Below are positions 1 through 64,000 of a stretch of 64,000 bases of DNA, piece after piece. A program made the translations under genes and the position numbers. Location: the NCBI GenBank assembly GCA_965261595.1, contig CBDHDG010000005.1, positions 896,001 through 960,000 on the forward strand, given 5' to 3'. Under the pieces are notes generated by a model. It worked only from the letters and a program-made list of their open reading frames with translations, had not been told where the DNA came from and made no database searches. Positions within the stretch are counted from its first letter, which is position 1. Each line of letters starts with the position of its first letter. The stretch is from a bacterium (GTDB lineage Bacteria; UBA8248; JACPRG01; G963555815).

Positions 1-542
1 TGTACGGCGGGGGCGTGATTGTGGACATCAGCGATGGCGTGGATGAATGGGACATCATCCGCCCGGATCACCTCACGAGCCGCGCGGATATCCGGCCGGA
101 CGACATCGTCATCATTCACACCGGCTGGCACGACCACTTCTTCTATGGCAATCAGCCCGACCCGGAGAAGTACCTCTTCCGGGCGCCCGGGGGCGGCATC
201 GAGCTGGCCGAATGGATTGTCGAGACGCGCCTGAAGTGGATCGGCGTTGATCTCGGATCGCCCGATCACCCGATGAACAATGCGGCGATACGACGGACGC
301 GGCCCGATTTGGTCGAGGCGTTCGAGAAAAAGGCCGGCCGGCCGGTGGATGAGGTCTTTCCGCCCGGGCGCCGGTTCTGCATGCACCGGGTTCCCTTCGC
401 CAGCAACATCACGCATGTCGAGAACGTCGGGGGAGACATCGATCAGGTCCTGGGCCGGCGGTGCGACATCGGCGTCTTTCCGTGGAAGCTCGTCGGCGGG
501 GACGGCTGTATCAGCCGGGTGGTGGCCTTTCTGGACGATTGA
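1..542 (+). CDS. Cyclase family (kynurenine formamidase-like) metal hydrolase, 5'-truncated by window edge
   Basis: DIVIIHTGW, GVDLGSPDHP, HVENVGG and DGCISRVVA motifs typical of the cyclase family. Confidence 0.85.
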   Translation, partial: YGGGVIVDISDGVDEWDIIRPDHLTSRADIRPDDIVIIHTGWHDHFFYGNQPDPEKYLFRAPGGGIELAEWIVETRLKWIGVDLGSPDHPMNNAAIRRTRPDLVEAFEKKAGRPVDEVFPPGRRFCMHRVPFASNITHVENVGGDIDQVLGRRCDIGVFPWKLVGGDGCISRVVAFLDD

Positions 543-625
543 AGCGGGATTCAGAGCCGTCTTGAGCCCCTCTCTCTTGAGACCACGCGGCGGTTGTTCA
601 CCTGAACGGTTGGGAGCGGGCGAAG

Positions 626-1957
626 ATGGAGAATCGGTCAATCCCCCCCCCTTTTTCCGCCATCGCCGACGGCGCGAACCGGCGGCGCGATGAGATCATC
701 CGGACCCGGCGGGATTTTCATCGTAACCCCGAGCGGGGCTGGATGGAGGTTCGGACCGCTTCTCTTCTGGCCACCCGGCTGGAGGCCCTGGGCTGGGACG
801 TCCGGGTCGGGGCGGACGTGATCGACCCGGCGGCCCGAATGGGGCTTCCCCCCGAGGAGGAGATGGAGGCCGCCTTCCGCCGCGCCCTCGATGGAGGGGC
901 CGAAGAGACGATGGCCGCCCGGATGAAGGGCGGCTTCACGGGCGTTGTCGGCGTTTTGGAAGGAAGGGGAGTCGGCCCCACCGTCGCCCTGCGGTTCGAC
1001 ATCGACGCCAACGCCGGCGAGGAGGCCCGGGATGAGCGGCACCGCCCGGCGCGGGAAGGGTTCGCCTCGGCCGAGCCGGGGACGATGCACAACTGCGGCC
1101 ATGACGGCCACGCCGCCATCGGCCTTGGTGTCGCCTCTCTGCTCGGGGAAATCCGCGACGCTTGGACGGGCCGGGTGAAAGTCATCTTTCAGCCGGCCGA
1201 GGAAGGCGCGCGCGGCGCTCTCGCCATGGTCGAGGCCGGGGTCCTGGACGACGCCGACTACTTCATTGTCCCCCACGTGGGGGTCCGTGTGACGCGGACG
1301 GGGAAGATCGTCTGCGGCGCCGGAGGGTTTCAGGCCACGACCAAGCTCGACGCCGTGTTCACCGGCAAGAACGCCCACGCCGGTCTCGAGCCCGAGGCGG
1401 GGAGGAACGCGCTGGCGGCGGCGGCCACCGCTTTCCTCCAGCTCCAGGCCATCTCCCGCCACAGCGGCGGGGTCACGCGGGTCAACGTGGGGGCGCTGGA
1501 AGGCGGCACGGCGCGGAACATCATCCCGGACCGGGCCGTGTTAAAGCTGGAGACGCGCGGGGAGACCTCCGACCTGGATGCCTATATGCGGGATCGCGCC
1601 CACGAGGTTCTCAAGGCCTCCGCCCTCATGCACGGCGTGGAAGTGGAAATCCTGAAGGTCGGCCGGACTATCTCGGCGCAAAGCGATCCGGAGCTGGCGG
1701 GGGTGATTTCGGAAATCGCCTCGGATCTGCCCGACTTCGATGAGGTCGTTCTCGAGGAGGATTACGGGGCGGGGGACGACGCGGCGCTCATGATGGAGCG
1801 GGTCCAGCGGCGGGGCGGGAAGTCGGCCTACCTGGTCCTCGGCACGGAGCTCCCCGGAGGCCACCACACGCCGCGCTTCGATTTCAACGAGGAGGTCCTC
1901 GTGTCCGGCGTCAAGCTCTTCGCGGCGCTGGTCTGCCGGCTGAGCGACGGCGCTTGA
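626..1957 (+). CDS. M20 amidohydrolase, p-aminobenzoyl-glutamate hydrolase subunit A-like
   Basis: [49 protein letters not shown] motifs (AbgA-like). Confidence 0.85.
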
Positions 1958-1973
1958 ATTGGAGGGGGGGCCA

Positions 1974-2523
1974 ATGGTGGAAATCACTGCGGTGCGGGGA
2001 GACATCACGCGTGAGAGCGTGGACGCCATCGTCAACGCCGCGAACACGAAGCTTCTGGGCGGGGGCGGCGTGGACGGGGCCATCCACCGGGCGGCGGGGC
2101 CGGACCTGTTGGCCGAGTGCCGAACCTTGGGGGGGGGGGTCCCAACCCCTGGGGGGTTCCCAACCCTTGGAGGGCTGCCCCACGGGCGAGGCCCGGATCA
2201 CGAAGGGCTACAAGCTGGCCGCGAAGCACGTCATCCATGCGGTGGGTCCGGTCTATCGGGACGGCGGACACGGCGAGGCGGAGAAACTGCGGGGTTGCTA
2301 CGTCCACGCCATGACGCTGGCGGCGGAGAACGGCGTCCGATCCATCGCCTTTCCCTCGATCAGCACCGGGGTTTACCGGTATCCCATCGATCAGGCCGCG
2401 AAGATCGCCGTCGAGACGGTGAGGGCCTGCCTGGAGAAACCGACCTCGGTCGAGGTTGTGCGGTTCGTGTGCTTCAGCGAAGAGGACCTGGCGGTTTATC
2501 GGAGGTCCTTGGAGCCCGGTTGA
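1974..2523 (+). pseudogene. Macro-domain O-acetyl-ADP-ribose deacetylase (YmdB-like), frameshifted by a ~40 bp repeat insert at 2129-2173
   Basis: GDIT...[22 protein letters not shown] in one frame; [10 protein letters not shown]...VIHAVGP...[13 protein letters not shown] in another. Confidence 0.85.
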
Positions 2524-2528
2524 TTCCC

Positions 2529-2595
2529 GATGATCTGACATTTGGATGACCCGTCATCTGGATGACCCGTCATTGGATGACCTGTCCGGGTCATC
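2529..2595. repeat. Tandem short palindromic repeats (GGATGACCCGTCAT) between convergent genes, possible bidirectional terminator
   Basis: gatgatctgacattt / ggatgacccgtcatct / ggatgacccgtcatt / ggatgacctgtccgggtcatc. Confidence 0.55.
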
Positions 2596-3184
2596 ACACA
2601 TCAAGAAAAACCGTTTCCTCATCGCCCTGCATGTGGATATCGAATCGGTAGACAACGCCGCCCGGCGTCTCCTCGCGCTCCGCGATGAGCGTACCGCGGC
2701 GATCTTCGGGAACGGTTTGAAGAACCGGATCCTTCCCGTTCGCCTCGGCCTCGTCTGAAAAGTAGATGCGGGTGAACGTATGCACAAGCATCCCCCGCAT
2801 CAACACGATGACGTTGACGTGCGGGGCCTGGTCGCCATCAACGGGTCCGGGTTTTATGGTGTCAAAGAAATATCGGTTCTCCGGGTCGGTTCCGGTGCCC
2901 ATGCGGCCAAAGCCGTGAATGTCCGCGCCGGAACCGCGGGGGTCGTCCGGATGGGCGTATCGGCCTTGGGAATCCGCTTGCCAAATCTCGATGATGGCGT
3001 CCGGAATCGGATTGCCTTCCCCGTCGAAAACCCGGCCCTCTATACGGATGTGTTCGCCGTCGGTGGTTGGTTCCACCAACGTGGATTGGACCGTGTTCTG
3101 AAAAGGGTAGCCGTACTGTTCGGGCGTCAGGCCGTACGCAAAAAAGGGTCCGACCGTTTGCGACGGCGTTTGCTTGAGGCTCAT
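2594..3184 (-). CDS. pcaG: Protocatechuate 3,4-dioxygenase alpha subunit
   Basis: QTPSQTVGPFF, EIWQADSQGRY, QAPHVNV..RGML, YRFDIHMQG.ETVFLDV. Confidence 0.95.
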   Translation of the reverse strand: MSLKQTPSQTVGPFFAYGLTPEQYGYPFQNTVQSTLVEPTTDGEHIRIEGRVFDGEGNPIPDAIIEIWQADSQGRYAHPDDPRGSGADIHGFGRMGTGTDPENRYFFDTIKPGPVDGDQAPHVNVIVLMRGMLVHTFTRIYFSDEAEANGKDPVLQTVPEDRRGTLIAEREETPGGVVYRFDIHMQGDEETVFLDV

Positions 3185-3187
3185 GGG

Positions 3188-3883
3188 TCAGCTCTCCATT
3201 GGCGTGGCGTTTCGTCCCCGGAGGATGAAATCGAACTCGTAGCCGAGGGCGAACTCCGGCTCGGTGATGTCGATTGAGAATTTACAGACGAGCCGTTCGC
3301 GGGCTTCTTTGGGCGCGCTCTGAACCATCGGGTCGATGTCAATCAGCGGGTCCCCGGGGAAGTACATTTGCGTCACGAGCCTTGTCACGAACGCGCGGCC
3401 GAAGAGCGAAAAGTGGATGTGATTCGGCCGCCAGGCGTTGTGATGGTTCCGCCAGGGATAGGCGCCCGGCTTGATCGAATAAAACTTGTAGCGGCCTTCG
3501 CTGTCCGTCGCGCAGCGCCCCGCCCCCAAAAAGTTGGGATCCAGAGGGGCGGGGTGTTGATCGACCCCGTGGATGTATCGGCCCGCCGCGTTCGCCTGCC
3601 ATATCTCGATCAGCGTGTCCGGAACCGGTCTGCCGTCCTCATCCAGGACCCGGCCGGTCACGATGATCCGCTCGCCCATCGGCTCGCCGTTTTTCACGGC
3701 GTTTTTGGTTAGATCGTTGTCGAGCGGACCGACGGAATCATGGCCGTACACCGGGCCTGTGAGCTCCGACAGGGTGTGTTGGGTGGGAATCAACGGTTTC
3801 TTGGGTCCGCGCAGGGCATTGGACTGATAGTCGGGATAAAGAAGAGGCGGGTGGCTGTCCCAATCCATCGGTTTGTATTTCAT
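3188..3883 (-). CDS. pcaH: Protocatechuate 3,4-dioxygenase beta subunit
   Basis: LSELTGPVY, EIWQANAAGRY, PGAYPWRNHHNAWRPNHIHFS (Fe ligands), TQMYFPGDP. Confidence 0.97.
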   Translation of the reverse strand: MKYKPMDWDSHPPLLYPDYQSNALRGPKKPLIPTQHTLSELTGPVYGHDSVGPLDNDLTKNAVKNGEPMGERIIVTGRVLDEDGRPVPDTLIEIWQANAAGRYIHGVDQHPAPLDPNFLGAGRCATDSEGRYKFYSIKPGAYPWRNHHNAWRPNHIHFSLFGRAFVTRLVTQMYFPGDPLIDIDPMVQSAPKEARERLVCKFSIDITEPEFALGYEFDFILRGRNATPMES

Positions 3884-4135
3884 CGCTTTCGGTCCTCCTG
3901 GGAAATCATCCGTGGGTAGGGGCTTTCGGCGGTGGTGAACGATTCAGGCGTCCTTGGAGCGGCCGAATCCATCGGGATCTGAAAGGGCATCGCGCTCGCG
4001 TCCCCGGCGTCGGATTGGGTCGGGATCGGGCAGGCCGGCATTCTAACATATCGCGGATTTCCCGCATGTATTGGGAAGTCGGCATACGGGCGACGCGCAA
4101 GCACCCTCTCTGTCCCCCGCGATCAGACGCGGGGG

Positions 4136-4864
4136 CTACAACGTCCGGAAGCGCCGGTCCATCGCGCGCTTCCATTTGGTCCCGTGCCGGTCGTCGAACA
4201 GGATGTCTTCGTCCCCCGGCGCCGTGAACCAGTCGCCCCGCCGCATCTCGGCATCGAGCTGGCCGGGGCCCCAACCGGCATAGCCGGCGGCGAACAGGGT
4301 CCGGCGCGGGCCTTGGCAGAGGGCGATGGCCCGCAGGGCCACGGGGTTCGAGGTGACGGCGATGTCCGCGTTCACCGGGACGGCGCTCGGGAGCTTCTTC
4401 TCGGTCGAGTGCACCAGGAATCCGCGCTCCGGCTGAACCGGCCCCCCGTAATGGACGGCAATCTCGCCCGCCGTCTTGGGGGCGTCGAGGCCGAGGCGCT
4501 TGAGGAGGTCGGCCAGTTTCACCCTGCCGAGGACGCGGTTGACCACCAGGCCGAAAGCGCCCGCGTCATCGTGCCGGATGACCAGGATGACGGTTCGATG
4601 GAAGTTCGGGTCCCGCAGGCCCGGTGAAGCGACGAGGAGATTTCCCGGCCGCAATCGGGTCGGCGTCCCCCGAGGGCTCGCCGGACCGGGCAAGACCCTC
4701 GCTTCAAGCGGCATCCCCGTTAGAAAGAGAGCGGCCGCAAGGGCGACGGCCGTTCGGATGAGGGATCCGGGGCCGACGGTTTCGCGCTCCCGGCGCCCGT
4801 ATTTCGAATGAGGCGCGGATCGCCGGACGACGAACCGATCCATGGGGTGTTTGGCGCGCTTCAC
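4136..4864 (-). CDS. YqgE/AlgH family protein (start uncertain)
   Basis: LLVASP.LRDPNF..TVILV, YGGPV, GYAGWGPGQL..E. Confidence 0.88.
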   Translation of the reverse strand: MKRAKHPMDRFVVRRSAPHSKYGRRERETVGPGSLIRTAVALAAALFLTGMPLEARVLPGPASPRGTPTRLRPGNLLVASPGLRDPNFHRTVILVIRHDDAGAFGLVVNRVLGRVKLADLLKRLGLDAPKTAGEIAVHYGGPVQPERGFLVHSTEKKLPSAVPVNADIAVTSNPVALRAIALCQGPRRTLFAAGYAGWGPGQLDAEMRRGDWFTAPGDEDILFDDRHGTKWKRAMDRRFRTL

Positions 4865-4935
4865 CCTGATTTCTCCCGCCCGGTGGAGCCCCGGAGTGGA
4901 CCGGGGTCATCGAAACGTCTTCTCCATCCCGATGC

Positions 4936-6231
4936 TCACGTCTTCGGCAGGTGGTTGCTGACCTCGATCGCGGCGGCGCAGTACATCTTGGCCGCGTCCA
5001 TGAGGTCCGAGATTTTCTGGACCTCGCCGGTGCCGGGCTTGAGATTGGGGTCGTCCGGCGCGGGTCCGCACTTGATGGACGGAATCCCCATCTCCACCAG
5101 AATGGTGAGATCGGCGTACGTGCTGGTGAGCTGGGACTGGATGGGCTTGACGGGTTTTCCGCGGGCGGCCTCCTGGGCCTCGCGCATGATATCGACCAGC
5201 ACGTCCGCGTTCTTCGACTCGTAGCCGTGAACCGAGAGGTACAGCTCGGCATCGGCCTCGACGCCGCTTTCTGAGATGACGGCTTCCACCTCGCGCAGGA
5301 CATCGATGGGCCGGAGGCCCGGCGGCGTGAAGGCTTCAAGGTACATCGTGCACACGGCGGGCGAGAAATTGGGCTTGAAGGGCGCCCCGCCCTGAATGGC
5401 GCCGATGTTGACCTTGGGAACGACTGTCCCGTACTTGAACTTGTATTCGTGCTCTTTCTGGTACCGGCGCGCCCAGGCCTCTATGGGGGCGATCAGGTTG
5501 CCCATCTTGACGACGGCGTTTGTGCTCTGGGTCAGGTCTTCGGGATGTTCGACGAAGGGCGCGTACATTGGCTCGCCCGTGCACATGACTTTGACGAACG
5601 TGGCCCCCGCCTGCGTCGTCGTGATCCCGAAGCGGGAGGGTTCGGCGACGATGGCGTAATCGGCCACAACGCCGTGGGTCAGCATGTAGCGCATCCCGAT
5701 CCCCTTGCCGCGGTGGGCGCCCCCCTGGTACTGGTCCACGGGGGCGCGGCCGATCTCGCTGCACACCCCCGTCAGGAGGATATCCCCCGCCAGCTTCACC
5801 CCGGCCTTTTTGAGGGCGTGGGCCGCGATGAGGACGGAGGCGAAGGGGCCTTTGTCGTTGAAGATGCCGCTTCCGAAGATGAGGCCGCCCTTGCGCCGGG
5901 CTTCGGATTTCCACTCGGGGCGGAGCGGGCCGGCGAACATGGCGTCCGTCGGATCGCCCGACAGGGCCGTGTCCAGGTGGCAGTTGAACATGAGGATGGG
6001 CCCGTCGCCGGATCCCTTGAGCCGGCCGACTACGTTGCCCCGGCCGGGCTCCACCTCCTGGTAAAAGGCGGGGATGTTCCGCTCGTTGAGCCAGTCGACG
6101 CAGAGCCGGGCGACTTCCTCTTCCTTACCCGTCGGGCTGTGCGAGTCGACCAGAGCCATCGCCAGGGCGACCAGCTCTTTTTCGTTCACCTTCGACCAGA
6201 CTTTTTCGAGTGTCTTCCTGTTGGTTTTCAT
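4936..6231 (-). CDS. M20/M25/M40 metallopeptidase (ArgE/DapE-like)
   Basis: SPTGKE, LMFNCHLDT, G.GIFNDKG, AIVAEPS. Confidence 0.85.
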   Translation of the reverse strand: MKTNRKTLEKVWSKVNEKELVALAMALVDSHSPTGKEEEVARLCVDWLNERNIPAFYQEVEPGRGNVVGRLKGSGDGPILMFNCHLDTALSGDPTDAMFAGPLRPEWKSEARRKGGLIFGSGIFNDKGPFASVLIAAHALKKAGVKLAGDILLTGVCSEIGRAPVDQYQGGAHRGKGIGMRYMLTHGVVADYAIVAEPSRFGITTTQAGATFVKVMCTGEPMYAPFVEHPEDLTQSTNAVVKMGNLIAPIEAWARRYQKEHEYKFKYGTVVPKVNIGAIQGGAPFKPNFSPAVCTMYLEAFTPPGLRPIDVLREVEAVISESGVEADAELYLSVHGYESKNADVLVDIMREAQEAARGKPVKPIQSQLTSTYADLTILVEMGIPSIKCGPAPDDPNLKPGTGEVQKISDLMDAAKMYCAAAIEVSNHLPKT

Positions 6232-6377
6232 CGAGTCTCCCGGAAAGGTGATGAGCGATTCATGGGTGAGATGAGCTCGCGAAACACGGGGGCGGCTATT
6301 CCCATTCGCGAGAAGCCGCTTGGGGTCTTATTCCCGTTGGACGCCGTTTGGAAGTCGATTTACGCTTCGACCCCCAT

Positions 6378-6458
6378 TAAAATATAGAATTAATACGTAT
6401 TAATACAAATAGTTACAATATATTTATTAATGTAAATTATCTTTATTTGATTTTTGGT
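6378..6458. promoter_or_regulatory. Very AT-rich intergenic tract with perfect 16-bp palindrome ATTAATACGTATTAAT (6389-6404)
   Basis: Seen directly; lies upstream of the M20 gene at 6231. Confidence 0.5.
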
Positions 6459-7247
6459 TTATCCCTCTTCGATGATCGCGACGGCCCGGACCCACCCGCC
6501 GCTGCCCTTCTCGATCCGGACGGGGAAGACCGCCACTTTGAACCCGAAGGGTTTGGGAATCCGATCCAGGTTGGCGAGCTTCTCCAGGTGGCAGTATTCC
6601 TTCTCCTGGCCGACCAGATGGGCGGGCCAATACGCCGCCGTGTTCCCGGCCTTGAGGTCTTTGATCATCTCGACGTTGGGCCGGTCGTAGCTCCAGGCGT
6701 CGATGCCCGTGATTTTGACTCCCCGATCAACGAGCCACAGCGTGCTCTCGCGCCCCATGCCCGGCTGGCGGAGGAGAAAGTCCGGCTGCTCGAAGTAACG
6801 GGTGGCGTCCGTCCGGATGAGAACGATGTCGAAGGGCTTGATCCGGTAGCCGATCTTCTCAACGGCCGCTTCCATATCTTCCGCGGTGATGAGCTCACTC
6901 GGCTTCTTGTGGGTCATGTCCAGGACGACGCCGTCGGAAAAGCACCATTCCAGGGGGATTTCATCGATGGTCTTCGACGGTTGACCGGCGACGGTCGGGC
7001 CGAAGTGCCAGGGGGCGTCCAGGTGGGTGCCGGAGTGGGAGTTCAGCGTCAGCTCGTCCGAGGCGGCCGCCATTCCGCCCGGCAGCCGGTCCGGGTCGAT
7101 GTCGTACATCTTGGCCACCCGGCGGGCGCCTTCCCGGTGGGCCCAGGAAAAGACGCGCGCCGCGTCGCGGTCCATCGAGAAGTTGTTGAGCGGCACGCTC
7201 AGGTCGATGCACCGGATTCCAGGTGGTCCCGTTTCCGAGGCGGTCAC
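6459..7247 (-). CDS. Cyclase family protein
   Basis: HSGTHLDAPWHF, GIDAWSYD, HLEKLANL, WVRAVA. Confidence 0.92.
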   Translation of the reverse strand: MTASETGPPGIRCIDLSVPLNNFSMDRDAARVFSWAHREGARRVAKMYDIDPDRLPGGMAAASDELTLNSHSGTHLDAPWHFGPTVAGQPSKTIDEIPLEWCFSDGVVLDMTHKKPSELITAEDMEAAVEKIGYRIKPFDIVLIRTDATRYFEQPDFLLRQPGMGRESTLWLVDRGVKITGIDAWSYDRPNVEMIKDLKAGNTAAYWPAHLVGQEKEYCHLEKLANLDRIPKPFGFKVAVFPVRIEKGSGGWVRAVAIIEEG

Positions 7248-7531
7248 GGTGATCCCTCCGATTTCTTCCCCGTTTTCTTCAAAGATTCCGCAGGGTGTGC
7301 CGGAATTGGATTGGAAACGCCCAATTTTCGTCTATTTCCCCCCAAGAGCGCAACCCGCAAAAGGACTCAATGATCCCCGGTTTTGGCACTTGAAGAAACG
7401 AAGCCTTGAAGGATCAGTGTTGATTCCGCCCGCGCGGGAATGACAAGCGGGGCGGGCCGCGCGGGGACGGCCGGATTTTGGATTGGGCGGTAGAATAGGA
7501 ACACCCGGCCGCATCGTCCGGCTGGACGACC

Positions 7532-8419
7532 TCAAAGCCCCAGGACGGCCGCCGGATTGTCCACCATCATGATTCGCAATTCCTCCCGCGTCACGCCTTT
7601 CTCATAGAAACATTGAGCCAGGATGCCGAGGCAATCCGGGGGCGGGGGGTTGTGGCGCGGACCGGTGTCGGAAATCATGACGAAGCGCCGGGTGCCGATC
7701 TCCGCTATCGCGCGGCGCATCAATTCCAAAGACTGCCCCTCCCACGCCCAGAAAGGCGAAATGTTCCCGTATTCCAATTCAGCCAGCGCGCCCAGGGAGG
7801 TCAGCGTCTTGACCTGGTCAATGGACATCCGCGGGATCTTGTAAAAAGGGTGCTGGATGATGACGGAGGGAACGCCCCGTTCGAGCGCGGCGCGCACGAG
7901 CAGGTCAGAGTCCGCCGCGTTCAGGTGGCCGGTCGCGAGGGCGGCGCTTCCCTCATGGGCCAGGATGTCCAGAATGTCCTGACAGTCCCGCGTGAGCCGG
8001 CCTTCCTGAACGGCGAATACGGGTTCAACGTTCCGCGCCCCGCTTTGTTGGGTGTCGTAGCCGCCGGTGGCGCCGAAGACCGCGGCGTGCCCGTCGGCGT
8101 CGACCGTGGGCATCCAGACGGTTTTGGCGCCGAGACGGACGGCCGTTTCGACGGCCGCGGGGTTGACGCCGCCGGCGTGGCGGTTGAGGACAATGCCGCC
8201 GAAAACGTCGATATCCTCAAAGGGCTGTCCCGCGTCGTAGGCCCGGCCCACCGTGGATTCGAAATGGCACTTGAGCACCACGGCCCGCATCCCGCGCTCA
8301 CGGGCCCGCCGGATCAGTCCCCGGTCGTCCAGCAAGCGGGGAAACAGGTCCGGGTAGGGATGACAGTGCAGATCGATCGCGCCTTCGAGCGTGATGAGGT
8401 CCGGGATCATCTGTTTCAC
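7532..8419 (-). CDS. Amidohydrolase-like TIM-barrel metalloprotein (DUF6282-type)
   Basis: GAIDLHCHPYPD, VLKCH, GGVNPAAV, VWMPT, LATGHL, ISDTG. Confidence 0.75.
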   Translation of the reverse strand: MKQMIPDLITLEGAIDLHCHPYPDLFPRLLDDRGLIRRARERGMRAVVLKCHFESTVGRAYDAGQPFEDIDVFGGIVLNRHAGGVNPAAVETAVRLGAKTVWMPTVDADGHAAVFGATGGYDTQQSGARNVEPVFAVQEGRLTRDCQDILDILAHEGSAALATGHLNAADSDLLVRAALERGVPSVIIQHPFYKIPRMSIDQVKTLTSLGALAELEYGNISPFWAWEGQSLELMRRAIAEIGTRRFVMISDTGPRHNPPPPDCLGILAQCFYEKGVTREELRIMMVDNPAAVLGL

Positions 8420-8551
8420 GTTGATGCTCCCCGCCTGGGAGGCTCATCGCCTTTGAGTGGAGTTGTCGTAGCACAAAATGGAGCTTGACTCCAATTCGAC
8501 CTGATCTGATAATTCAAGACCTGACCCCTTGCCTTTACTGACCCCTTGCCT

Positions 8552-8640
8552 TTATGTAGAGTTCCATCTTCTTCTGTAGGAAAGTCGCTGTTGTTGTCTG
8601 TGACGAAAATAACGTCTTCCCCATGTCTATGAACTGTATT
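8552..8640 (-). pseudogene. Internal fragment of a PIN-domain protein (DUF4935-like)
   Basis: EDVIFVTDNNSDF...GTLH resembles the PIN C-terminal acidic motif; AT-rich like the N-terminal piece at 11764-12045. Confidence 0.55.
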
Positions 8641-8976
8641 AAGTTGAGATGACACGACCGCGAGGTCGATGTCCGACTCCTCTCCGAATGGTCGGTACCG
8701 CTGCTTCCGGACGATGCTGAACCCGAGCTTCGCCGAACCGACCATTAGGACCTCATTCGGATGTAGGGCAAACTCGGTCGCAACCCGAGCACGCAGCAGG
8801 TGATAGCGGTCATCATCGAGTAGAAAGCTGGGTCCGGTCGTAATGTGTCGTTGTACGAGCGGACCAATCTCCAACTCGAGAAGATCGGATCGGAACTTGG
8901 AGATTCGCTGCTGGCCATTCTCAGCGAGCAGATTGGGAAGGTTGTCCGTGGCGGCCTGGAAATCCGTCTCAGTCAT
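8641..8976 (-). pseudogene. N-terminal part of a Pol-beta-superfamily nucleotidyltransferase, fused in frame to the PIN fragment
   Basis: LMVGSAKLGFS...RPFGEESDIDLAVVS (hGS...DxD); composition changes at ~8640. Confidence 0.65.
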
Positions 8977-9088
8977 TGAACACGTTGATGGTCAGTGGGC
9001 TCCGGAACCACCCAAACAGGATCTTGTTGCATGGATCATCTCGAAGAATGTCTTATCATTGGTCTTTTCAACGATTCGAGTAGTCTAA

Positions 9089-10503
9089 CCGGAATTTCCC
9101 ATATCAAATCCGGACAGGCCTGTACCGACCCCTCGTTGCTGTTTAAGTCAATTAGACCTCTCTCTCCCGGACCTGTCAATCCCATTTCAGGTGCCTGAAA
9201 CCCTAATCGGAGCGTTATCCACCATTGAAAATCATGCCACCCCTCCGGGTAGGCGAGCCTTCCCAGCAGGTCATCTGGAAGGGACAGAACATTCACCATT
9301 TTGTCCTCGGGTGGACTGCGCTGAGAGCGGTTAGACAGGTACGGGCCGTAATCGGTTGATTCGGTCCAGGATGATGGCGAACTCTTCCCTGGACACCGCT
9401 ACTTCGGCCAATTGAAAGATGATCTACCGGGCGTGCCGCACAATCCTCCCGCCCATTTTGATGAGCTTGACCTGGAGGCTTCGGAGCGACCAGTGCTTGA
9501 GCCCCCTGGGCAAGGCTAGCCTGCGCAGGAAATTGCCCAGGTTGTACGCCAGGACGAAGAGAAGGAGCCGCACCTGGTTGCACACGAACCGGTGACAGGA
9601 AAGGCGTGTCCAGTTCAGGGCGTACTTGCCTTCCTTGATCCATTGCTCGGCTGTGCCTCGCTGGTTGTAGAAGTGCACGACCCCCTCGGGTCGAGCCGTC
9701 AGGTTCGTGACAATGAATCCGACGCGAGGGAAGAGTTCGCCTGAGTGCCATTCCACCTTCGCCACGACCCGCCGGGAACGGTCCCAGCTTCCAGCCTGAT
9801 ACCGGAAGTCGTAATAGAAGATGATGGGTCTCTTGGGCGGGCGACCGACCGGGCGGGTGAGGAGGAAGTCGATCTCTCGCTGCACCACGTCGTTGGCGGG
9901 AAGGCGGATGGCGTAAAGGAAGCTGTGCGCTTCCAGGCACTCATAGACCTCCGGGCGCGCAAAGGCGGCATCGGCTCGGAAGTAACGGCGAACACCCGCC
10001 CGCTCATACCGGGCCGCGATGGGCGAAAGCAACTCGCGCCAGCCATCGGCGCTGTGCACGTTGCCGGGGCGCAACATCGCCCCTTCGCAGTCCCCGAACT
10101 GGTTAAAGCAAAAAAGAGGGTGATAACAGGTGCAACGAAAGTGGCCGTTGTAGGCCGTACCTTCCTGCTCCCCATGGACGGGGCTTTCCGAGCTGTCCAT
10201 GTCCAGGATGATTCGCTGATGGGGTGAGTGTGCCATGGCCCGGTCCACCCACTCCCGGTTCAGCTCGCTCCGGCCCCTTGAGATTCTCCTCCCTGGTGAG
10301 AACCTCGGTCTCGAACCGGCTCAGGGTGTTGGCGCCCGCCGCCTGCTTCTCAAGCGCTCGGCGGCCGACCACGGCTTGCATCGCGGGGTCCTGGGCCAAC
10401 CGCTCGGCATCGTTGGTGTCTTCATACCCTGCCAAGCGGCTATAGACCGACTGGCGCAATAGCGGCGCCAACTCATGCTGGATGTTCCGGCCATGACGGA
10501 TCT
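9089..10503 (-). mobile_element. IS1380-family element remnant: 5' part lost, frameshift ~10272, premature TAG 9424-9426
   Basis: RQSVYSRLAGYEDTND, LDMDSSESPVHGEQEG.AYNGHF, FYNQRGTAEQWIKEGK; native C-terminus continues to TAA at 9331; end CCGGAATTTCCCATAT at 9089. Confidence 0.9.
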
Positions 10504-10545
10504 TGGACTTACCCCGGTTTCGTGGAGAGTTAAGCACTTGGGTTT

Positions 10546-11394
10546 TCAGGGTGTGCGTTGTTGTCTCCTTTCGTAGTTAACGGGTGACAGGTTGTCGATG
10601 GAGGAGTGCCGACGATGCGGGTTGTAGAAGCCCTCGATGAACCCGAACACCTCCATGCGCGCCTCGGCCCGGGTGCGGAAACTGTGGCGAGCGAGGAGCT
10701 CGCACTCCAGCGTGGCGAAAAAGCTCTCACACAGCGCGTTGTCGTAGCAGTCCCCGACCGAACCCATGGAGGGACGCCCGCCCGCCTGCCGGCAGCGCTG
10801 CCCAAAGGCGACCGAGGTGTACTGCGTGCCCTGGTCGGAGTGGTGGATGACGGCCCGGGGACGGCGCTTATACAGCGCCATGTCGAGCGCGTCGAGCACC
10901 AACTCGGCCCGCAGGTGTGTGGCCATCGACCACCCCACGATGCGCCGGCTGAACGCATCGAGCGCCACGGCCAGATACAAAAACCCCGCCCATGTCGGAA
11001 CGTAGGTGATGTCGGCCACCCACAGCCGGTCGGGGGCCTCGGCCGTGAAGTTGCGGTCCACCAGATCAGGGGCCGGCCGCGCCTCCTGCCGGCGCTGCGT
11101 CGTGCGCGCTCCCTTGCGCCGACTGACGCCCGCAAGTCCCGCCCCACGCATCAGCCTGGCGACGCGCTTGCGGCCCACACGCACTCCCTCAGCCTCCAAC
11201 TCGGCATGGACGCGCGGCACGCCGTAAGTCCCCCGAGAACGCTCGTGGATCGCCTGAATGCGTTTGGTGAGCGCCCGATCGGCACACGAGCGGGCACACG
11301 GCGCGCGCCTGCGCCACGCGTAGTAGCCGCTGGAGGAGACGCCCAGCACCCGGCACATGGTGGCGGTCCGATACATGGCCTGGTTCGCCCTCAC
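10546..11394 (-). CDS. IS3 transposase OrfB (DDE)
   Basis: WVADITY, HHSDQGTQY, DNALCESFFATLECE, YNPHRRHS. Confidence 0.95.
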   Translation of the reverse strand: MRANQAMYRTATMCRVLGVSSSGYYAWRRRAPCARSCADRALTKRIQAIHERSRGTYGVPRVHAELEAEGVRVGRKRVARLMRGAGLAGVSRRKGARTTQRRQEARPAPDLVDRNFTAEAPDRLWVADITYVPTWAGFLYLAVALDAFSRRIVGWSMATHLRAELVLDALDMALYKRRPRAVIHHSDQGTQYTSVAFGQRCRQAGGRPSMGSVGDCYDNALCESFFATLECELLARHSFRTRAEARMEVFGFIEGFYNPHRRHSSIDNLSPVNYERRQQRTP

Positions 11395-11705
11395 GAACCC
11401 GTAGATCCGGACGGGATCGAATCGGTATCCCGAGCAAACCAGGCCGCGGCTTTTGCTAAGATCTCCCGCTCCTGGCGGAGCTGTCGGTTCTCGCGGCGAA
11501 GTCGGCGCAACTCCTCCCGCTCATCGCTCGTGAGCCCGTCTTTGCGACGCCCCTCGTCAACGTCGGCTTGATGGGCCCAGGTGCGGATCGTCTGCGCCGA
11601 GGGCTCGAACTCGTGCGCCAGCGCCTCGGGCGTGCGTCCCGCCCGGACCAACTCTACCATCTGGCAGCGGAACTCCATTGGATAGCGTGGGTGAGTCTGT
11701 GGCAT
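11391..11705 (-). CDS. IS3 transposase OrfA (HTH)
   Basis: YPMEFR...ELRRLRRENRQLRQEREILAKAAAWFA; AAAAG slippage-like site; TGA overlaps the orfB GTG. Confidence 0.92.
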   Translation of the reverse strand: MPQTHPRYPMEFRCQMVELVRAGRTPEALAHEFEPSAQTIRTWAHQADVDEGRRKDGLTSDEREELRRLRRENRQLRQEREILAKAAAWFARDTDSIPSGSTGS

Positions 11706-11763
11706 CGTGAACACCTCCTTTACCCCCAAATCATCAGGTGTCCACCAAACCGGGTCAACTCCA

Positions 11764-12045
11764 GGGTGTACTGACGTACAATCTCCTCTATATTTAATTT
11801 GTTAGATGGAACGGCATCATTAGTTAGGGGAAGAATCTTGTTTAAATTCTTAATAGCTGTTTCTACCTTGTTAACTTTTTCGCTAAGTTGTTACGATACT
11901 TGTTTATTACTTCCTCACGTACAACCCATGGAATTTTGAGAGAAAAATCAGAGCGCCCCAGTAGTTTACGAAGTAACGCCACGCTTGTCCCTGTGAATTG
12001 TCCTGCAGCCACAAGGACAGTCGAATCAAGAATTACAACAGGCAT
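11764..12045 (-). pseudogene. PIN-domain protein N-terminus (DUF4935-like), frameshifted ~11880 and cut by IS3
   Basis: MPVVILDSTVL...LKIPWVVREEVINKY, then EKVNKVETAIKNLNKIL...EIVRQYT up to the IS end. Confidence 0.7.
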
Positions 12046-12107
12046 AACCACCTCTGGGGGTTTTCTGGTCCTTTAAATTTGCGAGCAGTTTTCATCTTGT
12101 AGAAAAA

Positions 12108-12303
12108 GGGGGTCTGGTCTTGAATTATAAGCTTCGGCATGGTTTCCGGTTCTGCGATGTCTTGACCTATCCCATCGAGCACCGAGGCGCGATTACCCAT
12201 GTTACCACCTGAGGAAATGGTCGTCTGGCGATTTACGAGGACAACGAAAATAGTTCCTCATCTCTTGCGACGCTTCAAGCTGACAATTCAAGACCTGACC
12301 CCC
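12108..12303 (+). mobile_element. RAYT-derived MITE, copy 1
   Basis: Terminal inverted repeats GGGGTC(T/A)GGTCTTGAATT...AATTCAAGACCTGACCCC; interior reads as decayed RAYT N-terminus (IEH.GAI.HVT..GNGR.AIYEDNE...LATL). Confidence 0.75.
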
Positions 12304-12504
12304 ATCACACTCCTCCACCAGCGAAACCCCTCAACCGCTCCAAGAAATTATTCAGGATTGAAGACCTGACCTCCAGGTTCCAGGTTAACCCGCATTTCTC
12401 ACAACATGTTCCGACGCAGAAATGTTTTTTGCCGGAAGACGGATCAATTGGCTATCAGTGGACCGCCCCTGGGTTATTGGACACTCGGGTGAGGGTATTC
12501 GACC

Positions 12505-13422
12505 TCATGCGGCCTCCGCAACTTGAGCGAGTTTTTCCTGCCTTGCCTGGGCCGGCGTTCGGTAGCCGTAGCCCTCGAGAATCCAATGATGGTTGTACAG
12601 GTTCTTGAACTCAAGCAGCGCCCACCGCAGTTCCTCTACGGTGGCGAAAGAGCGCACCCACAGGAGATTCTCCTTCAAGATGCGGATAAACCACTCACAG
12701 TAGCCATTTCCCTCGGGCGCCCGCACGAAGCTGGGCGAACTGGTCATGCCCAGGTAGGTGATCTCCCGCTGAAAGTCATCGGACAGATAGGCGGGGCCGT
12801 GGTCGTGACGAACTTTAAGCCCCTCGGCGACGTCCGCCTCCAAGCCGGCGAAGCGCTCGGCGACCCCCTGCCGGATCGGCTCCAGGGCCTCGAAGCGGTT
12901 GCCGCTCTTGGCCGCATGGATCCCCACGCAGTCCACCGAGCAGTGATCCACCGCCACGAACACCGAGGCCACCCCCTCCTCGGTGGTCACCGTCGTCGTC
13001 ATGTCCGTGCCCCACATTCGGTCGGGCCGCTCGGTGCGGATGGTCCCGTTGTGGGCCTTGGGACCTCGGGGTTTGCCCACCCGGTGGGGGGCCTGAAGCC
13101 CCGCCTCCCGCATCAGGCGACGCACCCGCTCCTTGCTGGTGCGGATGCCCGCGAAGCGCAGCCTCGCCCACACCTTGCGGTAGCCCTCGCCATGGAAGGG
13201 AGAGTCCTCCAGGACCTGCCGGATGTGGCCGAGGAGTTCCGCATCGGTGCACGGGCCCACAGGGCCGCGCTTATTGGGCGTGGGGCGTTCATGAACGGGG
13301 ACCGCCTCTCGCCGCCGTTGCGCGTAGACCGTGGAGCGCGCCAAGCCCCAAAGGGCGCACACCCGCTTCAGGCCGTAGGCTCTGCCCGTGGAGGTGAAGC
13401 GGGCCTGACTCATCGCCTCCAC
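12505..13422 (-). CDS. IS transposase OrfB (integrase core)
   Basis: GEGYRKVWARLR, MWGTDMT, RHDHGPAY, PEGNG. Confidence 0.92.
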   Translation of the reverse strand: MEAMSQARFTSTGRAYGLKRVCALWGLARSTVYAQRRREAVPVHERPTPNKRGPVGPCTDAELLGHIRQVLEDSPFHGEGYRKVWARLRFAGIRTSKERVRRLMREAGLQAPHRVGKPRGPKAHNGTIRTERPDRMWGTDMTTTVTTEEGVASVFVAVDHCSVDCVGIHAAKSGNRFEALEPIRQGVAERFAGLEADVAEGLKVRHDHGPAYLSDDFQREITYLGMTSSPSFVRAPEGNGYCEWFIRILKENLLWVRSFATVEELRWALLEFKNLYNHHWILEGYGYRTPAQARQEKLAQVAEAA

Positions 13423-13796
13423 CTCCTGCCGGCTAAAGGGCGGCCGGCCTCCAGGCGGTCGATCTTCTCCCGCAGGACCTCGCCCTCCATCGTGAGTTCG
13501 CCCACCTTGGCCTTGAGCCGGGCGTTCTCCTCGTCCCGCTCATCCGCCGGGCGGGCTTTGAGCGCCGCCTCGCCCGCGCGAAGGAACGCCTCGCGCCAGG
13601 CGGAAAGCCGAGCCGCTGTCGTGCCCAACTCGCGGCAGAGCGTCTCCAGGCTCTCGCCCCGCAAAAGACGCAGGACCGCCTCCCGCTTGCGCTGGCAGGA
13701 GAACCGACCCCGCTCACTGCGATGCCCTGGGGCCTTGGCTCCGTTCGCCCTGCGGGCGCCCTCCGCCAAAGCCCCCTCTTGCTTTTGTTCGTTCAT
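13410..13796 (-). CDS. IS transposase OrfA
   Basis: RKREAVLRLLRGESLETLCRELG..AARLSAWR...LKAKVGELTME. Confidence 0.88.
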   Translation of the reverse strand: MNEQKQEGALAEGARRANGAKAPGHRSERGRFSCQRKREAVLRLLRGESLETLCRELGTTAARLSAWREAFLRAGEAALKARPADERDEENARLKAKVGELTMEGEVLREKIDRLEAGRPLAGRRWRR

Positions 13797-13915
13797 CGCG
13801 ACACCCCTTTCTCCATGAATCATGGATCAATCGAGTGTCCAACAAAACCCTAGAGCGGGGGATCAGGGCGCACGCCGTGCGCCCCTTCTACGAGGGCGGG
13901 CGGAGACGGGGACCC

Positions 13916-14033
13916 GCCCCGTCACAGCTGCTCTATTCGCTGACGCTGCGCCCTTGCTCGAATCGGGAGGGCACGTAGGGCGGCGCGCCGATGGCATCCA
14001 TGAAGCGCTGCTTGATCGCGGCCGGATTGAACG
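13916..14033 (-). repeat. Diverged direct-repeat copy of the 3' end of the ThDP beta-subunit gene (other copy 15359-15488)
   Basis: Encodes FNPAAIKQRFMDAIGAPPYVPSRFEQGRSVSE* versus ...SVSA* in the intact gene. Confidence 0.9.
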
Positions 14034-14433
14034 TGAGTCCGGGGTCAGGTCTTGAATTATCAGTTTACGGCTCTGCCCGGTTGAGGATTTTGCTAATCGT
14101 TGTGTAGTGCTCGCCCAGGTGTCTGGCGATTTCCAGCAACCTATACCCATAGCGCAAATGGGCCTCGCGGATGGTCCGGCCTCGTTGTTCCCGATCCTTC
14201 TCCGCGCTCCTGCGGCAGTTTTTGGAGGTGCAGAGCTCAAATAAGATGATCTAATCCCAATTACGTCGAATTGCCTAAAAGGATCTTAGCCCATTTAAGC
14301 CACAATCTATCGTTTCTTCTCAAAATCCGGGAGAGAAATCTCGAATCAGGAATCTATCGGGGCTCGCTACGCTTCAATATCGGATATTCTGGCTCACAAG
14401 CCTTTAACTAGGATATTCCCGCTCAAAGGATGT

Positions 14434-14772
14434 CTACTGAGCGAGTTTCATAAGCAGAGCTGCACACTTTTCAGCAACCTTGCTGTCGGGTTTCTTTTCG
14501 CCGGGCATTGTCGTCCAACTCTGTTTTTCTACATAGTCGTCTCTCTTCCATGATTCTTCTTTCTTAAATCCTTTGAGCTTCTGATCTTTCTCTGAATCCC
14601 GGTTAAACTGCTCGACACAAATCGGTGTCAAGCGGCTAACAACGGCATCTTCGACCATTTTCTGGGCCGTAGCACCCGTAACCCATCCACCCCAAGCAAA
14701 GCCGATGATGGCTATTACAATTGCACCACCCACCGCGCCCCACAAACAAAGTTTGACTTTCATCCCGGACAC
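14434..14772 (-). CDS. Small membrane-anchored hypothetical protein, lower GC
   Basis: Hydrophobic N-terminus, GFAWGGWVTGATA motif, two Cys; codon usage differs from flanking genes. Confidence 0.75.
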   Translation of the reverse strand: MSGMKVKLCLWGAVGGAIVIAIIGFAWGGWVTGATAQKMVEDAVVSRLTPICVEQFNRDSEKDQKLKGFKKEESWKRDDYVEKQSWTTMPGEKKPDSKVAEKCAALLMKLAQ

Positions 14773-15170
14773 CTCCTCTAACGGGGATTTCCCACATCAA
14801 ACTGTGATGTTGCCCTTTCGGTCTTCATTCTCGGTAGGGAGTATTGAATCCACTTCCAGAACCCCTGTCAAGAGCTTCTCGAAGCCCCCAACCGGGCGCT
14901 CATCGTCAACACGCTGATTTTACAAGAGAAAGCGCCTTTCGGTCTGTCGAATCTTATGATTTAAATCGGAAATTCGGGTTTTATTTCAGCGCGCCCTCGA
15001 GATGCCTGGGCTGTGTTGGCTCAATGGGCTCAAGGTTCAGGTCGAAATAACGGCTCGGCGCGGCCTGCCGGAGTATGGAGTCAGCTCTCATACGCAACAT
15101 TTTGCAGATTGGCCCCGGGTGTCCGTACGGCACGACGGACGGTAATGGAATCGACCGCGCAGTGAAGAAG

Positions 15171-15364
15171 TGGGTCGGGTCTTGAATGATAAGGTTGGCA
15201 GGGTTTCCAGTTCTGCGATTTCTTGACCTCTCCTCATCGAGTGCGCAGGCGCGATTACCCACGTTAGCTCCAAGGGGAATGTCCGCCCGTGATTTACAAA
15301 GACAACGAAGATCGTCACTCATTTCTTGCAACGCTTCAGACTGACAACTCAAGCCCTGGCCCCC
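15171..15364 (+). mobile_element. RAYT-derived MITE, copy 2
   Basis: Colinear diverged copy of 12108-12303 (GGGTCGGGTCTTGAAT...AACTCAAGCCCTGGCCCC; interior IE.AGAI.HVSSKGN...IYKDNEDRHSFLATL). Confidence 0.75.
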
Positions 15365-15387
15365 GTCACAGTTCCGGTTACGCCACT

Positions 15388-16014
15388 CTATGCGCTGACG
15401 CTGCGTCCTTGCTCGAATCGGGAGGGCACGTAAGGCGGCGCGCCGATGGCATCCATGAAACGCTGCTTGATCGCGGCCGGGTTGAACGGGAACGGCGGGA
15501 CGACGATTTGGGGATCGGATTCCATGGCCAGGGACAGGAGGGAAGGCCCTCCGCCTTCGATGGCCGAGGAAAAGATTTTCCGGAAATTCTCCGGTGAGCG
15601 TACGTTCTCCGCCCGTTGAAAACCCGTGGACCGGGCGACCCGCGCCAGGTCCAGGGCCTGATGCCCCAGGGGTTGGCCGCCCGATGAGGCGTAAACCCGG
15701 TTGTGAGCGAGGAGGACGGTGAGGTTCTCGGGCGCGAGCGCGCCGATGGTCACCAGCGTCCCGAGATGCATGACGAGCCCGCCGTCCCCCTCGGCGCAAA
15801 CGACCTTCCTGTCGGGGAGCGAAGCCGCGACGCCTACGGCGAGGGGCAGGGCGAGTCCCATGCAATCCTCGACGTAGAAGTTCTCCGGCCGGTCCCGCAG
15901 GCAGGCCCAGAGATAGGAGGCGTTGCCGAGGGAGGTGATGACCAAGGCGTCATCCGGAAGGATCTCCGCCAAGACCCTGTAATAGTCTTCCCGGCTCGGG
16001 AGGGAAGCGCTCAC
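15388..16014 (-). CDS. ThDP-dependent decarboxylase beta subunit (sulfopyruvate/phosphonopyruvate decarboxylase-like)
   Basis: MGLALPLAVG, EGDGGLVMHLG...HNRVYASSGGQP ThDP motif; GTG start overlaps the upstream stop. Confidence 0.82.
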   Translation of the reverse strand: MSASLPSREDYYRVLAEILPDDALVITSLGNASYLWACLRDRPENFYVEDCMGLALPLAVGVAASLPDRKVVCAEGDGGLVMHLGTLVTIGALAPENLTVLLAHNRVYASSGGQPLGHQALDLARVARSTGFQRAENVRSPENFRKIFSSAIEGGGPSLLSLAMESDPQIVVPPFPFNPAAIKQRFMDAIGAPPYVPSRFEQGRSVSA

Positions 16015-16526
16015 CAGGAGATGTCCTCCTTCGCGAGGAGCAGGACGAAGGGGACGGAAGCCTCCTCCGCGTTGAGGGCCGCGCGCTCGACCTGGGGACC
16101 GATGGCCTCCCCAGGCTCCGCCAGGGCGTACCGGACGCCTAATCCCTGAGCCACGGGCTCGGTCACCCTGCCTTTCGGGATGTGGTAAACAATCGGGTCC
16201 CGCGTTGAGCCCCGGTAGGAGCAAAGGACGAGGATGGGAAACTCATAGCGCTGCGCCAGGGAGACCATTCCCGCCCCCATCGTGAGAAGCCCGACGTTCT
16301 GAATGAGGAGAACCGTTCGTTTGCCGGTCAATCGCGCCCCGCATGCGATGGCCATGGCCTCCTCTTCGTGGGTGGCGCGAATGAGAAGGAAGTCCGGGTC
16401 GCGCTCCATTTCCTCCAGAATCCCGCCCAGCCAACTGTCCGGGACGCACACGGCCACCTGGAAATTGAGACGCTTCAGGGTGTCGAGCACCTCTGAGGGC
16501 CGATGCACGGTTGATGGGTTATTCAC
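16011..16526 (-). CDS. ThDP-dependent decarboxylase alpha subunit (ComD-like)
   Basis: VPDSWL, HEEEAMAIACGA, LIQNVGL, SYRG. Confidence 0.82.
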   Translation of the reverse strand: MNNPSTVHRPSEVLDTLKRLNFQVAVCVPDSWLGGILEEMERDPDFLLIRATHEEEAMAIACGARLTGKRTVLLIQNVGLLTMGAGMVSLAQRYEFPILVLCSYRGSTRDPIVYHIPKGRVTEPVAQGLGVRYALAEPGEAIGPQVERAALNAEEASVPFVLLLAKEDISW

Positions 16527-16543
16527 GTGGAAGCCTTTGTTTC

Positions 16544-16605
16544 GGGAGGGCGGGCATCCCGCCCGCCGCGGCCTGGAGGGTCACCGACCCGCGCCCGGCC
16601 TACCC
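16544..16605. repeat. REP-like palindrome family GGGCGGGCATCCTGCCCGCC (also 31532-31557, 33428-33505, 38751-38827)
   Basis: Intergenic copies, often inverted pairs ending in CCTACC (GTAG-type tail). Confidence 0.7.
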
Positions 16606-16866
16606 ATAGGAACATGAAGCCCGGGGCAAACTTCTTTGCGAACTTCGGTCGGTGGACCTCTCACCGGAGAACGCGATTTCCGGAAACGGAAGTGGTCGTC
16701 CAAGCATTCCCGGATGATCATATTCAGCCAATCTGTTGTCCTCCTCCGCCACCAAACCGCCGTAGTATACCACTGATTCAGGGCCTATTCGCCGAACTGT
16801 GCGCTCAATCAAGAAGTTGGGGCTGAAGGGGGGAAGGGAGGGGGAGGGGGAGGGGGGGGGGGACAG

Positions 16867-17070
16867 CCGGAATTTCTCACAACCCTTATGTTTCTCGGCG
16901 CTGGCGGCTGGGGGTCACCCGACCCGCGCGACACCGCGATTGAATGTGCACTTCAGTGAATGACAGTGTGTTGCGGCCTTGTTGTTTTGTTCGTTTCCGC
17001 CAATCGGTTGATCAAAAACGGGTAGTCAGAATGAAACGAGGCCGGCATCTCGTTTTTGTGAGAAAAGCGG
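16867..17070. mobile_element. 204-bp non-coding element with IS1380-like inverted ends
   Basis: CCGGAATTTCTCACAA ... TTGTGAGAAAAGCGG; similar to the IS1380 end at 9089. Confidence 0.6.
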
Positions 17071-17167
17071 ATAAGGGGCAGAGAGGTAAGGTCGCGCATA
17101 AACCAGCATAAAGCCGCACAGGCGCCGAAGACTTACCCTCCCCGGTAAGACGCGTTGCGCCCTGTCA

Positions 17168-18001
17168 CTACCTTCGGATTGGGATTCTTGCCCTTTCAAA
17201 AGCCCGCCGCAGCTTAGGCGCCAAGCGTAACTTCTCCAGTTTCAAAACAGGTTGAAGCTGTCGCCGCCGCTTCAGGCTGTTAAAGGATCTTATATTTATC
17301 CGCGAGGGTATCTTACTGACCTTGAGCTTGAACACTTCCACTTTCAGCCGGTCGATGTCAGTCCGGGTCAGGTTGCCGAGCGGAAATTTGACCGTCAGGA
17401 TGGCATCCGGATTGGGGACCACTTGGTGATAACCCGGACTCTTGCCGTCCGGGTCCACAAACGCCCGCATCGTAAATGGATCATCGACCCCGGCCACGGA
17501 GAGCGCGGTGACGCCTTTACTGATCGCGACAATGTGATTCCCGACAGTGCCTTCGGACTGGCTCAACTCGCCATCGACCACCCTGGCGCCTACAACCGTA
17601 AGCTTCCCCCCAATCATCTGTGTTCGCAGAATGACATGCTTTGCCTTGCTCTTCGCTCTCAAGGGGGTCCGCTTGGGCACCTGGGCCCTCACGGGCCGAT
17701 CCTGAGACTGAACGGCCTTGCCGCGTATTGCGGGCATGAGTTTTAGGCCGCGCTTGACCGCCCGAGACTTCAAGCCGCGCTTGGCCGCCCGAGCCTTCCC
17801 CTAAACGGCCGCACCGACCTTCGGCATGCGCAAGCCGCGTTTCGAAACCGGCCTAACCTTGTTTGTCGCGGGCATGCGTTTCAGTTTTTTCGTCAGAGCG
17901 CTTTCCGGCTTTGCCCCGGTCTGGAATTTCTGGGCCATTCCGACGTCCGCCCAGACTCCAACCAGGACCCACACCACGAAGAAGATAAACAGGTTTTTCA
18001 T
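17168..18001 (-). pseudogene. Secreted, highly basic hypothetical protein interrupted by in-frame TAG (17801-17803)
   Basis: Signal peptide MKNLFIFFVVWVLVGVWADVGMA; KRGL repeats continue in frame across the stop. Confidence 0.65.
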
Positions 18002-18030
18002 GGCCCGATCGCTCCCGAATTCAAAAGTAT

Positions 18031-20193
18031 CTATTGATAACACCAGCGGCCATGTTTCTCGTTATGGATCCACCGGCGATACAAGTTGTCCATTCTGAAT
18101 CCCCGGCTGCCGTAATGAAGCATCCCCAGCCAATTCCTGTTGAAGATGATCAGGTCCGGTTTGCGGTTGGCCCCGCCCCGATAGTTGGCTGGACGAATGT
18201 AGTCCCCCCGCCCCAGATTCCATTGTCCGATCCGGTTTTTCTGCCAACTGGCGCTCACCCGGCTCCCGGAAGAGCGCATGACGCCAAGGTATTGCGTCGA
18301 CCAGTTGCGCGTGTTGAACACAAAAAGGTCCGCCCGCCTGTCGCCGTTCCCGTCCCCCACCGCAAAGCGGTCCCTGGACCTCATCTTCCAACCGGGAACG
18401 CTTCCATCGTATCTCTTCGCCATCGTGAACCGATTGCCAAGGGACCGGAGCATCCCAAGGTATGCGATTCTCCAGTTTCTGCCGTTGAAGATATATGCGT
18501 CCTCTTTCCCGTCCTTATTGAAACGCCGATGTAAAGCCGGTCGTGTCTGCGCATCCGCCAACCGGGAAGAACATCATCATATCGCTTCGCGAGCGTGAGA
18601 CTTTGACCATTGGAGCGGAGCATCCCCAGATATCCCTTCGACCAGTTCCGGGTGTTCAGGACGATCAGGTCTTTTTTCCCGTCGCCGCTGAAGTCGGAGA
18701 AGTAAAACCGGTCGTGCTTCTGGAACTGCCAGCCGGGCATCCGATCGTCGTAGCGTTTCACGAGCCGGAGGGCCCTTCCCGTGGAACGCAACATGCCGAG
18801 GTATTCCTTGGACCAATTGGTGCTGTTATACACAACGACATCGTCCTTGCCGTCTCCACTGAAGTCCCCGACGTAGAACCTGTCATTGCGCTTGAATTGC
18901 CAGCCGCGCATTCGATCGTCATACCGGGCGCTTCGGGAAAACCCCTGACCGTTCGAGAGGAGCACGCCGAGGTATTCCATGGACCAATCGGCGCCATTGA
19001 AGACCAGCAGGTCGTCCTTCCCGTCGTTGTTGAAATCCCCGACATAGAACCGATCGCCGGGCTTGAACTGCCACCCGGAGACCCGGTTGTTGCCGATCCA
19101 GATCCTTTCCAGCTCGCGACCCACGGACTTGTACAGGGCGATATCATCGCCATTATGGACGACGATATCGTCCTTCCCATCTCCGGTAAAGTCTCCGACG
19201 TAGGTGCGAAAAAAGGTGTGTTTCATGAATGGGTCGAGCCTGAGCTTCATGTGGTTGTAACCGACCGGGCCGAAAGGAGGGGCATTGCTTCGCATCCGAC
19301 CCGAGTTGACGGATCGATAGACCTTCCGTTTGTAGGTCGCGCATCCTTTAAACAGACCGGCGTCCTCGGCGCTATCCCAACCCGCGGGCCGAGGTAACGA
19401 GGTGGGTATCGGGGTCGAGGATTTGACGTATTTTTTCCACTTCAGTGTGGCTCGGTTGGTGTTCTTCGTGCAATTGACCGCCGAGGGCTCGCCCCGAGGA
19501 TAATCCTTATCGATCTTGGAATATTCGTCGGCGAGTCCTCCAATCCCATGACCAAACTCGTGGGCCAATGTCCTCCAGCCGGTTGTCGCGTGGTTTTTCT
19601 TGGTCACAATCTGCGCCCCGCCGCCGCCATAACCGCCGCCCCTCGATTCGTTCAAAATGATCACATAGTAATCCCAGTCCGGGACGTAGGTATTCAATAT
19701 GTTATTGCGCAAACCCGCGGTTTGCGGGGAGCGCTCCATCCAGCAGTGGGCCCACACTCCGCTGAAAATATACTTCAGCGCGGTATTTTTCATGGTTGTG
19801 CTGACTATCGTGTCATCCGATTTGTCGTTGGGCGTCCCCTTTAGATCGTAAACCCTCTGGCTGACACCGGACTCGGCGGAGACGAGATCGAGGCGGAAGA
19901 CGTTGAAGGCATTCTGATCCTCCAGGAAAAAATCTTTTGTGAAAACACCCTTGATAAACAGGTTGTCAACGATTTGTAGCCACTCCTCCTGCATCCCCGA
20001 CGGCAAAGCCGTCGCCCATGATGACCAGGTTTTTCTTTGACGAAGTCCGCCCGTTACTCATAATCTTGCGGCATCGCGGCGGCGTGCATCCCGCGGAGAA
20101 AGCGGACGTGGCCATGACCACAGGCACAATCAAAGCCGCGGCCATGACCACAGGCACAATCAAAGCAAGGATGACGGGGATCCAGCGTTTCAT
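18031..20193 (-). pseudogene. Secreted M64-family zinc peptidase with C-terminal FG-GAP/VCBS repeats; frameshifts ~19990 and ~18525
   Basis: Signal peptide, NLVIMGDGF, S.ESGVS, LAHEFGHGIGGLADEY, five to six GDFxGDGKDD repeats. Confidence 0.82.
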
Positions 20194-20732
20194 TTCATCT
20201 TCCTTTTGAAAAGCAGTGAAGCATATCGCACGGCGATGCACCCCTTTCCGCCTCGGCGCGGCCGGCTCAATTCGCATCTTCCAGCCGCCTCGCGTCTCTT
20301 GCGAAGAGGCCGGTATCGCCTCCATCGAGCCCGGCAACCACTGCCGGATTCGCTCAAGAACAGCCCCGAAACGGCGACGGCCAAGACTGAGCCTCAAAGC
20401 GTCGTTCTCGGCTTCACCCCGAAGGTTCCACTCTCAGAATGTGGCCAAGGGAACCTATACAGCTTAATTATACACTGGGAACGGGAAAACCTCTAGTCAC
20501 AACGAATGATCTATATGGGAAATCCGGCGAAGGCATGCTTCAGGATTGAATACAGTTCCGCGAATGCCGGACCCAGAAATTGAAAATAGCCGTATCCTCA
20601 ACCGCACCGGATTGGAATCTGATCATTCAAGACCTGATCCCGATTCAGTCCTCCGGGCTGGAGGCCCGGCCTGCCTAATCAGTTGGGCGGGACGGACGGA
20701 TCCGCCCCGGATTCGCGCAATTCGTGATTCCC

Positions 20733-22895
20733 TCACGGTTTCACCCGCACCTTGTCATAGAGCGGCGGGTCTTCGGGCAGGGCGACTTCGACGTCCAGAA
20801 GCCGGCCCGTTTGCGGGCACAGGAACCAGCGCATCTCGAACAGGCCGCTTGTCGAGCGGCACGGACCGGCCTCGGCCAGCGGGACTTTGGCGACGGCGCA
20901 GTGGTCCTTCCAGTTCTCGTCGATTCCGCACAGGAGCCGGCCGCTCCGGGTGCATTGAATGTATGTATTTCCGTCTACGCCCTTCACGGTGCGCAACGCC
21001 TCGCTCAGGTTGTGGAAAGGCGCGTTCTCTTCAATGTTCACCTGCGGACCCGGCCCGTTGCCTTGAGCGGCTTCGAGCCGCTTCTCCAGAAGCTCGCGCC
21101 TGCGCCGGGCGGTCGCCTCCGCGTCGAGCGCCGCCGGTCCCGCGTCCTTCAGGATGACGCCGTAGAGCCTTTCAGCCCATTGCCGGGAGACCATCCCCGC
21201 GATGACGTCCTCCACGACGCGCCCGGGGTCCCGTTCCAGGGGATCGCCGTATCCGCCGCCTCCGCCGAAGCATCCATGGAGCATCTCGCCCTTCTCAAGG
21301 GCGTACTCCCCCCAGCCAGCGGGGGCGCGCCTGCCGCCGAATTCTTCCACCCGCTCCGGGAAGCCGTCTTGCCCCAGGACTTCGTAGACATCTTTGCCCT
21401 GGTAGAGACCGAAGTTCGTGTTGTTCCCGGGGAGGCCGCCCGAGAAGCCCAGGCACCGGGTGAAGTCCGTTCCCGTGCAATAGAGCACCAGGTTGATCCG
21501 GTCGTTCTCGGCGCCGTGGGCGGTGATGCCGTACTCGGTCGTCAGCCCGCCCCGGAACCGGCCGGCGCCGGCCGAGTCCTTCTGGAGCCGGTGGAAGGTG
21601 TACAGAATGGGGAGGTTGAGCTCCTCGAACTCGATGTTGGGTGTCCGGTTGATCGGGTTGGGGATCGTTCCGGCGAAATCGACGCCGTCCCGGAAGGTGC
21701 GCGCGCCGCCGCACCCCCCCATGTTCTGGGTGATCGTGGAGACGACGAATTTCCCCGCTTTGGTGCCCGTCACGGTCGTGGGCGTCTGCGCGCCTTGCCA
21801 GACGCAGGTGGCTTCTTTGCGGTATGCGTCGCTGGCGACCAGCATTTTGGAGATGGCCTCGAGGGCGACGGCGTTGATCAGGCCGATCCCGGTGAGGGTG
21901 GCCAGGCAGTTCGGCGCGGGGCGCGTGCAGTTGACCAGGCTCCCCTCCGGCGCGTTCATCGTGACGGGCTTCAGCATCCCGTCGTTCCAGAGGATGTCGT
22001 AGCCCAGGAGCGGAAACACGGGGGCGAGAACCGCGCCGTAGCTCCCCCAGTAGGCCGCGTTGAACGGGACGGGCGATTGCGGGCTGGTGCCGGTGAAGTC
22101 GAAGTGAATCGCGTCGTCCGTCTTCGTCATCGCGAGGTGGACGACGTAGTTCCGGCCCTCGGCCTCGATGTAGTGCCGGGTCCGCCACGTTCCGTCGGGC
22201 AGCTCCCGGAGTCTTTTGCGAAAAAGCGTCTCGGACTCGTCGAGCAGCCCCTGGGAGACCTCGTCCACCGTTTCCTGGCCGTACTTGTCCATCAGCTCGG
22301 TCAACCGCTCCTTGACGGTGACGTTCGCGGCGATCTGCGAGCGGAGGTCGAGGGCGACATTGTCCGGAACCCGCACCATGTTGAGCAGCGTGGCCCAGAC
22401 ATCTTTCCGGACGACCCCCCGCTCCACGATCTTGATGCCCGGACACATGATCCCTTCGTGGTAAATCTCCCGGGAATGGGGGGCGAAGCCGCCGGGGTTG
22501 ATGGCGCCGATGTCGCGCCAGTGGACGAAGTTCGCGCTCCAGGCGACCAGCTTGTCCCGATAGAAGATCGGGGAGATCACATACGCGTCCGAGCTGTGCA
22601 AGGCCGCGACGTAGGGGTCGTTGATCAGGAACACGTCGCCGTCGTAGACACCGGGGTTCTCATGGTACTCGCGCAGGACGTGCCGGCACGCCTCGCCGGC
22701 GCCGGGCAGGGCGTGGAGGTACCCCATCACCGCCATCAGGAGACCCCCGTCGGCGCGGTACAGGCCCACGAGGAGGTCATGGCCCTCCGTCGTCGTCGAG
22801 GAGCCGGAGATGTGCTTGAGCGTGATGACCGCCTCGTCCACGATGCGCATGAGCTTGTGGCGGATGATCTCGAACGTGAAGGGATCGACGCTCAC
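20733..22895 (-). CDS. Hydantoinase B/oxoprolinase family protein with C-terminal acetone-carboxylase-gamma-like domain
   Basis: DPFTFEII, NDPY...HSSD, HWRDIG, DSAGAGRFRGG, GGGGYGDPLERDP; tail ENWKDH...FLCPQTGRLLDVEV. Confidence 0.9.
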   Translation of the reverse strand: MSVDPFTFEIIRHKLMRIVDEAVITLKHISGSSTTTEGHDLLVGLYRADGGLLMAVMGYLHALPGAGEACRHVLREYHENPGVYDGDVFLINDPYVAALHSSDAYVISPIFYRDKLVAWSANFVHWRDIGAINPGGFAPHSREIYHEGIMCPGIKIVERGVVRKDVWATLLNMVRVPDNVALDLRSQIAANVTVKERLTELMDKYGQETVDEVSQGLLDESETLFRKRLRELPDGTWRTRHYIEAEGRNYVVHLAMTKTDDAIHFDFTGTSPQSPVPFNAAYWGSYGAVLAPVFPLLGYDILWNDGMLKPVTMNAPEGSLVNCTRPAPNCLATLTGIGLINAVALEAISKMLVASDAYRKEATCVWQGAQTPTTVTGTKAGKFVVSTITQNMGGCGGARTFRDGVDFAGTIPNPINRTPNIEFEELNLPILYTFHRLQKDSAGAGRFRGGLTTEYGITAHGAENDRINLVLYCTGTDFTRCLGFSGGLPGNNTNFGLYQGKDVYEVLGQDGFPERVEEFGGRRAPAGWGEYALEKGEMLHGCFGGGGGYGDPLERDPGRVVEDVIAGMVSRQWAERLYGVILKDAGPAALDAEATARRRRELLEKRLEAAQGNGPGPQVNIEENAPFHNLSEALRTVKGVDGNTYIQCTRSGRLLCGIDENWKDHCAVAKVPLAEAGPCRSTSGLFEMRWFLCPQTGRLLDVEVALPEDPPLYDKVRVKP

Positions 22896-22901
22896 GGCGC
22901 G

Positions 22902-24995
22902 CTACTCCTTCAAGGGAATGATGACGTTTTTGTACATGTCCAACACCGCCTTCTGGCCGGGCTGGAGGACGATGGTCGTGACCGGCGTCACGATGACGGC
23001 GGGGCCGTCTACGGCGTTGCCGTGCTCGAGGAGGTCGTAGCGATAGACCCCGGTTTCGCATTTCTCGCCGTTGAAGAAGATCGGTCGCCTATTGATAAGG
23101 GCCTTCCCGGGATCCGGGCCCGCCTTTTCGAATGTCCGGAGCGTGGGCTTGGGAAGCTTCCCGACGGCCCGCAAATGGAAGCTGATGATCTCCATTCCCG
23201 CTTCCTGATAGGCCGAGCCCTTCCCGTGTTTCTGCTCGTAGATCTCCGTGAATTGCCGGTAGACGGCCTCCAGGTCCTGCGTTGAGAGCTTCCCGAGGGG
23301 GACCGGCGTGATGACCTCGTGCATTTGAAGCCGGAACCGCAGCCCCGCCGTTCTTTGGAAGCGGACCTCGTTCTCCGCGAATCCTTCCTGCTTCATCTCT
23401 TCGAGGGCCTTGGCCTCCAGCCCGGTGAAGATATCGTTCACCTCGGCCGCCGCCGCCGGGACCGGGACGTGCTTCGTCACGGGATACTCATGGGTGACGT
23501 CCGAGGTCACGATGCCGAAGGCCCCGTGGACCGACGCCGTGGACGGGACGACGATCTTTTGGACGCCCAGCTCGGGCGAGAAGGCCCCGGCGTGGATGGA
23601 TGCCGCTCCGCCGTAGGAGAACAGGACGTAATCCCGGGGGTCCAGGCCGCGCTCCACCGTGACCTTCCGGACCAGGTCCGCCATCTGGGCGTTAACCAGC
23701 CGGTATAGAGCGGAGGCCGCCTCCTCGACTTCCATCCCCAGGGGCTCGGCCACCTTTTGGCGGAAGAGGGCCTCGGTTTTTTCAAGGTCGAGCTTCATCT
23801 TCCCGCCCAGGAAGTAGTCCGGTTCGATATAGCCGAGGAGGAGGTTTACGTCCGTGAGGGTGGGCTCCTCGCCGCCCAGGCCGTAGCAGATGGGTCCGGG
23901 CGAGGCCCCGGCGCTTTGCGGGCCGATTCGGGGCAGGTTCGTTCGGGGCTCGATCCATACGATGCTTCCGCCGCCGGCCCCGATGGAGACGATGTCGATC
24001 TTGGGGATCAGCGAGTGGTGCCGCAGGATGGTGGACTCCCAGGCGTACTCGTAGACCCCGTCCGTGATGACGCCGACCTTGAAGCTGGTCCCGCCGAGAT
24101 CGCACCCGATGATGTTCGGACACCCGATCAGGTTGCCGGCGAACTGGCTGCCGATGATGCCCCCGGCGGGGCCGGACTCGATCATCCCCACGGCCCGCTC
24201 GGTGGCCTTCGGCACGGGCAGGAGCCCGCCGTAGCCCTGCATGATCAACGGGCTTTCCGTGAAGCCCAGCTTGGAGATCCGCTCCTCGAGGCCCCGGAGC
24301 GACTCGCGCATCTCGGGGGCCACGGCGGCGTTCAGCGCAACGGTCGAGACCCGCTCATACTCGCCGATCCGGGGCGCGAGCTCCGAGGAGAGGGTCACGG
24401 GGACGTCCGGGTGGAGCTTGCGGATGGCCTCCGCCGCCCGGTTCTCGTTCTCCGGATTTCGGAACGACCATAGAAAACACAGACCGATGGATTCGGCCCC
24501 GCTCTCCACAAGGGCTTTCGCCGCCCCGCCCACGTCCGCCTCATCCACGGGGACGACGATCTCCCCCTGGCTGTCCGTGCGCTCGCGGACGCCCCGGGTC
24601 AGCGTTCGCGGCACGAGGGGCGTGGGTTTATCGGTCATGACCGGGTGCATGGCCTCTTCGTTGGACAGCCCGGCCCAGCGCCCGTAGCCGCCCCGGGTGA
24701 GGACCAGGGTGTCTTCGAACCCCCGCGTCATGAGCAGGCCGACCTTGGCCAGCCGCCGGTTGATGAGGGCGTTCTCCGCGGCGGTCGTGCCGAGCAGGAA
24801 TGCATCCGCCCGGCTCATCAGCTCTTCCACGCTCAGGCCGAGCGCGTCGGCGCCGTCCCGGACGCTGTCGAGCACCCCGACGGAGAAGTCGTAGGGCGTC
24901 GAGAGGGACTTGCCCAACGTGATCGAGCCGTCCGAGTCGAGCAGGACGGCGTCCGTAAAGGTCCCTCCCACATCCACACCGATGATGTAGGCCAT
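22902..24995 (-). CDS. Hydantoinase A/oxoprolinase family ATP-dependent subunit
   Basis: GVDVGGTFTD, ESGPAGG, DLGGTSF, SIGAGGGSI, GPQSAGASPGPICY. Confidence 0.93.
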   Translation of the reverse strand: MAYIIGVDVGGTFTDAVLLDSDGSITLGKSLSTPYDFSVGVLDSVRDGADALGLSVEELMSRADAFLLGTTAAENALINRRLAKVGLLMTRGFEDTLVLTRGGYGRWAGLSNEEAMHPVMTDKPTPLVPRTLTRGVRERTDSQGEIVVPVDEADVGGAAKALVESGAESIGLCFLWSFRNPENENRAAEAIRKLHPDVPVTLSSELAPRIGEYERVSTVALNAAVAPEMRESLRGLEERISKLGFTESPLIMQGYGGLLPVPKATERAVGMIESGPAGGIIGSQFAGNLIGCPNIIGCDLGGTSFKVGVITDGVYEYAWESTILRHHSLIPKIDIVSIGAGGGSIVWIEPRTNLPRIGPQSAGASPGPICYGLGGEEPTLTDVNLLLGYIEPDYFLGGKMKLDLEKTEALFRQKVAEPLGMEVEEAASALYRLVNAQMADLVRKVTVERGLDPRDYVLFSYGGAASIHAGAFSPELGVQKIVVPSTASVHGAFGIVTSDVTHEYPVTKHVPVPAAAAEVNDIFTGLEAKALEEMKQEGFAENEVRFQRTAGLRFRLQMHEVITPVPLGKLSTQDLEAVYRQFTEIYEQKHGKGSAYQEAGMEIISFHLRAVGKLPKPTLRTFEKAGPDPGKALINRRPIFFNGEKCETGVYRYDLLEHGNAVDGPAVIVTPVTTIVLQPGQKAVLDMYKNVIIPLKE

Positions 24996-25044
24996 GGCTT
25001 CCCCTTCTTGTGGAAATGAAAGCGGTTCACATGCGGCGGGCCGC

Positions 25045-25713
25045 TCAGGCGTTCAGCGTCGCCTTCTTCCCCGACAGCTTCCCCGCGACTTCATCCAGGT
25101 TGGTGACCACCCCGAAATAAATCCGGACGTTTTTGAGCATCGAGTCGTGAAGGTCCTGAAAGGAGCCGGCGACGCAATCCTCGGGGACGACGAGGTCGAA
25201 GTCGTGAAAGTACCCTTCCCGGATGGTGGATTCGACGCAATAGTTCGAGTTCACGCCGGAGATGATGAGCATTTGCACGCCCAGCATTTTCAATTTCGTC
25301 GCCAGGTTGGTGTCGAAGAAGCAGGAGGCGCGGTGCTTCCAGAGAATGTGGTCCTCGGGACGGTGGACCTTCATCATGTCCTCTTGGAGATTGAGCTCGT
25401 TCGTCCCCCGGGAGGCGACGAAGATGTTGCGCTTCTCCAGGTGATTGGGAATCTTGTGGCGCAGGCGCGTCTTGTCGTCGCGGATGTGCTCCTGGATCGA
25501 CCAGATGATCGGCATCCCCGACTTGCGGCAGGCTTCAACCAAGCCACAGACGTTCGGAATGATGGCGCGCTGGTTCTTGTTGAGTCCGGCCTTGCCGAAG
25601 GTGCTGTCGATATCCAGGAAACCGGTTTGCATGTCGATCACGAGCAAGGCCGTATCGGAAGGGTCGATTTCCCATTCGAATTCGATCACACCGAAATTAT
25701 CACTCATGCTCAT
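25045..25713 (-). CDS. Isochorismatase/cysteine hydrolase (RutB-like)
   Basis: ALLVIDMQTGF, KHRASCF..TNL, GVNSNYCVESTIR. Confidence 0.9.
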   Translation of the reverse strand: MSMSDNFGVIEFEWEIDPSDTALLVIDMQTGFLDIDSTFGKAGLNKNQRAIIPNVCGLVEACRKSGMPIIWSIQEHIRDDKTRLRHKIPNHLEKRNIFVASRGTNELNLQEDMMKVHRPEDHILWKHRASCFFDTNLATKLKMLGVQMLIISGVNSNYCVESTIREGYFHDFDLVVPEDCVAGSFQDLHDSMLKNVRIYFGVVTNLDEVAGKLSGKKATLNA

Positions 25714-26181
25714 CCTCCTGAGGGCATTCGCATTTCGGGAAGCCCTTCAAAACAGGGGGCAGCCGTTTGGAATCGGTTTCCATTTTCCGGGTCCGATTCC
25801 GTATTTCAATCTCGAAGTTACGCCCCGAACCACCCGACCCGGCGTGGCCCCACTCAGGATTCGATTGAGTGAATCTACCATAGGCCCGAATTTCATGCAG
25901 GGGTCAAGGGCCTTGTCCCACTGAGGACCACTTCCGGACGTGGGCGAAAAGGAACATTCGGGCGTATGGAAGCCGGCGTCATTCTCCCTTCCCGGAATAG
26001 CCGGGAATCTTTCGGACCCGTTTATCGTTGACAGGATTATGGGTCTTCGGTACGCTCCACTGGGCTTTTGGAAGTCCCGGAACTGCCGGGTCTCTCCCCC
26101 CCCTCCCCCCTCCCTCCCGTTCGCGGGTCTGGCCCGATGGGTGTCAGGTAAGATGGCTCGACAATCCCCTTCCTCCCCCCT

Positions 26182-27141
26182 GTGGTTGAAACCGCTATGC
26201 GGCGGGGCGGTTCTGTGCGGATTCCTCCTCCTTCTCTTGTGGCCCCGCTTCTCCCCGCTGAGACGAACCCGCCCGATCCTTTCGAGGCCATCGTTCGCGG
26301 CGCCGAGAATATCCTTCCTTCGGTCGTCACGCTGGAGGTGAGCGTTCCCCCGGAGCATCCGGCGGCGGCCATTTTGGGGACGGGGCGCGTCGGCACGGGC
26401 GTCATCGTGTCCCGGGAAGGCCACATCCTGACCGCCAGCTATATCGTCATGGGCGACCGGAGGATTCAGGTCACCCTGCCGGACGGCAGGAGGGTTCCCG
26501 GCCGGGTTTTCAAGATCGACCATTCCCGGGGACTGGGCGTCGTGAAGGTCGAGATCTCCGGGCTTCGTCCCGCTCCCCTGGGCGTGTCGCGGAACCTCCG
26601 GATCGGCCAGATGGCGATCGCCGTCGGGAGCCGCGGCGGGACCGAGCGGGCGGTCCATCACGGGATCGTGAGCGCGGTGCCGCCCTTCACCGCCCCGTGG
26701 GAGTTCCGCATCGAGCGGGCCATCTATACGACGGCCATGACCTCGGGGTTTTTCGGGGGGACCCCGCTTCTGGACGCCCGGGGGCGGGTCGTCGGGATCA
26801 TCTCCCTCAACATGACCCGGGAGCGCGGGATGGGCCTCGCCATCCCCATCGACCTCTTCACCGAAGTCCGCAAAGACCTGCTCGACATCCGGCCGGATGA
26901 GCGCCGGGCGCTCCCCTGGCTGGGCGTCCTGACGTTCATGGTCAAGGATCGGCTCATCGTCCGGCGCGTAACGCCCAACGGGCCCGCCGGGGTCTCCGGG
27001 GTCCTCCCCCGGGACGTCATCCGGGCGGTGGATGGAAAGCCTGTGGGGAGTCAGGAAGGATTCTACCGGGCCGTCCGGCGCGGTGAAAAAAACATGAGCG
27101 TCCGGGTGTACGGCGGAAACCGCGAGGAGTTCTATCGGTGA
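26182..27141 (+). CDS. HtrA/S1C-like trypsin + PDZ protein, probably catalytically inactive
   Basis: GTGVIV, LTASYIV (no His), GFFGGTPL (no Ser), shortened PDZ. Confidence 0.8.
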   Translation: MVETAMRRGGSVRIPPPSLVAPLLPAETNPPDPFEAIVRGAENILPSVVTLEVSVPPEHPAAAILGTGRVGTGVIVSREGHILTASYIVMGDRRIQVTLPDGRRVPGRVFKIDHSRGLGVVKVEISGLRPAPLGVSRNLRIGQMAIAVGSRGGTERAVHHGIVSAVPPFTAPWEFRIERAIYTTAMTSGFFGGTPLLDARGRVVGIISLNMTRERGMGLAIPIDLFTEVRKDLLDIRPDERRALPWLGVLTFMVKDRLIVRRVTPNGPAGVSGVLPRDVIRAVDGKPVGSQEGFYRAVRRGEKNMSVRVYGGNREEFYR

Positions 27142-28166
27142 GGACGCATTGGGGGAGGGGATTCCCCGGTCTCGTTCTGGGGCTGGTCTTCGCGCTTGCC
27201 GTTTCGGCCAAGGGAGCGGAAAAGGACCCCTTCGAGGCGGTGACCGAGGTGGCCCGCCGGGCTCTGCCCGCCGTGGTGAGCATCGAGGCCCACGCCCCCG
27301 AGGGAAGCCCGGCCGCTGAAATCCTCGGCCGGAACCGAAAGGGGACGGGGATGCTCATCGATCCTTCAGGGTGGGTCCTGACGAGCAACCACGTCGTGGC
27401 GGGTGCGGATCGGATATTCGTCACCTTGACGGATGGCCGAAGGTTTCCCGGCGAGATGGCGGGCAATGACGCCCAGACCGATCTGGCGCTTGTTCGTGTG
27501 AAGGGAGAGGGATTCTCCGTTCTCCCCCTCGGCCGCTCCACCGGCCTTCGTCTGGGCGAGGGGGTGGTTGTCATCGGAAGCGGCGCGGGGAAAGACCGGG
27601 AGGTCACCCTGGGGACGGTGAACGCCATCGGGCCTTTTGTGGCCTACTGGGAGTTCATGCTGGACCGTGTGATCCAGACGGATACCTTCGTCCGACAGGG
27701 CTACAGCGGAGGCCCCCTGTTGAACCTGCGGGGGGAGGTGGTCGGCGTGGTTTCTTACCTGCGCCCGACGGCGCCCGGTCTTGCGGGGCTGGTCATCCCC
27801 ATTGAAGCGGCGTCCGCGCTGCGGCGGAGCCTCTCAGCCGGGCAGGGGGGCTTTTCAGCCGGAGATGGGACCCAGCGGACCCGCCGCGCCTGGCTCGGCG
27901 CCAGTGTGATTCCCCGGGCGGGCGGGATCGCCATCCAGGGTCTCACGCCCGGAGGCCCGGCGACGCGCGCGAATCTCCTGCCGAAAGACGTCATCACGCA
28001 TGTGAACGCCGTTCCCGTCATGGGGCTTGAGACTTACTACCGCCAGCTCTGGAAGCACGCGCCCGGCTCGGAGATCCGGTTGACGATCCTGCGGGCCGGA
28101 GAGCGCCGGGTCGTTCCGGTCCGAAGCGCCGATCGGGACCGGTTCTTCGCGCCGTCAGGCAAGTGA
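27138..28166 (+). CDS. HtrA/S1C serine protease with PDZ domain
   Basis: Signal peptide, LTSNHVV, TDLALV, GYSGGPL triad; PDZ domain. Confidence 0.88.
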   Translation: MRTHWGRGFPGLVLGLVFALAVSAKGAEKDPFEAVTEVARRALPAVVSIEAHAPEGSPAAEILGRNRKGTGMLIDPSGWVLTSNHVVAGADRIFVTLTDGRRFPGEMAGNDAQTDLALVRVKGEGFSVLPLGRSTGLRLGEGVVVIGSGAGKDREVTLGTVNAIGPFVAYWEFMLDRVIQTDTFVRQGYSGGPLLNLRGEVVGVVSYLRPTAPGLAGLVIPIEAASALRRSLSAGQGGFSAGDGTQRTRRAWLGASVIPRAGGIAIQGLTPGGPATRANLLPKDVITHVNAVPVMGLETYYRQLWKHAPGSEIRLTILRAGERRVVPVRSADRDRFFAPSGK

Positions 28167-28248
28167 AGAGGACGCCTTACCCTTCTCTTTGCTCCCGCGG
28201 TGTCATCCGCCTCGCCGGATCCCGGTCATTCAGCCGAGGAGTCGTCCT

Positions 28249-30631
28249 TCACCCGTCCAGCCGCTCGATTCGGCAGCGGCTCGACCGGTTCGGCGTGGCG
28301 CCACTCACCGGGTCCACCACATCGCTCCCGATGATTCGGTTGAGGTTGGCTCCCGATTCCGAGAAGACGTCGTAGCCCGGAAGCTCCAGCTCTTTGCATT
28401 CCTGCCACCACCCGTGCTGGGTGCACACAACGTCGAGACGGATGGCGTCGGTCACGCGGGCCCGCATGCGGACGCTGCCTTGCGGGGTCTTGAGGCGGAC
28501 CCATTCCCCGTCGGACACCCCCAGCGCGCCGGCGGTTTGGGGATGGATGTCGACTTGGGGGTCCGGCCGCAGCTTTCTGAGGCTGGGAATGGCCCGGTGC
28601 TGCCCGTGGCAGAACTCCAACACCTTGGCCGTGATCATCGTGAGGGGGTAGCTTTCCGGATCGTCCGCCCCGGCCGGAAGCGGGGGCTCGAACTTCGGCG
28701 TCGGCGGCTGGCCCTTCTCAAGGAAGGATTCCAGGTAGAGCTCCACACGGCCCGTGGCGGTTTTGAATCCCCGGGGACGCCCGGTCTCCGGATTGGTTTC
28801 CCGGTATTTATGGTGTTTGACCGGAACGTTGACCTGTATCCCCGCCGGATTCTTCTCCAGATCCTTCAAGGTGAGCCCCGTGGGCGCGAGCTGGGCGTTG
28901 TAGGCGGCCCGGATGTCGCCGTCCCAGAACTGATCGCCCAGCCCCAGGCGCTTGGCCAGCTCGAAGATGATCTCCATGTCCGGCCGCGACTCATGGAGCG
29001 GCGGGACGATCCGCTTGCGAAGCTGGACGAACGTGGGCGCGTCGGTTCCCTGGAAGCCCGCCTTGACGTGGATGGATTCGAGGAAGGTCGAGGCGGGAAG
29101 GAGAATGTCCGCGAACCGGGCGACCGGCGTCTCGAACAGCTCGGCCAGAACGAAGAATTCAAGTTTCTCCAGCGCCTTCTGGCCTTCGAGGGTGTCGCAG
29201 GTCGAAAGGAGGATATTGCCGCCGAAGCTCACGATGGCCCGGATGGGGTAGGGCTTCCCCGTCAGGATGGCGCGAAACACCTCGTAAGGCGGAAGGTGGG
29301 CCGTCGTCCTGGGCGGGCCGAGGGGAAACCGCTCCCAAGCCAGGTTCTTCTCCCGCCTGCCGGGTGGCAGCAGGTGGACGCCGGCGACGCCCATCGCCCC
29401 CGCGCTCGGCCGGGCGATGTTGGCCCCGGGCGCGTCGATCTGACCCGTCAGGCTGAACAGCACTGAGATGGCCCGGTTTGTCTGCGTGGCGTTGGGGTGC
29501 TGCTCGACGCCGTTGTACGTGTAATAGCTGGAAGGTTTAACAGTAGCGAGCATGCGCGCCGCCCGGCGGATGTCGTCTTCGGGAACCCCCGTGATCCGGC
29601 TCACCTCGTCAAGGGGCGTCCGCCCGGCGGCTTCGACCAGGTGGTCCCAGGCCGTCCGGTAGGCGACGGTCTCCCCCGTCGGAAGCGGCGCCGTCCCGGC
29701 GGCGGACAGGGCGGGCGTCAGGGCGAGCGCTTCAAGGTCTTCCAAGGGATGGATCGCGCGGAGCGTCCTTCGCTCTTCGTCCCAGACGATGAACCGGTCT
29801 TCGCCGCCCTCGGGGTCGAGATCGCTTTCCCGCAGGAAGCGTCCTGTGTCCTCGCGGACGGCGAACGGCCCCGTCGTCCAGGTCCGGGCGAACGCCGGGT
29901 CGAACAATTCTTCCGCCAGGAGGACTTGGAGCATCCCCAGGGCCAGGCAGCCGTCGGTCCCGGGCCGGGACGGGCAGCCAGAGGTCCGCCTTATCGGCGA
30001 GGGGGATGCGCCGGGGGTCCACGACGATGAACTTGGCCCCGCGGTCCAGGGCCCGGAGGATGCTCCGGTAATGCCCGCGCCAGGTGTTCTCCGGGTTGTG
30101 GCCCCACAGGACGATGCAGGCCGTCCGGTCGAAATCCGGTTCGGCGATGCCGCTCCCGTAGGTGTAGCGGGAGGCGAAATCCTTGTGCCAGTTGCAGATG
30201 TACATGGCCGAGGAGATGTTGGGGCTGCCGAAGGTGAAGGCGAGGCGGTGGAACCAGGTGTTGAAGTCGCTGGAGGCGGCGCCGCCGGGCGAAGCCCGGT
30301 GGAAATCGACCGCCTCGGCCCCGGAGGCGTCCCGGATCTCCAGCAGCTTCTCGGCGATCGCGTCCAGGGTCTCCTCCCAGGTGATTCGCTCCCAGCCGGG
30401 ATCGGGGGAGGTCTTCGGTTTCGTCCGGCGAACGGGGTGTTTCAGGCGGTCCGGGTGATAGAGGAGCTCCGGCAGGGCCCGGCTCTTGGGGTCCAGCTCG
30501 ATCTCGTGCGGTCCGTTGGGGTGGTCGGGATCGGGGCGGACCTCGACGAGGCGGCCGTCTTCCACCACGCAGATGATCCCGCTCTGGGTTTTGCTCTGTG
30601 CGTCGTAGGTTCGGATCTCGGTCCTTGGCAT
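28249..30631 (-). CDS. Bis-MGD molybdopterin oxidoreductase (acetylene-hydratase-like group), split by +1 frameshift ~29968
   Basis: YHPDRLKHP, WERITWEE, SAMYICNWH, WGHNP, VVDPR, ADILLPAST.LE, C-terminal HGWW; extra C in the PV-R-PGTD motif. Confidence 0.85.
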
Positions 30632-30683
30632 GATCCTTTTCCCTTTCACAGCCCGCGGCGCCTTCTCTTCTCAAGAGGGGAAA

Positions 30684-31472
30684 TCACCCCTCCTCCAATA
30701 TCGCGACCGCCCGCACCCAGCCGGCGCTCCCCCGGGTGATCCGGATGGGAAAGATGGAAACCTTGAACCCGAACGGCTCGGGGATCAGGTCCAGGTTCGC
30801 CAACTTCTCCACGTGGCAGTATTACCGCTCTTTTCCTACGAAGTGGGCCGGGCAATAGGCCGCCTGGTTTCCGGCCTTGAGGTCTTTCGCCATGTCGGGC
30901 AAGGGCCGGTCGAAACTCCAGGCGTCGATCCCCGCGACCTTGACCCCCTGGTCCAGGAGCCAGAGCGTGCTCTCCCGGCCCATGCCGGGCTGGTTCAACA
31001 GGAAATCCGGTTTCTCGTACCGCTTCGTGGCGTCCGTTCGGATAAGGACGATGTCATAGGGCTTGATCCGGTATCTGATCTTCGCGACCGCTTCTTCCAT
31101 GTCCGGGACCGTGATCAGGTCCCCGGCCCCCTTGTGAGTCATATCGAGGACGACGCCGTCGGAGAAGCACCAATCGAGGGGGATCTCATCGGCCGTGCGG
31201 GCGGGCGACCCGGCGCACGTCGGCGAGAAGTGATAGGGAGAGTCGAGGTGGGTGCCCGAATGGGTGTTGATCTCCACGTCTTCGGCCGCGAGGGCCTGGC
31301 CGTCCGGCAGAAGGTCCGGGTCGAAGCCGATCCGCTGCGCTATCCGCCGTGCGCCCTCACGGTGGTTCCAGGGAGAGATGCGCACATGATCGCGATCGAA
31401 GGAGAAATTCTGGAGCGGAACGCTGAGGTCGATGCAGCGGATCCCCGGCCGTCCCTCCGATGAGTTCGACAT
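30684..31472 (-). pseudogene. Cyclase family protein, close paralog of 6459-7247, in-frame TAA at 30822-30824
   Basis: HSGTHLDSPYHF...GKER*YCHVEKLANL...WVRAVAILEEG. Confidence 0.88.
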
Positions 31473-31608
31473 GTCGATTGTCCTCCCGCCTTCCGCGCCC
31501 TGCGAGGTTTGAAGATCGGCCTTGCATGACAGGGTGGGCCGGGCATCCTGCCCGGCCGGATTCAAGACTCCGGATTCCCCGCCGTGCGGTCATTTTAGCC
31601 CTACGCGC

Positions 31609-32820
31609 TTATTTGCCTTTGGGCCTTTCCAGGTTGAACAGCTTCAAGGCGTTCTCTCCCAGGATGTTCCGCCGGCCCTGATCGCTCAGGAAGGGGAGAT
31701 CGAAGATCGCGCTGGGCGGATCGAAGTCCCAGTGGGGCCAGTCCGAGGCGTAGAGCAGTTGGGTCTCGGCGTTGATCATCTTGAACGTAAGCTCCAGGGC
31801 TTCGAGGTTGTCGGCTTCAAGGGGTTGAGAGGAATAATACATCTCGCGCATGTACTCGCTGGGTCGGCGTTTGAGGAGCGGAACCTCGGAGACCCGCTTC
31901 AGGAATTCATTGTCCAGCCGCTGCATGAGGAACGGCAGCCAGGCCAGGCCGCTCTCGATCCAGATGAGCTTGAGGCCGGGGAATCGCTCCGGAAGTCCGT
32001 TGACCACCCAGTTGATCATGTGGATCAGGTTCCACAGGACGAACCCGACGACGTGAACGCCGATGAACTTGGTCATCTGGGCCATGACCGGCTCTTCCCC
32101 CCAGGAGTAGCCGCCGTGGAAAGACAAGGGCATGCCGCGCTCCTGGAGGGTCGCGTAAAGCTTCATGTACTGGTTGTCGTGGACCGGCTTGTTCCGGGTG
32201 CTCGTCAGCATGAAACCGATCACGCCGGTCTGCTCGGAGAACTCCTCCACCGTCCGGACGGCCTCTTCCGGCGTGCTGAACGGCAGATACAGGAGCGACT
32301 TGATTCGATCGTCGCCGGAGAGCACGTGTTCCACCAGCCAGCGGTTGTAGGCCCGGGCCAGCAGGGCCTCGGTTCTCGGGTCCGGGTGCTTGCCCAGGTC
32401 GAGGAGCTTCGTCGGAAAAACGACCATGTAGTCCGTCCCGAATGACTCCATGGCCCGCCGGACGATGGTGACGTCCGTGTGAACGTCGGTGTCCTCGACC
32501 GGCTCGCGCCAGCCCGCCTGATGCTGGATGCGCCCGCCTACATCCTGGTAATACATGATGTTGTTCACCACGCCGTACGGGGGCGATGCCACCTTGCTGT
32601 GGTACTCGATGGCGTGGGCGCGCACGACCGGGTCCTCGATGTACTCCACAACATCCCGCCAGGACGCGTTGTCGGAATGATGGGAATCCACGTCGAAGAT
32701 CACGTAGTCCTTGTAGTTCCGCTTCTCGGCCTGCTGCCTGGCATGCGCGAGGATGTCCCGGGTGTCCGTGCGGTGGTGGATTTGTTCAAGGTCCGCCGCG
32801 CTCGCCGCTTTAGTCTCCAT
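31609..32820 (-). CDS. Amidohydrolase family 2 protein, candidate dimetal oxygenase
   Basis: DVDSHH, RAYNRW, LSFHGG, IESGLAW, YYSSQPLE, YASDWPHWDFD. Confidence 0.85.
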   Translation of the reverse strand: METKAASAADLEQIHHRTDTRDILAHARQQAEKRNYKDYVIFDVDSHHSDNASWRDVVEYIEDPVVRAHAIEYHSKVASPPYGVVNNIMYYQDVGGRIQHQAGWREPVEDTDVHTDVTIVRRAMESFGTDYMVVFPTKLLDLGKHPDPRTEALLARAYNRWLVEHVLSGDDRIKSLLYLPFSTPEEAVRTVEEFSEQTGVIGFMLTSTRNKPVHDNQYMKLYATLQERGMPLSFHGGYSWGEEPVMAQMTKFIGVHVVGFVLWNLIHMINWVVNGLPERFPGLKLIWIESGLAWLPFLMQRLDNEFLKRVSEVPLLKRRPSEYMREMYYSSQPLEADNLEALELTFKMINAETQLLYASDWPHWDFDPPSAIFDLPFLSDQGRRNILGENALKLFNLERPKGK

Positions 32821-32873
32821 TAACCTTTCTCCCGGGTCCGATTCCGGCCGGCTTCCCGGTCCCTCTGTCCGTC

Positions 32874-33239
32874 TTATACAAGGACGTAGACGTCTCCGTC
32901 CCGCACCTCCACCTCGAACTTTTCCAGACGGATGTCGGGGTCCGCCGGATGCGCTCCGGTCCGGATGTCGTACTCGTAGCCGTGCCAGGGGCAGACAATG
33001 TGAATCTTCTCTTCGGCGAACCGGAGACCGAGGCTGGACTGGTCCTCTCCCAGGATCTCTTCCACGTCGCGGAAGAGACGGCCCTGGCAGACGGGACCGC
33101 CCTGGTGGGCGCAATGGTTCCGGTAGGCGTAATAGCTCGGGCCGACGCGGAAGACGCCAATCTCCAGATCATCCCGAACGATGATCTTGCAGTCCCCCTC
33201 CTCGAACTCCGCTTCGCTTCCGGCAAACAACTCAGCCAC
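32874..33239 (-). CDS. Rieske [2Fe-2S] ferredoxin
   Basis: NHCAHQGGP...VCPWHGYEYD. Confidence 0.92.
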   Translation of the reverse strand: MAELFAGSEAEFEEGDCKIIVRDDLEIGVFRVGPSYYAYRNHCAHQGGPVCQGRLFRDVEEILGEDQSSLGLRFAEEKIHIVCPWHGYEYDIRTGAHPADPDIRLEKFEVEVRDGDVYVLV

Positions 33240-33557
33240 GTTCTTCTCCTCCCGGGCGCTCGATGCTCACCAGGCGCGATTCAGTCTTTGAGAATTTACT
33301 CCCGTCAAGGTTAGTCCTAGTTGATCGCAAGGAATCCGCCTTCGAGGGCGAGGCCACGACTCAAATCGAATGCGCATCACAATGCGTTGCTGTTTTCCGC
33401 CCTTGATATATTGCGAACCCCTACTTGGGCCGGGCAGGATGCCCGGCCTACCCATTGGTGTTATCGCTGGTCCCCATATGGGGTGGGGCGGGCATCTTGC
33501 CCGCCTCGAATCCAACTGGGAATGTCCACATTATACACACGGCGGCCTTCCTTCTTT

Positions 33558-35936
33558 TCAGTCCATATCCCGCGCCTGAAGGGCGGTGAAAATCTTTTCC
33601 GGTGTCAGGGGAAGCGTCCGGATCCGGACCCCCACGGCGTCATACACGGCGTTGGCGATGGCGGCGGCCGTCGGCGTGACCGTCGTCTCGGCGAATCCTT
33701 TGGCGCCGAATGGTCCCTCCTCATCGTCGGAGGATACAACGATGGCGTGGACCGGAGGCATGTCCAGGGTGGTCGGCAGTTTGTAGTCGGCGAGGGTGCT
33801 GTTCACGAGCTGGCCCGACGCGGGGTCGAACACCATTTCCTCCATCAGGGCGTAGCCGACGCCCTGCATCACGCCCCCTTCGATTTGTCCCTCCACCCCC
33901 GGCGGGCAGATCGGAAAGCCCACGTCGTGCGCGGCGGCCAGACCGAGAACGCTCACCTGGCCGGTGTCGGGGTCCACCTCGACCTCCGCGACCTGGGCGC
34001 AGAAGCTGTAGGCGGCCGAAATGTTCCCGGAGTGGGTCTCCTTGTCGACGGTTTCGTGGGGCGGGTCGTAGACCCCCCGGCCCATGAAGAGCCGGCCGTC
34101 CCGCCGGTAATGGCCGGACCGTGCGACGTCGGCGATCCCGACGCGCCTTTGCGGCGACCCCCGGACGAATATCTCGCCCTCTCCCACGCGCAGATCCGCG
34201 GCGTCGGCCTCGAGGATTTCTCCCGCTTCCTGAAGGAGCTGGTCTTTCAGCTCGATGGCCGCCCGGCGGGCCGCGTTGCCGGCGATGAAGGTCATCCGGC
34301 TCCCGTGGGTCCCGAGGTCCCAGGGGACCACGTCGGTGTCCTCGCTGTGAATGCGGACGGCCTCGGGCGAGAGGCCGAGCTCCTCCGCCACGACGGCGGC
34401 GATCACCGAGTCCTGCCCGCTCCCGATCTCCGTCGCGCCCGTCAGCACCTGAACCGTCCCGTCGTCCTCCATCTTCACGGTCACGCCGCAGAGGTCGGTG
34501 TTCCGGTAGACGCGGACCCCGCCGCCGCAGTGGACGGCGCAGGCGATGCCGATCCCCCGGCCGAACGTGCGGTCCTTCTTCTTCCCGGCCCAATCCAGGG
34601 CGCCCGCCGCCTTCTCGATGCATTCCCGCATGCCACAGCTTGTGATCCGGTACCCGCAGGCGGAGACGTCTCCGCTCTCCGTGACGTTCTTCAGCCGGAG
34701 CGCCACGGGATCCAGGCCGAGTTTCTCCGCCAGGACGTCCAGGTGGATCTCCCGGGCGAAGGTCCCCTGTGGGTTCCCGTACCCCCGGTAGGAGCCGCCG
34801 TAGTTCTTGTTGGTGTAGACGATCCTGGCGTTGAACCGGTAATGCTCGACCTTGCTGTATGTGGTGATGTTGTAGTTGGCCGCCGTGAACGTGACGCCCG
34901 GGGCCCCGCTCATGTAGGCGCCGTTGTCGGTGACGATCTCCATCTCCTGTCCCAGGATGCGGCCGCCGCGCGTGGCGCCGGTCCGGAGCCGGATGCCCAT
35001 GGGGTGCCGCGTTCTCGACCCCACGAAGTCTTCCTCCCGGGAGAGCATGAGCCGGACGGGCCGCCCGGTCTCCATGGCCAGCAGGGCGCAGATGGGATGG
35101 AAGTCGTGCATCTCCATGCGCTTTCCGAACCCGCCGCCGATGGCCGTTCGAATGATCCGGACGCGGCTTTCCGGAAGGCCGAGGCAGTCGGCCAGGTGTT
35201 TTCGTAAAAGAAAAGGCATCTGGATCGACGTCCAGACCGTCAGGCGGCCGGTCCGGTCGTATCGGGCGAGACAACCCTGGGTCTCCAGACAGCAGTGCTC
35301 GACCTGCGAGGTCTCGAATTCGTCCTCGATCACGACGTCCGCCTCGGCGAGCGCCCGGTCCACGTCGCCGAAGTTCATGGCCAGTTCGATGGCCACGTTT
35401 TCCGCGACGCCTTCGTGCACTTCGGGGGCGTCCGCCGCCATGGCCCGGCGGGGGGAAAGAACGGCGGGCAGCTCTTCGTACTCGACCCGAATCAGGCTGA
35501 GGGCCTCCTCGGCGACGTCGTCTCCGGCGGCCGCCACGGCGGCCACCTCCTCTCCGGCGAATCGGACCTTTTCATGCGCCAGCGGGAGCTTGTCGGCAAG
35601 ACGCCGGTTTCCGGGGTCGGCGTCCTGGCGGAAACCATACCGGAGCAGCGGTGTGTCCCGGGCCGTGAGGATCGCCTGGACGCCGGGCAGGGCCGCGGCG
35701 GCCCCGGTGTCGATGCCGAGAATCCGCGCGTGAGCGTAGGGGCTACGGAGGATCTTCCCGGTCAGCGCGTCCGGCAGCGTGAAGTCCGTCCCGTAAACGG
35801 TCGTTCCGGCGGCCTTGGGCGCTCCGTCGTGCTTGGGGAATCGCCGGCCGACGACCCGATAGTTTCTCCCCTCCCCCTCATCCTTCATGCGGGTCTCCGG
35901 GCTCGGTTGGAGGTTGCCACTGGTCTTTCTCATCAT
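33558..35936 (-). CDS. Xanthine dehydrogenase family molybdopterin-binding subunit
   Basis: ILRSPYAHARI, GGGFGKR, YRGYGNPQ, EGQIEGG, GPFGAKG. Confidence 0.93.
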   Translation of the reverse strand: MMRKTSGNLQPSPETRMKDEGEGRNYRVVGRRFPKHDGAPKAAGTTVYGTDFTLPDALTGKILRSPYAHARILGIDTGAAAALPGVQAILTARDTPLLRYGFRQDADPGNRRLADKLPLAHEKVRFAGEEVAAVAAAGDDVAEEALSLIRVEYEELPAVLSPRRAMAADAPEVHEGVAENVAIELAMNFGDVDRALAEADVVIEDEFETSQVEHCCLETQGCLARYDRTGRLTVWTSIQMPFLLRKHLADCLGLPESRVRIIRTAIGGGFGKRMEMHDFHPICALLAMETGRPVRLMLSREEDFVGSRTRHPMGIRLRTGATRGGRILGQEMEIVTDNGAYMSGAPGVTFTAANYNITTYSKVEHYRFNARIVYTNKNYGGSYRGYGNPQGTFAREIHLDVLAEKLGLDPVALRLKNVTESGDVSACGYRITSCGMRECIEKAAGALDWAGKKKDRTFGRGIGIACAVHCGGGVRVYRNTDLCGVTVKMEDDGTVQVLTGATEIGSGQDSVIAAVVAEELGLSPEAVRIHSEDTDVVPWDLGTHGSRMTFIAGNAARRAAIELKDQLLQEAGEILEADAADLRVGEGEIFVRGSPQRRVGIADVARSGHYRRDGRLFMGRGVYDPPHETVDKETHSGNISAAYSFCAQVAEVEVDPDTGQVSVLGLAAAHDVGFPICPPGVEGQIEGGVMQGVGYALMEEMVFDPASGQLVNSTLADYKLPTTLDMPPVHAIVVSSDDEEGPFGAKGFAETTVTPTAAAIANAVYDAVGVRIRTLPLTPEKIFTALQARDMD

Positions 35937-37300
35937 CCGATGGTTCTTCGCAGGACCCGTCCGCGTCCCGGTTTGACGAGAATCTCGTTGTTCTCGACGG
36001 CGACGACGCCCCCTTGAATCGTCATGACCGGCCAGCCCCGAAGGGTTTTCCCTTCGTAGAGGGAAAAGTCCGTTTGCGTGTGAAGGCTCGCCGGCCGGAC
36101 CACCCTCCGCTTGTCGAGATCCACGATCACCAGGTCCGCGTCGCTACCGGGGGCGATGGCCCCTTTCCGGGGATAGAGGCCGAAGATCCGGGCGGGCTGC
36201 CGCGTCATCTTGTCCACCAGCCGCTCCAGCGGGAATTTCCGGCGGTGAACGCCCTCGTCGAGGAGAACGGGCAGATGGGTTCCCAGAAGGGTGGCCGCGC
36301 CCCGGGCGTCGATGAGGCCCGCGTCGGCTTGTTTGAAAGCCAGGGTTCGGAGGATGTTGTCCGTTCCCAGGGTATCGATCACGTCCTCTTCCATTCCTCT
36401 CCAGAGGGATATCCGGTTTTCTTCGTCCCGCAGGGGCGGGATGAGCTTGGCGAGCAGGCCCATCTCCGAGCGGTGGGTCAGCGTGAGGTAAGGGGAGCAC
36501 GTCTCGGCGTAAACGGTCCCGCTCTCCTTCCGGAATTCCTTGAGTCTGCGCAGGGCCTCGGCGGTGGAGACATGGACGATATAAATCCGGCACCCGGCTT
36601 TCCCGGCCAGGTAGACGGAGCGGTGGACCGCCTCCTCTTCGACGATGTTCGGGTGGCAGTCGGCCCAGTCGGCCAGGTTCCCGTTGGGTCGCAGCCGTCC
36701 GATTCGCTCGCGGGTCCGGGTGATGATGTCGGGGTTCTCGGCATGAACGAGGGCGATCCCGCCGGAACCGAGCTTCGCGATCTGCCGGAAGGATTCGAGC
36801 AGCAGTCCGTCATCCACTGGGACCGACATGCCTTTGATCGGAATGCCGGACATGAACATCTTGAACGAGGTGACGCCGAGCCGCTTCGCGCATTGAGGGA
36901 TCTCGCGGGCGTGGGACCCGGAGTTGATCTCGAAGTGGGGAATGATGTCGATTGAGCTGTTGGCCTCGAGGATTTTCGTGAGCGAGCCGAATGTCTTGAG
37001 GTGTGATCCGGACTCGCGGATGAAGACCCCGATCGTCGTTACGCCTCCGGCCAGGGCGGAGCGCGTCTCGGACCGGCAGTCCCCGGCCATGTCTCCCAGC
37101 AACCCCAGGTGGACGTGGGGGTCGATGATGCCGGGCAGGACGAACTTCCCCTTGGCGTCGATGACGCGCTTGGCGGAAGGAAGAAGGTCGTCGCGGGCGA
37201 CGACCCGGATCTTCCCGCCCTGTATTGCGACCCCGGCCCGGATGAGCCCGTCGCCGGGGATGACGAGCGTCCCGCCCCGAATGACCAAATCCGCTTTGAT
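35933..37300 (-). CDS. Cyclic amidohydrolase (dihydropyrimidinase/allantoinase/dihydroorotase-like)
   Basis: LPGIIDPHVH, GGVTT, SFKMFM, VHAEN, IVHVST, KGAIAPGSDADLV; start ATC at 37300 or TTG at 37288. Confidence 0.9.
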   Translation of the reverse strand: MKADLVIRGGTLVIPGDGLIRAGVAIQGGKIRVVARDDLLPSAKRVIDAKGKFVLPGIIDPHVHLGLLGDMAGDCRSETRSALAGGVTTIGVFIRESGSHLKTFGSLTKILEANSSIDIIPHFEINSGSHAREIPQCAKRLGVTSFKMFMSGIPIKGMSVPVDDGLLLESFRQIAKLGSGGIALVHAENPDIITRTRERIGRLRPNGNLADWADCHPNIVEEEAVHRSVYLAGKAGCRIYIVHVSTAEALRRLKEFRKESGTVYAETCSPYLTLTHRSEMGLLAKLIPPLRDEENRISLWRGMEEDVIDTLGTDNILRTLAFKQADAGLIDARGAATLLGTHLPVLLDEGVHRRKFPLERLVDKMTRQPARIFGLYPRKGAIAPGSDADLVIVDLDKRRVVRPASLHTQTDFSLYEGKTLRGWPVMTIQGGVVAVENNEILVKPGRGRVLRRTIG

Positions 37301-37329
37301 GACGTCCCCCCCCCCCTCTATCGGGTTGT

Positions 37330-38634
37330 TCAGAAAACCCGCTGGTCCTCGACGTCTGTGGCGACGGCCAGGAGGGCGCGCTCGACGAGCTTTCGCCGGA
37401 ACGCCTTCTCTTCCGCGGGCCCCAGGTCGGGGTTGCCCGTGACGTGCGGGATCCCGGCCCCGGTCACGATCCGGTTCGCTCCGACGTTCTTCGCGATCGA
37501 CGTGAGCGTCGCAATCAGGGCCGCCGGAAGCCCCTGCCGCTCAATCTCCTTCGCGACCGCTGACCCGCAGCGGGTGCACGTCCCTCACGTGGAGGTGACG
37601 AGGACCGCGTCCACCCCCGCCGCCTTCAGATCGAGGGCGATTTCCTTTCCCATCCGCGCCCCGGCCTCGTAATACGTGCTGCACCCGGCCAGGGTGTAGA
37701 AGTGGTCGAAGACCTTTCTGATCCGCCCCTGTGCTTCCAGCTCCCGAAGGGCGTCCAGGGGGACGATCCGGTTGGGGTCCTCGTTGACGTAGGCGGTTGA
37801 ATACCCCCCGTGATTGCCTTCGTAGGCGGAAGGGTCGAGGCCGTCGAGGCCGGCCAACGCGTATTTGCCGAAACGCGTCGCCATGGTGGATTCGAGTCGA
37901 TCGGGGTTTCCCTTGGGCGTCAGACCCCCGGTCGTGACCAGTGAGATGGTGGTCTTCGTCAGGTCTTTGACGGGCGGCGCCGGCGGCGTCCGGTCGAATT
38001 TCGGCATCACCAGCTCGGTCTCGAACGCCCGGCCTCCGGTCTTCGCCAGGAGCATCTCGATGGCCCGGTCGGCCCCCTTCTTCCCGACGCGGATGTTCCT
38101 GCGGAATCCCCGGGGGAAGGTTCCTTCCTCCCGGGGAGGGCTGGGGGTCTCGCCCCGCAGGAGCTTCAAGCCCAGGCGGCCCATGGCCGCGAGGGCCGCG
38201 TTCATCCCCCGGACGTTGTCCGAGGTGGAAACGATGTAGGCGTCCTTCCGGTATTCCAGGCCCGGGTTTTCCGGCGCCATGGCGGTCAGCGTCGGGATGT
38301 CGAGGGCTTGGCCGACCTTTCGGCAGAGGACGCCGCAGGCGTACCCGTAGCGTCCGGCGTTGAAGGCCGGCCCGGCCACGAAGAGATCCGGCTTAGCGCT
38401 TTGGATGATCTCCAGCAGCGCCTCCGCCGCTTCCTCGGTGCGCTCGGCGAAGAAGTCATCCCCGCAAACGGCGGTCAGGACGATCTCCCCTTCGCCGCGC
38501 AGCGCCTCCTGAAGCGGCCGTCCCGGCCCCGTGGCCCCCGGAAGGGCGTCGGGGCCGGCGGAGGCCTGTGTCTCTCCGCCGATCCCCGCGAAGAACTGAT
38601 TCAGGTAATGGACGACCCGCATCCGATCAGTCAT
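37330..38634 (-). CDS. Glycine/sarcosine/betaine reductase selenoprotein B family protein; Sec at TGA 37585-37587
   Basis: VHYLNQFFAGIGGE, GPAFNAGRYG, HGGY...DPNR.VPLD, VTST-U-GTCTRCG, then the conserved tail GANRIV..AGIPH.TGNP to the stop at 37330. Confidence 0.93.
37553..37584 (-). promoter_or_regulatory. Putative bacterial SECIS hairpin
   Basis: After UGA: GGGACGUGCAC-CCGCUG-CGGGU-CAGCGG; loop starts 17 nt after the UGA and contains G. Confidence 0.7.
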
Positions 38635-38936
38635 GTCTATCCCTCCCGCAAATTTCGCGGGCAACAGGTTACCGAAAAATCCCTTGAGGCGGAAGGAGGA
38701 GGCGATGGCGGACAGACACAACCGTCTCTTGCCGCCAGTGGCGCCTTGAAGGCGGGCAGGATGCCCGCCCTACCTAAATGGTTGTACGCCTCTCATGCCC
38801 GCCGGTCGGCCGGGCATCCTGCCCGGCTCGGTCGGATTAGCGCGCCTCTTTTATGGTCTGATGCCGCCATCGGCGTGCAACAGGTCTTCGCGGTCGGTAT
38901 TCTGAGCGCGCCTGAACCGGATTTCTCGACCCCATG

Positions 38937-40205
38937 TCAGAACTCCTGGACGCCCAGGTCATTGTCCCCGAAGAAGCTGACCGGCCCCGGGATCTTGTTG
39001 TAGGGGACCTCGACGGGCGCGCCGGGGTCCTGGTCATAGTCCTTTAGCCGCTCGCCGCCGATGACCCGGTTCATCCCCGGGAGCGGGAGCATTTCCGCGC
39101 AGTTGCCCAGGGCGACGATGGCGTCGGCCCGGGGGCTGGCGTCGGCCAGGGCGCCCTCCGAGGAGCCGCCCGCCCCGGCGAACTCCATCGCAAGGATCGT
39201 CGTCTTGATTCCCTTCTCCTCGCAGCGCTCGCAGGTCAGCATGAGGTCGGTGTCCGCCTGTCCGCCCCCGTCCTTGGTGATCACCACACTGTCCACGCCC
39301 AGGATGTCCTTCGCCAGGTGAGCCACTTGCTCCGCGTTGAAGGCCTTTTCGGCGAAGAGCTTGTGATGGTTGGCGAGGATGGTGGCGGCGTAATGAAGGG
39401 TTTCCCCGTCGTCCCGGTAAAGGGAGCGGATGATCCCGTTGTTCTGGTTGTCGTACGTCATGTTCTTGGTCGGCCGGCTGAACCCGGCCCAGACGACGGC
39501 TCCGTCCATGATTTCATTGGGGTGAATGAGCGTCGGGGCCAGCGCCCGGGTGTCCCGCCCGTAGACGAGCATGTCCCGGAGGTCGCCGTGGGAGTAGAGG
39601 AAATAGACATACGCGATTCTGGGAAGGGCGGAGTCTTCTCCCGCTCTCTCCGCCGAAGGGGGCAGCTCGAAATCTTCCGCCAACTCCGGCGTTTTCCCCT
39701 CGGCCGTCCGTCCGAGGTAATGGGCGGCCCGGACGCCCGTCTCGACCGCCGCCTTCGCGAACCCGGTCCGGCTCAATCCGTCGGCGGGGTTCAGGGTGAG
39801 CACAATGTTTTCCAGGCCGGAGAAGACGCTGAGGTCCGCACAGGGCCCGGTCATGTCCAACAGGGCGTCCTCGGCACCTTCGAGGGGTCCGCACGTCACG
39901 ACCGAGACCCCTTGCAGTACGTTCGTGACGCCGCTGCCCACGAGGCCGGCGTCGCCGAGGATTCCGGGAAAGGTCTCTCCTTCGCCCGAGACCTTCACAC
40001 GGGGTTCGAAGATGTCGAGGATGTTGATGACCCGGCAGGACTCGCCGGGGTGAGCCAGGTCGATCTCGACGGAGCGAAGCCTCTTATCCTGCGCGAGAAG
40101 GTCTCTCAACTCCCCCCGATTCAGAAGCAGCCTGTGGCCGTCGAGCTCCGTTCGCCGGGAGTCTTCGACCCGCTCGACCGGAAAATTTTGCAAAGTCAAC
40201 TTCAC
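38937..40205 (-). CDS. Glycine/sarcosine/betaine reductase component B proprotein (GrdE/GrdI-like)
   Basis: MKLTL..F.V, PGES.R...DIFEPRVK, LLDMTGP, LIHPNEIMDGA, TYDNQNN, D.DLML.C. Confidence 0.88.
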   Translation of the reverse strand: MKLTLQNFPVERVEDSRRTELDGHRLLLNRGELRDLLAQDKRLRSVEIDLAHPGESCRVINILDIFEPRVKVSGEGETFPGILGDAGLVGSGVTNVLQGVSVVTCGPLEGAEDALLDMTGPCADLSVFSGLENIVLTLNPADGLSRTGFAKAAVETGVRAAHYLGRTAEGKTPELAEDFELPPSAERAGEDSALPRIAYVYFLYSHGDLRDMLVYGRDTRALAPTLIHPNEIMDGAVVWAGFSRPTKNMTYDNQNNGIIRSLYRDDGETLHYAATILANHHKLFAEKAFNAEQVAHLAKDILGVDSVVITKDGGGQADTDLMLTCERCEEKGIKTTILAMEFAGAGGSSEGALADASPRADAIVALGNCAEMLPLPGMNRVIGGERLKDYDQDPGAPVEVPYNKIPGPVSFFGDNDLGVQEF

Positions 40206-40376
40206 GGGAATCCCCCGCCTACGCTCGTCCGCCTAGCAGGTTGCGGAAAAACGATTTGTCGGTCCCGCAAAACCCTGTCCATTTCCCGCCGGGCGATCCA
40301 ATCGACAGGTTTGTCCGGACTTTCCGGTTCTGCGGTCTGTCCAGGCTCTCCAAACGCGTTGCGTTGTCCTCTCGGT

Positions 40377-41384
40377 TCAAGGACTTTTCGGGAAAAGCTT
40401 GGGCAAGAACTTGTTGGTGTAAACCTCCGAAGTGGAAGGTTTGCGCGGGAGGTTCATATATTTCGCCAGAACGTCCACGGTGTGGGCCATCTTCTTCTCA
40501 TCCATATGGCCGATCCCATGGGTTTTGGCGTACTCGGACAGCAACAGCTCCACGGCAATGGCCAGCTGCCTTTTCGCGATGGAACGGTCAAGGGTCGGCG
40601 TTTGGGCCATGAAGATGTCGAGAGCCTCTTTTGGGTTCTCCACGGACCAGGCCCAGGCCCTCATGGTGGCCCGGACGAAGCGGCCCACCTGGCCCGGGTT
40701 CTGTTGAATGCGCTTGTCCACGGCCACGAGACCGTTGGAGTAGAGATCCAGGCCGTTCTCGGAAAAGCGCAGGATGGAGATCTTCAGGTTCACCTTCCGG
40801 GCGCTCGCCAGGATGGCGGGGGCGTCCGTGACGTAGTTGCTGATGGCGTCCACGCGACCCGAGAGAAGGCTCGGCACCTTCGCCGATCCCGACATGCCGA
40901 TCCATTCAACGTCGCTTCCCTTGAAACCGTTCGACATGGCGAAGGCTGGAAAGATGATCCGGACGGCATCGCCCTTTCGTCCGCCGAACTTCTTCCCGAT
41001 AAAGTCCTTCGGCTTTTTGTAGCCGTTCTTGCTCAGGGAGAAGACGGCATGTGGGGCGCGGTCGTGAATCATGCCGAGGACCTTTACGGTGAGGCCGCGC
41101 GTGCGACCCACGATGACCGCGCCCACATCGGCGAACCCGTAGTCGCTCGTCTCGGTGGCCACCGCCTTGACCGTATTGCCCGACCCTCTTCCCCGGAGGA
41201 TCTCCGGGTCCAGACCTTCCGCTTTATAGAGTCCCTTCTTGACCCCTGCGAACCAGGGCGAGTGCTTCCCGTTCAGGATCCAATCCATCATCACGACAAG
41301 CCGCTCGGCCCGCACGGGAGCGGAAAGAGAGCAAAGGAATATGCCCGTGAACATCGCTGCCAGGCTCCATCTCATCCAACGCAT
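40377..41384 (-). CDS. ABC transporter substrate-binding protein, NMT1/THI5-like
   Basis: Signal peptide; DWILNGKHSPW, GRGSGNTV, GLDLYSNGL, VYTNKFL. Confidence 0.88.
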   Translation of the reverse strand: MRWMRWSLAAMFTGIFLCSLSAPVRAERLVVMMDWILNGKHSPWFAGVKKGLYKAEGLDPEILRGRGSGNTVKAVATETSDYGFADVGAVIVGRTRGLTVKVLGMIHDRAPHAVFSLSKNGYKKPKDFIGKKFGGRKGDAVRIIFPAFAMSNGFKGSDVEWIGMSGSAKVPSLLSGRVDAISNYVTDAPAILASARKVNLKISILRFSENGLDLYSNGLVAVDKRIQQNPGQVGRFVRATMRAWAWSVENPKEALDIFMAQTPTLDRSIAKRQLAIAVELLLSEYAKTHGIGHMDEKKMAHTVDVLAKYMNLPRKPSTSEVYTNKFLPKLFPKSP

Positions 41385-41708
41385 CGCGATCTCTCCTTTT
41401 GATTTTCCCGACGCGCCTCTTGGTAGCCGGCAGGGTCTATGATCCCATCCCCACCGCGTCTGGCGGGGACAGTCGGGCCACCACTCACTCCATCCCTCTT
41501 GACGAGACCGCCGGCCGCCTCCGGTCGTCCAAACACCTCCTCCAGCCCGCGATAGGCAAGCAGGCCGCCATCGCTCGCGACCCTGCCTCCGTAAAAATGC
41601 TGTCTTACCTGACATCGCCCGGATACCCGTTGCGAGCACCCGTTGTGGGCACCCCGGATTCCATGCCCGGCCGTCGTGAATTTGTATCGAACCGGGTCGT
41701 CTTCCCTT

Positions 41709-43124
41709 TTACGGCTTCTCCGCAGAGAGTGAGGCTTTGTCCTGATGGGAGAGGATGGTATCCAGGTCAATCTGATCCGTAAGGCGGTTGGAAATCCGTT
41801 CGGGCCACTCATAGCCATAGCCGATGGGGCGAGTGGCATCGATTCCAATCTTCGTCACCAGGCCGTCCCGGCTCGACCGGGTGATGTTCTGGGCCGTTGG
41901 GTCGAGCCGACACCCCCGAGCGCCGGGCGCCAGGAGGATGTCGCGCTCCCCCTGAACGCGCGTGGCGATGGCCCAGCTCACCTCTCGGGAGTTTCCGATG
42001 TCGATGTCGTCGTCCACGACGACGGCCATCCTGAGCATGGTGTCCCGTCCCAGGGTGAAGAGGAGGACGTTCTTGGCGTCCCCTTCATTGACCTTCTCCA
42101 TGGAGATGTGGACCATGAATCCGAACTGTTCGATGGGGAATCGGACCGAGCGCACGGTCGGGATCACTTTTCGGAGCTCGCGAAGCAGGGCAGCCTCGCG
42201 GGCGGGAAGGGCCAGGAACACGTGCTCGGCGAGGCCTGAGGCGATGGTTTGGTAGTAGGCCCCTTGACGATGGGTGATGGCGCTGAGCCGCATCACGGGC
42301 CGTTCGACGATCTGACCGTAGTGTCCCGTGAACTCTCCGAATGGACCTTCCACCTCCCGGCGACCCGGCAGGATCTCCCCTTCCAGGACAATTTCCGCGT
42401 CCGCCGGCACCTCCAGGTCGACGGTCTCGCACGGGACCAGATTGATGGGTTCCCCCAGCAAACCCGATGCGACCTCATATTCATCGTCCCCCGTCGCCAC
42501 GGAGGCCAGACCTTGAGAGGCCAGGTACAGGGCAGGATGGGCTCCGAGGATAATCGCAACCGGCAGGGGTTGCCCCTTCTCTTCGGCCTGCCGGTGCAGA
42601 AATTGAATCTGCTTCCCCCAGCTGTAATACAGTCCAATGTGAGACTCGTCGATGAGACGGTTGCGGAAGATTCCCAGGTCCACCTTCCTGGAAACCGGGT
42701 CTCGGCTGACGGCGATCCCGGCGGTGATGTAAGGGGCGTCGTCTGCGTCGTTGTGGGTGAAGACGGGAAGCCTGCGGATGTCTATATCATCGCCTGTGAG
42801 GATCACTTCACGCACCGGCCCGTCCATCACCCGCCGAGGGGCAATGCGCTCAGATTCGCGGCTCGCGATGGTTTCGAGCAGCTCTTCCTCCTCGACCCCC
42901 AGGGACCATGCAACCCGCCGGCGCTCGGCCATGACATTGCACACCACCGGGAAATCGGAACCCACAATGTTCTCGAAGACTAAAATGGGAAAGCGATGCT
43001 CCTTTTCGAGGCGCGCAATGATGGCGGTCGCTTCCAAGTACGGATCAACCGGTTTCTGCACATGGATGATTTCTTCGGGCGAACGAGAACCCATCTCATC
43101 GAGCACCCCCCGCAGATCTTTCAC
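41709..43124 (-). CDS. UbiD family (prFMN) decarboxylase
   Basis: DDAPYITAG, VPADAEIVLEG, EGPFGEFTGHY, VVVDDDID, WAIATR, LDPT, KIGIDAT; start approximate. Confidence 0.93.
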   Translation of the reverse strand: MKDLRGVLDEMGSRSPEEIIHVQKPVDPYLEATAIIARLEKEHRFPILVFENIVGSDFPVVCNVMAERRRVAWSLGVEEEELLETIASRESERIAPRRVMDGPVREVILTGDDIDIRRLPVFTHNDADDAPYITAGIAVSRDPVSRKVDLGIFRNRLIDESHIGLYYSWGKQIQFLHRQAEEKGQPLPVAIILGAHPALYLASQGLASVATGDDEYEVASGLLGEPINLVPCETVDLEVPADAEIVLEGEILPGRREVEGPFGEFTGHYGQIVERPVMRLSAITHRQGAYYQTIASGLAEHVFLALPAREAALLRELRKVIPTVRSVRFPIEQFGFMVHISMEKVNEGDAKNVLLFTLGRDTMLRMAVVVDDDIDIGNSREVSWAIATRVQGERDILLAPGARGCRLDPTAQNITRSSRDGLVTKIGIDATRPIGYGYEWPERISNRLTDQIDLDTILSHQDKASLSAEKP

Positions 43125-43615
43125 TTGAACCTCCTGATTCCCGGGGCCTAATTTCTCAAGCCGGTCCATGGAGGGCTCGGATGTGTCGGAGCATCCCGGA
43201 CCCAACCTCCCTGTCATGAAACTCTTGCACCCGAATCACGCCTGAGGCGTCAAGCCAATCCTGGACATAGAAGGACCGGTGTCACGGACTTACACGGTTC
43301 AAGACGGATGAGCGGGCATTATAGCGCTAACGATGATCTGTCGTCAAATACCATAAGATTGGTCCCTCCTGCGGGGGTGTTTGTTACATGGAGATCAATG
43401 TCTCCAGCGGGTAACGCAATCCGGGGCGTCCCCTTCATGGGCCCGCACGTCACAAAGGAGGCACTGGCGGGAAAGCCGTCGGTGACACCCTTCCCTGAAT
43501 CACAGGGTGTTCAGACCCTGTCATTCTTTTCTCTTCGTGCAACATCTAGATCCACAACGAGTTAACAAGATTAAATCAGGCTTACCTCTTCTCTTTGTGG
43601 GGAATCCGGGCTCAC

Positions 43616-44614
43616 TCACTTCGCCATTTGCGGAAGGAACGCGTTGGTGTAGACGTCGTCGGTTTTCACGCGCACCTTCAGCGGGGTGTACTTGGTGATG
43701 ATGTCCACCGTCCGGTCCATTTTCCCGGAGTCCATATAGCCCAGGCCGTGCTCGATCACGCCCTGATCGATATTGAGCTTCCGGGTCTGGTGGTACTGCA
43801 AGCGGACCACCTTCGGGTTCGAGGTGGGGGAGTACTTCAAGAAGTTGTTCAGGCACTTGTCCATGTACACCATGCAGTGACCCCAGGCGTCGATGCTGGC
43901 GCGGACGAACCGCTTGAGGATCCCGGGGTTGTTCCGGATGGTGTCATCGTGGGCGATCGATGCCGTTGGCGTAGATGTCCACGCCCCACTCGCTGAAGCG
44001 CAACATCTCGCTGTCTTTTCCCGCTTTGCGGGCGGCCGCCTGGAAGTTGGGCTGTTCGTCGGCGAAGATGGGAATGGCGTCCAGCTTGCCCGTCAGGACG
44101 CCCGGGAGCATGGTGCCGTAACCCAAGGTGGTCCAGGAAACCGTTTTGGGGTCCAGGCCGTTGGCGTTGGCGAAGGCGGGGAACACCTTCCAGGCCGCGT
44201 CCCCTTCGGGACCGCCCAGCCGCGCGCCGGCGAGATCTTTGGGGTGTTTGTATCCTTTCGACTTGAGGTGCCAGATGGCCATGGGGGTCTTGGCGTAATA
44301 CATGGCGAGAACTTTGACCTTGGCTCCCTTCGAGCGGCGATGATTAAGGAGCCCACGTCGGCGAAGCCGAGGGGCGCCGTCTTTGCGGCGATGCGCTTGA
44401 TGGTGTCCCCGGAACCAAAGCCCCGCTCGATTTTTACGTCGAGGCCCTCCTTCTTAAAGTACCCGAAGTCCTTGGTGGCAAAGAAGGGGACGTGCTCGCT
44501 GTAGAAGATCCAGTCCAAATACCAAGTCACTTTTTCCTGGGCCGCGGGGGACCCAATCCAGCCAGCCGCAATCAGCCACGCGCTTACGATGACTGCCGTC
44601 ATTCCCTTTTTCAT
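43616..44614 (-). pseudogene. NMT1/THI5-like substrate-binding protein with frameshifts ~44335 and ~43958
   Basis: LDWIFYSEHVPF...GFGSGDT, then AIWHLKS...DIYANG, then DVYTNAFL in successive frames. Confidence 0.8.
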
Positions 44615-44738
44615 TTTTCCCCCCTTGGAATGGGCTTGAGCGGAAGCTTGAAATCGCATTCCGCGTGAGACCATATAGGGTGGTGCTCCGTCGAAATTTC
44701 CGACTTTCCCGGGGCGCATTTCCGCGTTCGGACTTCTC

Positions 44739-45353
44739 CTATGGGTCATAAATCTGAACCCGCAACGGCCCGCCCGTGGCGGGGCAGGCGCTCAGCGCGC
44801 ACAGGACGTCCATCTCGGCCACGCAATCAACGTAGTCGCCGGGCTGGCTCCGGCCTTCGGCGAGGGCGAACCTCCCTTCCTCCGGAACGAAGTCCACGGT
44901 TTGAAACAGGTTCAACGGGTCGGGGATGTCCTCGGCCGGGATGTTCCAGGGCTTGAGTGCCTCAGTCAGGATCTCCCAGCAGCCGACCTCGGGCCGGCCG
45001 AGGGCGCCGCCCACGGTGAAGCCCTCGGCGAAGCTGTGTGATTCTCTCTGGTAGACGAACCGGCTGCACATCCCGTATTGCAGGTCATGAATGCCGTACG
45101 TGTCCTCGACGATGGTCAGCATGACGTTGTTGGACTTGGAGTAGAGGTGATCCCCCGTGGAGATCAAATACTTTCCCGGGTTGGATCGGGTTCGGGATTG
45201 GTTGAACCGCTCGCTGAGGTCGTTGGCGTTGAACAGGACCAGGTCGCCGATCTGTCCGCCCTCGACGTCGATGAACCGGATGCGCCGCCCCTTCTTCACG
45301 ATCCACGCCCCGCCCCGACGGGCCGGAATGGTTTCATCCTTGAGAAGATTCAT
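44739..45353 (-). CDS. DUF1989 / urea carboxylase-associated family protein
   Basis: IDVEGGQIGDL..FNA, EDTYGIHD, GC, LNLF, SQPGDYV, LSACP. Confidence 0.87.
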   Translation of the reverse strand: MNLLKDETIPARRGGAWIVKKGRRIRFIDVEGGQIGDLVLFNANDLSERFNQSRTRSNPGKYLISTGDHLYSKSNNVMLTIVEDTYGIHDLQYGMCSRFVYQRESHSFAEGFTVGGALGRPEVGCWEILTEALKPWNIPAEDIPDPLNLFQTVDFVPEEGRFALAEGRSQPGDYVDCVAEMDVLCALSACPATGGPLRVQIYDP

Positions 45354-45378
45354 CGCGAGCCTCCCGGACGGGTCCCGG

Positions 45379-45867
45379 CTATTCAGGTAAAGCGGCGTGA
45401 CGCCCCTCGGCGGCGGCCGCGATCGCTTCTACGATCTGGACGTACCCGGTGCACCGGCAGAGGTTGCCGATGAGGGCCTCGCGGGTTTCCTCCTCCGTGG
45501 GTCTCGGGTTTTCGTCGAGGAGGGCCTTCACCGTCATGATGAATCCCGGCGTGCAGTAGCCGCACTGAAGCGCGCCGTAGTTGACGAAGGCCTCCTGGAT
45601 CGGATGGAGATTTCCGTCCTCCCCCTGGAGACCCTCAATGGTCGTGATGGAGCGGCCGCGGGCCTGAAGGGCGAGCATCAGGCAGGACTTGATGTTTTGT
45701 CCGTCCAACAGGACTGTGCAGCATCCGCACGCCCCGCTCTCGCAGCCCCGCTTGGTCCCGGTGAGGCCCAGGTGGTCCCGCAGGGCCTCGACCAGGAGAC
45801 GGCGGGAATCGATGGTCACCTCGTGGTCCTCTTCGTTGACCCGAAGCGTGATGTCGTGCCTTTTCAT
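45379..45867 (-). CDS. (2Fe-2S)-binding small subunit (CoxS/XdhC-type)
   Basis: GTKRGCESGACGCCTV, QCGYCTPG, GNLCRCTGY. Confidence 0.95.
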   Translation of the reverse strand: MKRHDITLRVNEEDHEVTIDSRRLLVEALRDHLGLTGTKRGCESGACGCCTVLLDGQNIKSCLMLALQARGRSITTIEGLQGEDGNLHPIQEAFVNYGALQCGYCTPGFIMTVKALLDENPRPTEEETREALIGNLCRCTGYVQIVEAIAAAAEGRHAALPE

Positions 45868-48200
45868 CCTTCGCTCGCGTCCTTTCCCGCCCCGGCGGCG
45901 GAGCCTTCAGGGACGCCGCTCTCCCGCGCGGCCTTTTCCTTCAGGGCGCGCAGGACCTTGTCCGGGGTGATGGGCAGGGAGGTGATACGGACGCCCGCCG
46001 CGTTGTAAATCGCGTTGGAAATGACGGCCGCGATCGGGACGATGCAGCATTCCGAGGCTCCCTTGGCGCCGAACGGTCCGTTCGGATCGTCGGTCTCGAC
46101 GATGATGGTTTCGATCTTCGGAAGCCCGACGGAGCGCGGGATCGTATAGTCGGCGAGGCTCCCGTTGACGAATTGTCCGCCTTCGGAGACGAGGTTTTCG
46201 AAGATGGCGTAACCCAGGCCCTGAACGATCTCCCCGTTGAGCTGTCCCTCGACGGCGAGGGGGTTCAGGATCTTCCCCAGGTCGTCCGCGGCGACCAGCC
46301 GGGTTACGTCCACCTGCCCGGTCTCGGTGTCCACCGTAACCTCGGCCGTCTGGGCGACGAAGGTGTAGGCGGGGGAGATGTTCCCGTAAATGGTTTTCTT
46401 GTCCGCCATCTCGGTGGGCGCCTGGTAGGCGCCGCGTCCGATGATTCCGCCGCCCTCGCGCGCGAATTGCTTTTCCCGACTCACCTCCGCGACGCTGAGC
46501 CGTTTCTCCGGGAAGCCCTTCATGTGGACAGTCCCGTCCTGAACGTAGAGGTCTTCCACGGAGGTTTCGAGCATCTCGGCGGCCCCCTCCAGAAGCTGTC
46601 GCTTCACATCGGCCGCCGCTCGCTGGACGGCGTTGCCGGCCGTCATCGTGAGCCGGCTGGCCCAGGCCCCGTGGCAGTAAGGCGTCAGGTCGGTGTCGGC
46701 GGAGGAGACGGACACGTCGGACGGCGGAATCCCTAGCTCCTCGGCGGCGATCATGGTGAGCATGGTCGTGCACCCCTGGCCGATATCGCCCTCTCCGGAG
46801 ATGAGGATGACCGTTCCGTCGTTGTTCAGCTTGATCAGGGCGTCGGAGCCGTCCCAATCGGTGAAGGCCCGGTTTGCGCTGACGTGGATCGCGCAGCCCA
46901 GCCCCACACCCCGCCGGCGGGTCCCCGGCTCGGGGGTCTTGGGCCGGCTCTCCCACCCGATGGCCTCGGTCGCCTTCTCGACGCACTCGGTCAGGCCGCA
47001 GCTATCCATCTTCCATCCATGGACGGATACGTCTCCCTGCCGGATGGCGTTCCGAAGCCGGACGGCTTTGGGGTCCATGCCCAGCCGCTCGGCCAGGACG
47101 TCCATGTGGCACTCCAGGGCGAAGGCCATCTGGGGGTTTCCGAACCCCCGGAACGCTCCCGTGGGGATCTTGTTGGTGAACACGAGAAGGGCGCGGGTCC
47201 GAAGGTTTTCCTGCCGATAGAGCGAATCCATCCGGGTCGCCGTGGTCTGCGTGATGGACCCGGCGATCCCGGTGTAGGCGCCGTTGTCGACGAGGATTCG
47301 GGTGTCCTTCGCGACGATTTTTCCTTCCCGGTCCGCCCCCATTCTCAGGGTGATCTTCTGCCGGGTCCGGGGCCGGCCGGCCGCGAAGTCTTCGAGGCGG
47401 TTGTTCATGAGCCGGACGGTCTTGCCCGTTTTCCAGGCGAGGAAAGCCGAGATGGGGGCGTTGGGGTCCTCCGCCAGCTTGCCCCCGAACCCCCCGCCGA
47501 CGAAGGGCTGGATGACCCGGACCTTCGATTGGGGGAGCCCCAGGGCCTGGGCGACGACTTCCTTCTGGAAGTAGATGGTCTGGGTGGAGGACCAGACGGT
47601 CACGCCGCCCGATGAATCGGCCGCCGCCATCGACCCGGCGGGCTCCATGTAGGCCTGGTACTGGTATGGGGTCTCGTAAGTGTCCTCGTGAACAACATGC
47701 GCGGCGGCGAATCCCGCCTCGATGTCCCCCCGGTCGATCCGGATGTCCCGGACGATGTTGCTCTGTCCCTCATGGACCTGGGGGGCGTCCGGCTTCATGG
47801 CCTCCTCGGGTTCCAGGACGGCCGGAAGCGGCTCGTAATCCACCTGGATCAGTCCCAGGGCCTCCCCGGCGGCGTCGGCGTCCGTGGCCACGACGGCCGC
47901 CACCTCCTCGCCGATGAACCTCACCTTGCCGACCGCCAGGATGTAATGCTCTTGATAAATCTGCCCCCAAAGGATTTTCGGGGTGTCCTCGCCGGTCAGG
48001 ACGGCCTTGACGCCGGGAAGTCTCAGCGCCTTCGAGGCATCGATGTTCAAGATCCGGGCGTGGGCGTGCGGGCTTCGCAGAATGGCGGCTTCATGGAGAC
48101 GGGGATGCCGGAGGTCCGCGGTGTAGTCCGCCGTCCCGGTCACCTTCTCCCTCGCGTCCACCATGGGAAGGGGTTTTCCGATGACCGAAAGTTCCGTCAT
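45864..48200 (-). CDS. Xanthine dehydrogenase family molybdopterin-binding subunit
   Basis: ILRSPHAHARI, GGGFGGK, AFRGFGNPQ, IGQG, GPFGAKG. Confidence 0.93.
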   Translation of the reverse strand: MTELSVIGKPLPMVDAREKVTGTADYTADLRHPRLHEAAILRSPHAHARILNIDASKALRLPGVKAVLTGEDTPKILWGQIYQEHYILAVGKVRFIGEEVAAVVATDADAAGEALGLIQVDYEPLPAVLEPEEAMKPDAPQVHEGQSNIVRDIRIDRGDIEAGFAAAHVVHEDTYETPYQYQAYMEPAGSMAAADSSGGVTVWSSTQTIYFQKEVVAQALGLPQSKVRVIQPFVGGGFGGKLAEDPNAPISAFLAWKTGKTVRLMNNRLEDFAAGRPRTRQKITLRMGADREGKIVAKDTRILVDNGAYTGIAGSITQTTATRMDSLYRQENLRTRALLVFTNKIPTGAFRGFGNPQMAFALECHMDVLAERLGMDPKAVRLRNAIRQGDVSVHGWKMDSCGLTECVEKATEAIGWESRPKTPEPGTRRRGVGLGCAIHVSANRAFTDWDGSDALIKLNNDGTVILISGEGDIGQGCTTMLTMIAAEELGIPPSDVSVSSADTDLTPYCHGAWASRLTMTAGNAVQRAAADVKRQLLEGAAEMLETSVEDLYVQDGTVHMKGFPEKRLSVAEVSREKQFAREGGGIIGRGAYQAPTEMADKKTIYGNISPAYTFVAQTAEVTVDTETGQVDVTRLVAADDLGKILNPLAVEGQLNGEIVQGLGYAIFENLVSEGGQFVNGSLADYTIPRSVGLPKIETIIVETDDPNGPFGAKGASECCIVPIAAVISNAIYNAAGVRITSLPITPDKVLRALKEKAARESGVPEGSAAGAGKDASEG

Positions 48201-48467
48201 CTTTCACTCCTTTCGCACGTCAACAAGACCTGAGCCGCCACTGCCCGATTTGAGGGTTCCGCCGTATGCCGGGGGCAAGCCCGGATGAAGGGCAAGCAGA
48301 GCGGGGCGGTTTTTCTCTCAAGAAAAGAGCGGAGATTCAATTCGATGGCCGCGCACTTGTCGATATTCATCACGGGCACGGTTGAATGTCAAGCGAGCGG
48401 GTCAAAATCGCGGAACGGAGAAGGCTTGGACGGCGGATGTGTCTCTGTGATTTTTTTTCTACCCCGT

Positions 48468-49256
48468 TCAATGCCGCTCCAGGAAATCCCGGACGCGGGC
48501 ATGAAAGAGGGCGGGCGATTCCAGTGACAGAAAGTGTCCCCCGTCCAGGATCTCAAGCTCCGCGCCGGGAATGACGCGCGCCAGTTCCTCCGAGAAATAG
48601 GGGGGCGTGCACGTGTCTTCCCTTCCCACGATCACGAGCGCGGGTTTGCGCACCCGCCCGAGGCGGCCGAGCTGGTTGTGATGGATGAGCATCTCGACGC
48701 GCTTGGCCGTGACCTCCTCATTGGCCGGTTTCGCGAGCCGGGCGGCTTCCCAGCCGACGACCTCCCCGTAATGCTCCCGGATGTATCGGGCGGACCACCA
48801 GAAGAGTGACGACGCCTCCGTGTACGCCCGGAACCCCAATTTTTCGACGAGCGTTTTTCGGGTTTCCAGGCAGCGTTTGTAATACGCGTCCGTCTTGGCC
48901 CAGGTCGAGGCCAGGACGACGGACCGGACGACATCGGAATGGTCGAGCGCCATCACCTGGGCGATGGCGCCCCCCGTCGAGGTTCCCACGATGTGCGCCG
49001 GCCCCGTCTTTAGCGCCCGCAGGGTCTCGGCCATGTCCGAGGCGTGCCGCTCGATCGTATAGCCCCCCTCGGTCACGGTTGTCCGGCCCGCGCCCCGGTG
49101 ATCCGGGACGATGGTCCGGAACGCCTCGGCGAACATCCGGATCTGCGTTCCCCAGGAAGCCCCCACGCCTCCAAGGCCGGTGATCAGCATGAGCGGATCG
49201 CCCCGCCCGTGGATCTCGTAATACACCTCGATGTCGTTCACGGCGACTGTCGGCAT
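48468..49256 (-). CDS. Alpha/beta hydrolase (RutD / enol-lactone hydrolase-like)
   Basis: LITGLGG, DHRGAG, GTSTGG nucleophile elbow, D...P, GGH. Confidence 0.87.
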   Translation of the reverse strand: MPTVAVNDIEVYYEIHGRGDPLMLITGLGGVGASWGTQIRMFAEAFRTIVPDHRGAGRTTVTEGGYTIERHASDMAETLRALKTGPAHIVGTSTGGAIAQVMALDHSDVVRSVVLASTWAKTDAYYKRCLETRKTLVEKLGFRAYTEASSLFWWSARYIREHYGEVVGWEAARLAKPANEEVTAKRVEMLIHHNQLGRLGRVRKPALVIVGREDTCTPPYFSEELARVIPGAELEILDGGHFLSLESPALFHARVRDFLERH

Positions 49257-49259
49257 TCT

Positions 49260-50078
49260 CTACCCGGAGGACTTGAAGGGGCCGTCGCGTTTTTCCAGGA
49301 ACTTCTTCATCCCGTGCTCCTGCGTGTATCGGACCCATTCCATGCTCTCTTCCGTCGCGTGGATGATGCTCGTCGTCTCGACGTTGTAGGCCAGGGCCTG
49401 CCGGAGCCCCATGATGTCGTACGTGCGGTGGATCGCCTCTTTGTTGATCCGCAGCGCCTTGGGGGGGATGAGGGCGAGGCGGTTCGCGAGCTTCAGCGCC
49501 TCGTCCCGGAGGGCGTCGTGCGGGACGACCCGGTTGACGAGCCCCAGGCGGTGGGCCTCTTGGGCGTCGATCAAGTCCCCCGTGTAAAGCAGCTCCTTGG
49601 CCTGTTTCAGTCCGATGAGCCAGGGCAGGATGAGGGTGGGGGGGGCCGAAGAATGGCGGATTTCGGGCGCGCCGAACTTCGCCCGGTCGGAGGCGACGGC
49701 GAGGTCGCACACCATGCAGAGGTCCATCCCGCCCCCGACGGCGTAGCCGTTCACCACCGCGATGACGGGCTTGGCAAGGTCCCAGACCTTCATCATGTTG
49801 TCGAGGTGGTCTTTCAGTTTGTCCCGCCATTCGTCCGCCGTCGGCATCGCCGTCTTCCCGGCCACGTCGATGTCATACCCCGCCGAGAACGCCCGGCCCG
49901 CGCCCGTGAGGATGACGGCCCGGACACCCTCGTCGGCCTCCGCCTCAGCCAGGGCGGCCTCCATCTCCCGCTTCAGGTCCAGGTTCAAGGCGTTGAGGAC
50001 TTCGGGCCGGTTCAAGGTGATCCGCGCCACCGCGCCGAGAACTTCATAGATGAGGAGATCGTAAGAAGCGCCACCCAT
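49260..50078 (-). CDS. Enoyl-CoA hydratase/isomerase family protein
   Basis: ITLNRPEVLNAL, FSAGYDI, GYAVGGG, FGAPEI. Confidence 0.92.
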   Translation of the reverse strand: MGGASYDLLIYEVLGAVARITLNRPEVLNALNLDLKREMEAALAEAEADEGVRAVILTGAGRAFSAGYDIDVAGKTAMPTADEWRDKLKDHLDNMMKVWDLAKPVIAVVNGYAVGGGMDLCMVCDLAVASDRAKFGAPEIRHSSAPPTLILPWLIGLKQAKELLYTGDLIDAQEAHRLGLVNRVVPHDALRDEALKLANRLALIPPKALRINKEAIHRTYDIMGLRQALAYNVETTSIIHATEESMEWVRYTQEHGMKKFLEKRDGPFKSSG

Positions 50079-50257
50079 AAAAACCCTCCCGGTCAAATCC
50101 GCCGGATGCCCCGCAACCGCGCTTTGTCCAATTCCGCTGAGATTGTCTTGAACGCCAAATTGCCCGAAAACGCCGACGCGCGGAAGCGCTTGCCCGAGAC
50201 GTATTCCGCGTCGGCCCATTCACGCTTGACGCCTCGATTCGGTTTCCAGCCCGGCGT

Positions 50258-50665
50258 TCATCCGGACGCCCACCACTCGCCGATGATCCGCTCGACCTGA
50301 ATCTCGATGGCGACAAAATCCGGAGAGACCGACGTGTTTTTGTTGTAGCGCTCCCGATGGCGCCGGACCGCCTCGGCCACGCGCTCCCGGTCTTCAAAGA
50401 CGCGCCCCCGCCCCTCGAAGCTCGCCCACCGGCCCTCGCCGTCCGCCATGTAAAGGGTCGCGCGGGGGTCGGCCTTCAAATTGGCGACCTTGACGGCGCC
50501 GCGCTTGGCGATTATCCGGGCCAGGCGCTCCGCGGCGTCATACATCATGCAGACGCACACCACGTGCGGCGCGCCGCCCGGCCGTAGCGTCGTCAGCGCG
50601 GCATAGAGGGGAGACGCCAACGCGGCCGACAGGTTCTCCGGCAGATGGTCGAGGTCGAACGCCAT
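50258..50665 (-). CDS. PPOX-class (pyridoxamine 5'-phosphate oxidase-like, possibly F420-dependent) protein
   Basis: ALTTLRPGGAPHV, KVANLKADPRATL, WASFEGRG. Confidence 0.75.
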   Translation of the reverse strand: MAFDLDHLPENLSAALASPLYAALTTLRPGGAPHVVCVCMMYDAAERLARIIAKRGAVKVANLKADPRATLYMADGEGRWASFEGRGRVFEDRERVAEAVRRHRERYNKNTSVSPDFVAIEIQVERIIGEWWASG

Positions 50666-50820
50666 GAAACTCCCCCCCCCTCCCCCCTCCGGCTGGACGG
50701 GGTCGGGCCGCCGCCGGTTGTCGGATGTTATGTTAAGCGACGAGGCGACGGGAGTATATCGATGGAGGCGCTGCCGCCCGACGGATCCAATCCTTCTTGA
50801 CGAATCCCGGCCCTTGATCA

Positions 50821-50858
50821 TCATTCCCGCACGACCCCCCGCCTGCGCGGGAATGACA
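50821..50858. repeat. REP-like inverted repeat TCATTCCCGC...GCGGGAATGAC (half copy at 7431-7445)
   Basis: Seen directly in an intergenic region. Confidence 0.55.
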
Positions 50859-51064
50859 GAGTAGCGGTGCGGCAATGGGGAGGACGTTTCACGTTGGATG
50901 AGCATACGAATCGCTCCAACGGTCCTGAGCAAGATTGGCTTCTTTCCATTTCTAGAGATCAACAAATCCAACCATAAACCACCACGCGATATCCTTGACT
51001 GTCTCCGGGTTTCCGCGCAACCTGACGGCACGCTTCCAGCGTCAGGTTTTCGGAGGGGGAACCC

Positions 51065-52225
51065 ATGAAGGCGCGAAAACCGATTCCCCCGATTCAGGGC
51101 GGGTCGGGGTCTACGGTGTTCAAGTTCTGGCCGGAGAACGAGGACTGGTCCTGGCATTTTCTTCGGCCCATGGCCGAGGCCGTCTACGGCGGGGGCGAGG
51201 CGCAGGAGTGCCTGCGGGCGGCGGCGCGGATCACGCCGGGCGACAGGGAGAGCTGGCACGTGGAGTGGAAGGCCCTGGCCGATCAGGTGGCCGAGGCTGC
51301 GGAGGCGGCCCTGGCCAAGGGCCGGACGGTCACCGCCCGCGATCATCTCCTTCGGGCCTGCGCCTACTACCGGTGGGCGGAATACTTTCTTGCAGCCGAC
51401 GACCCCCGCAGGATTCCCACCTACAAGAAAGCCATCGACAGCTTCCGCAAGGCCGGCCCCCATCTCGACCCGCCCCTCGAGCGTGTAGAGGTCCCCTACG
51501 AAGGCGCGGTCCTTCAGGGTTATTTTTACCCCGGCCGGAGCCCCGCGGGGGAAAAGACCCCCGGAGCGCTCTACATCGCGGGCGTCGACGTCCTAAAGGA
51601 GGAGCTTTACTTCCTGGGGGGCAGGGCGCTCATCGAGCGGGGGCTCTCGCTGTTGGTGCTGGATTATCCGGGGCAGGGCGAGACCCTTCGGTTTCAGGAG
51701 ATCTTCAGCCGTCCCGATTACGAGGTTCCCGTGGGCGCGGCGCTGGACGTCCTGGCCGCCCGGCCCGAGGTGGACGGGGACCGCCTGGGCGTCATCGGCC
51801 GGAGCTTCGGCGGCTATTACGGCCCGCGCGCCGCGGCCTTCGACTCCCGCGTGAAGGCGCTGGTCGTTTTCGGCGCCATGTTCGCGGCCGTCGAGTTCTT
51901 CGACGATTACCCCATCTTCCGGGGCCAGCTCCAATGGCTGACGGGCTCGAAATCGCCCGAAGAGACGCGGGAGAAGCTGACGGCGTTCACGCTGGAATCG
52001 GTGATCGACAAGGTGGCTTGCCCCATCCTCGTGATTCACGGGGAGGGGGACCACCTGATGCCGATCTCGCACGCCCGGCGGACGTTCGACGGCGTCTCGT
52101 CCGTAGACAAAGAGCTCCTTCTGCACCGGGCCGATGAGCCGGGCGGGGTCCACTGTCAGTACGACAACTTTCCGACCACCGTTCCTTACTTCTGCGATTG
52201 GCTGGCGGAGCGGTTGCGGGCCTGA
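51065..52225 (+). CDS. Alpha/beta hydrolase, 2,6-dihydroxypseudooxynicotine hydrolase-like
   Basis: RACAYYRWAE, VEVPYEG, D..KEE, PGQGE, GRSFGGYY, HCQ.DN. Confidence 0.83.
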   Translation: MKARKPIPPIQGGSGSTVFKFWPENEDWSWHFLRPMAEAVYGGGEAQECLRAAARITPGDRESWHVEWKALADQVAEAAEAALAKGRTVTARDHLLRACAYYRWAEYFLAADDPRRIPTYKKAIDSFRKAGPHLDPPLERVEVPYEGAVLQGYFYPGRSPAGEKTPGALYIAGVDVLKEELYFLGGRALIERGLSLLVLDYPGQGETLRFQEIFSRPDYEVPVGAALDVLAARPEVDGDRLGVIGRSFGGYYGPRAAAFDSRVKALVVFGAMFAAVEFFDDYPIFRGQLQWLTGSKSPEETREKLTAFTLESVIDKVACPILVIHGEGDHLMPISHARRTFDGVSSVDKELLLHRADEPGGVHCQYDNFPTTVPYFCDWLAERLRA

Positions 52226-52296
52226 GGCGGCTTCTACGACCGCGACGGTCTACGGCCGTGACGGGAGCGTGCGAAACTGGGGGGAGAGCAGGGGGA

Positions 52297-53547
52297 ATGA
52301 GCGAAACAGGCGGCAGCGGCGGCATGGTCGAGACCTTGCTGGCCTTCAGACAAGAGAACCTCTACATCATCTTCTTCACCGAGATCCTCTTCTACACTTC
52401 CTTCGCCATGCTGATCCCGACGCTTCCCCTCTACTTGGCGGATTTCAAGGTCGGCACGACGCAGATCGGCTTGGTGATGAGCATTTTCGCCGTCGGCCTC
52501 CTGGGCTCCCGTCCGTACATCGGAAAGTTCATCGACCGCTACGGGGCGCGATGCACCTTGCGATACGGCGGCGGCATCCTGACGGGCTGCACGCTCCTGT
52601 ACGCGTTCGCCCCCGGGCTGATCTGGATCTACCCCATCCGGATCATTCACGGCGTCAGCATGGCGTTCCACTCCACGGCCTCCAACGCCATCGTGGCCTC
52701 CTCCACAACCTCCGAGAATCGCGGGGGGATCATGGGGCTGTTCGGCATTTCCCGGGCGGTCGCTTTCGGCGTCGGCCCTATCCTGGGAAGCTTCACGCTG
52801 GACATTTGGGGGCACAAGACCGTGTTCATCGTCGCGGCCGTCGTGGGTCTCGCGGCCATGATCCTGGCGAAATTCGGCGGGGAATGCTCGGAGGTCGAGA
52901 TCGAGACCAACCGGGCGGCCCTGAAGGAGTTCCTCCAGGACCGGACGTTGATCTTCGTCACGGTGGCCATGTTCCTCCTCACCCTCGCCCACGGCGGCCT
53001 GACGACGTTCATCCCCATCCACGTCAAAGAACGGATGGCCGGGAATCTGGGGACGTTTTATCTCGTGTATTCCCTTTCGATTACGCTGGTGGAGATCTTC
53101 GCCGGGAAGGCTTCGGACCGTCAATGCCGAATGCCCATCGCGCTCTGCTCGGTTTTGTTGCTCGGGGCCGGGTTCGTCGCGGTCGGGGGCGTTGCGGGGA
53201 TGCCCACGCTGATCCTGGCGGCCGTGATTTATGGGGCCGGGTTCGGAGGCTTCCAGGTGGCGATTGGGGCCTTCGTGGCGGATCAAACCAATGACGAGAA
53301 CCGCGGGAAGGTCTTCAGCATCTTCTACGCTTCGTATGATTTGGGAATCGCCCTCTCGGGCGTGGTGATGGGCGCCATCGCCGCCGGCGTGGGCCTGAGC
53401 GGCATGTTCTATCTCTCGTCTATTGTCGTCATCCCCTCGATCCTGCTTCTGATGTTCGCCCCGCGGGAAGGGGTCCGGGAGGCGTTCGCCTGCGGGTGGC
53501 TGGGGGAAACCCGTCCCGAGGTTCGTCACGCGGGCGGAAGTCTATAG
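52297..53547 (+). CDS. MFS transporter
   Basis: About 12 hydrophobic segments; GKFIDRYGAR and GKASDR motifs. Confidence 0.9.
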   Translation: MSETGGSGGMVETLLAFRQENLYIIFFTEILFYTSFAMLIPTLPLYLADFKVGTTQIGLVMSIFAVGLLGSRPYIGKFIDRYGARCTLRYGGGILTGCTLLYAFAPGLIWIYPIRIIHGVSMAFHSTASNAIVASSTTSENRGGIMGLFGISRAVAFGVGPILGSFTLDIWGHKTVFIVAAVVGLAAMILAKFGGECSEVEIETNRAALKEFLQDRTLIFVTVAMFLLTLAHGGLTTFIPIHVKERMAGNLGTFYLVYSLSITLVEIFAGKASDRQCRMPIALCSVLLLGAGFVAVGGVAGMPTLILAAVIYGAGFGGFQVAIGAFVADQTNDENRGKVFSIFYASYDLGIALSGVVMGAIAAGVGLSGMFYLSSIVVIPSILLLMFAPREGVREAFACGWLGETRPEVRHAGGSL

Positions 53548-53556
53548 CGGGTCCCG

Positions 53557-54909
53557 TTAATATTTCAGATAGAACCCGGACAGGAACGCCCAGGCGCCGC
53601 CGCCGTTGTTGAAGGGGTCTCTGTCGCCGGCGTCGGTGATGGGCTGGCCGATGTCGAACAGGAACCCGTTGACCGAGAGACGGATCGCCGGGATGGGCCG
53701 GTAGTTAAGGCCGAAGCCGAAGGTGTCCACACTCTGGCCGGGCAGGTTTTCAGAGTTGTCCGACCCGCTGCGGTCGTCCATGTCGATCGAGTCGAAACGG
53801 GCGACGAGCTCCACCCCCCCCTTCTTCCAATCGCCCGTCAGCAGGACCCCGGCCTGGACGGCGTATCCGGTTCGGATCAGGGCCCCGTTCCCCTTGCCCA
53901 GCGTCGGGCCTTCGCGCTCCTGGATTTCGTAAATGATCTCGGCCAGGGTGGAGAGGGGGAGACCCTCCTTCTTCCGGTAGTCTTTGTTCCACCCGATGTC
54001 TACGCCCAAGCGGGTCCTGAGGCCCTCGGTGGCGGCATTGAAAACGCTCAGCCGGTTGTCCCGGAGAAAGAGCCGCGTTCGGCCGCCGAGGGGGTTGTGG
54101 GGTTGCCGGCCGACGGAGGCGTTCGCGCCGACCTCGATGGGCCAGCGGTCCCGCCACGCGGTCGGGCGGAAAGGCCTTCCCACCGTCCTGAAGGAGAAGT
54201 CTTTCTCGCTGTTGTCGTCGTCGCCGTCGCCGGTCCCGTTGGTGACGGCGGCCCGCAGGTGGATGGCCGGGTGCGGGTCGCTCAAAACGAAGACGCCCCG
54301 GCCCACGCTCTCGCGCAGGTTGTCGCCGATCATGGAGCGTTCGAGGAAGAACAGGTTGAAGCGGCTGGTGAGGGCTTCGGCCCCGAACGGGGCCAAGTGC
54401 TGACCGACCCGGATTCGGAAGGCCTTGTATCGCTCCCAACCCACGTATGTGGTCGAAGAAAGCAGCGAGCTTCCGGCCCCCGCGAGGGTCAGCCGGTAAG
54501 TGAAGTCCCGGAACAGCCGGCCCTGAAAGGTCACCCGGCCGCGTCTCAGCAAAAAGTTCCCGTTCGCCTCGGCGTCCCGGGGGAACGCGCTGAATTGGGT
54601 ATAGATCTCCGTTCCGATCCGCAGCTCGTGCTTTTTGTCCACGGACTCGATTTTCAGGCCGTCTTTGTAGCCGATGTTCAACGGCGGTCGGGGATTCTCC
54701 GATCTGTCGGCGGGGCGACCCTTTTTCTTGTGATCCGCTTTCTTGAGGCGTTTGTACTCTCCCTCGGCGAGGATCCCCTTTTTTCGGAGCAAATCCAGCA
54801 GCCCGGCGGCATGGGTGATTTCCTGCCGAGGGGTGGAGGCCAAGAGGAGTGCGGAAACCAGGACCGCCGTCGGGAAAAAGCGGCGGGGTCTCGTGTCTTT
54901 ACCGTTCAT
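53557..54909 (-). CDS. Outer-membrane porin (OprO/OprP-like)
   Basis: Signal peptide, LLRKKGIL...EY, FLLRRGRV, RVGQ..PFG.E, FLERS, GLNY, aromatic C-terminus. Confidence 0.78.
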   Translation of the reverse strand: MNGKDTRPRRFFPTAVLVSALLLASTPRQEITHAAGLLDLLRKKGILAEGEYKRLKKADHKKKGRPADRSENPRPPLNIGYKDGLKIESVDKKHELRIGTEIYTQFSAFPRDAEANGNFLLRRGRVTFQGRLFRDFTYRLTLAGAGSSLLSSTTYVGWERYKAFRIRVGQHLAPFGAEALTSRFNLFFLERSMIGDNLRESVGRGVFVLSDPHPAIHLRAAVTNGTGDGDDDNSEKDFSFRTVGRPFRPTAWRDRWPIEVGANASVGRQPHNPLGGRTRLFLRDNRLSVFNAATEGLRTRLGVDIGWNKDYRKKEGLPLSTLAEIIYEIQEREGPTLGKGNGALIRTGYAVQAGVLLTGDWKKGGVELVARFDSIDMDDRSGSDNSENLPGQSVDTFGFGLNYRPIPAIRLSVNGFLFDIGQPITDAGDRDPFNNGGGAWAFLSGFYLKY

Positions 54910-55128
54910 CGGGAAGTTGACCGAGCCGGCGCGGGGCCGCCTCCATCGGCATCGAGGGTCCAAACCTTCATCTTTCTCTCCGCCGGGCGTCGAAAACTAC
55001 CGCACTATACCATTTGTCCGTCGAATGGTGCCCTCTCGGGATATTGATGGTATACTGTGAGCCAAAATCGGAAAATATGGATTTCGGGCAGCCGTTGCTC
55101 TCTAACCAAACCCCAGGAGGGTCTGTCT

Positions 55129-56148
55129 ATGAATCGGGTCGCCAAATGGCTTCGCCTCAATGTCTGGGTCGGGATTCTTCTCTGTCTGTCCTTTGTGTTG
55201 GTCCCCGCTTCGGGTTTTTCCGCGGAAAAGGTGAAATTTGGGTTTTCCTGGATCCTGGTCGCCCAGACGATCCCCTTTTACGTCGCCCTTGATAAAGGGT
55301 ATTGGCGGACCGAAGGCCTGGATGTGAATATCCTCCGAGGATTTGGTTCGGGGGATGCCGTCAAGAAGGTCGCCGCGGGAGCGACGGACATCGGGGCCGC
55401 CGACTCCGCCACATTGGTCATCGCGCGCTCGAAAGGGGCCATGGTCAAAGAAGTCGCCATGACTCACATGAAGACCATGCACACCATCTGCGCATTGGGC
55501 GGCTCGGGAATCACCAAGCCGAGAGACCTGATCGGCAAGAAGATCGCTTCCACCGCCAAGGCGTCCACGCGGGTGATCTTTCCGGCCTTCACGGAAATGA
55601 ACGGTTTCAAGGTGGCGGACATCACCTGGCTCACCTCCTCCTATGCGGCGGTCATCCCGAGCCTCATGACCGGCAATGCCGACGCCGCCGTTTGCTACGC
55701 CGCGGAGATGCCGCAAATCCAAAAAATGGCCCGGAATGCGGGCAAGAAGATGGTGCCCATGCGCTTCGCGGACCATGGCCTCAACATGTACGGGAACGGC
55801 GTGATCGCCTCCGACAAGGCCATCGCGGAGAAGCCGAAATTCGTGGGCGGGTTCGTCCGGGGCGCCGTCAAGGGTTGGGCCTGGTCGGTGGAAAACCGCC
55901 AGGCGGCCACGGACATCTATCTGAAGCACCATGGCGAAGCCGACGCCAAAATCGCCCGGGAGATCATGGACGTTCTGGCCGACCATTTCGTCACGGCCGA
56001 GGCCAGGAAGCACGGCTACGGCTTCATGACGAAGAAGACGATGACGCGGACGCGGGACCTCATGGCGCGCTTCTACGGCATCAAGAACGTCATGCCGGTG
56101 GAGGACCTCTACACCAACCGGTTCATCCCGAAAATCATGCCCAAGTAA
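55129..56148 (+). CDS. ABC transporter substrate-binding protein, NMT1/THI5-like
   Basis: Signal peptide; PFYVALDKGY, GFGSGDAV, GLNMYGNG, LYTNRF. Confidence 0.88.
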   Translation: MNRVAKWLRLNVWVGILLCLSFVLVPASGFSAEKVKFGFSWILVAQTIPFYVALDKGYWRTEGLDVNILRGFGSGDAVKKVAAGATDIGAADSATLVIARSKGAMVKEVAMTHMKTMHTICALGGSGITKPRDLIGKKIASTAKASTRVIFPAFTEMNGFKVADITWLTSSYAAVIPSLMTGNADAAVCYAAEMPQIQKMARNAGKKMVPMRFADHGLNMYGNGVIASDKAIAEKPKFVGGFVRGAVKGWAWSVENRQAATDIYLKHHGEADAKIAREIMDVLADHFVTAEARKHGYGFMTKKTMTRTRDLMARFYGIKNVMPVEDLYTNRFIPKIMPK

Positions 56149-56350
56149 GGGAGCGGGACTGTCCCTGAAGAAAATCGCCGGGAATCCGGCTCCGGAGTTT
56201 CGCGCTCCGGGGCTGGCCGCGCGGTCCGGTTTGTCCGCGCCCTGTGGGGGAGGTTGCGGGGCAAAGGGCCGGAATCGTTTGCCAATCGGTTCGAAGACGT
56301 AAGCCGGCAGGATATGTTTCGATCACCGAAAGGCCTGGAAACAGGGGACC

Positions 56351-57349
56351 ATGGTTATGAGATTCGGCGCGGTGATCATTGCGACCGACCCGCCCAATGA
56401 ATTCATCAAGGTGGTGGAGATGTGCGAGGACCTGGGCTTCGACACCATCTGGGACACGGACGCTTCCCTCCACGCCCGCGATGCCTATCCCTACCTCACC
56501 CTCCTCGCGCTGCATACAACCCGCGCCCGGATCGGCGTCAACGTCTCGCATCCCTTCACCCGACACCCCGCGGTCACCGCGAACGCCATCGCGACGGTGG
56601 ATGAGATCGCCCAAGGGCGGACGATCCTGGGCGTCGGCGCCGGCGACCGCCCGCAGACCGAGCTCGGGCAACGGCCGGCACGTGTCGCAGAGCTGCGGGA
56701 AATGGTCGAGCTCATCCGCCGTCTGTTGAGGCGTGAAAAGATCACCCATGACGGTCCGACCTTCCGCGTCAAAGAAGGGCAATTGCGTTCGGGCTTCACA
56801 TCCGAGATTCCCATTTACATGGCGGCGTCCGGTCCGCGGATGCTGGAGCTCGCCGGGGAGGTCGCGGACGGGGTCATCATGCAGGTGGGGATTGCGCCCG
56901 AAGGCGTGGACTACGCCCTGTCTCACCTGCGGCGGGGCGCCGAGAAGGCCGGCCGGTCCATGGCGGATTTGGAGTTGTGCCTGATCCTCAACTGCTGCAT
57001 CTATCGAGATCGCGCCAGGGCGATCCGCGAAGGCCGGCTCCACGCCGCCTGGTACCCGCAAACGGCGCCAAGGGCGACCGAAGCGATAGGGGTGTCCAAG
57101 GAACAGGCGGACCGGATCCGTGCGGCCTATTCGGGGGGACATCTCAATGAGGCGCTGGACGCCGCCGAGCTGGTGCCCGAAAGCCTCGTACAGAAATTCG
57201 TCCTCGCCGGCGCGCCGGAAGAAGTTCGCGAAATGATTCACCGGGTGGCCGAGAAGGGCATACAGCAGATTCAAATCTTCGCGCTCGGTCCGGACAGGCA
57301 TCAGATCCTGAGAACCTTCGGCGAGACCGTAATCCCCCATTTCCGGTAG
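56351..57349 (+). CDS. LLM-class (Mer-like, possibly F420-dependent) oxidoreductase
   Basis: GFDTIW, TRHPAVTANAIATVDE..GR.ILGVGAGD, IPIYMAASGPRMLELAGEVADG. Confidence 0.9.
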   Translation: MVMRFGAVIIATDPPNEFIKVVEMCEDLGFDTIWDTDASLHARDAYPYLTLLALHTTRARIGVNVSHPFTRHPAVTANAIATVDEIAQGRTILGVGAGDRPQTELGQRPARVAELREMVELIRRLLRREKITHDGPTFRVKEGQLRSGFTSEIPIYMAASGPRMLELAGEVADGVIMQVGIAPEGVDYALSHLRRGAEKAGRSMADLELCLILNCCIYRDRARAIREGRLHAAWYPQTAPRATEAIGVSKEQADRIRAAYSGGHLNEALDAAELVPESLVQKFVLAGAPEEVREMIHRVAEKGIQQIQIFALGPDRHQILRTFGETVIPHFR

Positions 57350-57358
57350 AGGCAAGCC

Positions 57359-58543
57359 ATGACCGCTGGATCCACCGCCCCGGCCGTGGACGCCGAAGGG
57401 CTCATCGCCTTGACCCAGGCCATGGTCCGAACGCCCAGCCCGACCGGGCGGGAAGAAGCGATCAGCCGGCTCGTCGAGGGCGAGATGCGGCGCGCCGGAT
57501 TCGACGAGGTCCGCCGGGACCCTATCGGGAACGTCTTGGGCTTCCTCCACGGCCGGGACCCCCGCCTCCGTCTGCTGTTCAACGGCCATATCGACCATGC
57601 CGAGACCGGGTCGATGCCCGACCCCTATTCCGGGGACCTGGTGGACGGGAGCCGCTTCGGGCGGGAGGGAACGGCGCTCGTCGGGCGGGCGGCGTGCGAC
57701 ATGAAAGGGGCCGTCGCGGCCATGATCTACGCGGCCAAAGCGGTGCGGGACGCCGGGACGGCGCTCGCCCAATCGGTCGTGGTGACGGCGGTCGTGAAAG
57801 AAGAGGCCGCCCGGGGTGAGGGCATTCTGTATGTCCTCGAAGAGGACGGCGTCCGGGCGGACATGGCCGTGAGCGGGGAGGCGACCAATCTGGATGTTTA
57901 CGTGGGCCACCGGGGGAAGCTGGAGTTCCTCGTGACGACGAAGGGCCGCACCTGCCACGCGAGCAATCCGGGCAACGGAGTGAACGCCATTTTCCTGATG
58001 CAGCGCTTCCTGGAAAGCCTCCAGCGCGACTACGAACTTCCGTCGCACGAGTTTCTGGGGGATTGCACGATGACGGTCATCGACATCGTGGCCAGGCCCG
58101 GACGGCTGACGCCCGTTGTGCCGGACCGATGCGAGATTGTGCTCGACCGCCGGTACCTGCCCGGCGAGTCGGCGGAAAGCGTCGAGGGGGAGGTCCGCGC
58201 CCTGTTGGACCGGCTGGCCCGAGACGGCGGGTTCGAGGGCGACGTCTCTTTGCTCAAGGATTTTCCGGTCTTCTTCTGCGACCCGGAAGAGAAGGTCGTC
58301 GAACTCGCCCGGGGGGCCCGCCGGAAGGTGATGGGCGACCCGGGGACCCCGGGCGCTTGGCGCTTCGGGGTGGACGGAACATTCATTCAAAAGGCCGGCA
58401 TCCCCTGCGTCGGGTTCGGGCCGGGGAGCGAAGAATTCGCGCACACGCCGGAAGATCATGTGTTTGTGGATGATCTCGTCACGGCCGCGCGCGTCTATGG
58501 TCAAATCATGATGGACGCGTGCGGGGAAGAGAACGGACGTTAG
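57359..58543 (+). CDS. M20 metallohydrolase (ArgE/YgeY-like)
   Basis: LFNGHIDH, GRAACDMKG, VKEE, GHRG, HAS.P..G.NAI, GFGPG.E..AH. Confidence 0.88.
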   Translation: MTAGSTAPAVDAEGLIALTQAMVRTPSPTGREEAISRLVEGEMRRAGFDEVRRDPIGNVLGFLHGRDPRLRLLFNGHIDHAETGSMPDPYSGDLVDGSRFGREGTALVGRAACDMKGAVAAMIYAAKAVRDAGTALAQSVVVTAVVKEEAARGEGILYVLEEDGVRADMAVSGEATNLDVYVGHRGKLEFLVTTKGRTCHASNPGNGVNAIFLMQRFLESLQRDYELPSHEFLGDCTMTVIDIVARPGRLTPVVPDRCEIVLDRRYLPGESAESVEGEVRALLDRLARDGGFEGDVSLLKDFPVFFCDPEEKVVELARGARRKVMGDPGTPGAWRFGVDGTFIQKAGIPCVGFGPGSEEFAHTPEDHVFVDDLVTAARVYGQIMMDACGEENGR

Positions 58544-58562
58544 CCCGCGGGGAGAGAACAAA

Positions 58563-59753
58563 ATGGCCGGACCGCTGGAGGGGATAAAGGTTCTCGATCT
58601 CACCCGGTTCCTCGCGGGCGCTTACTGCACGATGGTCTTGGGCGACCTGGGCGCCGAAATCATCAAGGTTGAACATCCCCAAGGCGGAGACCCTTCCAGG
58701 AACGTCGGACCTTATTACGACGGGGACGTGAGCTCCTATTTCCTCAGCGTCAACCGGGGAAAGCGGAGCGTGACGCTGGATTTGAAAACGGAGAAGGCGA
58801 AAAACGCCGTCTTTCGTCTCGCCGCCCGGTCGGACATCGTGGTGGAGAACTTCGTGCCGGGCGCCATGGAGCGATTTGGCCTCGGTTACGAAACGCTCCG
58901 GGAAAAAAACCCGGGAATCATCTATGCGGCGTGCTCCGGATTCGGGCGGACGGGTCCTTACGCCCGCCGGACGGCGTTCGACATGCTGATTCAGGGCATG
59001 GCCGGGACAGTGAGCATCACCGGGGAGCCTGACCGGCCCCCCGTCCGCGCGGGTTTCTCCATCGGCGACATCGGGGCGTCGATGTTTCTGACCGTCGGCA
59101 TCCTGGCCGCTTTGAGAGAGCGTGAACAATCCGGCGAGGGCCAGCTTGTAGAAGTCGGGATGCTGGATTGCCAGGTGGCGCTGCTGGAGAACGCCTTCGC
59201 GCGATATTTCTGCTCGGGAGAAGTCCCCCAGCCGGAGGGAGGGCGCCACCCCGTGGCCACGCCCGTTCAAATCGTCCCGACAGCGGACGGCTACATGATT
59301 CTGGCGATCGCCAACGACACGCAATGGGAAACCTTCTGCGGGGATGTCGGCCGTCCCGAATGGGCGGAGGATGAGCGCTTCAAGACCAATCCGCGGCGCG
59401 TAGCCAACCGGGAAATCCTTGAAGGGATGCTTTTCGACCTGACGCGCTCGCGCACCACGTCGGAATGGACGGAGGCGATGGAGAAGATCAAGATCCCGTG
59501 CGGACCGGTGAACCGAATCGATCAAGCGGCGGAAGACCCTCAGGTTCGCTCCCGGGAGATGGTGGTCGAGGTGGAGCACCCTCGCCGGGGGGCCCTGAAG
59601 GTGATCAACAATCCCATCCGGTTCTCACGCTCCACGGTTGGGCCCCAGGGGGGGGCGGCCGATTTGGGTGAGCACACGGAAGAGATTCTCCGAGACCTTG
59701 TCGGTCTGTCATCCGAGGAAATCGAGGCCTGGAGAGAAGGGGAAATCGTTTAA
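58563..59753 (+). CDS. CoA transferase family III (CaiB/BaiF)
   Basis: GPLEGIKVLDL, LGDLGAEIIKVE, NRGKRS, VENFVPG, LGEHTEEIL. Confidence 0.95.
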   Translation: MAGPLEGIKVLDLTRFLAGAYCTMVLGDLGAEIIKVEHPQGGDPSRNVGPYYDGDVSSYFLSVNRGKRSVTLDLKTEKAKNAVFRLAARSDIVVENFVPGAMERFGLGYETLREKNPGIIYAACSGFGRTGPYARRTAFDMLIQGMAGTVSITGEPDRPPVRAGFSIGDIGASMFLTVGILAALREREQSGEGQLVEVGMLDCQVALLENAFARYFCSGEVPQPEGGRHPVATPVQIVPTADGYMILAIANDTQWETFCGDVGRPEWAEDERFKTNPRRVANREILEGMLFDLTRSRTTSEWTEAMEKIKIPCGPVNRIDQAAEDPQVRSREMVVEVEHPRRGALKVINNPIRFSRSTVGPQGGAADLGEHTEEILRDLVGLSSEEIEAWREGEIV

Positions 59754-59804
59754 CCGGGCGCCACAATCCAGGGGTGCCTCCGGACGCGCCGTGGACCGGG
59801 GAGG

Positions 59805-60824
59805 ATGAGGATGCAGACGGTGGACAAACTGGAAGCGGTGAGCTCCATCCGCCGGATCTTGGATCAGTGCGTCGGCATTGCGCCCGGCGAGCAGGTGCTC
59901 ATCGTGACGGACGGCGGTTTCAACCTCGAGCTGGCCGAACTTTTCGCAATCTGTTGCGCCGAGCGCGACGCCGAGGTCGCGACGATGGTCATGCGGACGC
60001 GGGACCATGTGGGCGACCTGCCGCCGCCCATGGTCGTCGAGGCGATGAAAACCTCGGACGTTGTTCTGGAGATGTGCAAGATCTGGGTGGGCAGCGCTCC
60101 CTCGCGCATCGAGGCCTGCAAAGCGGGGGCGCGGTACTGCACGTGGCCGGCCCTGGATGAGATTGTCCTGCGGAAAAACGGACCTGCCTGGGCGGACTTC
60201 GAGGGCCTTCATCCACACCTCATGGCCTTGGACAAGAAATTCACCGAGGCCAAGCGGGTCCGGGTGGAAACGAAAGCGGGCACGCGCATCGAAGCCGTTA
60301 TCGAGGGCCGGCAAGGGAGAACCCTCTCGGGCATCTGCCGGGAAAAAGGCCGGTACGAGGCGCCGCCCCACATGGAGGTCGGCATCGGTCCGATCGAGGA
60401 TTCAACGCAGGGTGTGATCGTCGTCGACGGGCGCGTCCAGCACACCCCTTTCGGGGAGGTGACGGCGCCCTTCGAGATGATTGTCGAGGGCGGCCGGATT
60501 ACGGAGATCCGGAGCGAGGGGGGCGGGAAGGTCTTCGCGGACTTCCTCCGGGACGCCCTGGCGGCGTACCAAGACCCGAACATATACGTCATCGCGGAGA
60601 TCGCCCTCGGGATGAACCCCAAGGCCAACCGGCTGGACCGCGACATGGAGGGCGAGTCCGGCCTGGGCACCGCCCATTTCGGCATCGGGGACAACATTGG
60701 CTATGGGGGGACGAACAAAGCGCCGGGCCACCGGGATTGTGTCGTCCGTGATGTGACGTTCTTCCTGGACGATGAGTTGATCGTCAAGGACGGCGTGATT
60801 CAGCTCGAAGGCTTTCCGATCTAA
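59805..60824 (+). CDS. Aminopeptidase T/M29-like metalloprotein (fold shared with NicX)
   Basis: GEQVLIVTD, G.IVVDG, IAEIALGMNP.A, E..LGTAHFGIG.N..YGG, HRD. Confidence 0.75.
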   Translation: MRMQTVDKLEAVSSIRRILDQCVGIAPGEQVLIVTDGGFNLELAELFAICCAERDAEVATMVMRTRDHVGDLPPPMVVEAMKTSDVVLEMCKIWVGSAPSRIEACKAGARYCTWPALDEIVLRKNGPAWADFEGLHPHLMALDKKFTEAKRVRVETKAGTRIEAVIEGRQGRTLSGICREKGRYEAPPHMEVGIGPIEDSTQGVIVVDGRVQHTPFGEVTAPFEMIVEGGRITEIRSEGGGKVFADFLRDALAAYQDPNIYVIAEIALGMNPKANRLDRDMEGESGLGTAHFGIGDNIGYGGTNKAPGHRDCVVRDVTFFLDDELIVKDGVIQLEGFPI

Positions 60825-60882
60825 AGAGAGGTTGAACGGGGAAGTCCGCGGCCTCCGCCGACTTCCTCCAGGAGGGGGTGGA

Positions 60883-61671
60883 ATGGAGTCGGATCATTTA
60901 CGGGTTGACGTCCAGGAAGGCATCGCGACCGTGACGTTGAACCGCCCGGAAAAGCGGAACGCGATCACCATCGGGATGTGGGGGTCTTTTGCCGGAATCA
61001 TGGAGCGGTTGGCCGCGGACCCCGAGGTGCGGGCCATCGTTTATCGGGGGGCCGGGGAAAAGGGGTTCTCCGCGGGCGGGGACATCTCCGAATTCACCGA
61101 GCTGATGAAGTCCCCGGAGCACGCGAAGGTGGAGTTCCCGATTATCCAGTCGGCCCTGGAATCCCTGGAGCGCTGTCCAAAGGCCGTGCTTTTCATGATC
61201 CACGGCTACGCGTACGGAGGGGCGATGATCCTGGCCACGGCGGGTCACATCCGAATCGCCGCGGAGGGCGCGAAGTTCGGCATCCCGTCGGCGCGGGTTG
61301 GCATCAGCGTGAGCTATCACGACACCGTCCGGACGGTCCGCCTGATCGGCCCCGCGAAAGCGAAGGAGCTATTTTTCACGGCTGGTGTGATCGACGCCGA
61401 GGAGGCGAAGCAGTGCGGCCTCGTGAACCGGGTCGTCCCCTTGGCCGATCTGGAGAAGACCACGTATGACATGGCGCGGACCATCGCGCGCATGGCGCCG
61501 CTCTCCATCGCCGGGGCCAACGAAACCGTCAACACCTGCACCGCCGACCCGGGCTTGACGACCGTCAAGGAAGGCGACGCCCTGACGGTGAAGACCTTTA
61601 TGAGCGAAGACTTTCAGGAAGGGGTGAACGCCTTCCTGGAAAAGAGAGAGCCGAAGTTCGTCGGCCGGTAG
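60883..61671 (+). CDS. Enoyl-CoA hydratase/isomerase family protein
   Basis: LNRPEKRNAI, FSAGGDI, GYAYGG, SEDFQEGVNAFLEKREP. Confidence 0.92.
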   Translation: MESDHLRVDVQEGIATVTLNRPEKRNAITIGMWGSFAGIMERLAADPEVRAIVYRGAGEKGFSAGGDISEFTELMKSPEHAKVEFPIIQSALESLERCPKAVLFMIHGYAYGGAMILATAGHIRIAAEGAKFGIPSARVGISVSYHDTVRTVRLIGPAKAKELFFTAGVIDAEEAKQCGLVNRVVPLADLEKTTYDMARTIARMAPLSIAGANETVNTCTADPGLTTVKEGDALTVKTFMSEDFQEGVNAFLEKREPKFVGR

Positions 61672-61678
61672 CCGCCGG

Positions 61679-62263
61679 GTGTCGCGCGCGGTTGAATCCC
61701 ACGAGGAGGAAGCCTTTGAACGGGTCCAGGACAGTCCCCAGATTGCTTGCGTGTTGAGCCGGGAGAGGGGGGTGTTGTCGGCGGCGGCGCGGCGGCGTCA
61801 TTACCGGCGGCTTCGGGAAGCGTTCGCCGCCGCGCCGGTGGTCGCGACCCTCGACTACCGAATCGTCCGGCTTGACGAAGGCTTCGCACGAATCGGGATC
61901 CGGAATCGGCCTGAGCTGCGTCAGGAGCGGGGACGGCTGCACGGCGCCCTCCTGGGTCTGCTGGCCGACGCGGCGGGCGCGTATGCGGTCTTGACCCTCG
62001 TTCCGGGCGGGGAAGTCCTGACCATCGAGTTCAAGATCAACTTTCTCACGGGCGCGGTAGGTAAGCGCGTCTTTGCGGATGCCCGCGTCGTGCGGTTGGG
62101 AAAGACTGTGGCGGTCACCGAGATGGACGTGTGGTGCGGTCCCGGAGAGAAGGTCGCCGTCGGGCTCGGAACGTACCGTGTCTTTTCCCCGGACGGTCAA
62201 GAGGGGTCCGCCGCCCCCGAACGGGCGGGATCGGCCGGGGCGCGCACCAAGAAGAAAATGTAG
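61679..62263 (+). CDS. PaaI family thioesterase (start uncertain)
   Basis: LHGALL..LAD.A, LTIEFKINFL, VVRLGKTVAV. Confidence 0.85.
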   Translation: MSRAVESHEEEAFERVQDSPQIACVLSRERGVLSAAARRRHYRRLREAFAAAPVVATLDYRIVRLDEGFARIGIRNRPELRQERGRLHGALLGLLADAAGAYAVLTLVPGGEVLTIEFKINFLTGAVGKRVFADARVVRLGKTVAVTEMDVWCGPGEKVAVGLGTYRVFSPDGQEGSAAPERAGSAGARTKKKM

Positions 62264-62345
62264 ACAAGCGGTTTCGAGGCGTCGTGCCGGGGACGGTGTT
62301 TGGCGTCGCCCTGCCTTATGGAAACAATCAGGGAGGTTTTCAAAG

Positions 62346-63218
62346 ATGCCGGTGGCGAGTGTGGCGGTGATCGGCTGCGGGACGATGGGCTCCGGGATCG
62401 CCCAAGTCTGCGCCCGGGCGAAGCTCCCGGTCCTCGTCACCGAAATGGACGAAGACGCGCTCGAAGAGGGAATGGAGCGCATCCGGGCTTTTCTCGACCA
62501 GGGGGTGAAGCGGGAGAAGGTCGCCGTTGAGGATCGGGATGCGGTCCTCGCCGGGATTGTCGGGACGACCCGCCTCGACGATCTTGCGGATTGCGACCTG
62601 GTGATTGAGGCCGTCTCGGAGGACATGGACCTCAAGGTGGGTCTCTTTCGCCGGTTGGATGAGGTTTGCAAGGCGTCCTGCGTCTTCGCGAGCAACACTT
62701 CCTCGCTCAACATTACGTCGCTCGCGCGCGAGACCTCAAGGCCCGGGAGCTTCATCGGGCTTCATTTCTTCAATCCCGCTCCCCTGATGCCGCTCGTGGA
62801 AGTGGTCCGGACGAAGATCGCCAAGGAAGAAACGGTTTCCGAGGGGATTGACTTCATCCGCCGGCTCGGGAAGGAGCCCATCGTTTGCGATGACCAGCCC
62901 GGCTTCATCGTCAACCGATTGATCACCCCGTTCCTGAATGAAGCGATGCGGGCGCTGGATGGCGGACTGGCATCGCCCGCCGACATCGACAAGGCCATTC
63001 GCCTGGGCCTGGGGCACCCGATGGGACCGTTTGAGTTGCTGGACATGGTGGGGCTGGATACAAGCCGCGCGGTCGCCAGTTCTCTCCACGAGCAAACCCG
63101 GGATCCGCAATTCGCCTCGCCGCCCCTGCTCGACCGGATGGTTCAGGATGGGGCTCTGGGGCGAAAGACCGGACGGGGCTTCTTCGACTATCCGCCCAAA
63201 AGGGAAAGCAACGACTAA
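62346..63218 (+). CDS. 3-hydroxybutyryl/3-hydroxyacyl-CoA dehydrogenase
   Basis: VIGCGTMGSGIAQ, IEAVSE, SNTSS, HFFNP, PGFIVNR, HPMGP. Confidence 0.95.
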   Translation: MPVASVAVIGCGTMGSGIAQVCARAKLPVLVTEMDEDALEEGMERIRAFLDQGVKREKVAVEDRDAVLAGIVGTTRLDDLADCDLVIEAVSEDMDLKVGLFRRLDEVCKASCVFASNTSSLNITSLARETSRPGSFIGLHFFNPAPLMPLVEVVRTKIAKEETVSEGIDFIRRLGKEPIVCDDQPGFIVNRLITPFLNEAMRALDGGLASPADIDKAIRLGLGHPMGPFELLDMVGLDTSRAVASSLHEQTRDPQFASPPLLDRMVQDGALGRKTGRGFFDYPPKRESND

Positions 63219-63460
63219 CCCAACCCCGCCCCGGCGGGTCTCCGGGGCCGGACGCAGCCATCGGGAGCCTGGGGTTTGCGTCGCATTTTATCGGTTCCTC
63301 TCAAGGGATTCCTTTCTTCACGCGGCCCCGCGGTTAGAGTGAACCCAAACCGATGTGCGCCTGAATGCCGAAATCCCGTGAATTCGGTTCCGGGCGTTTC
63401 TTCGGATTCGGACCCCTGGCCTCACTGAGAATCACATCAAGTCGGATGAAGGAGCTCGCC

Positions 63461-63883
63461 ATGTTGCTGGTTCCATACACCCCTCCCTCTGAACCGGTGG
63501 TCAAACCTTTAACGGGACAATATGATTTCACCGGGAAAGTGGGGATGAGCCGGTTGATCGACATCGACGAGGGGTCCCGCGTGAGAACCGCCATCGTCCG
63601 TTTCGAGCCTTGCGCCCGAACCCTCTGGCACCACCACGTCGGGCAGCAGATCCTCTACATTGTCAGCGGAAAAGGACTGGCCCAGACTTGGGAGGATTGT
63701 CTTCGAAAAAAAGAGCCGGATGTCATCGCCCCGGGCGACGTGGTGTATTTTTCCCCGGGCGAGAAGCACTGGCACGGCGCGACGCCGGACAGCCCGCTGG
63801 AGAAAATCGCCTTCATCACCGGCGGAGAAACGATTTGGAATGAGGAGGTTTCAGAAGAGCAATACTTCCTCGCCAAATCGTAG
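63461..63883 (+). CDS. Cupin domain protein
   Basis: FTGKV, FEPCART.WHHH..QILY..G.G, PGEKHWHGA. Confidence 0.88.
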   Translation: MLLVPYTPPSEPVVKPLTGQYDFTGKVGMSRLIDIDEGSRVRTAIVRFEPCARTLWHHHVGQQILYIVSGKGLAQTWEDCLRKKEPDVIAPGDVVYFSPGEKHWHGATPDSPLEKIAFITGGETIWNEEVSEEQYFLAKS

Positions 63884-64000
63884 TAAAGAATTCGGTCGCT
63901 TTCCCGTTCACGCCGATTTTCGTCCCAAACGGGTTGAAGAGCGGGCTCGCGCTTAAGGGTGTTCCGACCTCCTGCCGTTCCTGCTGCCCGGCCCCCTCCC

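Follow-up and report, generated by a model that had tools for sequence, protein, structure and literature searches.

All four cysteine ligands of the N-terminal [4Fe-4S] cluster FS0 are replaced in a Mo/W-bisPGD protein of about 793 aa encoded on the minus strand at positions 28249-30631 of the window, by which we mean the full 64,000-nt stretch of DNA analysed here, numbered from its first letter. The protein has D-x2-S-x3-S...D in place of C-x2-C-x3-C...C, and a small group of uncultured bacteria carries this loss of FS0 cysteines as a conserved, modest variation on a known theme. Homology places the gene (MopB hereafter) in a large acetylene-hydratase-related family that is uncharacterised, and its product is rather probably an FS0-lacking Mo/W-bis(pyranopterin guanine dinucleotide) enzyme that stands alone in the cytoplasm.

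The former FS0 site and the metal ligand

Counted from the ATG at 30631, the former FS0 motif occupies 30491..30604 on the minus strand and comprises D10 (GAC, 30602-30604), S13 (AGC, 30593-30595), S17 (AGC, 30581-30583) and D47 (GAC, 30491-30493), with a spare cysteine, Cys21, at 30569-30571. In the family profile alignment D10, S13, S17 and D47 fall exactly on the FS0 cysteines of acetylene hydratase (2e7z), which confirms the statement of a preliminary description of this DNA that all four had been exchanged; the flanking segments PDPDHP and YHPDRL that it listed are also present. The Pfam search gave no match to the Fe4S4 domain (PF04879) in the window MopB.

The protein is a bis-PGD member of the MopB / DMSO reductase superfamily, as had been proposed. 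PF00384 is matched in both halves of the interrupted gene (E=3.7e-17 and 1.5e-15, the N-terminal match covering residues 68-226) and PF01568 with E=6.7e-25, and the intact relatives L001 and P0005 carry both domains. No model of the NCBIfam scan rose above its cut-off for the MopB family (for QrcB the score was 70.6 bits and the cut-off 440), and a protein atlas search with MopB returned generic names only.

Within the segment SAMYIC, Cys146 is the predicted ligand of Mo/W; it is encoded at 30194..30196 on the minus strand and aligns with the ligand cysteine of 2e7z. A cysteine occupies this position in 262 of 266 aligned relatives, and all four full-length sequences with the D/S/S/D pattern retain Cys146 as well as Lys49, a residue of the LCxKG motif. 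Directly before the ligand cysteine, TTHIC has become AMYIC, a change confined to the same clade that points to a remodelled active site.

Conservation of the substituted motif

The D/S/S/D pattern is found letter for letter in three intact relatives, P0003 (95% identity), L001 (92%) and P0004 (78-82%), the kind of DxxSxxxS homologues for which the preliminary description had suggested a search. Since the four substitutions are identical in all three, they are real and not a sequencing error, as it had argued. The intact gene of L001 spans 9986-12382. Together with the window copy these relatives make up a clade of four full-length sequences in which D10, S13, S17, C21 and D47 are invariant. 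In P0123, a fragment with 73% identity, the former FS0 sites are occupied by A/S/G/D.

A FastTree phylogeny of 75 rows recovered the four D/S/S/D sequences as a monophyletic group with P0005 as its sister (support 100 for both), and a quick IQ-TREE run on 40 rows, from which the first 60 residues were excluded, gave the same topology. The sister P0005 has the motif D-C-C-C-C, with four cysteines remaining. The clade is nested inside a cluster-bearing family, and its loss of FS0 is independent of that in DorA, TorA and BisC.

MopB is under purifying selection along its whole length. The comparison of the window with L001, the sole pair with DNA, yielded 77.2 non-synonymous changes over 1792 sites and 118.8 synonymous changes over 599 sites (dN/dS 0.192). 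Conservation within the clade is highest in the remodelled first 60 residues, P0004 being 92-93% identical to the other three members in residues 1-60 compared with 81-82% overall. Conservation of at least 80% is reached by 209 columns in the 70 family members outside the clade; all four clade members retain 178 of these, or 169 of 194 when the first 60 residues are left aside, and of the columns with at least 95% conservation outside the N-terminus 67 of 71 are kept.

FS0 motifs in the wider family form a graded series, CCCC, C-S-C-C, D-C-C-C and D-S-S-D, and the ligand swaps seen in relatives include C-S-C-(C)-C, D-C-C-(C)-C and a form with three cysteines only, C-S-C...C. Some relatives of 1140 aa are fused to FNR-like NAD-binding and 2Fe-2S ferredoxin domains, which indicates that the family is redox-capable. 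Family members often lie beside aromatic-acid genes, with a UbiD-type gene within 10 kb at 17 of 80 loci.

Gene structure and lesions in the window copy

The reading frame of the window copy is divided into two open reading frames by one extra C at about 29968, a +1 frameshift (site 29966..29972, GTCCCGG compared with GTTCGG in L001). The N-terminal part (29969..30631, minus strand) starts with the ATG at 30631, extends over codons 1-221 up to the frameshift and is carried in the frame of the open reading frame 29732..30649; this ATG is the start that matches the homologues, P0003 and P0004 both beginning with MPRTEIR. Its translated N-terminus is MPRTEIRTYDAQSKTQSGIICVVEDGRLVEVRPDPDHPNGPHEIELDPKSR. 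The C-terminal part (28249..29967, minus strand), with PF00384 and PF01568, runs from RPGTDG to the stop codon at 28249-28251. Programmed frameshifting was considered and rejected on visual inspection, since the site has neither a slippery heptamer nor a stop codon close by and the zero frame stays open for about 78 codons past it.

The adjacent gene for a cyclase-family hydrolase (PF04199; 30684..31472, minus strand) is interrupted by a nonsense codon, an in-frame TAA (30822-30824) in place of the GAA of L001. About 13 kb of synteny contains no uncompensated coding lesion besides the two in these neighbouring genes, and the coincidence raises the question whether the operon was recently switched off and the unusual N-terminus is part of a dying gene. 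We regard this as a serious possibility at somewhat below even chances, and one that can apply to the window copy only and not to the clade. The D/S/S/D pattern is older than the lesions, being shared by three intact genes at 78-95% identity. The preliminary description had named close homologues that keep the cysteines, together with relaxed selection, as the signs of decay; the closest homologues lack the cysteines and the dN/dS ratio is that of a constrained gene. Beyond both lesions the sequence is as conserved as elsewhere (130 of 138 nt match L001 after the TAA). The window contains other split genes, one of them beside a run of G11, and these point to assembly errors. The operon in this genome is either freshly inactivated or mis-assembled.

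Gene neighbourhood

Upstream of the cyclase gene, whose product has a weak best solved match to isatin hydrolase (5nnb, E=5e-6), lies a gene for an ARO-like protein, an amidohydrolase-related dinuclear oxygenase (PF04909; 31609..32820, minus strand). The assignment agrees with structure matches, the best solved ones being 8sm7 (E=3.4e-43), then 8sm6, 6m1w and 6omp. A gene for a small Rieske [2Fe-2S] ferredoxin follows at 32874..33239 on the minus strand, two genes upstream of MopB. Gene order is identical in L001, and a terminator-like hairpin stands at 33373-33386, upstream of the Rieske gene. From the gene order and this one hairpin, MopB is probably co-transcribed with the Rieske, ARO and cyclase genes. 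The number of predicted terminators was no higher than in shuffled controls, a promoter scan returned no sites, and the whole window gave no Rfam match, hence no Moco riboswitch. The genomic context is aerobic and rich in oxygenases.

Small Rieske proteins encoded beside PF04909 genes are reported to be partners of amidohydrolase-related oxygenases (PMC10811679), and the ferredoxin likely serves the adjacent ARO and not MopB. We considered it as an electron donor to MopB and dropped the idea in view of that partner role, the large size of its family (982 homologues) and a link to MopB that consists of neighbourhood only. The earlier statement that no Fe-S partner adjoins the gene therefore holds for canonical partners, as the operon has no 4Fe-4S ferredoxin gene and there is no beta-subunit gene near MopB, and needs amending for the Rieske gene nearby. 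The family as a whole, and not this clade in particular, lacks a canonical Fe-S partner: no recurrent Fe-S subunit was found among 127 neighbouring ORFs around 27 family loci.

Comparison with known enzymes

Acetylene hydratase of Pelobacter acetylenicus (2e7z) is likewise a cytoplasmic, stand-alone protein of about 730-800 aa. Consistent with the resemblance noted in the preliminary description, SAMYIC aligns with SAMYMC of the hydratase, including its tungsten ligand Cys141, and the tryptophan aligned with Trp179 is also kept (hydratase numbering by our own count, offset 3). Inspection of the N-terminus by eye revealed no twin-arginine motif, in agreement with the reported lack of a Tat signal. 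The hydratase differs in being strictly anaerobic, whereas the window locus is rich in oxygenases, and in binding FS0 through Cys9/12/16/46 (PMC12096430), where the window protein has D, S, S and D.

DorA, TorA and BisC, known MopB enzymes without FS0, are reductases with Mo-bisPGD as sole prosthetic group and no N-terminal cluster, according to the available parts of PMC10100899 and PMC10609526. BisC is cytoplasmic and monomeric, like the window protein. All three belong to another lineage and have a serine ligand (Table 1 in the available part of PMC10100899), whereas the window protein has cysteine, and P0003 scores far under the cut-offs of the corresponding models (138.3 bits against 1017.55 for bisC_fam, 67.6 against 1465 for torA). 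The literature searched yielded no description of an FS0-less, Cys-ligated MopB enzyme.

Pyrogallol-phloroglucinol transhydroxylase (4v4c) is a MopB enzyme that transfers hydroxyl groups on an aromatic ring, a reaction without net redox change. Its large subunit lacks FS0 and is accompanied by an Fe-S beta subunit, and no gene for such a subunit adjoins the window gene. The match to 4v4c is weak (E=4.6e-11, residues 64-249), and its metal ligand is serine (Table 1 in the available part of PMC10100899) where the window protein has cysteine. With this weak similarity to PgtL, the Cys ligand and the missing beta-subunit gene, we rejected pyrogallol transhydroxylase and resorcinol hydroxylase as identities. 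The catechol dehydroxylases Dadh, Cldh and Dodh have many uncharacterised homologues in soil and aquatic degraders of aromatic compounds (PMC7028382); compared by description only, they have 4Fe-4S partners, and those of Eggerthella have Tat signals and membrane anchors, all of which the window gene lacks.

A second Cys-ligated, acetylene-hydratase-like lineage, the uncharacterised, metagenomic P0242-type family (E=4.4e-94 to 2e7z), is also poor in FS0 cysteines, with 0-2 cysteines in the FS0 region in all 113 anchorable proteins of the 120 examined. Its motif, VSDVDxHSQC...GELTxRG, is unlike that of the window protein, its identity to the window N-terminal part is about 37%, some of its members have Tat-like leaders, and it is far larger (7801 matches at E<=1e-30). 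This second cysteine-less family, the graded FS0 motifs and the nonsense codon in the cyclase gene were absent from the preliminary description.

Predicted function and alternative explanations

In the proposed enzyme the pterin-bound metal would be the only redox cofactor, and there would consequently be no internal electron wire. Two modes of action would then be left. Electrons could be exchanged directly at the metal/pterin with an external donor, as in the FS0-less reductases DorA, TorA and BisC, or the reaction could be a net non-redox transfer of hydroxyl or water, as in acetylene hydratase and pyrogallol transhydroxylase. Redox and non-redox chemistry are equally open readings from sequence, so that of the earlier proposal of a possibly non-redox enzyme the evolutionary loss of the ligands stands, and non-redox chemistry is one option of the two. 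Our best guess for the substrate is a hydroxylated aromatic or heterocyclic intermediate of an aerobic catabolic pathway, a setting that the dropping of an oxygen-labile cluster may suit. Tentatively, and with considerable doubt, we suggest an independently evolved, FS0-free and active Cys-ligated Mo/W-bisPGD enzyme with oxygen-tolerant, net non-redox chemistry of the hydratase or hydroxyl-transfer kind downstream of an amidohydrolase-fold monooxygenase. The long stem of the clade (0.5 changes per site in both trees) counts against the general proposal of a cluster-less enzyme made above.

It is also conceivable that the clade represents a non-catalytic MopB fold with no metal cofactor, similar to Nqo3, ActB, QrcB and FhcB. 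Such cofactor-less homologues exist, as reported in the available part of PMC10100899, and replacement of FS0 cysteines in NarG and DmsA blocks insertion of the molybdenum cofactor (available part of PMC10609526), so that losing the cluster could leave one member of a cluster-bearing family cofactor-free. We nevertheless consider a non-catalytic role unlikely, given the retained ligand cysteine, whose absence marks the cofactor-less members according to the same part of PMC10100899, the conserved columns kept outside the N-terminus at both thresholds, and purifying selection over the whole length.

A metal centre might instead persist at the old FS0 site, held by Asp, Ser and Cys21, whether as an Fe-S cluster with oxygen ligands or as a single metal ion. 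The invariance of these residues in the four full-length members, the strong conservation of the N-terminal domain and the tolerance of relatives to FS0 ligand swaps are what such a centre would lead one to expect. The A/S/G/D of P0123 implies that the former FS0 positions are not fixed as ligands, and the Pfam Fe4S4 model finds no match. We know of no [4Fe-4S] site with one cysteine or none, which also counts against this centre, and altogether its persistence seems very improbable. That the window protein is acetylene hydratase itself, its best solved match (E=5e-25 for the N-terminal part, 6.6e-75 for P0003 and 7.7e-118 for the family profile) and the enzyme with the near-identical ligand segment, is refuted almost beyond doubt by a lysine, Lys14, at the position of Asp13, as well as by the absence of FS0 and the aerobic context. 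Asp13, beside the second FS0 cysteine, is indispensable in the acetylene hydratase subfamily and peculiar to it (PMC12096430), and 0 of 186 aligned relatives have Asp there.

Implications

The weight of the finding is limited: FS0-less MopB enzymes are known in another lineage, a second large family lacks the cysteines, the window copy is broken and the neighbouring cyclase gene is damaged too, the substrate is a guess only, and function is predicted from sequence for all members of the MopB family discussed here. In Cys-, Sec- and Asp-ligated MopB enzymes FS0 is usually regarded as the site through which electrons must enter. A clade that is under purifying selection although all four FS0 ligands are gone, that has kept the metal ligand and the core, and whose relatives show stepwise intermediate motifs, offers a natural test of the roles of FS0 in electron entry and cofactor insertion. 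The finding also flags a large uncharacterised acetylene-hydratase-like family of soil and groundwater bacteria, found among genes for aromatic and heterocycle catabolism. If the clade does encode an active FS0-free enzyme, a type-I MopB protein would be able to fold and load its pterin cofactor without the cluster, and the motifs CCCC to D-S-S-D would provide a natural series in which to study the purpose of FS0.

Replacement of the FS0 cluster ligands

The gene for a Mo/W-bisPGD (MopB) enzyme at 28249–30631 on the minus strand is a single gene split over two overlapping ORFs. Its N-terminal part extends from the ATG at 30631 to ~29969 in the frame of ORF 29732..30649, with homologues starting at MPRTEIR; the C-terminal part begins at 29967 and ends with the stop at 28249. 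A Pfam search matched PF00384 (molybdopterin oxidoreductase) and PF01568 (dinucleotide-binding) and did not match the Fe4S4 domain PF04879, while an NCBIfam search of the protein left every model well short of its cut-off.

The protein begins RTYDAQSKTQSGIICVV...HEIELDPKSR. The columns of FS0, the N-terminal [4Fe-4S] cluster of such enzymes, were mapped by aligning a profile from 18 family members to acetylene hydratase (PDB 2e7z), whose cluster ligands are Cys9, 12, 16 and 46 (PMC12096430). The profile columns C-x2-[C/S]-x3-C...LCPKG match C-Q-S-C-D-I-N-C...ICMKS of 2e7z, and D10, S13, S17 and D47 (numbering from the ATG; codons GAC, AGC, AGC and GAC) occupy the four cluster-ligand positions, so the FS0 ligands are lost. 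The segment SAMYIC corresponds in the alignment to SAMYMC of acetylene hydratase, where the tungsten ligand Cys141 is found; the metal ligand is kept. The preliminary description, which reported replacement of all four FS0 cysteines and a resemblance of SAMYIC to acetylene hydratase, is therefore correct in all sequence details.

Relatives sharing the replacement

Of 8000 candidates scored in a word-indexed search for relatives of the C-terminal part, 1342 reached E ≤ 1e-10. The three closest are P0003 (793 aa, 95% identity), P0004 (793 aa, 78% identity, source name Candidatus Tectomicrobia) and P0005 (801 aa, 70% identity). With the N-terminal part as query, HMMER was run in full against 1.84 billion cluster representatives and matched 5226 of them at E ≤ 0.001. 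All 270 rows obtained were put into one alignment, where the ligand columns read D/S/S/D in three (the window's protein, P0003 and P0004) and A/S/G/D in P0123, a 209-aa fragment with 73% identity; beyond these four, no row lacked cysteine at all four positions, 27 of the 270 having no residues aligned across the ligand stretch. Eighty loci came from a scan of the GTDB species representatives; 79 could be aligned, and of these only L001 has D/S/S/D. The MopB ORF of this locus is intact (798 aa) and its gene order is common to the window over 10 kb upstream. The presence of D/S/S/D in P0003, P0004 and intact L001 shows that the replacement is no sequencing error, in line with the earlier claim that such an error is unlikely.

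The relationships were examined with FastTree (75 rows) and an IQ-TREE quick search (40 rows, first 60 residues omitted). Both trees unite the four D/S/S/D sequences in a single clade with 100% support, sister at 100% to P0005, which still has four cysteines, with a clade stem of ~0.5 changes per site; neither tree resolves the deeper branching. Residues 1–60 are the best-conserved segment inside the clade, being 92–93% identical to P0004 against 81–82% over the full length, and the most diverged segment in comparison with P0005 (67–70%). The conserved core is kept: of 209 columns with ≥80% conservation across the other 70 members of the family, 178 are retained by all four clade members, and with the N-terminus set aside the count is 169 of 194. 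The alternative of a decaying copy whose close homologues all keep the cysteines does not agree with these data, as relatives share D/S/S/D, the clade is not decaying, and the window–L001 pair has a dN/dS of 0.192 (dN 0.044, dS 0.231; Nei–Gojobori, single pair), with 0.21 in the N-terminal and 0.19 in the C-terminal part by the same method. The gene is under purifying selection.

Changes specific to the clade and not found in P0005 are C17S, C47D, G50S, T142A, H144Y, L257A, L665M, E694D and E714K/R. T142A and H144Y convert the family's TTHIC to AMYIC directly before the ligand Cys, and the loss of the cluster was therefore accompanied by a change adjoining the active site.

Lesions in the window

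The frameshift in the window's MopB gene is one additional C, the sequence being CTGCCCGTCCCGGCCCGGGACC in the window and ...CCCGTTCGGCCTGGGACC (translated LPVRPGTDG) in the 92%-identical L001. The cyclase-family gene just upstream has an in-frame TAA at 30822–30824 (minus strand), which is GAA in L001 (94% identical), and over the 46 codons past it 130 of 138 nt are the same as in L001. Over ~13 kb of synteny with L001, no other uncompensated coding lesions are present. For the window's copy, recent inactivation and assembly error are almost evenly balanced as explanations.

Macro-domain, NMT1 binding-protein and transposase genes are also split in the window. The break in the Macro-domain gene (2100–2200, plus strand), which puts its parts in two frames, is next to a G11 run and an unusual stretch of repeated tcccaacccc/tgggg, and has the appearance of an error of sequencing or assembly. 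The NMT1-type gene (43944–44749, minus strand) is likewise in two frames, with Pfam profile positions 3–58 and 70–179 in separate ORFs. An insertion-sequence gene cluster at 9424–13823 holds a DDE transposase in two frames and, each accompanied by HTH partners, two transposases of the rve integrase type.

Plasticity of the FS0 site and comparison with known enzymes

The FS0 site is plastic within the family, with the canonical pattern and three variants. Two of them, C-x2-S-x3-C-x3-C...C and D-x2-C-x3-C-x3-C...C, have a spare Cys four residues past the third ligand that could substitute for the missing one. The third, C-x2-S-x3-C...C, has no spare Cys and occurs in 19 of the 79 GTDB loci (L002, L008, L009, L011, L017, L022, L024, L026–L028, L030–L036, L043 and L046); its three Cys and one Ser suggest a [3Fe-4S] or Ser-ligated cluster. 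The D/S/S/D clade, where the spare Cys is the only one left, is the end point of the series.

FS0-less MopB enzymes are textbook knowledge within the Ser-ligated lineage. Among solved structures, acetylene hydratase matches best (E = 5e-25 for the N-terminal part, 6.6e-75 for P0003 and 7.7e-118 for the family profile), with polysulfide reductase (2vpw) second. Asp13 of acetylene hydratase is essential and subfamily-specific (PMC12096430), whereas the window's protein has Lys there and Asp is found in 0 of 186 aligned relatives, which rules out acetylene hydratase identity. Catechol dehydroxylases are the other characterised acetylene hydratase relatives, and aromatic degraders in the environment have numerous homologues that are yet to be tested (PMC7028382). 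The lineage of DorA, TorA and BisC, which are Ser-ligated and FS0-less (PMC10100899, PMC10609526), is a separate one; the window's protein has Cys at the ligand position and scores far under the cut-offs of their models. The D/S/S/D clade is a real, independently evolved FS0-less variant.

A second, much larger acetylene-hydratase-like family is represented by P0242 (7801 matches at E ≤ 1e-30), whose ligand position, checked in this one member, is Cys. In a sample of P0242 and 119 relatives at ≥58% identity, all 113 anchorable proteins of the 120 have 0–2 cysteines at the place of the FS0 motif. The N-terminus in this family (P0242, P0247, P0393–P0511; outside the window) reads VSDVDxHSQC...GELTxRG; some members have Tat-like leaders, and some from ANME-1 archaea are annotated as formate dehydrogenase. 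Literature searches, which took in passages of PMC10100899, found neither the D/S/S/D nor the P0242-type case described.

Relatives of ~1140 aa (P0136–P0138, P0144, P0146–P0147 and others) are fused at the C-terminus to FNR-like NAD-binding and plant-type 2Fe-2S ferredoxin domains and, judged by this architecture, would be self-sufficient NAD(P)H-linked molybdoenzymes. No recurrent Fe-S subunit was found among 127 neighbouring ORFs around 27 other family loci. Given this result and the fusions, the ancestral enzyme of the family would seem to have been a cytoplasmic redox enzyme acting on its own.

Genomic neighbourhood

In transcription order, all on the minus strand, the neighbourhood comprises a UbiD-type decarboxylase, an NMT1-type binding protein, GrdE-like and GrdB-like genes, a dihydropyrimidinase-like amidohydrolase, a xanthine-dehydrogenase-family Mo subunit and a terminator-like hairpin, and past the hairpin a Rieske ferredoxin, a PF04909 protein, the cyclase-family hydrolase and the MopB gene. 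Of the 80 family loci, 17 have UbiD-type genes no more than 10 kb away.

The small Rieske ferredoxin and the PF04909 protein are encoded at 31609–33239 (minus strand). The best solved matches of the latter are 8sm7 (E = 3.4e-43), 8sm6, 6m1w and 6omp (names given: SfbO, AibH, PtmU3), which are amidohydrolase-related dinuclear oxygenases, and small Rieske proteins adjoining PF04909 genes are the electron donors of those oxygenases (PMC10811679). This explains the presence of the Rieske gene, and the earlier statement that MopB has no adjacent Fe-S partner holds in practice. The pair is probably an uncharacterised multicomponent monooxygenase, and its genes probably lie in one operon with the MopB gene.

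The genes at 37585–40205 (minus strand) are GrdB-like (selenoprotein B family, 388 bits on TIGR01918) and GrdE/GrdG-like; they lie amid hydantoinase-, dihydropyrimidinase- and xanthine-dehydrogenase-type genes, with no further glycine reductase components in view. Among NCBIfam models, that of the 4-hydroxybenzoyl-CoA reductase alpha subunit fits the xanthine-dehydrogenase-family Mo subunit at 33558–35936 (minus strand) best, at 675 bits and under the cut-off; no Fe-S or FAD subunit genes adjoin the Mo-subunit gene.

Possible function

The bisPGD metal centre would be the sole redox cofactor of the clade enzyme. It might then exchange electrons directly with an external donor, by analogy with BisC, DorA and TorA, or carry out a net non-redox transfer of water or hydroxyl, by analogy with acetylene hydratase and pyrogallol transhydroxylase; the sequence gives no choice between redox and non-redox chemistry. 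BisC is able to use NADPH directly. We speculate that loss of an oxygen-labile cluster may suit an aerobic pathway. The value of the D/S/S/D clade lies mainly in its being a natural experiment on the functions that require FS0.

Follow-up and report, generated by a model that had tools for sequence, protein, structure and literature searches.

A GrdE/GrdB-like selenoenzyme pair in a conserved operon with a cyclic amidohydrolase, a molybdenum subunit and a predicted dinuclear oxygenase

Introduction

Betaine reductase GrdH/GrdI of the Eubacterium acidaminophilum type is a two-gene B protein with Sec in a UxxCxxC motif; in its partner subunit, the residue aligned with the cleavage Cys of GrdE is Phe. 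The GrdE-like/GrdB-like pair described here shares these features and, like betaine reductase, is presumably one of several B proteins that draw on the same GrdA. It differs in its family score, its separate clade, its substrate-region motifs and a genome without GrdD. It shares its operon with an amidohydrolase, a Mo subunit and a predicted amidohydrolase-related dinuclear oxygenase (ARO), not with a betaine transporter. With glycine reductase GrdB and the proprotein GrdE the pair has in common the domain families, length and Sec motif, as well as a SECIS directly 3' of the TGA (putative here). The GrdB-like protein is ~48-52% identical to GrdB sequences that pass the family cut-off. However, it scores below that cut-off, the GrdB motifs and the GrdE processing cysteines are missing, and the operon does not include grdA, grdC, grdD or trx.

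FarB/FarE of Cloacibacillus porcorum is reported as a B pair of the Grd type whose substrate logic is not that of an amine, and several substrate-specific B proteins are described there as able to feed one common reductase system (PMC10838667). In the same report FarE, like GrdI, is without processing cysteines, and it is an added paralogue in a genome with a common Grd system. The pair examined here is similar in these respects, but it scores far below the FarE model and keeps the CxxC that FarB is reported to lack; the operon partners of FarB/FarE, an antiporter and a radical SAM enzyme, also differ (PMC10838667). By its description, FinH/FinI of the Clostridium scindens 'flavin induced neighbourhood' is another comparable case, a Grd-family pair in an N-heterocycle-degrading, non-Stickland operon. 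Its described partners differ (a kinase, an aldolase and dehydrogenases), and its host is a strict anaerobe (bioRxiv 10.64898/2026.02.13.705874).

AROs carry out O2-dependent hydroxylation at a Fe/Fe or Mn/Fe site. They are described as having an N-terminal D-x-H and a C-terminal D-x-P-H-x-[D/E] motif (PMC13154177), and a gene for a small Rieske ferredoxin lies no more than three genes away (PMC10811679). The last two genes of the operon resemble AibH2/AibG and SfbO in both respects (PMC10811679, PMC13154177, PMC7782822). In place of an H1H2 heterodimer, a single ARO gene is present here, with no reductase gene beside it. None of the ARO descriptions consulted in PMC10811679 and PMC13154177 links such an enzyme to a Mo subunit and a selenoenzyme of the Grd type.

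Results and Discussion

Operon layout and conservation

The window, a 64-kb stretch of bacterial DNA, contains the locus on its minus strand (Table 1). Pfam matches bore out the five genes listed in the first-pass annotation, from the NMT1/THI5 protein to the Mo subunit. They also agreed with its view that the GrdB-like, amidohydrolase and Mo genes are tightly packed: the GrdB stop lies 41 nt from the amidohydrolase start, and the amidohydrolase and Mo subunit genes overlap by 4 nt. That list was incomplete, since it missed the two downstream genes, for the Rieske ferredoxin and the predicted O2-dependent ARO.

Table 1. Features of the locus, with positions in the window
Feature	Position	Strand	Match or remark
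NMT1/THI5-type periplasmic substrate-binding protein, 335 aa	40377..41384	-	PF09084 8.7e-40
GrdE-like subunit, 422 aa, GTG start	38937..40205	-	PF09338 2.5e-115
GrdB-like selenoprotein, 434 aa	37330..38634	-	PF07355 3e-131
Putative SECIS core, 23-nt block	37553..37575	-	invariant in 8/8 clade genes
Cyclic amidohydrolase, hydantoinase/dihydropyrimidinase-like, 451 aa	35933..37288	-	PF01979
Xdh-family molybdenum subunit, 792 aa	33558..35936	-	PF02738, PF20256, PF01315
Small Rieske [2Fe-2S] ferredoxin, 121 aa	32874..33239	-	PF00355 1.1e-10
Predicted amidohydrolase-related dinuclear oxygenase (ARO; "Amidohydro_2"), 403 aa from ATG	31609..32820	-	PF04909
REP-like inverted-repeat pair, in 302-nt GrdE-GrdB spacer	38754..38824
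REP-like inverted-repeat pair, in 318-nt Mo subunit-Rieske gene spacer	33432..33502
UbiD-family decarboxylase, context gene	41709..43217	-	genus g1 only
DUF1989 protein, context gene	44739..45353	-	PF09347

Six genes (GrdE, GrdB, amidohydrolase, Mo subunit, Rieske ferredoxin and ARO) occurred in the same order in four genomes of two genera (G000, G001, G003 and G002), so that the test of neighbourhood conservation proposed in the first-pass annotation came out positive. These genomes are the only ones from which the operon is known, and they are related kin and not independent samples. Partner proteins were 64-81% identical across genera (72-73% for the amidohydrolase in genus g2). Only genus g1 has the NMT1 binding protein upstream of the operon (96% identity in G001); the G003/G002 operons lack it. 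The UbiD-family decarboxylase was 97% identical in G001. In G003, a DUF1989 gene lies directly upstream of GrdE.

The pair might have landed by chance among catabolic genes in a gene-rich region, in which case its adjacency would carry no meaning. The window is indeed rich in unrelated hydrolase and oxygenase genes and IS elements, and the conserved operon is limited to close kin. However, the six genes kept their order in two genera although the G003/G002 operons, with housekeeping flanks, occupy a different chromosomal place. The genes of G003 also abut or overlap, with 16 nt between GrdE and GrdB and a Rieske start that overlaps the Mo-subunit end by 8 nt. Moreover, contig 2 carries another, paralogous cluster (40% identical) with the same set of families: GrdB/GrdE again stand together with UbiD, DUF1989, a cyclic amidohydrolase and a Mo subunit of the Xdh type. 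A chance adjacency is therefore highly improbable.

The selenocysteine codon

Translation confirmed the in-frame TGA that had been noted within UxxCxxC of the GrdB-like gene. It occupies 37585-37587 and corresponds to residue 350 (Sec350) in the context T-S-T-U-G-T-C-T-R-C-G, and translation ends at a further TGA (37330-37332), the real stop. An in-frame TGA at the Sec position was present in every one of 106 GrdB homologues taken from loci, and 105 of them had exactly one. The 23-nt block, which starts 10 nt 3' of the TGA, was invariant in the clade. Third-codon positions were frozen in 7 of the 12 invariant-residue codons at +1 to +12 after the TGA, while such positions were invariant in only 1 of 27 codons upstream and 1 of 29 downstream. 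The universal TGA, the invariant block and the frozen synonymous sites together indicate that the in-frame TGA is not due to chance. The block, a candidate SECIS core, can fold into a hairpin of 6 bp that is capped by a G-rich loop of 5 nt. A single-sequence fold of this region was not significant (z 0.47), and the invariance of the block precludes support from covariation.

Family placement of the GrdB-like protein

The GrdB-like protein belongs to the Grd/Prd selenoprotein B subfamily (TIGR01918, 506 bits versus a cut-off of 65.45). Its PF07355 match is full length (profile positions 2-347 of 347), a PF09338 gene lies directly upstream, and grdA, selA, selB, selD and tRNA-Sec are present in the genome. 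The protein reached none of the equivalog cut-offs. The scores were 476 bits versus 602 for glycine reductase GrdB (TIGR01917; 486 and 493 bits for orthologues), 508 versus 800 for sarcosine reductase GrdF (NF040794; reference GrdF, 844) and 434 versus 775 for betaine reductase GrdH (NF040795). The GrdB cut-off was passed by 11 of 11 canonical-clade sequences tested and failed by all 18 tested outside that clade.

The substrate-region motifs also diverged. The published motifs are A-H-G-G-x-D-[QTAP] ... R-V-[IL]-P-x-D ... T-x-G-N-x-T-x-V for GrdB and I-H-G-G-Y-D-R ... T-T-G-T-G-T for GrdF (Nobu et al. 2022 methods, PMC9751293). The GrdB-like protein fits neither, with N-H-G-G-Y-S-T, R-I-V-P-L-D and L-A-G-C-S-T-Y-Y at the GrdB motif sites, and it does not share the GrdH motifs I-H-A-G-Y-D-P and T-V-G-T-G-T-T. 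Its clade signatures, N-H-G-G-Y-S-T and A-G-C-S-T-Y-Y-E, occurred together in 17 of the best 120 matches in a 5.8-billion-cluster database. In the phylogeny called for by the first-pass annotation, the protein nested in none of the labelled GrdB, GrdF or GrdH groups. It fell in a clade of 9 (SH-aLRT 99-100), outside the GrdB/GrdF references and the GrdH clade (7 rows, support 100), where GrdH/GrdI references are the sequences passing NF040795. Judged from sequence, the pair belongs to a small clade confined to the bacterial family of the host.

These results bear on the possibility that the pair is simply the B protein of a usual glycine or sarcosine reductase, with neighbours that degrade a purine, hydantoin or creatinine-type ring to glycine or sarcosine, reduced as in purinolytic clostridia. 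GrdF (508 bits) and GrdB (476 bits) are the top named NCBIfam models. The neighbours include enzyme types with which clostridia ferment purines, namely decarboxylases, a cyclic amidohydrolase and a Mo hydroxylase. The window also has hyuA/hyuB and an isochorismatase-family amidase (20733-25713), which are enzyme types of the N-methylhydantoin-to-sarcosine route. However, every equivalog cut-off was missed by 125-470 bits, the GrdB and GrdF motifs and both GrdE/GrdG processing cysteines are gone, and the clade stands apart from the 11 sequences passing the GrdB cut-off. We regard this explanation as unlikely.

The GrdE-like subunit

The GrdE-like subunit was rejected as GrdG (NF040793, 312 bits versus 780) and as fluoroacetate reductase FarE (NF053623, 168 bits versus 675). 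At the processing site, A-G-F-S-R-P aligned with G-N-C-V-S-A-C of the references, and both GrdE/GrdG processing cysteines used as the criterion in PMC10838667 are missing. The self-cleavage Cys is replaced by Phe (F-S versus C-V), which aligned with the Phe of three GrdI references (F-M), the betaine-type arrangement of a partner without cleavage Cys. The residue after Phe is Ser in clade A (4/4) and Cys in clade B (3/4). As in GrdI, Phe at this position suggests that the subunit probably has no pyruvoyl group, and hence that the substrate would not need a Schiff base. A shifted self-processing site that still yields a pyruvoyl group is conceivable.

The missed cut-offs, unmatched motifs, own signatures, Phe for Cys and separate clade lead us to conclude that, by sequence criteria, the pair does not belong to the canonical reductases of glycine, sarcosine or betaine. 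The Phe shared with the three GrdI references, together with the binding-protein gene upstream, could instead point to a betaine-type (GrdH/GrdI-like) reductase for a quaternary or cationic N-compound taken up through NMT1, the other neighbours being unrelated catabolic genes. This seems quite unlikely in view of the GrdH score, the GrdH references forming their own clade and the GrdH motifs not being shared. In addition, the G003/G002 operons lack NMT1, yet keep the amidohydrolase, Mo subunit, Rieske and ARO genes. The binding protein itself was not assigned to the SsuA family (58 bits versus a cut-off of 163).

Neighbouring enzymes

The best PDB match of the amidohydrolase was an L-hydantoinase (1gkr, 3.6e-68). 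It did not reach the cut-offs for D-hydantoinase/dihydropyrimidinase (TIGR02033, 277 bits versus 393) or allantoinase (241 versus 358), and its predicted assignment extends to the cyclic-amidohydrolase superfamily only. The Mo subunit was closest to the 4-hydroxybenzoyl-CoA reductase alpha subunit (PDB 1rm6_A, 6e-138), but scored 675 bits versus a cut-off of 995 in that family (TIGR03194). No Fer2_2 or FAD-subunit gene was found in the G003/G002 operons. In the window, a Fer2_2 gene is 9.4 kb away, beside a second Mo subunit.

The Rieske ferredoxin has the ligand motifs C-x-H and C-x-x-H. The ARO protein matched 8sm7_A best (3.5e-43), followed by SfbO and AibH2, and D-S-H and D-W-P-H-W-D were present in all 6 module proteins examined, in agreement with the ARO fold and motifs. 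The Rieske gene lies directly upstream of the ARO gene in all four operons and in the contig-4 cluster. From their motifs and arrangement, we assign the last two genes of the operon as a putative O2-dependent dinuclear oxygenase (ARO) and its ferredoxin.

Grd partners elsewhere in the genome

As the first-pass annotation stated, no match to grdA, grdC, grdD, thioredoxin or trxB was found in the window. Its term 'stand-alone' holds for the window only. Whole-genome searches, which it had proposed, detected selA, selB, selD, tRNA-Sec, trxA and trxB, as well as single copies of grdA, with Sec in a C-F-V-U motif, and of grdC (533 bits versus a cut-off of 450). The latter two adjoin a sister paralogue on contig 4, which carries the signatures of the clade. 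In all, the genome has two GrdB/GrdE pairs besides the one in the window. The arrangement is thus the usual one, in which a single A and a single C go with several B proteins. The grd set is incomplete as to GrdD, for which the best match in the genome was 27 bits versus a cut-off of 350 (positive control, 579 bits); a complete glycine reductase system with GrdC and GrdD was therefore not recovered. GrdD is the subunit known for making acetyl phosphate. It was found in none of 51 genomes of the phylum, implying that the downstream chemistry cannot simply be copied from Clostridia. All four operon-bearing genomes have grdC, with grdA beside it in G000, G002 and G003; the grdA count covers these three, and the G001 contig ends just past grdC.

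A pair that is truly independent of GrdA/GrdC, such as a lyase or hydrolase that uses Sec to act on the product of ring opening, would account for operons without grdA or grdC in all four genomes, and the missing GrdD shows that the canonical chain is already altered across the phylum. We consider such an enzyme very unlikely, since grdC accompanies every operon, with grdA beside it in three genomes, the sister paralogue directly adjoins grdA-grdC, and the UxxCxxC motif for selenoether and redox chemistry is intact. The first-pass annotation had named nesting within canonical reductases with a complete grd set, and a neighbourhood that is not conserved, as findings against it; we observed no nesting, a grd set without GrdD and a conserved neighbourhood. 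Its proposal of a non-canonical pair in a kept neighbourhood, and a good candidate for an undescribed substrate, stands, except for the 'stand-alone' element.

Proposed function

With moderate confidence, we favour the explanation that the pair is a 'protein B' with a substrate of its own, an X-CH2-COO- compound that the neighbouring enzymes would make, and that it feeds into the GrdA/GrdC common to the B proteins of the genome. We infer the chemistry, the GrdA/GrdC partnership, the identity of X and the end product. Homology with glycine, betaine and fluoroacetate reductases suggests that the X-CH2-COO- compound would bind to the pair, after which Sec350 would attack the alpha carbon and X-H would leave. 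GrdA, of which the genome has one copy on another contig, would take over the carboxymethyl group as a selenoether; the only GrdC would then process this group, with thioredoxin as the reductant. Most likely, the substrate would come directly from the enzymes conserved alongside the pair: an N-heterocycle would be oxidised and its ring opened by the Mo hydroxylase together with the hydantoinase-like amidohydrolase. The predicted O2-dependent ARO and its Rieske ferredoxin would work on compounds of this same family. The pair probably cleaves a nitrogen compound other than glycine.

Other observations also count against this 'protein B' explanation. A predicted O2-dependent oxygenase and a reductive selenoenzyme share one operon, and the top named NCBIfam scores are still those of GrdF and GrdB, so that a glycine-like substrate might also be envisaged.

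A bolder proposal, which taken as a whole we hold to be quite doubtful, is that the six-gene operon may encode a dual-mode pathway for one N-substituted acetate, X-NH-CH2-COO-, such as hydantoate, formiminoglycine or guanidinoacetate. In such a pathway, an N-heterocycle would be converted to this acetate by the Mo hydroxylase together with the hydantoinase-like enzyme. The C-N bond would be cut reductively by the Sec enzyme via GrdA/GrdC when oxygen is absent; when it is present, the ARO would cut the same bond oxidatively by alpha-hydroxylation, giving glyoxylate. The Rieske ferredoxin that supplies the ARO would receive its electrons from the Mo subunit, and the GrdD-less Grd system of the whole phylum, like that of other non-Firmicute lineages, would yield a product other than acetyl phosphate. 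Elsewhere in the window, pcaHG-like genes are present at 2594-3883, as had been claimed for an O2-dependent pcaHG.

Gene organization of the operon

The GrdE-like and GrdB-like genes lie within a run of co-directional genes, all on the minus strand, in a host genome (G000) of 6.17 Mb with about 63% G+C; the window spans G000:C5:896001-960000. The amidohydrolase and Mo subunit genes overlap by 4 nt, and only 41 nt separate the GrdB stop from the amidohydrolase start. Two wider spacers of about 300 nt, between GrdE and GrdB and between the Mo subunit and Rieske genes, each hold an inverted pair of REP-like repeats.

Features of the window, with positions and strand
Feature	Position	Strand
Three transposase genes	9424-13823	
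REP-like core	16551-16564	
hyuB-hyuA, beside isochorismatase-family gene	20733-25713	-
Split molybdopterin oxidoreductase	28249-30649	-
Run of co-directional genes	31609-43217	-
REP-like core	31540-31553	
PF04909 'Amidohydro_2' protein	31609-32820	-
Small Rieske protein	32874-33239	-
REP-like core, inverted pair	33432-33502	
Xdh-family Mo subunit	33558-35936	-
Cyclic amidohydrolase	35933-37288	-
GrdB-like	37330-38634	-
Stop TGA of GrdB-like	37330-37332	-
In-frame TGA of GrdB-like	37585-37587	-
REP-like core, inverted pair	38754-38824	
GrdE-like	38937-40205	-
Spacer between GrdE-like and NMT1 genes	40206-40376	
NMT1 binding protein	40377-41384	-
UbiD-family decarboxylase	41709-43217	-
Split second NMT1-type gene	43290-44749	-
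Second Xdh-type pair	45379-48200	-

The 14-nt palindromic core of the REP-like repeat occurs six times in the window (at most one mismatch), against 0.12 expected. Its two inverted pairs, about 57 nt apart, fill both operon spacers; the orthologous operons of G003 and G002, two genomes of a second genus of the family, have tight junctions there. An Rfam scan of 31000-46000 returned no match at E<=0.1.

The selenocysteine codon and putative SECIS

The GrdB-like frame reads through one TGA, within T-S-T-U-G-T-C-T-R-C-G, and stops at a second. The first-pass annotation had taken the internal TGA as a selenocysteine codon, and the homologues bear this out. Each of the 106 GrdB homologues taken from the collected loci carries an in-frame TGA here; 105 of them contain just the one, and the remaining row has two plus another stop. 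A 23-nt block starting 10 nt past the TGA is identical in all eight genes of the window clade, whose host genomes range in local G+C from 43 to 64%. Among codons for invariant residues in the clade genes, the third base was invariant in 7 of 12 at positions +1 to +12 after the TGA, in 1 of 27 within the 80 codons before it, and in 1 of 29 after +12.

The block could form a hairpin of 6 bp with a G-rich 5-nt loop (-8.1 kcal/mol). Folded as a single sequence, the 60 nt after the TGA were no more stable than shuffles (z 0.47). RNAalifold on the eight genes gave a compensatory change in none of 12 pairs because the block is invariant; the putative SECIS therefore rests on conservation. The Sec machinery that had been proposed for a search was all found, with selA and selB adjacent, selD, and one tRNA-Sec. 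The selD gene (G000:C5:89297-90265, on the same contig as the window) has one in-frame TGA of its own, and its product is probably itself a selenoprotein.

Phylogeny and motifs of the GrdB-like protein

NCBIfam assigned the GrdB-like protein solely to the broad subfamily TIGR01918 (506 bits). It scored 476 bits with the GrdB model (cut-off 602), 508 bits with GrdF (cut-off 800) and 434 bits with GrdH (cut-off 775). In a control scan of 29 homologues, all 11 from the large Bacillota-centred clade passed the GrdB cut-off (627-767 bits), and the remaining 18 failed it. The labelled references comprised one GrdF (844 bits), GrdH (800 bits, plus further ones) and GrdB (716 and 753 bits).

Two unrooted trees, of 104 and 116 sequences, were built with IQ-TREE in quick mode (LG+G4, SH-aLRT support only); several long branches elsewhere in them carry tool warnings. 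The window protein fell in a clade of nine, all from its own GTDB family, with support of 100 and 99. Within it, clade A unites the window protein with those of G001 (same genus), G003 and G002 (support 97-98), and clade B (support 98) consists of a paralogue on contig 4 with its orthologues. A short contig of G006, a further genome of the family, contributed one row. The clade of nine lay outside the GrdB, GrdF and GrdH references in both unrooted trees, with GrdH as a separate clade of seven rows (support 100). The earlier worry that the protein might nest within the canonical reductases is not borne out by these trees, and the protein also missed the equivalog cut-offs.

The conserved motifs of GrdB and GrdF, described by Nobu et al. 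(2022, PMC9751293), read in our alignment A-H-G-G-Y-D-P / T-V-G-N-G-T-S-V and I-H-G-G-Y-D-R / T-T-G-T-G-T, respectively. The corresponding stretches are I-H-A-G-Y-D-P / T-V-G-T-G-T-T in GrdH, and [NH]-H-G-G-[YF]-[SM]-T / G-C-S-[TA]-[YA]-Y-E in the window clade. Among the best 120 matches in a collection of 5.8 billion protein clusters, 17 had both clade signatures and 103 had neither. A PDB sequence search with the GrdB-like protein gave nothing at E<=0.01.

The GrdE-like subunit

The GrdE-like protein scored 312 bits with the GrdG model (cut-off 780) and 168 bits with FarE (cut-off 675), and a PDB sequence search with it gave nothing at E<=0.01. At the cleavage site, GrdE and GrdG have G-N-C-V-S/A-A/P-C, and the three GrdI references have G-S-F-M-P-C. 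The window protein and its three orthologues have G-[FY]-S-R-P; in clade B the motif is G-F-C-R-P in three of four proteins, with F-S in the fourth. The GrdE-like protein resembles GrdI in having an aromatic residue aligned to the cleavage Cys. Because autoprocessing requires two cysteines by the criterion in PMC10838667, the GrdE-like protein is predicted not to be a proprotein. A processing site may have shifted to the residue after the aromatic, given the Ser/Cys alternation there.

Common Grd components in the genome

The first-pass annotation had noted no common Grd parts inside the window, which is correct, and had called the pair a stand-alone enzyme, which the rest of the genome contradicts. 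Contig 4 carries the gene order GrdE-GrdB-GrdA-GrdC-Rieske-Amidohydro_2, and contig 7 carries trxB (369 bits, cut-off 343) and a thioredoxin (107 bits). A whole-genome search found three full GrdB-type genes and one short PrdB-like match, together with a single grdA, whose contig-4 product has a C-F-V-U motif, and a single grdC beta (533 bits, cut-off 450). With one grdA, one grdC, a thioredoxin system and several B pairs, the genome therefore has the architecture described in PMC10838667, in which several substrate-specific B proteins share one common reductase system.

The expected set was found only in part, as grdA and grdC were present and GrdD was absent from the genome (best match 27 bits, cut-off 350). 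No GrdD match at E<=1e-10 occurred in 51 genomes of the phylum, of which 29 reach a completeness of 90% or more with contamination of 5% or less. Of the same 51 genomes, grdC occurs in 36, scoring above the cut-off in 34, and GrdB in 36; the positive control, Caldanaerobacter, scored 579 bits. The inspected genomes of family f4 of the phylum have the cluster order GrdC-GrdA-GrdE-GrdB. Four other non-Firmicute genomes, all with non-canonical GrdB (G052-G055: Anaerolineales, Desulfobaccales, Binatia and a 'delta proteobacterium' MAG), gave no GrdD match over 21 bits. GrdD reportedly supplies the thiol with which acetyl phosphate is formed, in work of 2001 attributed to Kohlstock and colleagues. 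A limited literature search found no paper on GrdD-less Grd systems or on the window clade.

Neighbouring enzymes

The amidohydrolase is closest to L-hydantoinase (PDB 1gkr, 3.6e-68) and fell below the cut-off of every NCBIfam equivalog. For the Mo subunit, the alpha subunit of 4-hydroxybenzoyl-CoA reductase is the nearest relative by a wide margin (1rm6_A, 6e-138; next match 1e-94), and the cut-off of that family was missed. In G003 and G002, no Fer2_2 or FAD subunit gene lies near the Mo subunit gene, the end of which overlaps the Rieske gene by 8 nt. A second Xdh-type pair, a Fer2_2 small subunit and a Mo subunit, lies upstream in the window and also in G001; no FAD subunit gene for it was found among the scanned ORFs.

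The best PDB matches of the 'Amidohydro_2' protein were 8sm7 (3.5e-43), SfbO (8sm6) and AibH2 (6m1w_B, 8ful). Judged by these relatives, it is predicted to be not a hydrolase but an amidohydrolase-related dinuclear oxygenase (ARO). PMC10811679 describes AROs as O2-dependent C-H hydroxylases discovered through adjacent small Rieske ferredoxins. Their motifs, D-x-H and D-x-P-H-x-[D/E] in PMC13154177, are both present in all six module proteins, as D-S/C-H and D-W-P-H-W-D. The aromatic residue inside their second motif is of the kind that the same paper ties to Rieske-partnered AROs.

Conservation of the operon

Conservation of the neighbourhood, raised earlier as a check, was seen in G001, G003 and G002. 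In G001, the gene order matches that of the window from the Amidohydro_2 gene through the second Xdh gene, with an additional CDA/dCMP-deaminase-family gene (L044:13258-13740) between GrdE and NMT1, where the window has a 171-nt spacer. G003, whose 5.2-Mb genome is complete, and G002 share a genus other than that of the window. Their order is [DUF1989]-GrdE-GrdB-amidohydrolase-Mo subunit-Rieske-Amidohydro_2, flanked by pdxA/ksgA/lepA and, at the opposite end, by icd. Cross-genus identity was 79-81% for Amidohydro_2, 73-76% for the Mo subunit, 72-73% for the amidohydrolase, 64-68% for Rieske, 65-67% for GrdB and 64-71% for GrdE. Since these genomes are close kin, the operon is kept within one family and does not recur independently.

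The third GrdB/GrdE pair of the host genome (G000:C2:292000-312000, L007) is very divergent, with about 42% identity to the window pair. Its neighbours include an Xdh Mo subunit (41% identity to that of the window), a cyclic amidohydrolase (42%), UbiD (39%) and DUF1989 (37%), as well as a metallo-beta-lactamase-fold protein, a CN-hydrolase and an isochorismatase. A tblastn search with seven neighbour proteins did not find the six-gene module in 78 loci of other phyla; its matches were single and scattered: one to UbiD (L073), one to Xdh (L078) and one to an Amidohydro_2 of 26% identity (L118). The Binatia locus, sister to the clade, has other neighbours (ECH, a non-ARO-type Amidohydro_2 and TctABC).

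Proposed role

Textbooks present Grd-type selenoenzymes as Stickland enzymes of strict anaerobes, and their classical substrates are three. The GrdE-like/GrdB-like pair is most economically explained as one more B protein with a substrate of its own, which the operon partners would make from an N-heterocycle. By homology, Sec would attack the alpha carbon of X-CH2-COO-, and hand-over to GrdA and GrdC would follow. Going by the enzyme types, hydantoate, formiminoglycine and guanidinoacetate are guesses at this compound. An ARO gene occurs in the operon and again, with a Rieske gene, near the paralogue on contig 4. This suggests either that the substrate is made through an oxidative step or that the same bond can also be cut by an O2-dependent reaction.

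FarBE (PMC10838667) and FinHI (bioRxiv 10.64898/2026.02.13.705874) are precedents for a Grd-family pair that lies outside a Stickland operon, FinHI in a neighbourhood for riboflavin degradation. Fluoroacetate, and probably a flavin side chain, joined the Grd substrates only recently. The present case is a well-delimited clade with its own substrate-region signatures. Its operon locks it together with a putative ring-opening amidohydrolase, a predicted O2-dependent dinuclear oxygenase, and a Mo subunit that stands without the Fe-S and FAD subunits usual for it, in a host that also has oxygenase-based aromatic catabolism. It offers a testable entry to another class of substrates cleaved at a C-X bond with selenium, to how Grd systems function without GrdD, and to a first physiological setting in which to place an orphan ARO.

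Other features of the window

Some 12 kb from the Grd-like pair, hyuB-hyuA genes of the ATP-dependent hydantoinase/oxoprolinase type lie beside an isochorismatase-family gene. We take these to be the enzyme types of the route from N-methylhydantoin via N-carbamoylsarcosine to sarcosine. Two genes of the window are split. The second NMT1-type binding-protein gene occupies two frames, with profile positions 3-58 and 70-180 in separate ORFs, and is probably either a pseudogene with a frameshift or an artefact of assembly; the corresponding stretch in G001 is only about 310 nt long. The molybdopterin (DMSO-reductase-type) oxidoreductase is divided between two overlapping ORFs in different frames, and its G001 counterpart is a single 798-aa ORF (L044:886-3282). 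The catabolic region is also broken up by three transposase genes, one of DDE_Tnp_1_4 type and two of rve type that have HTH partners.
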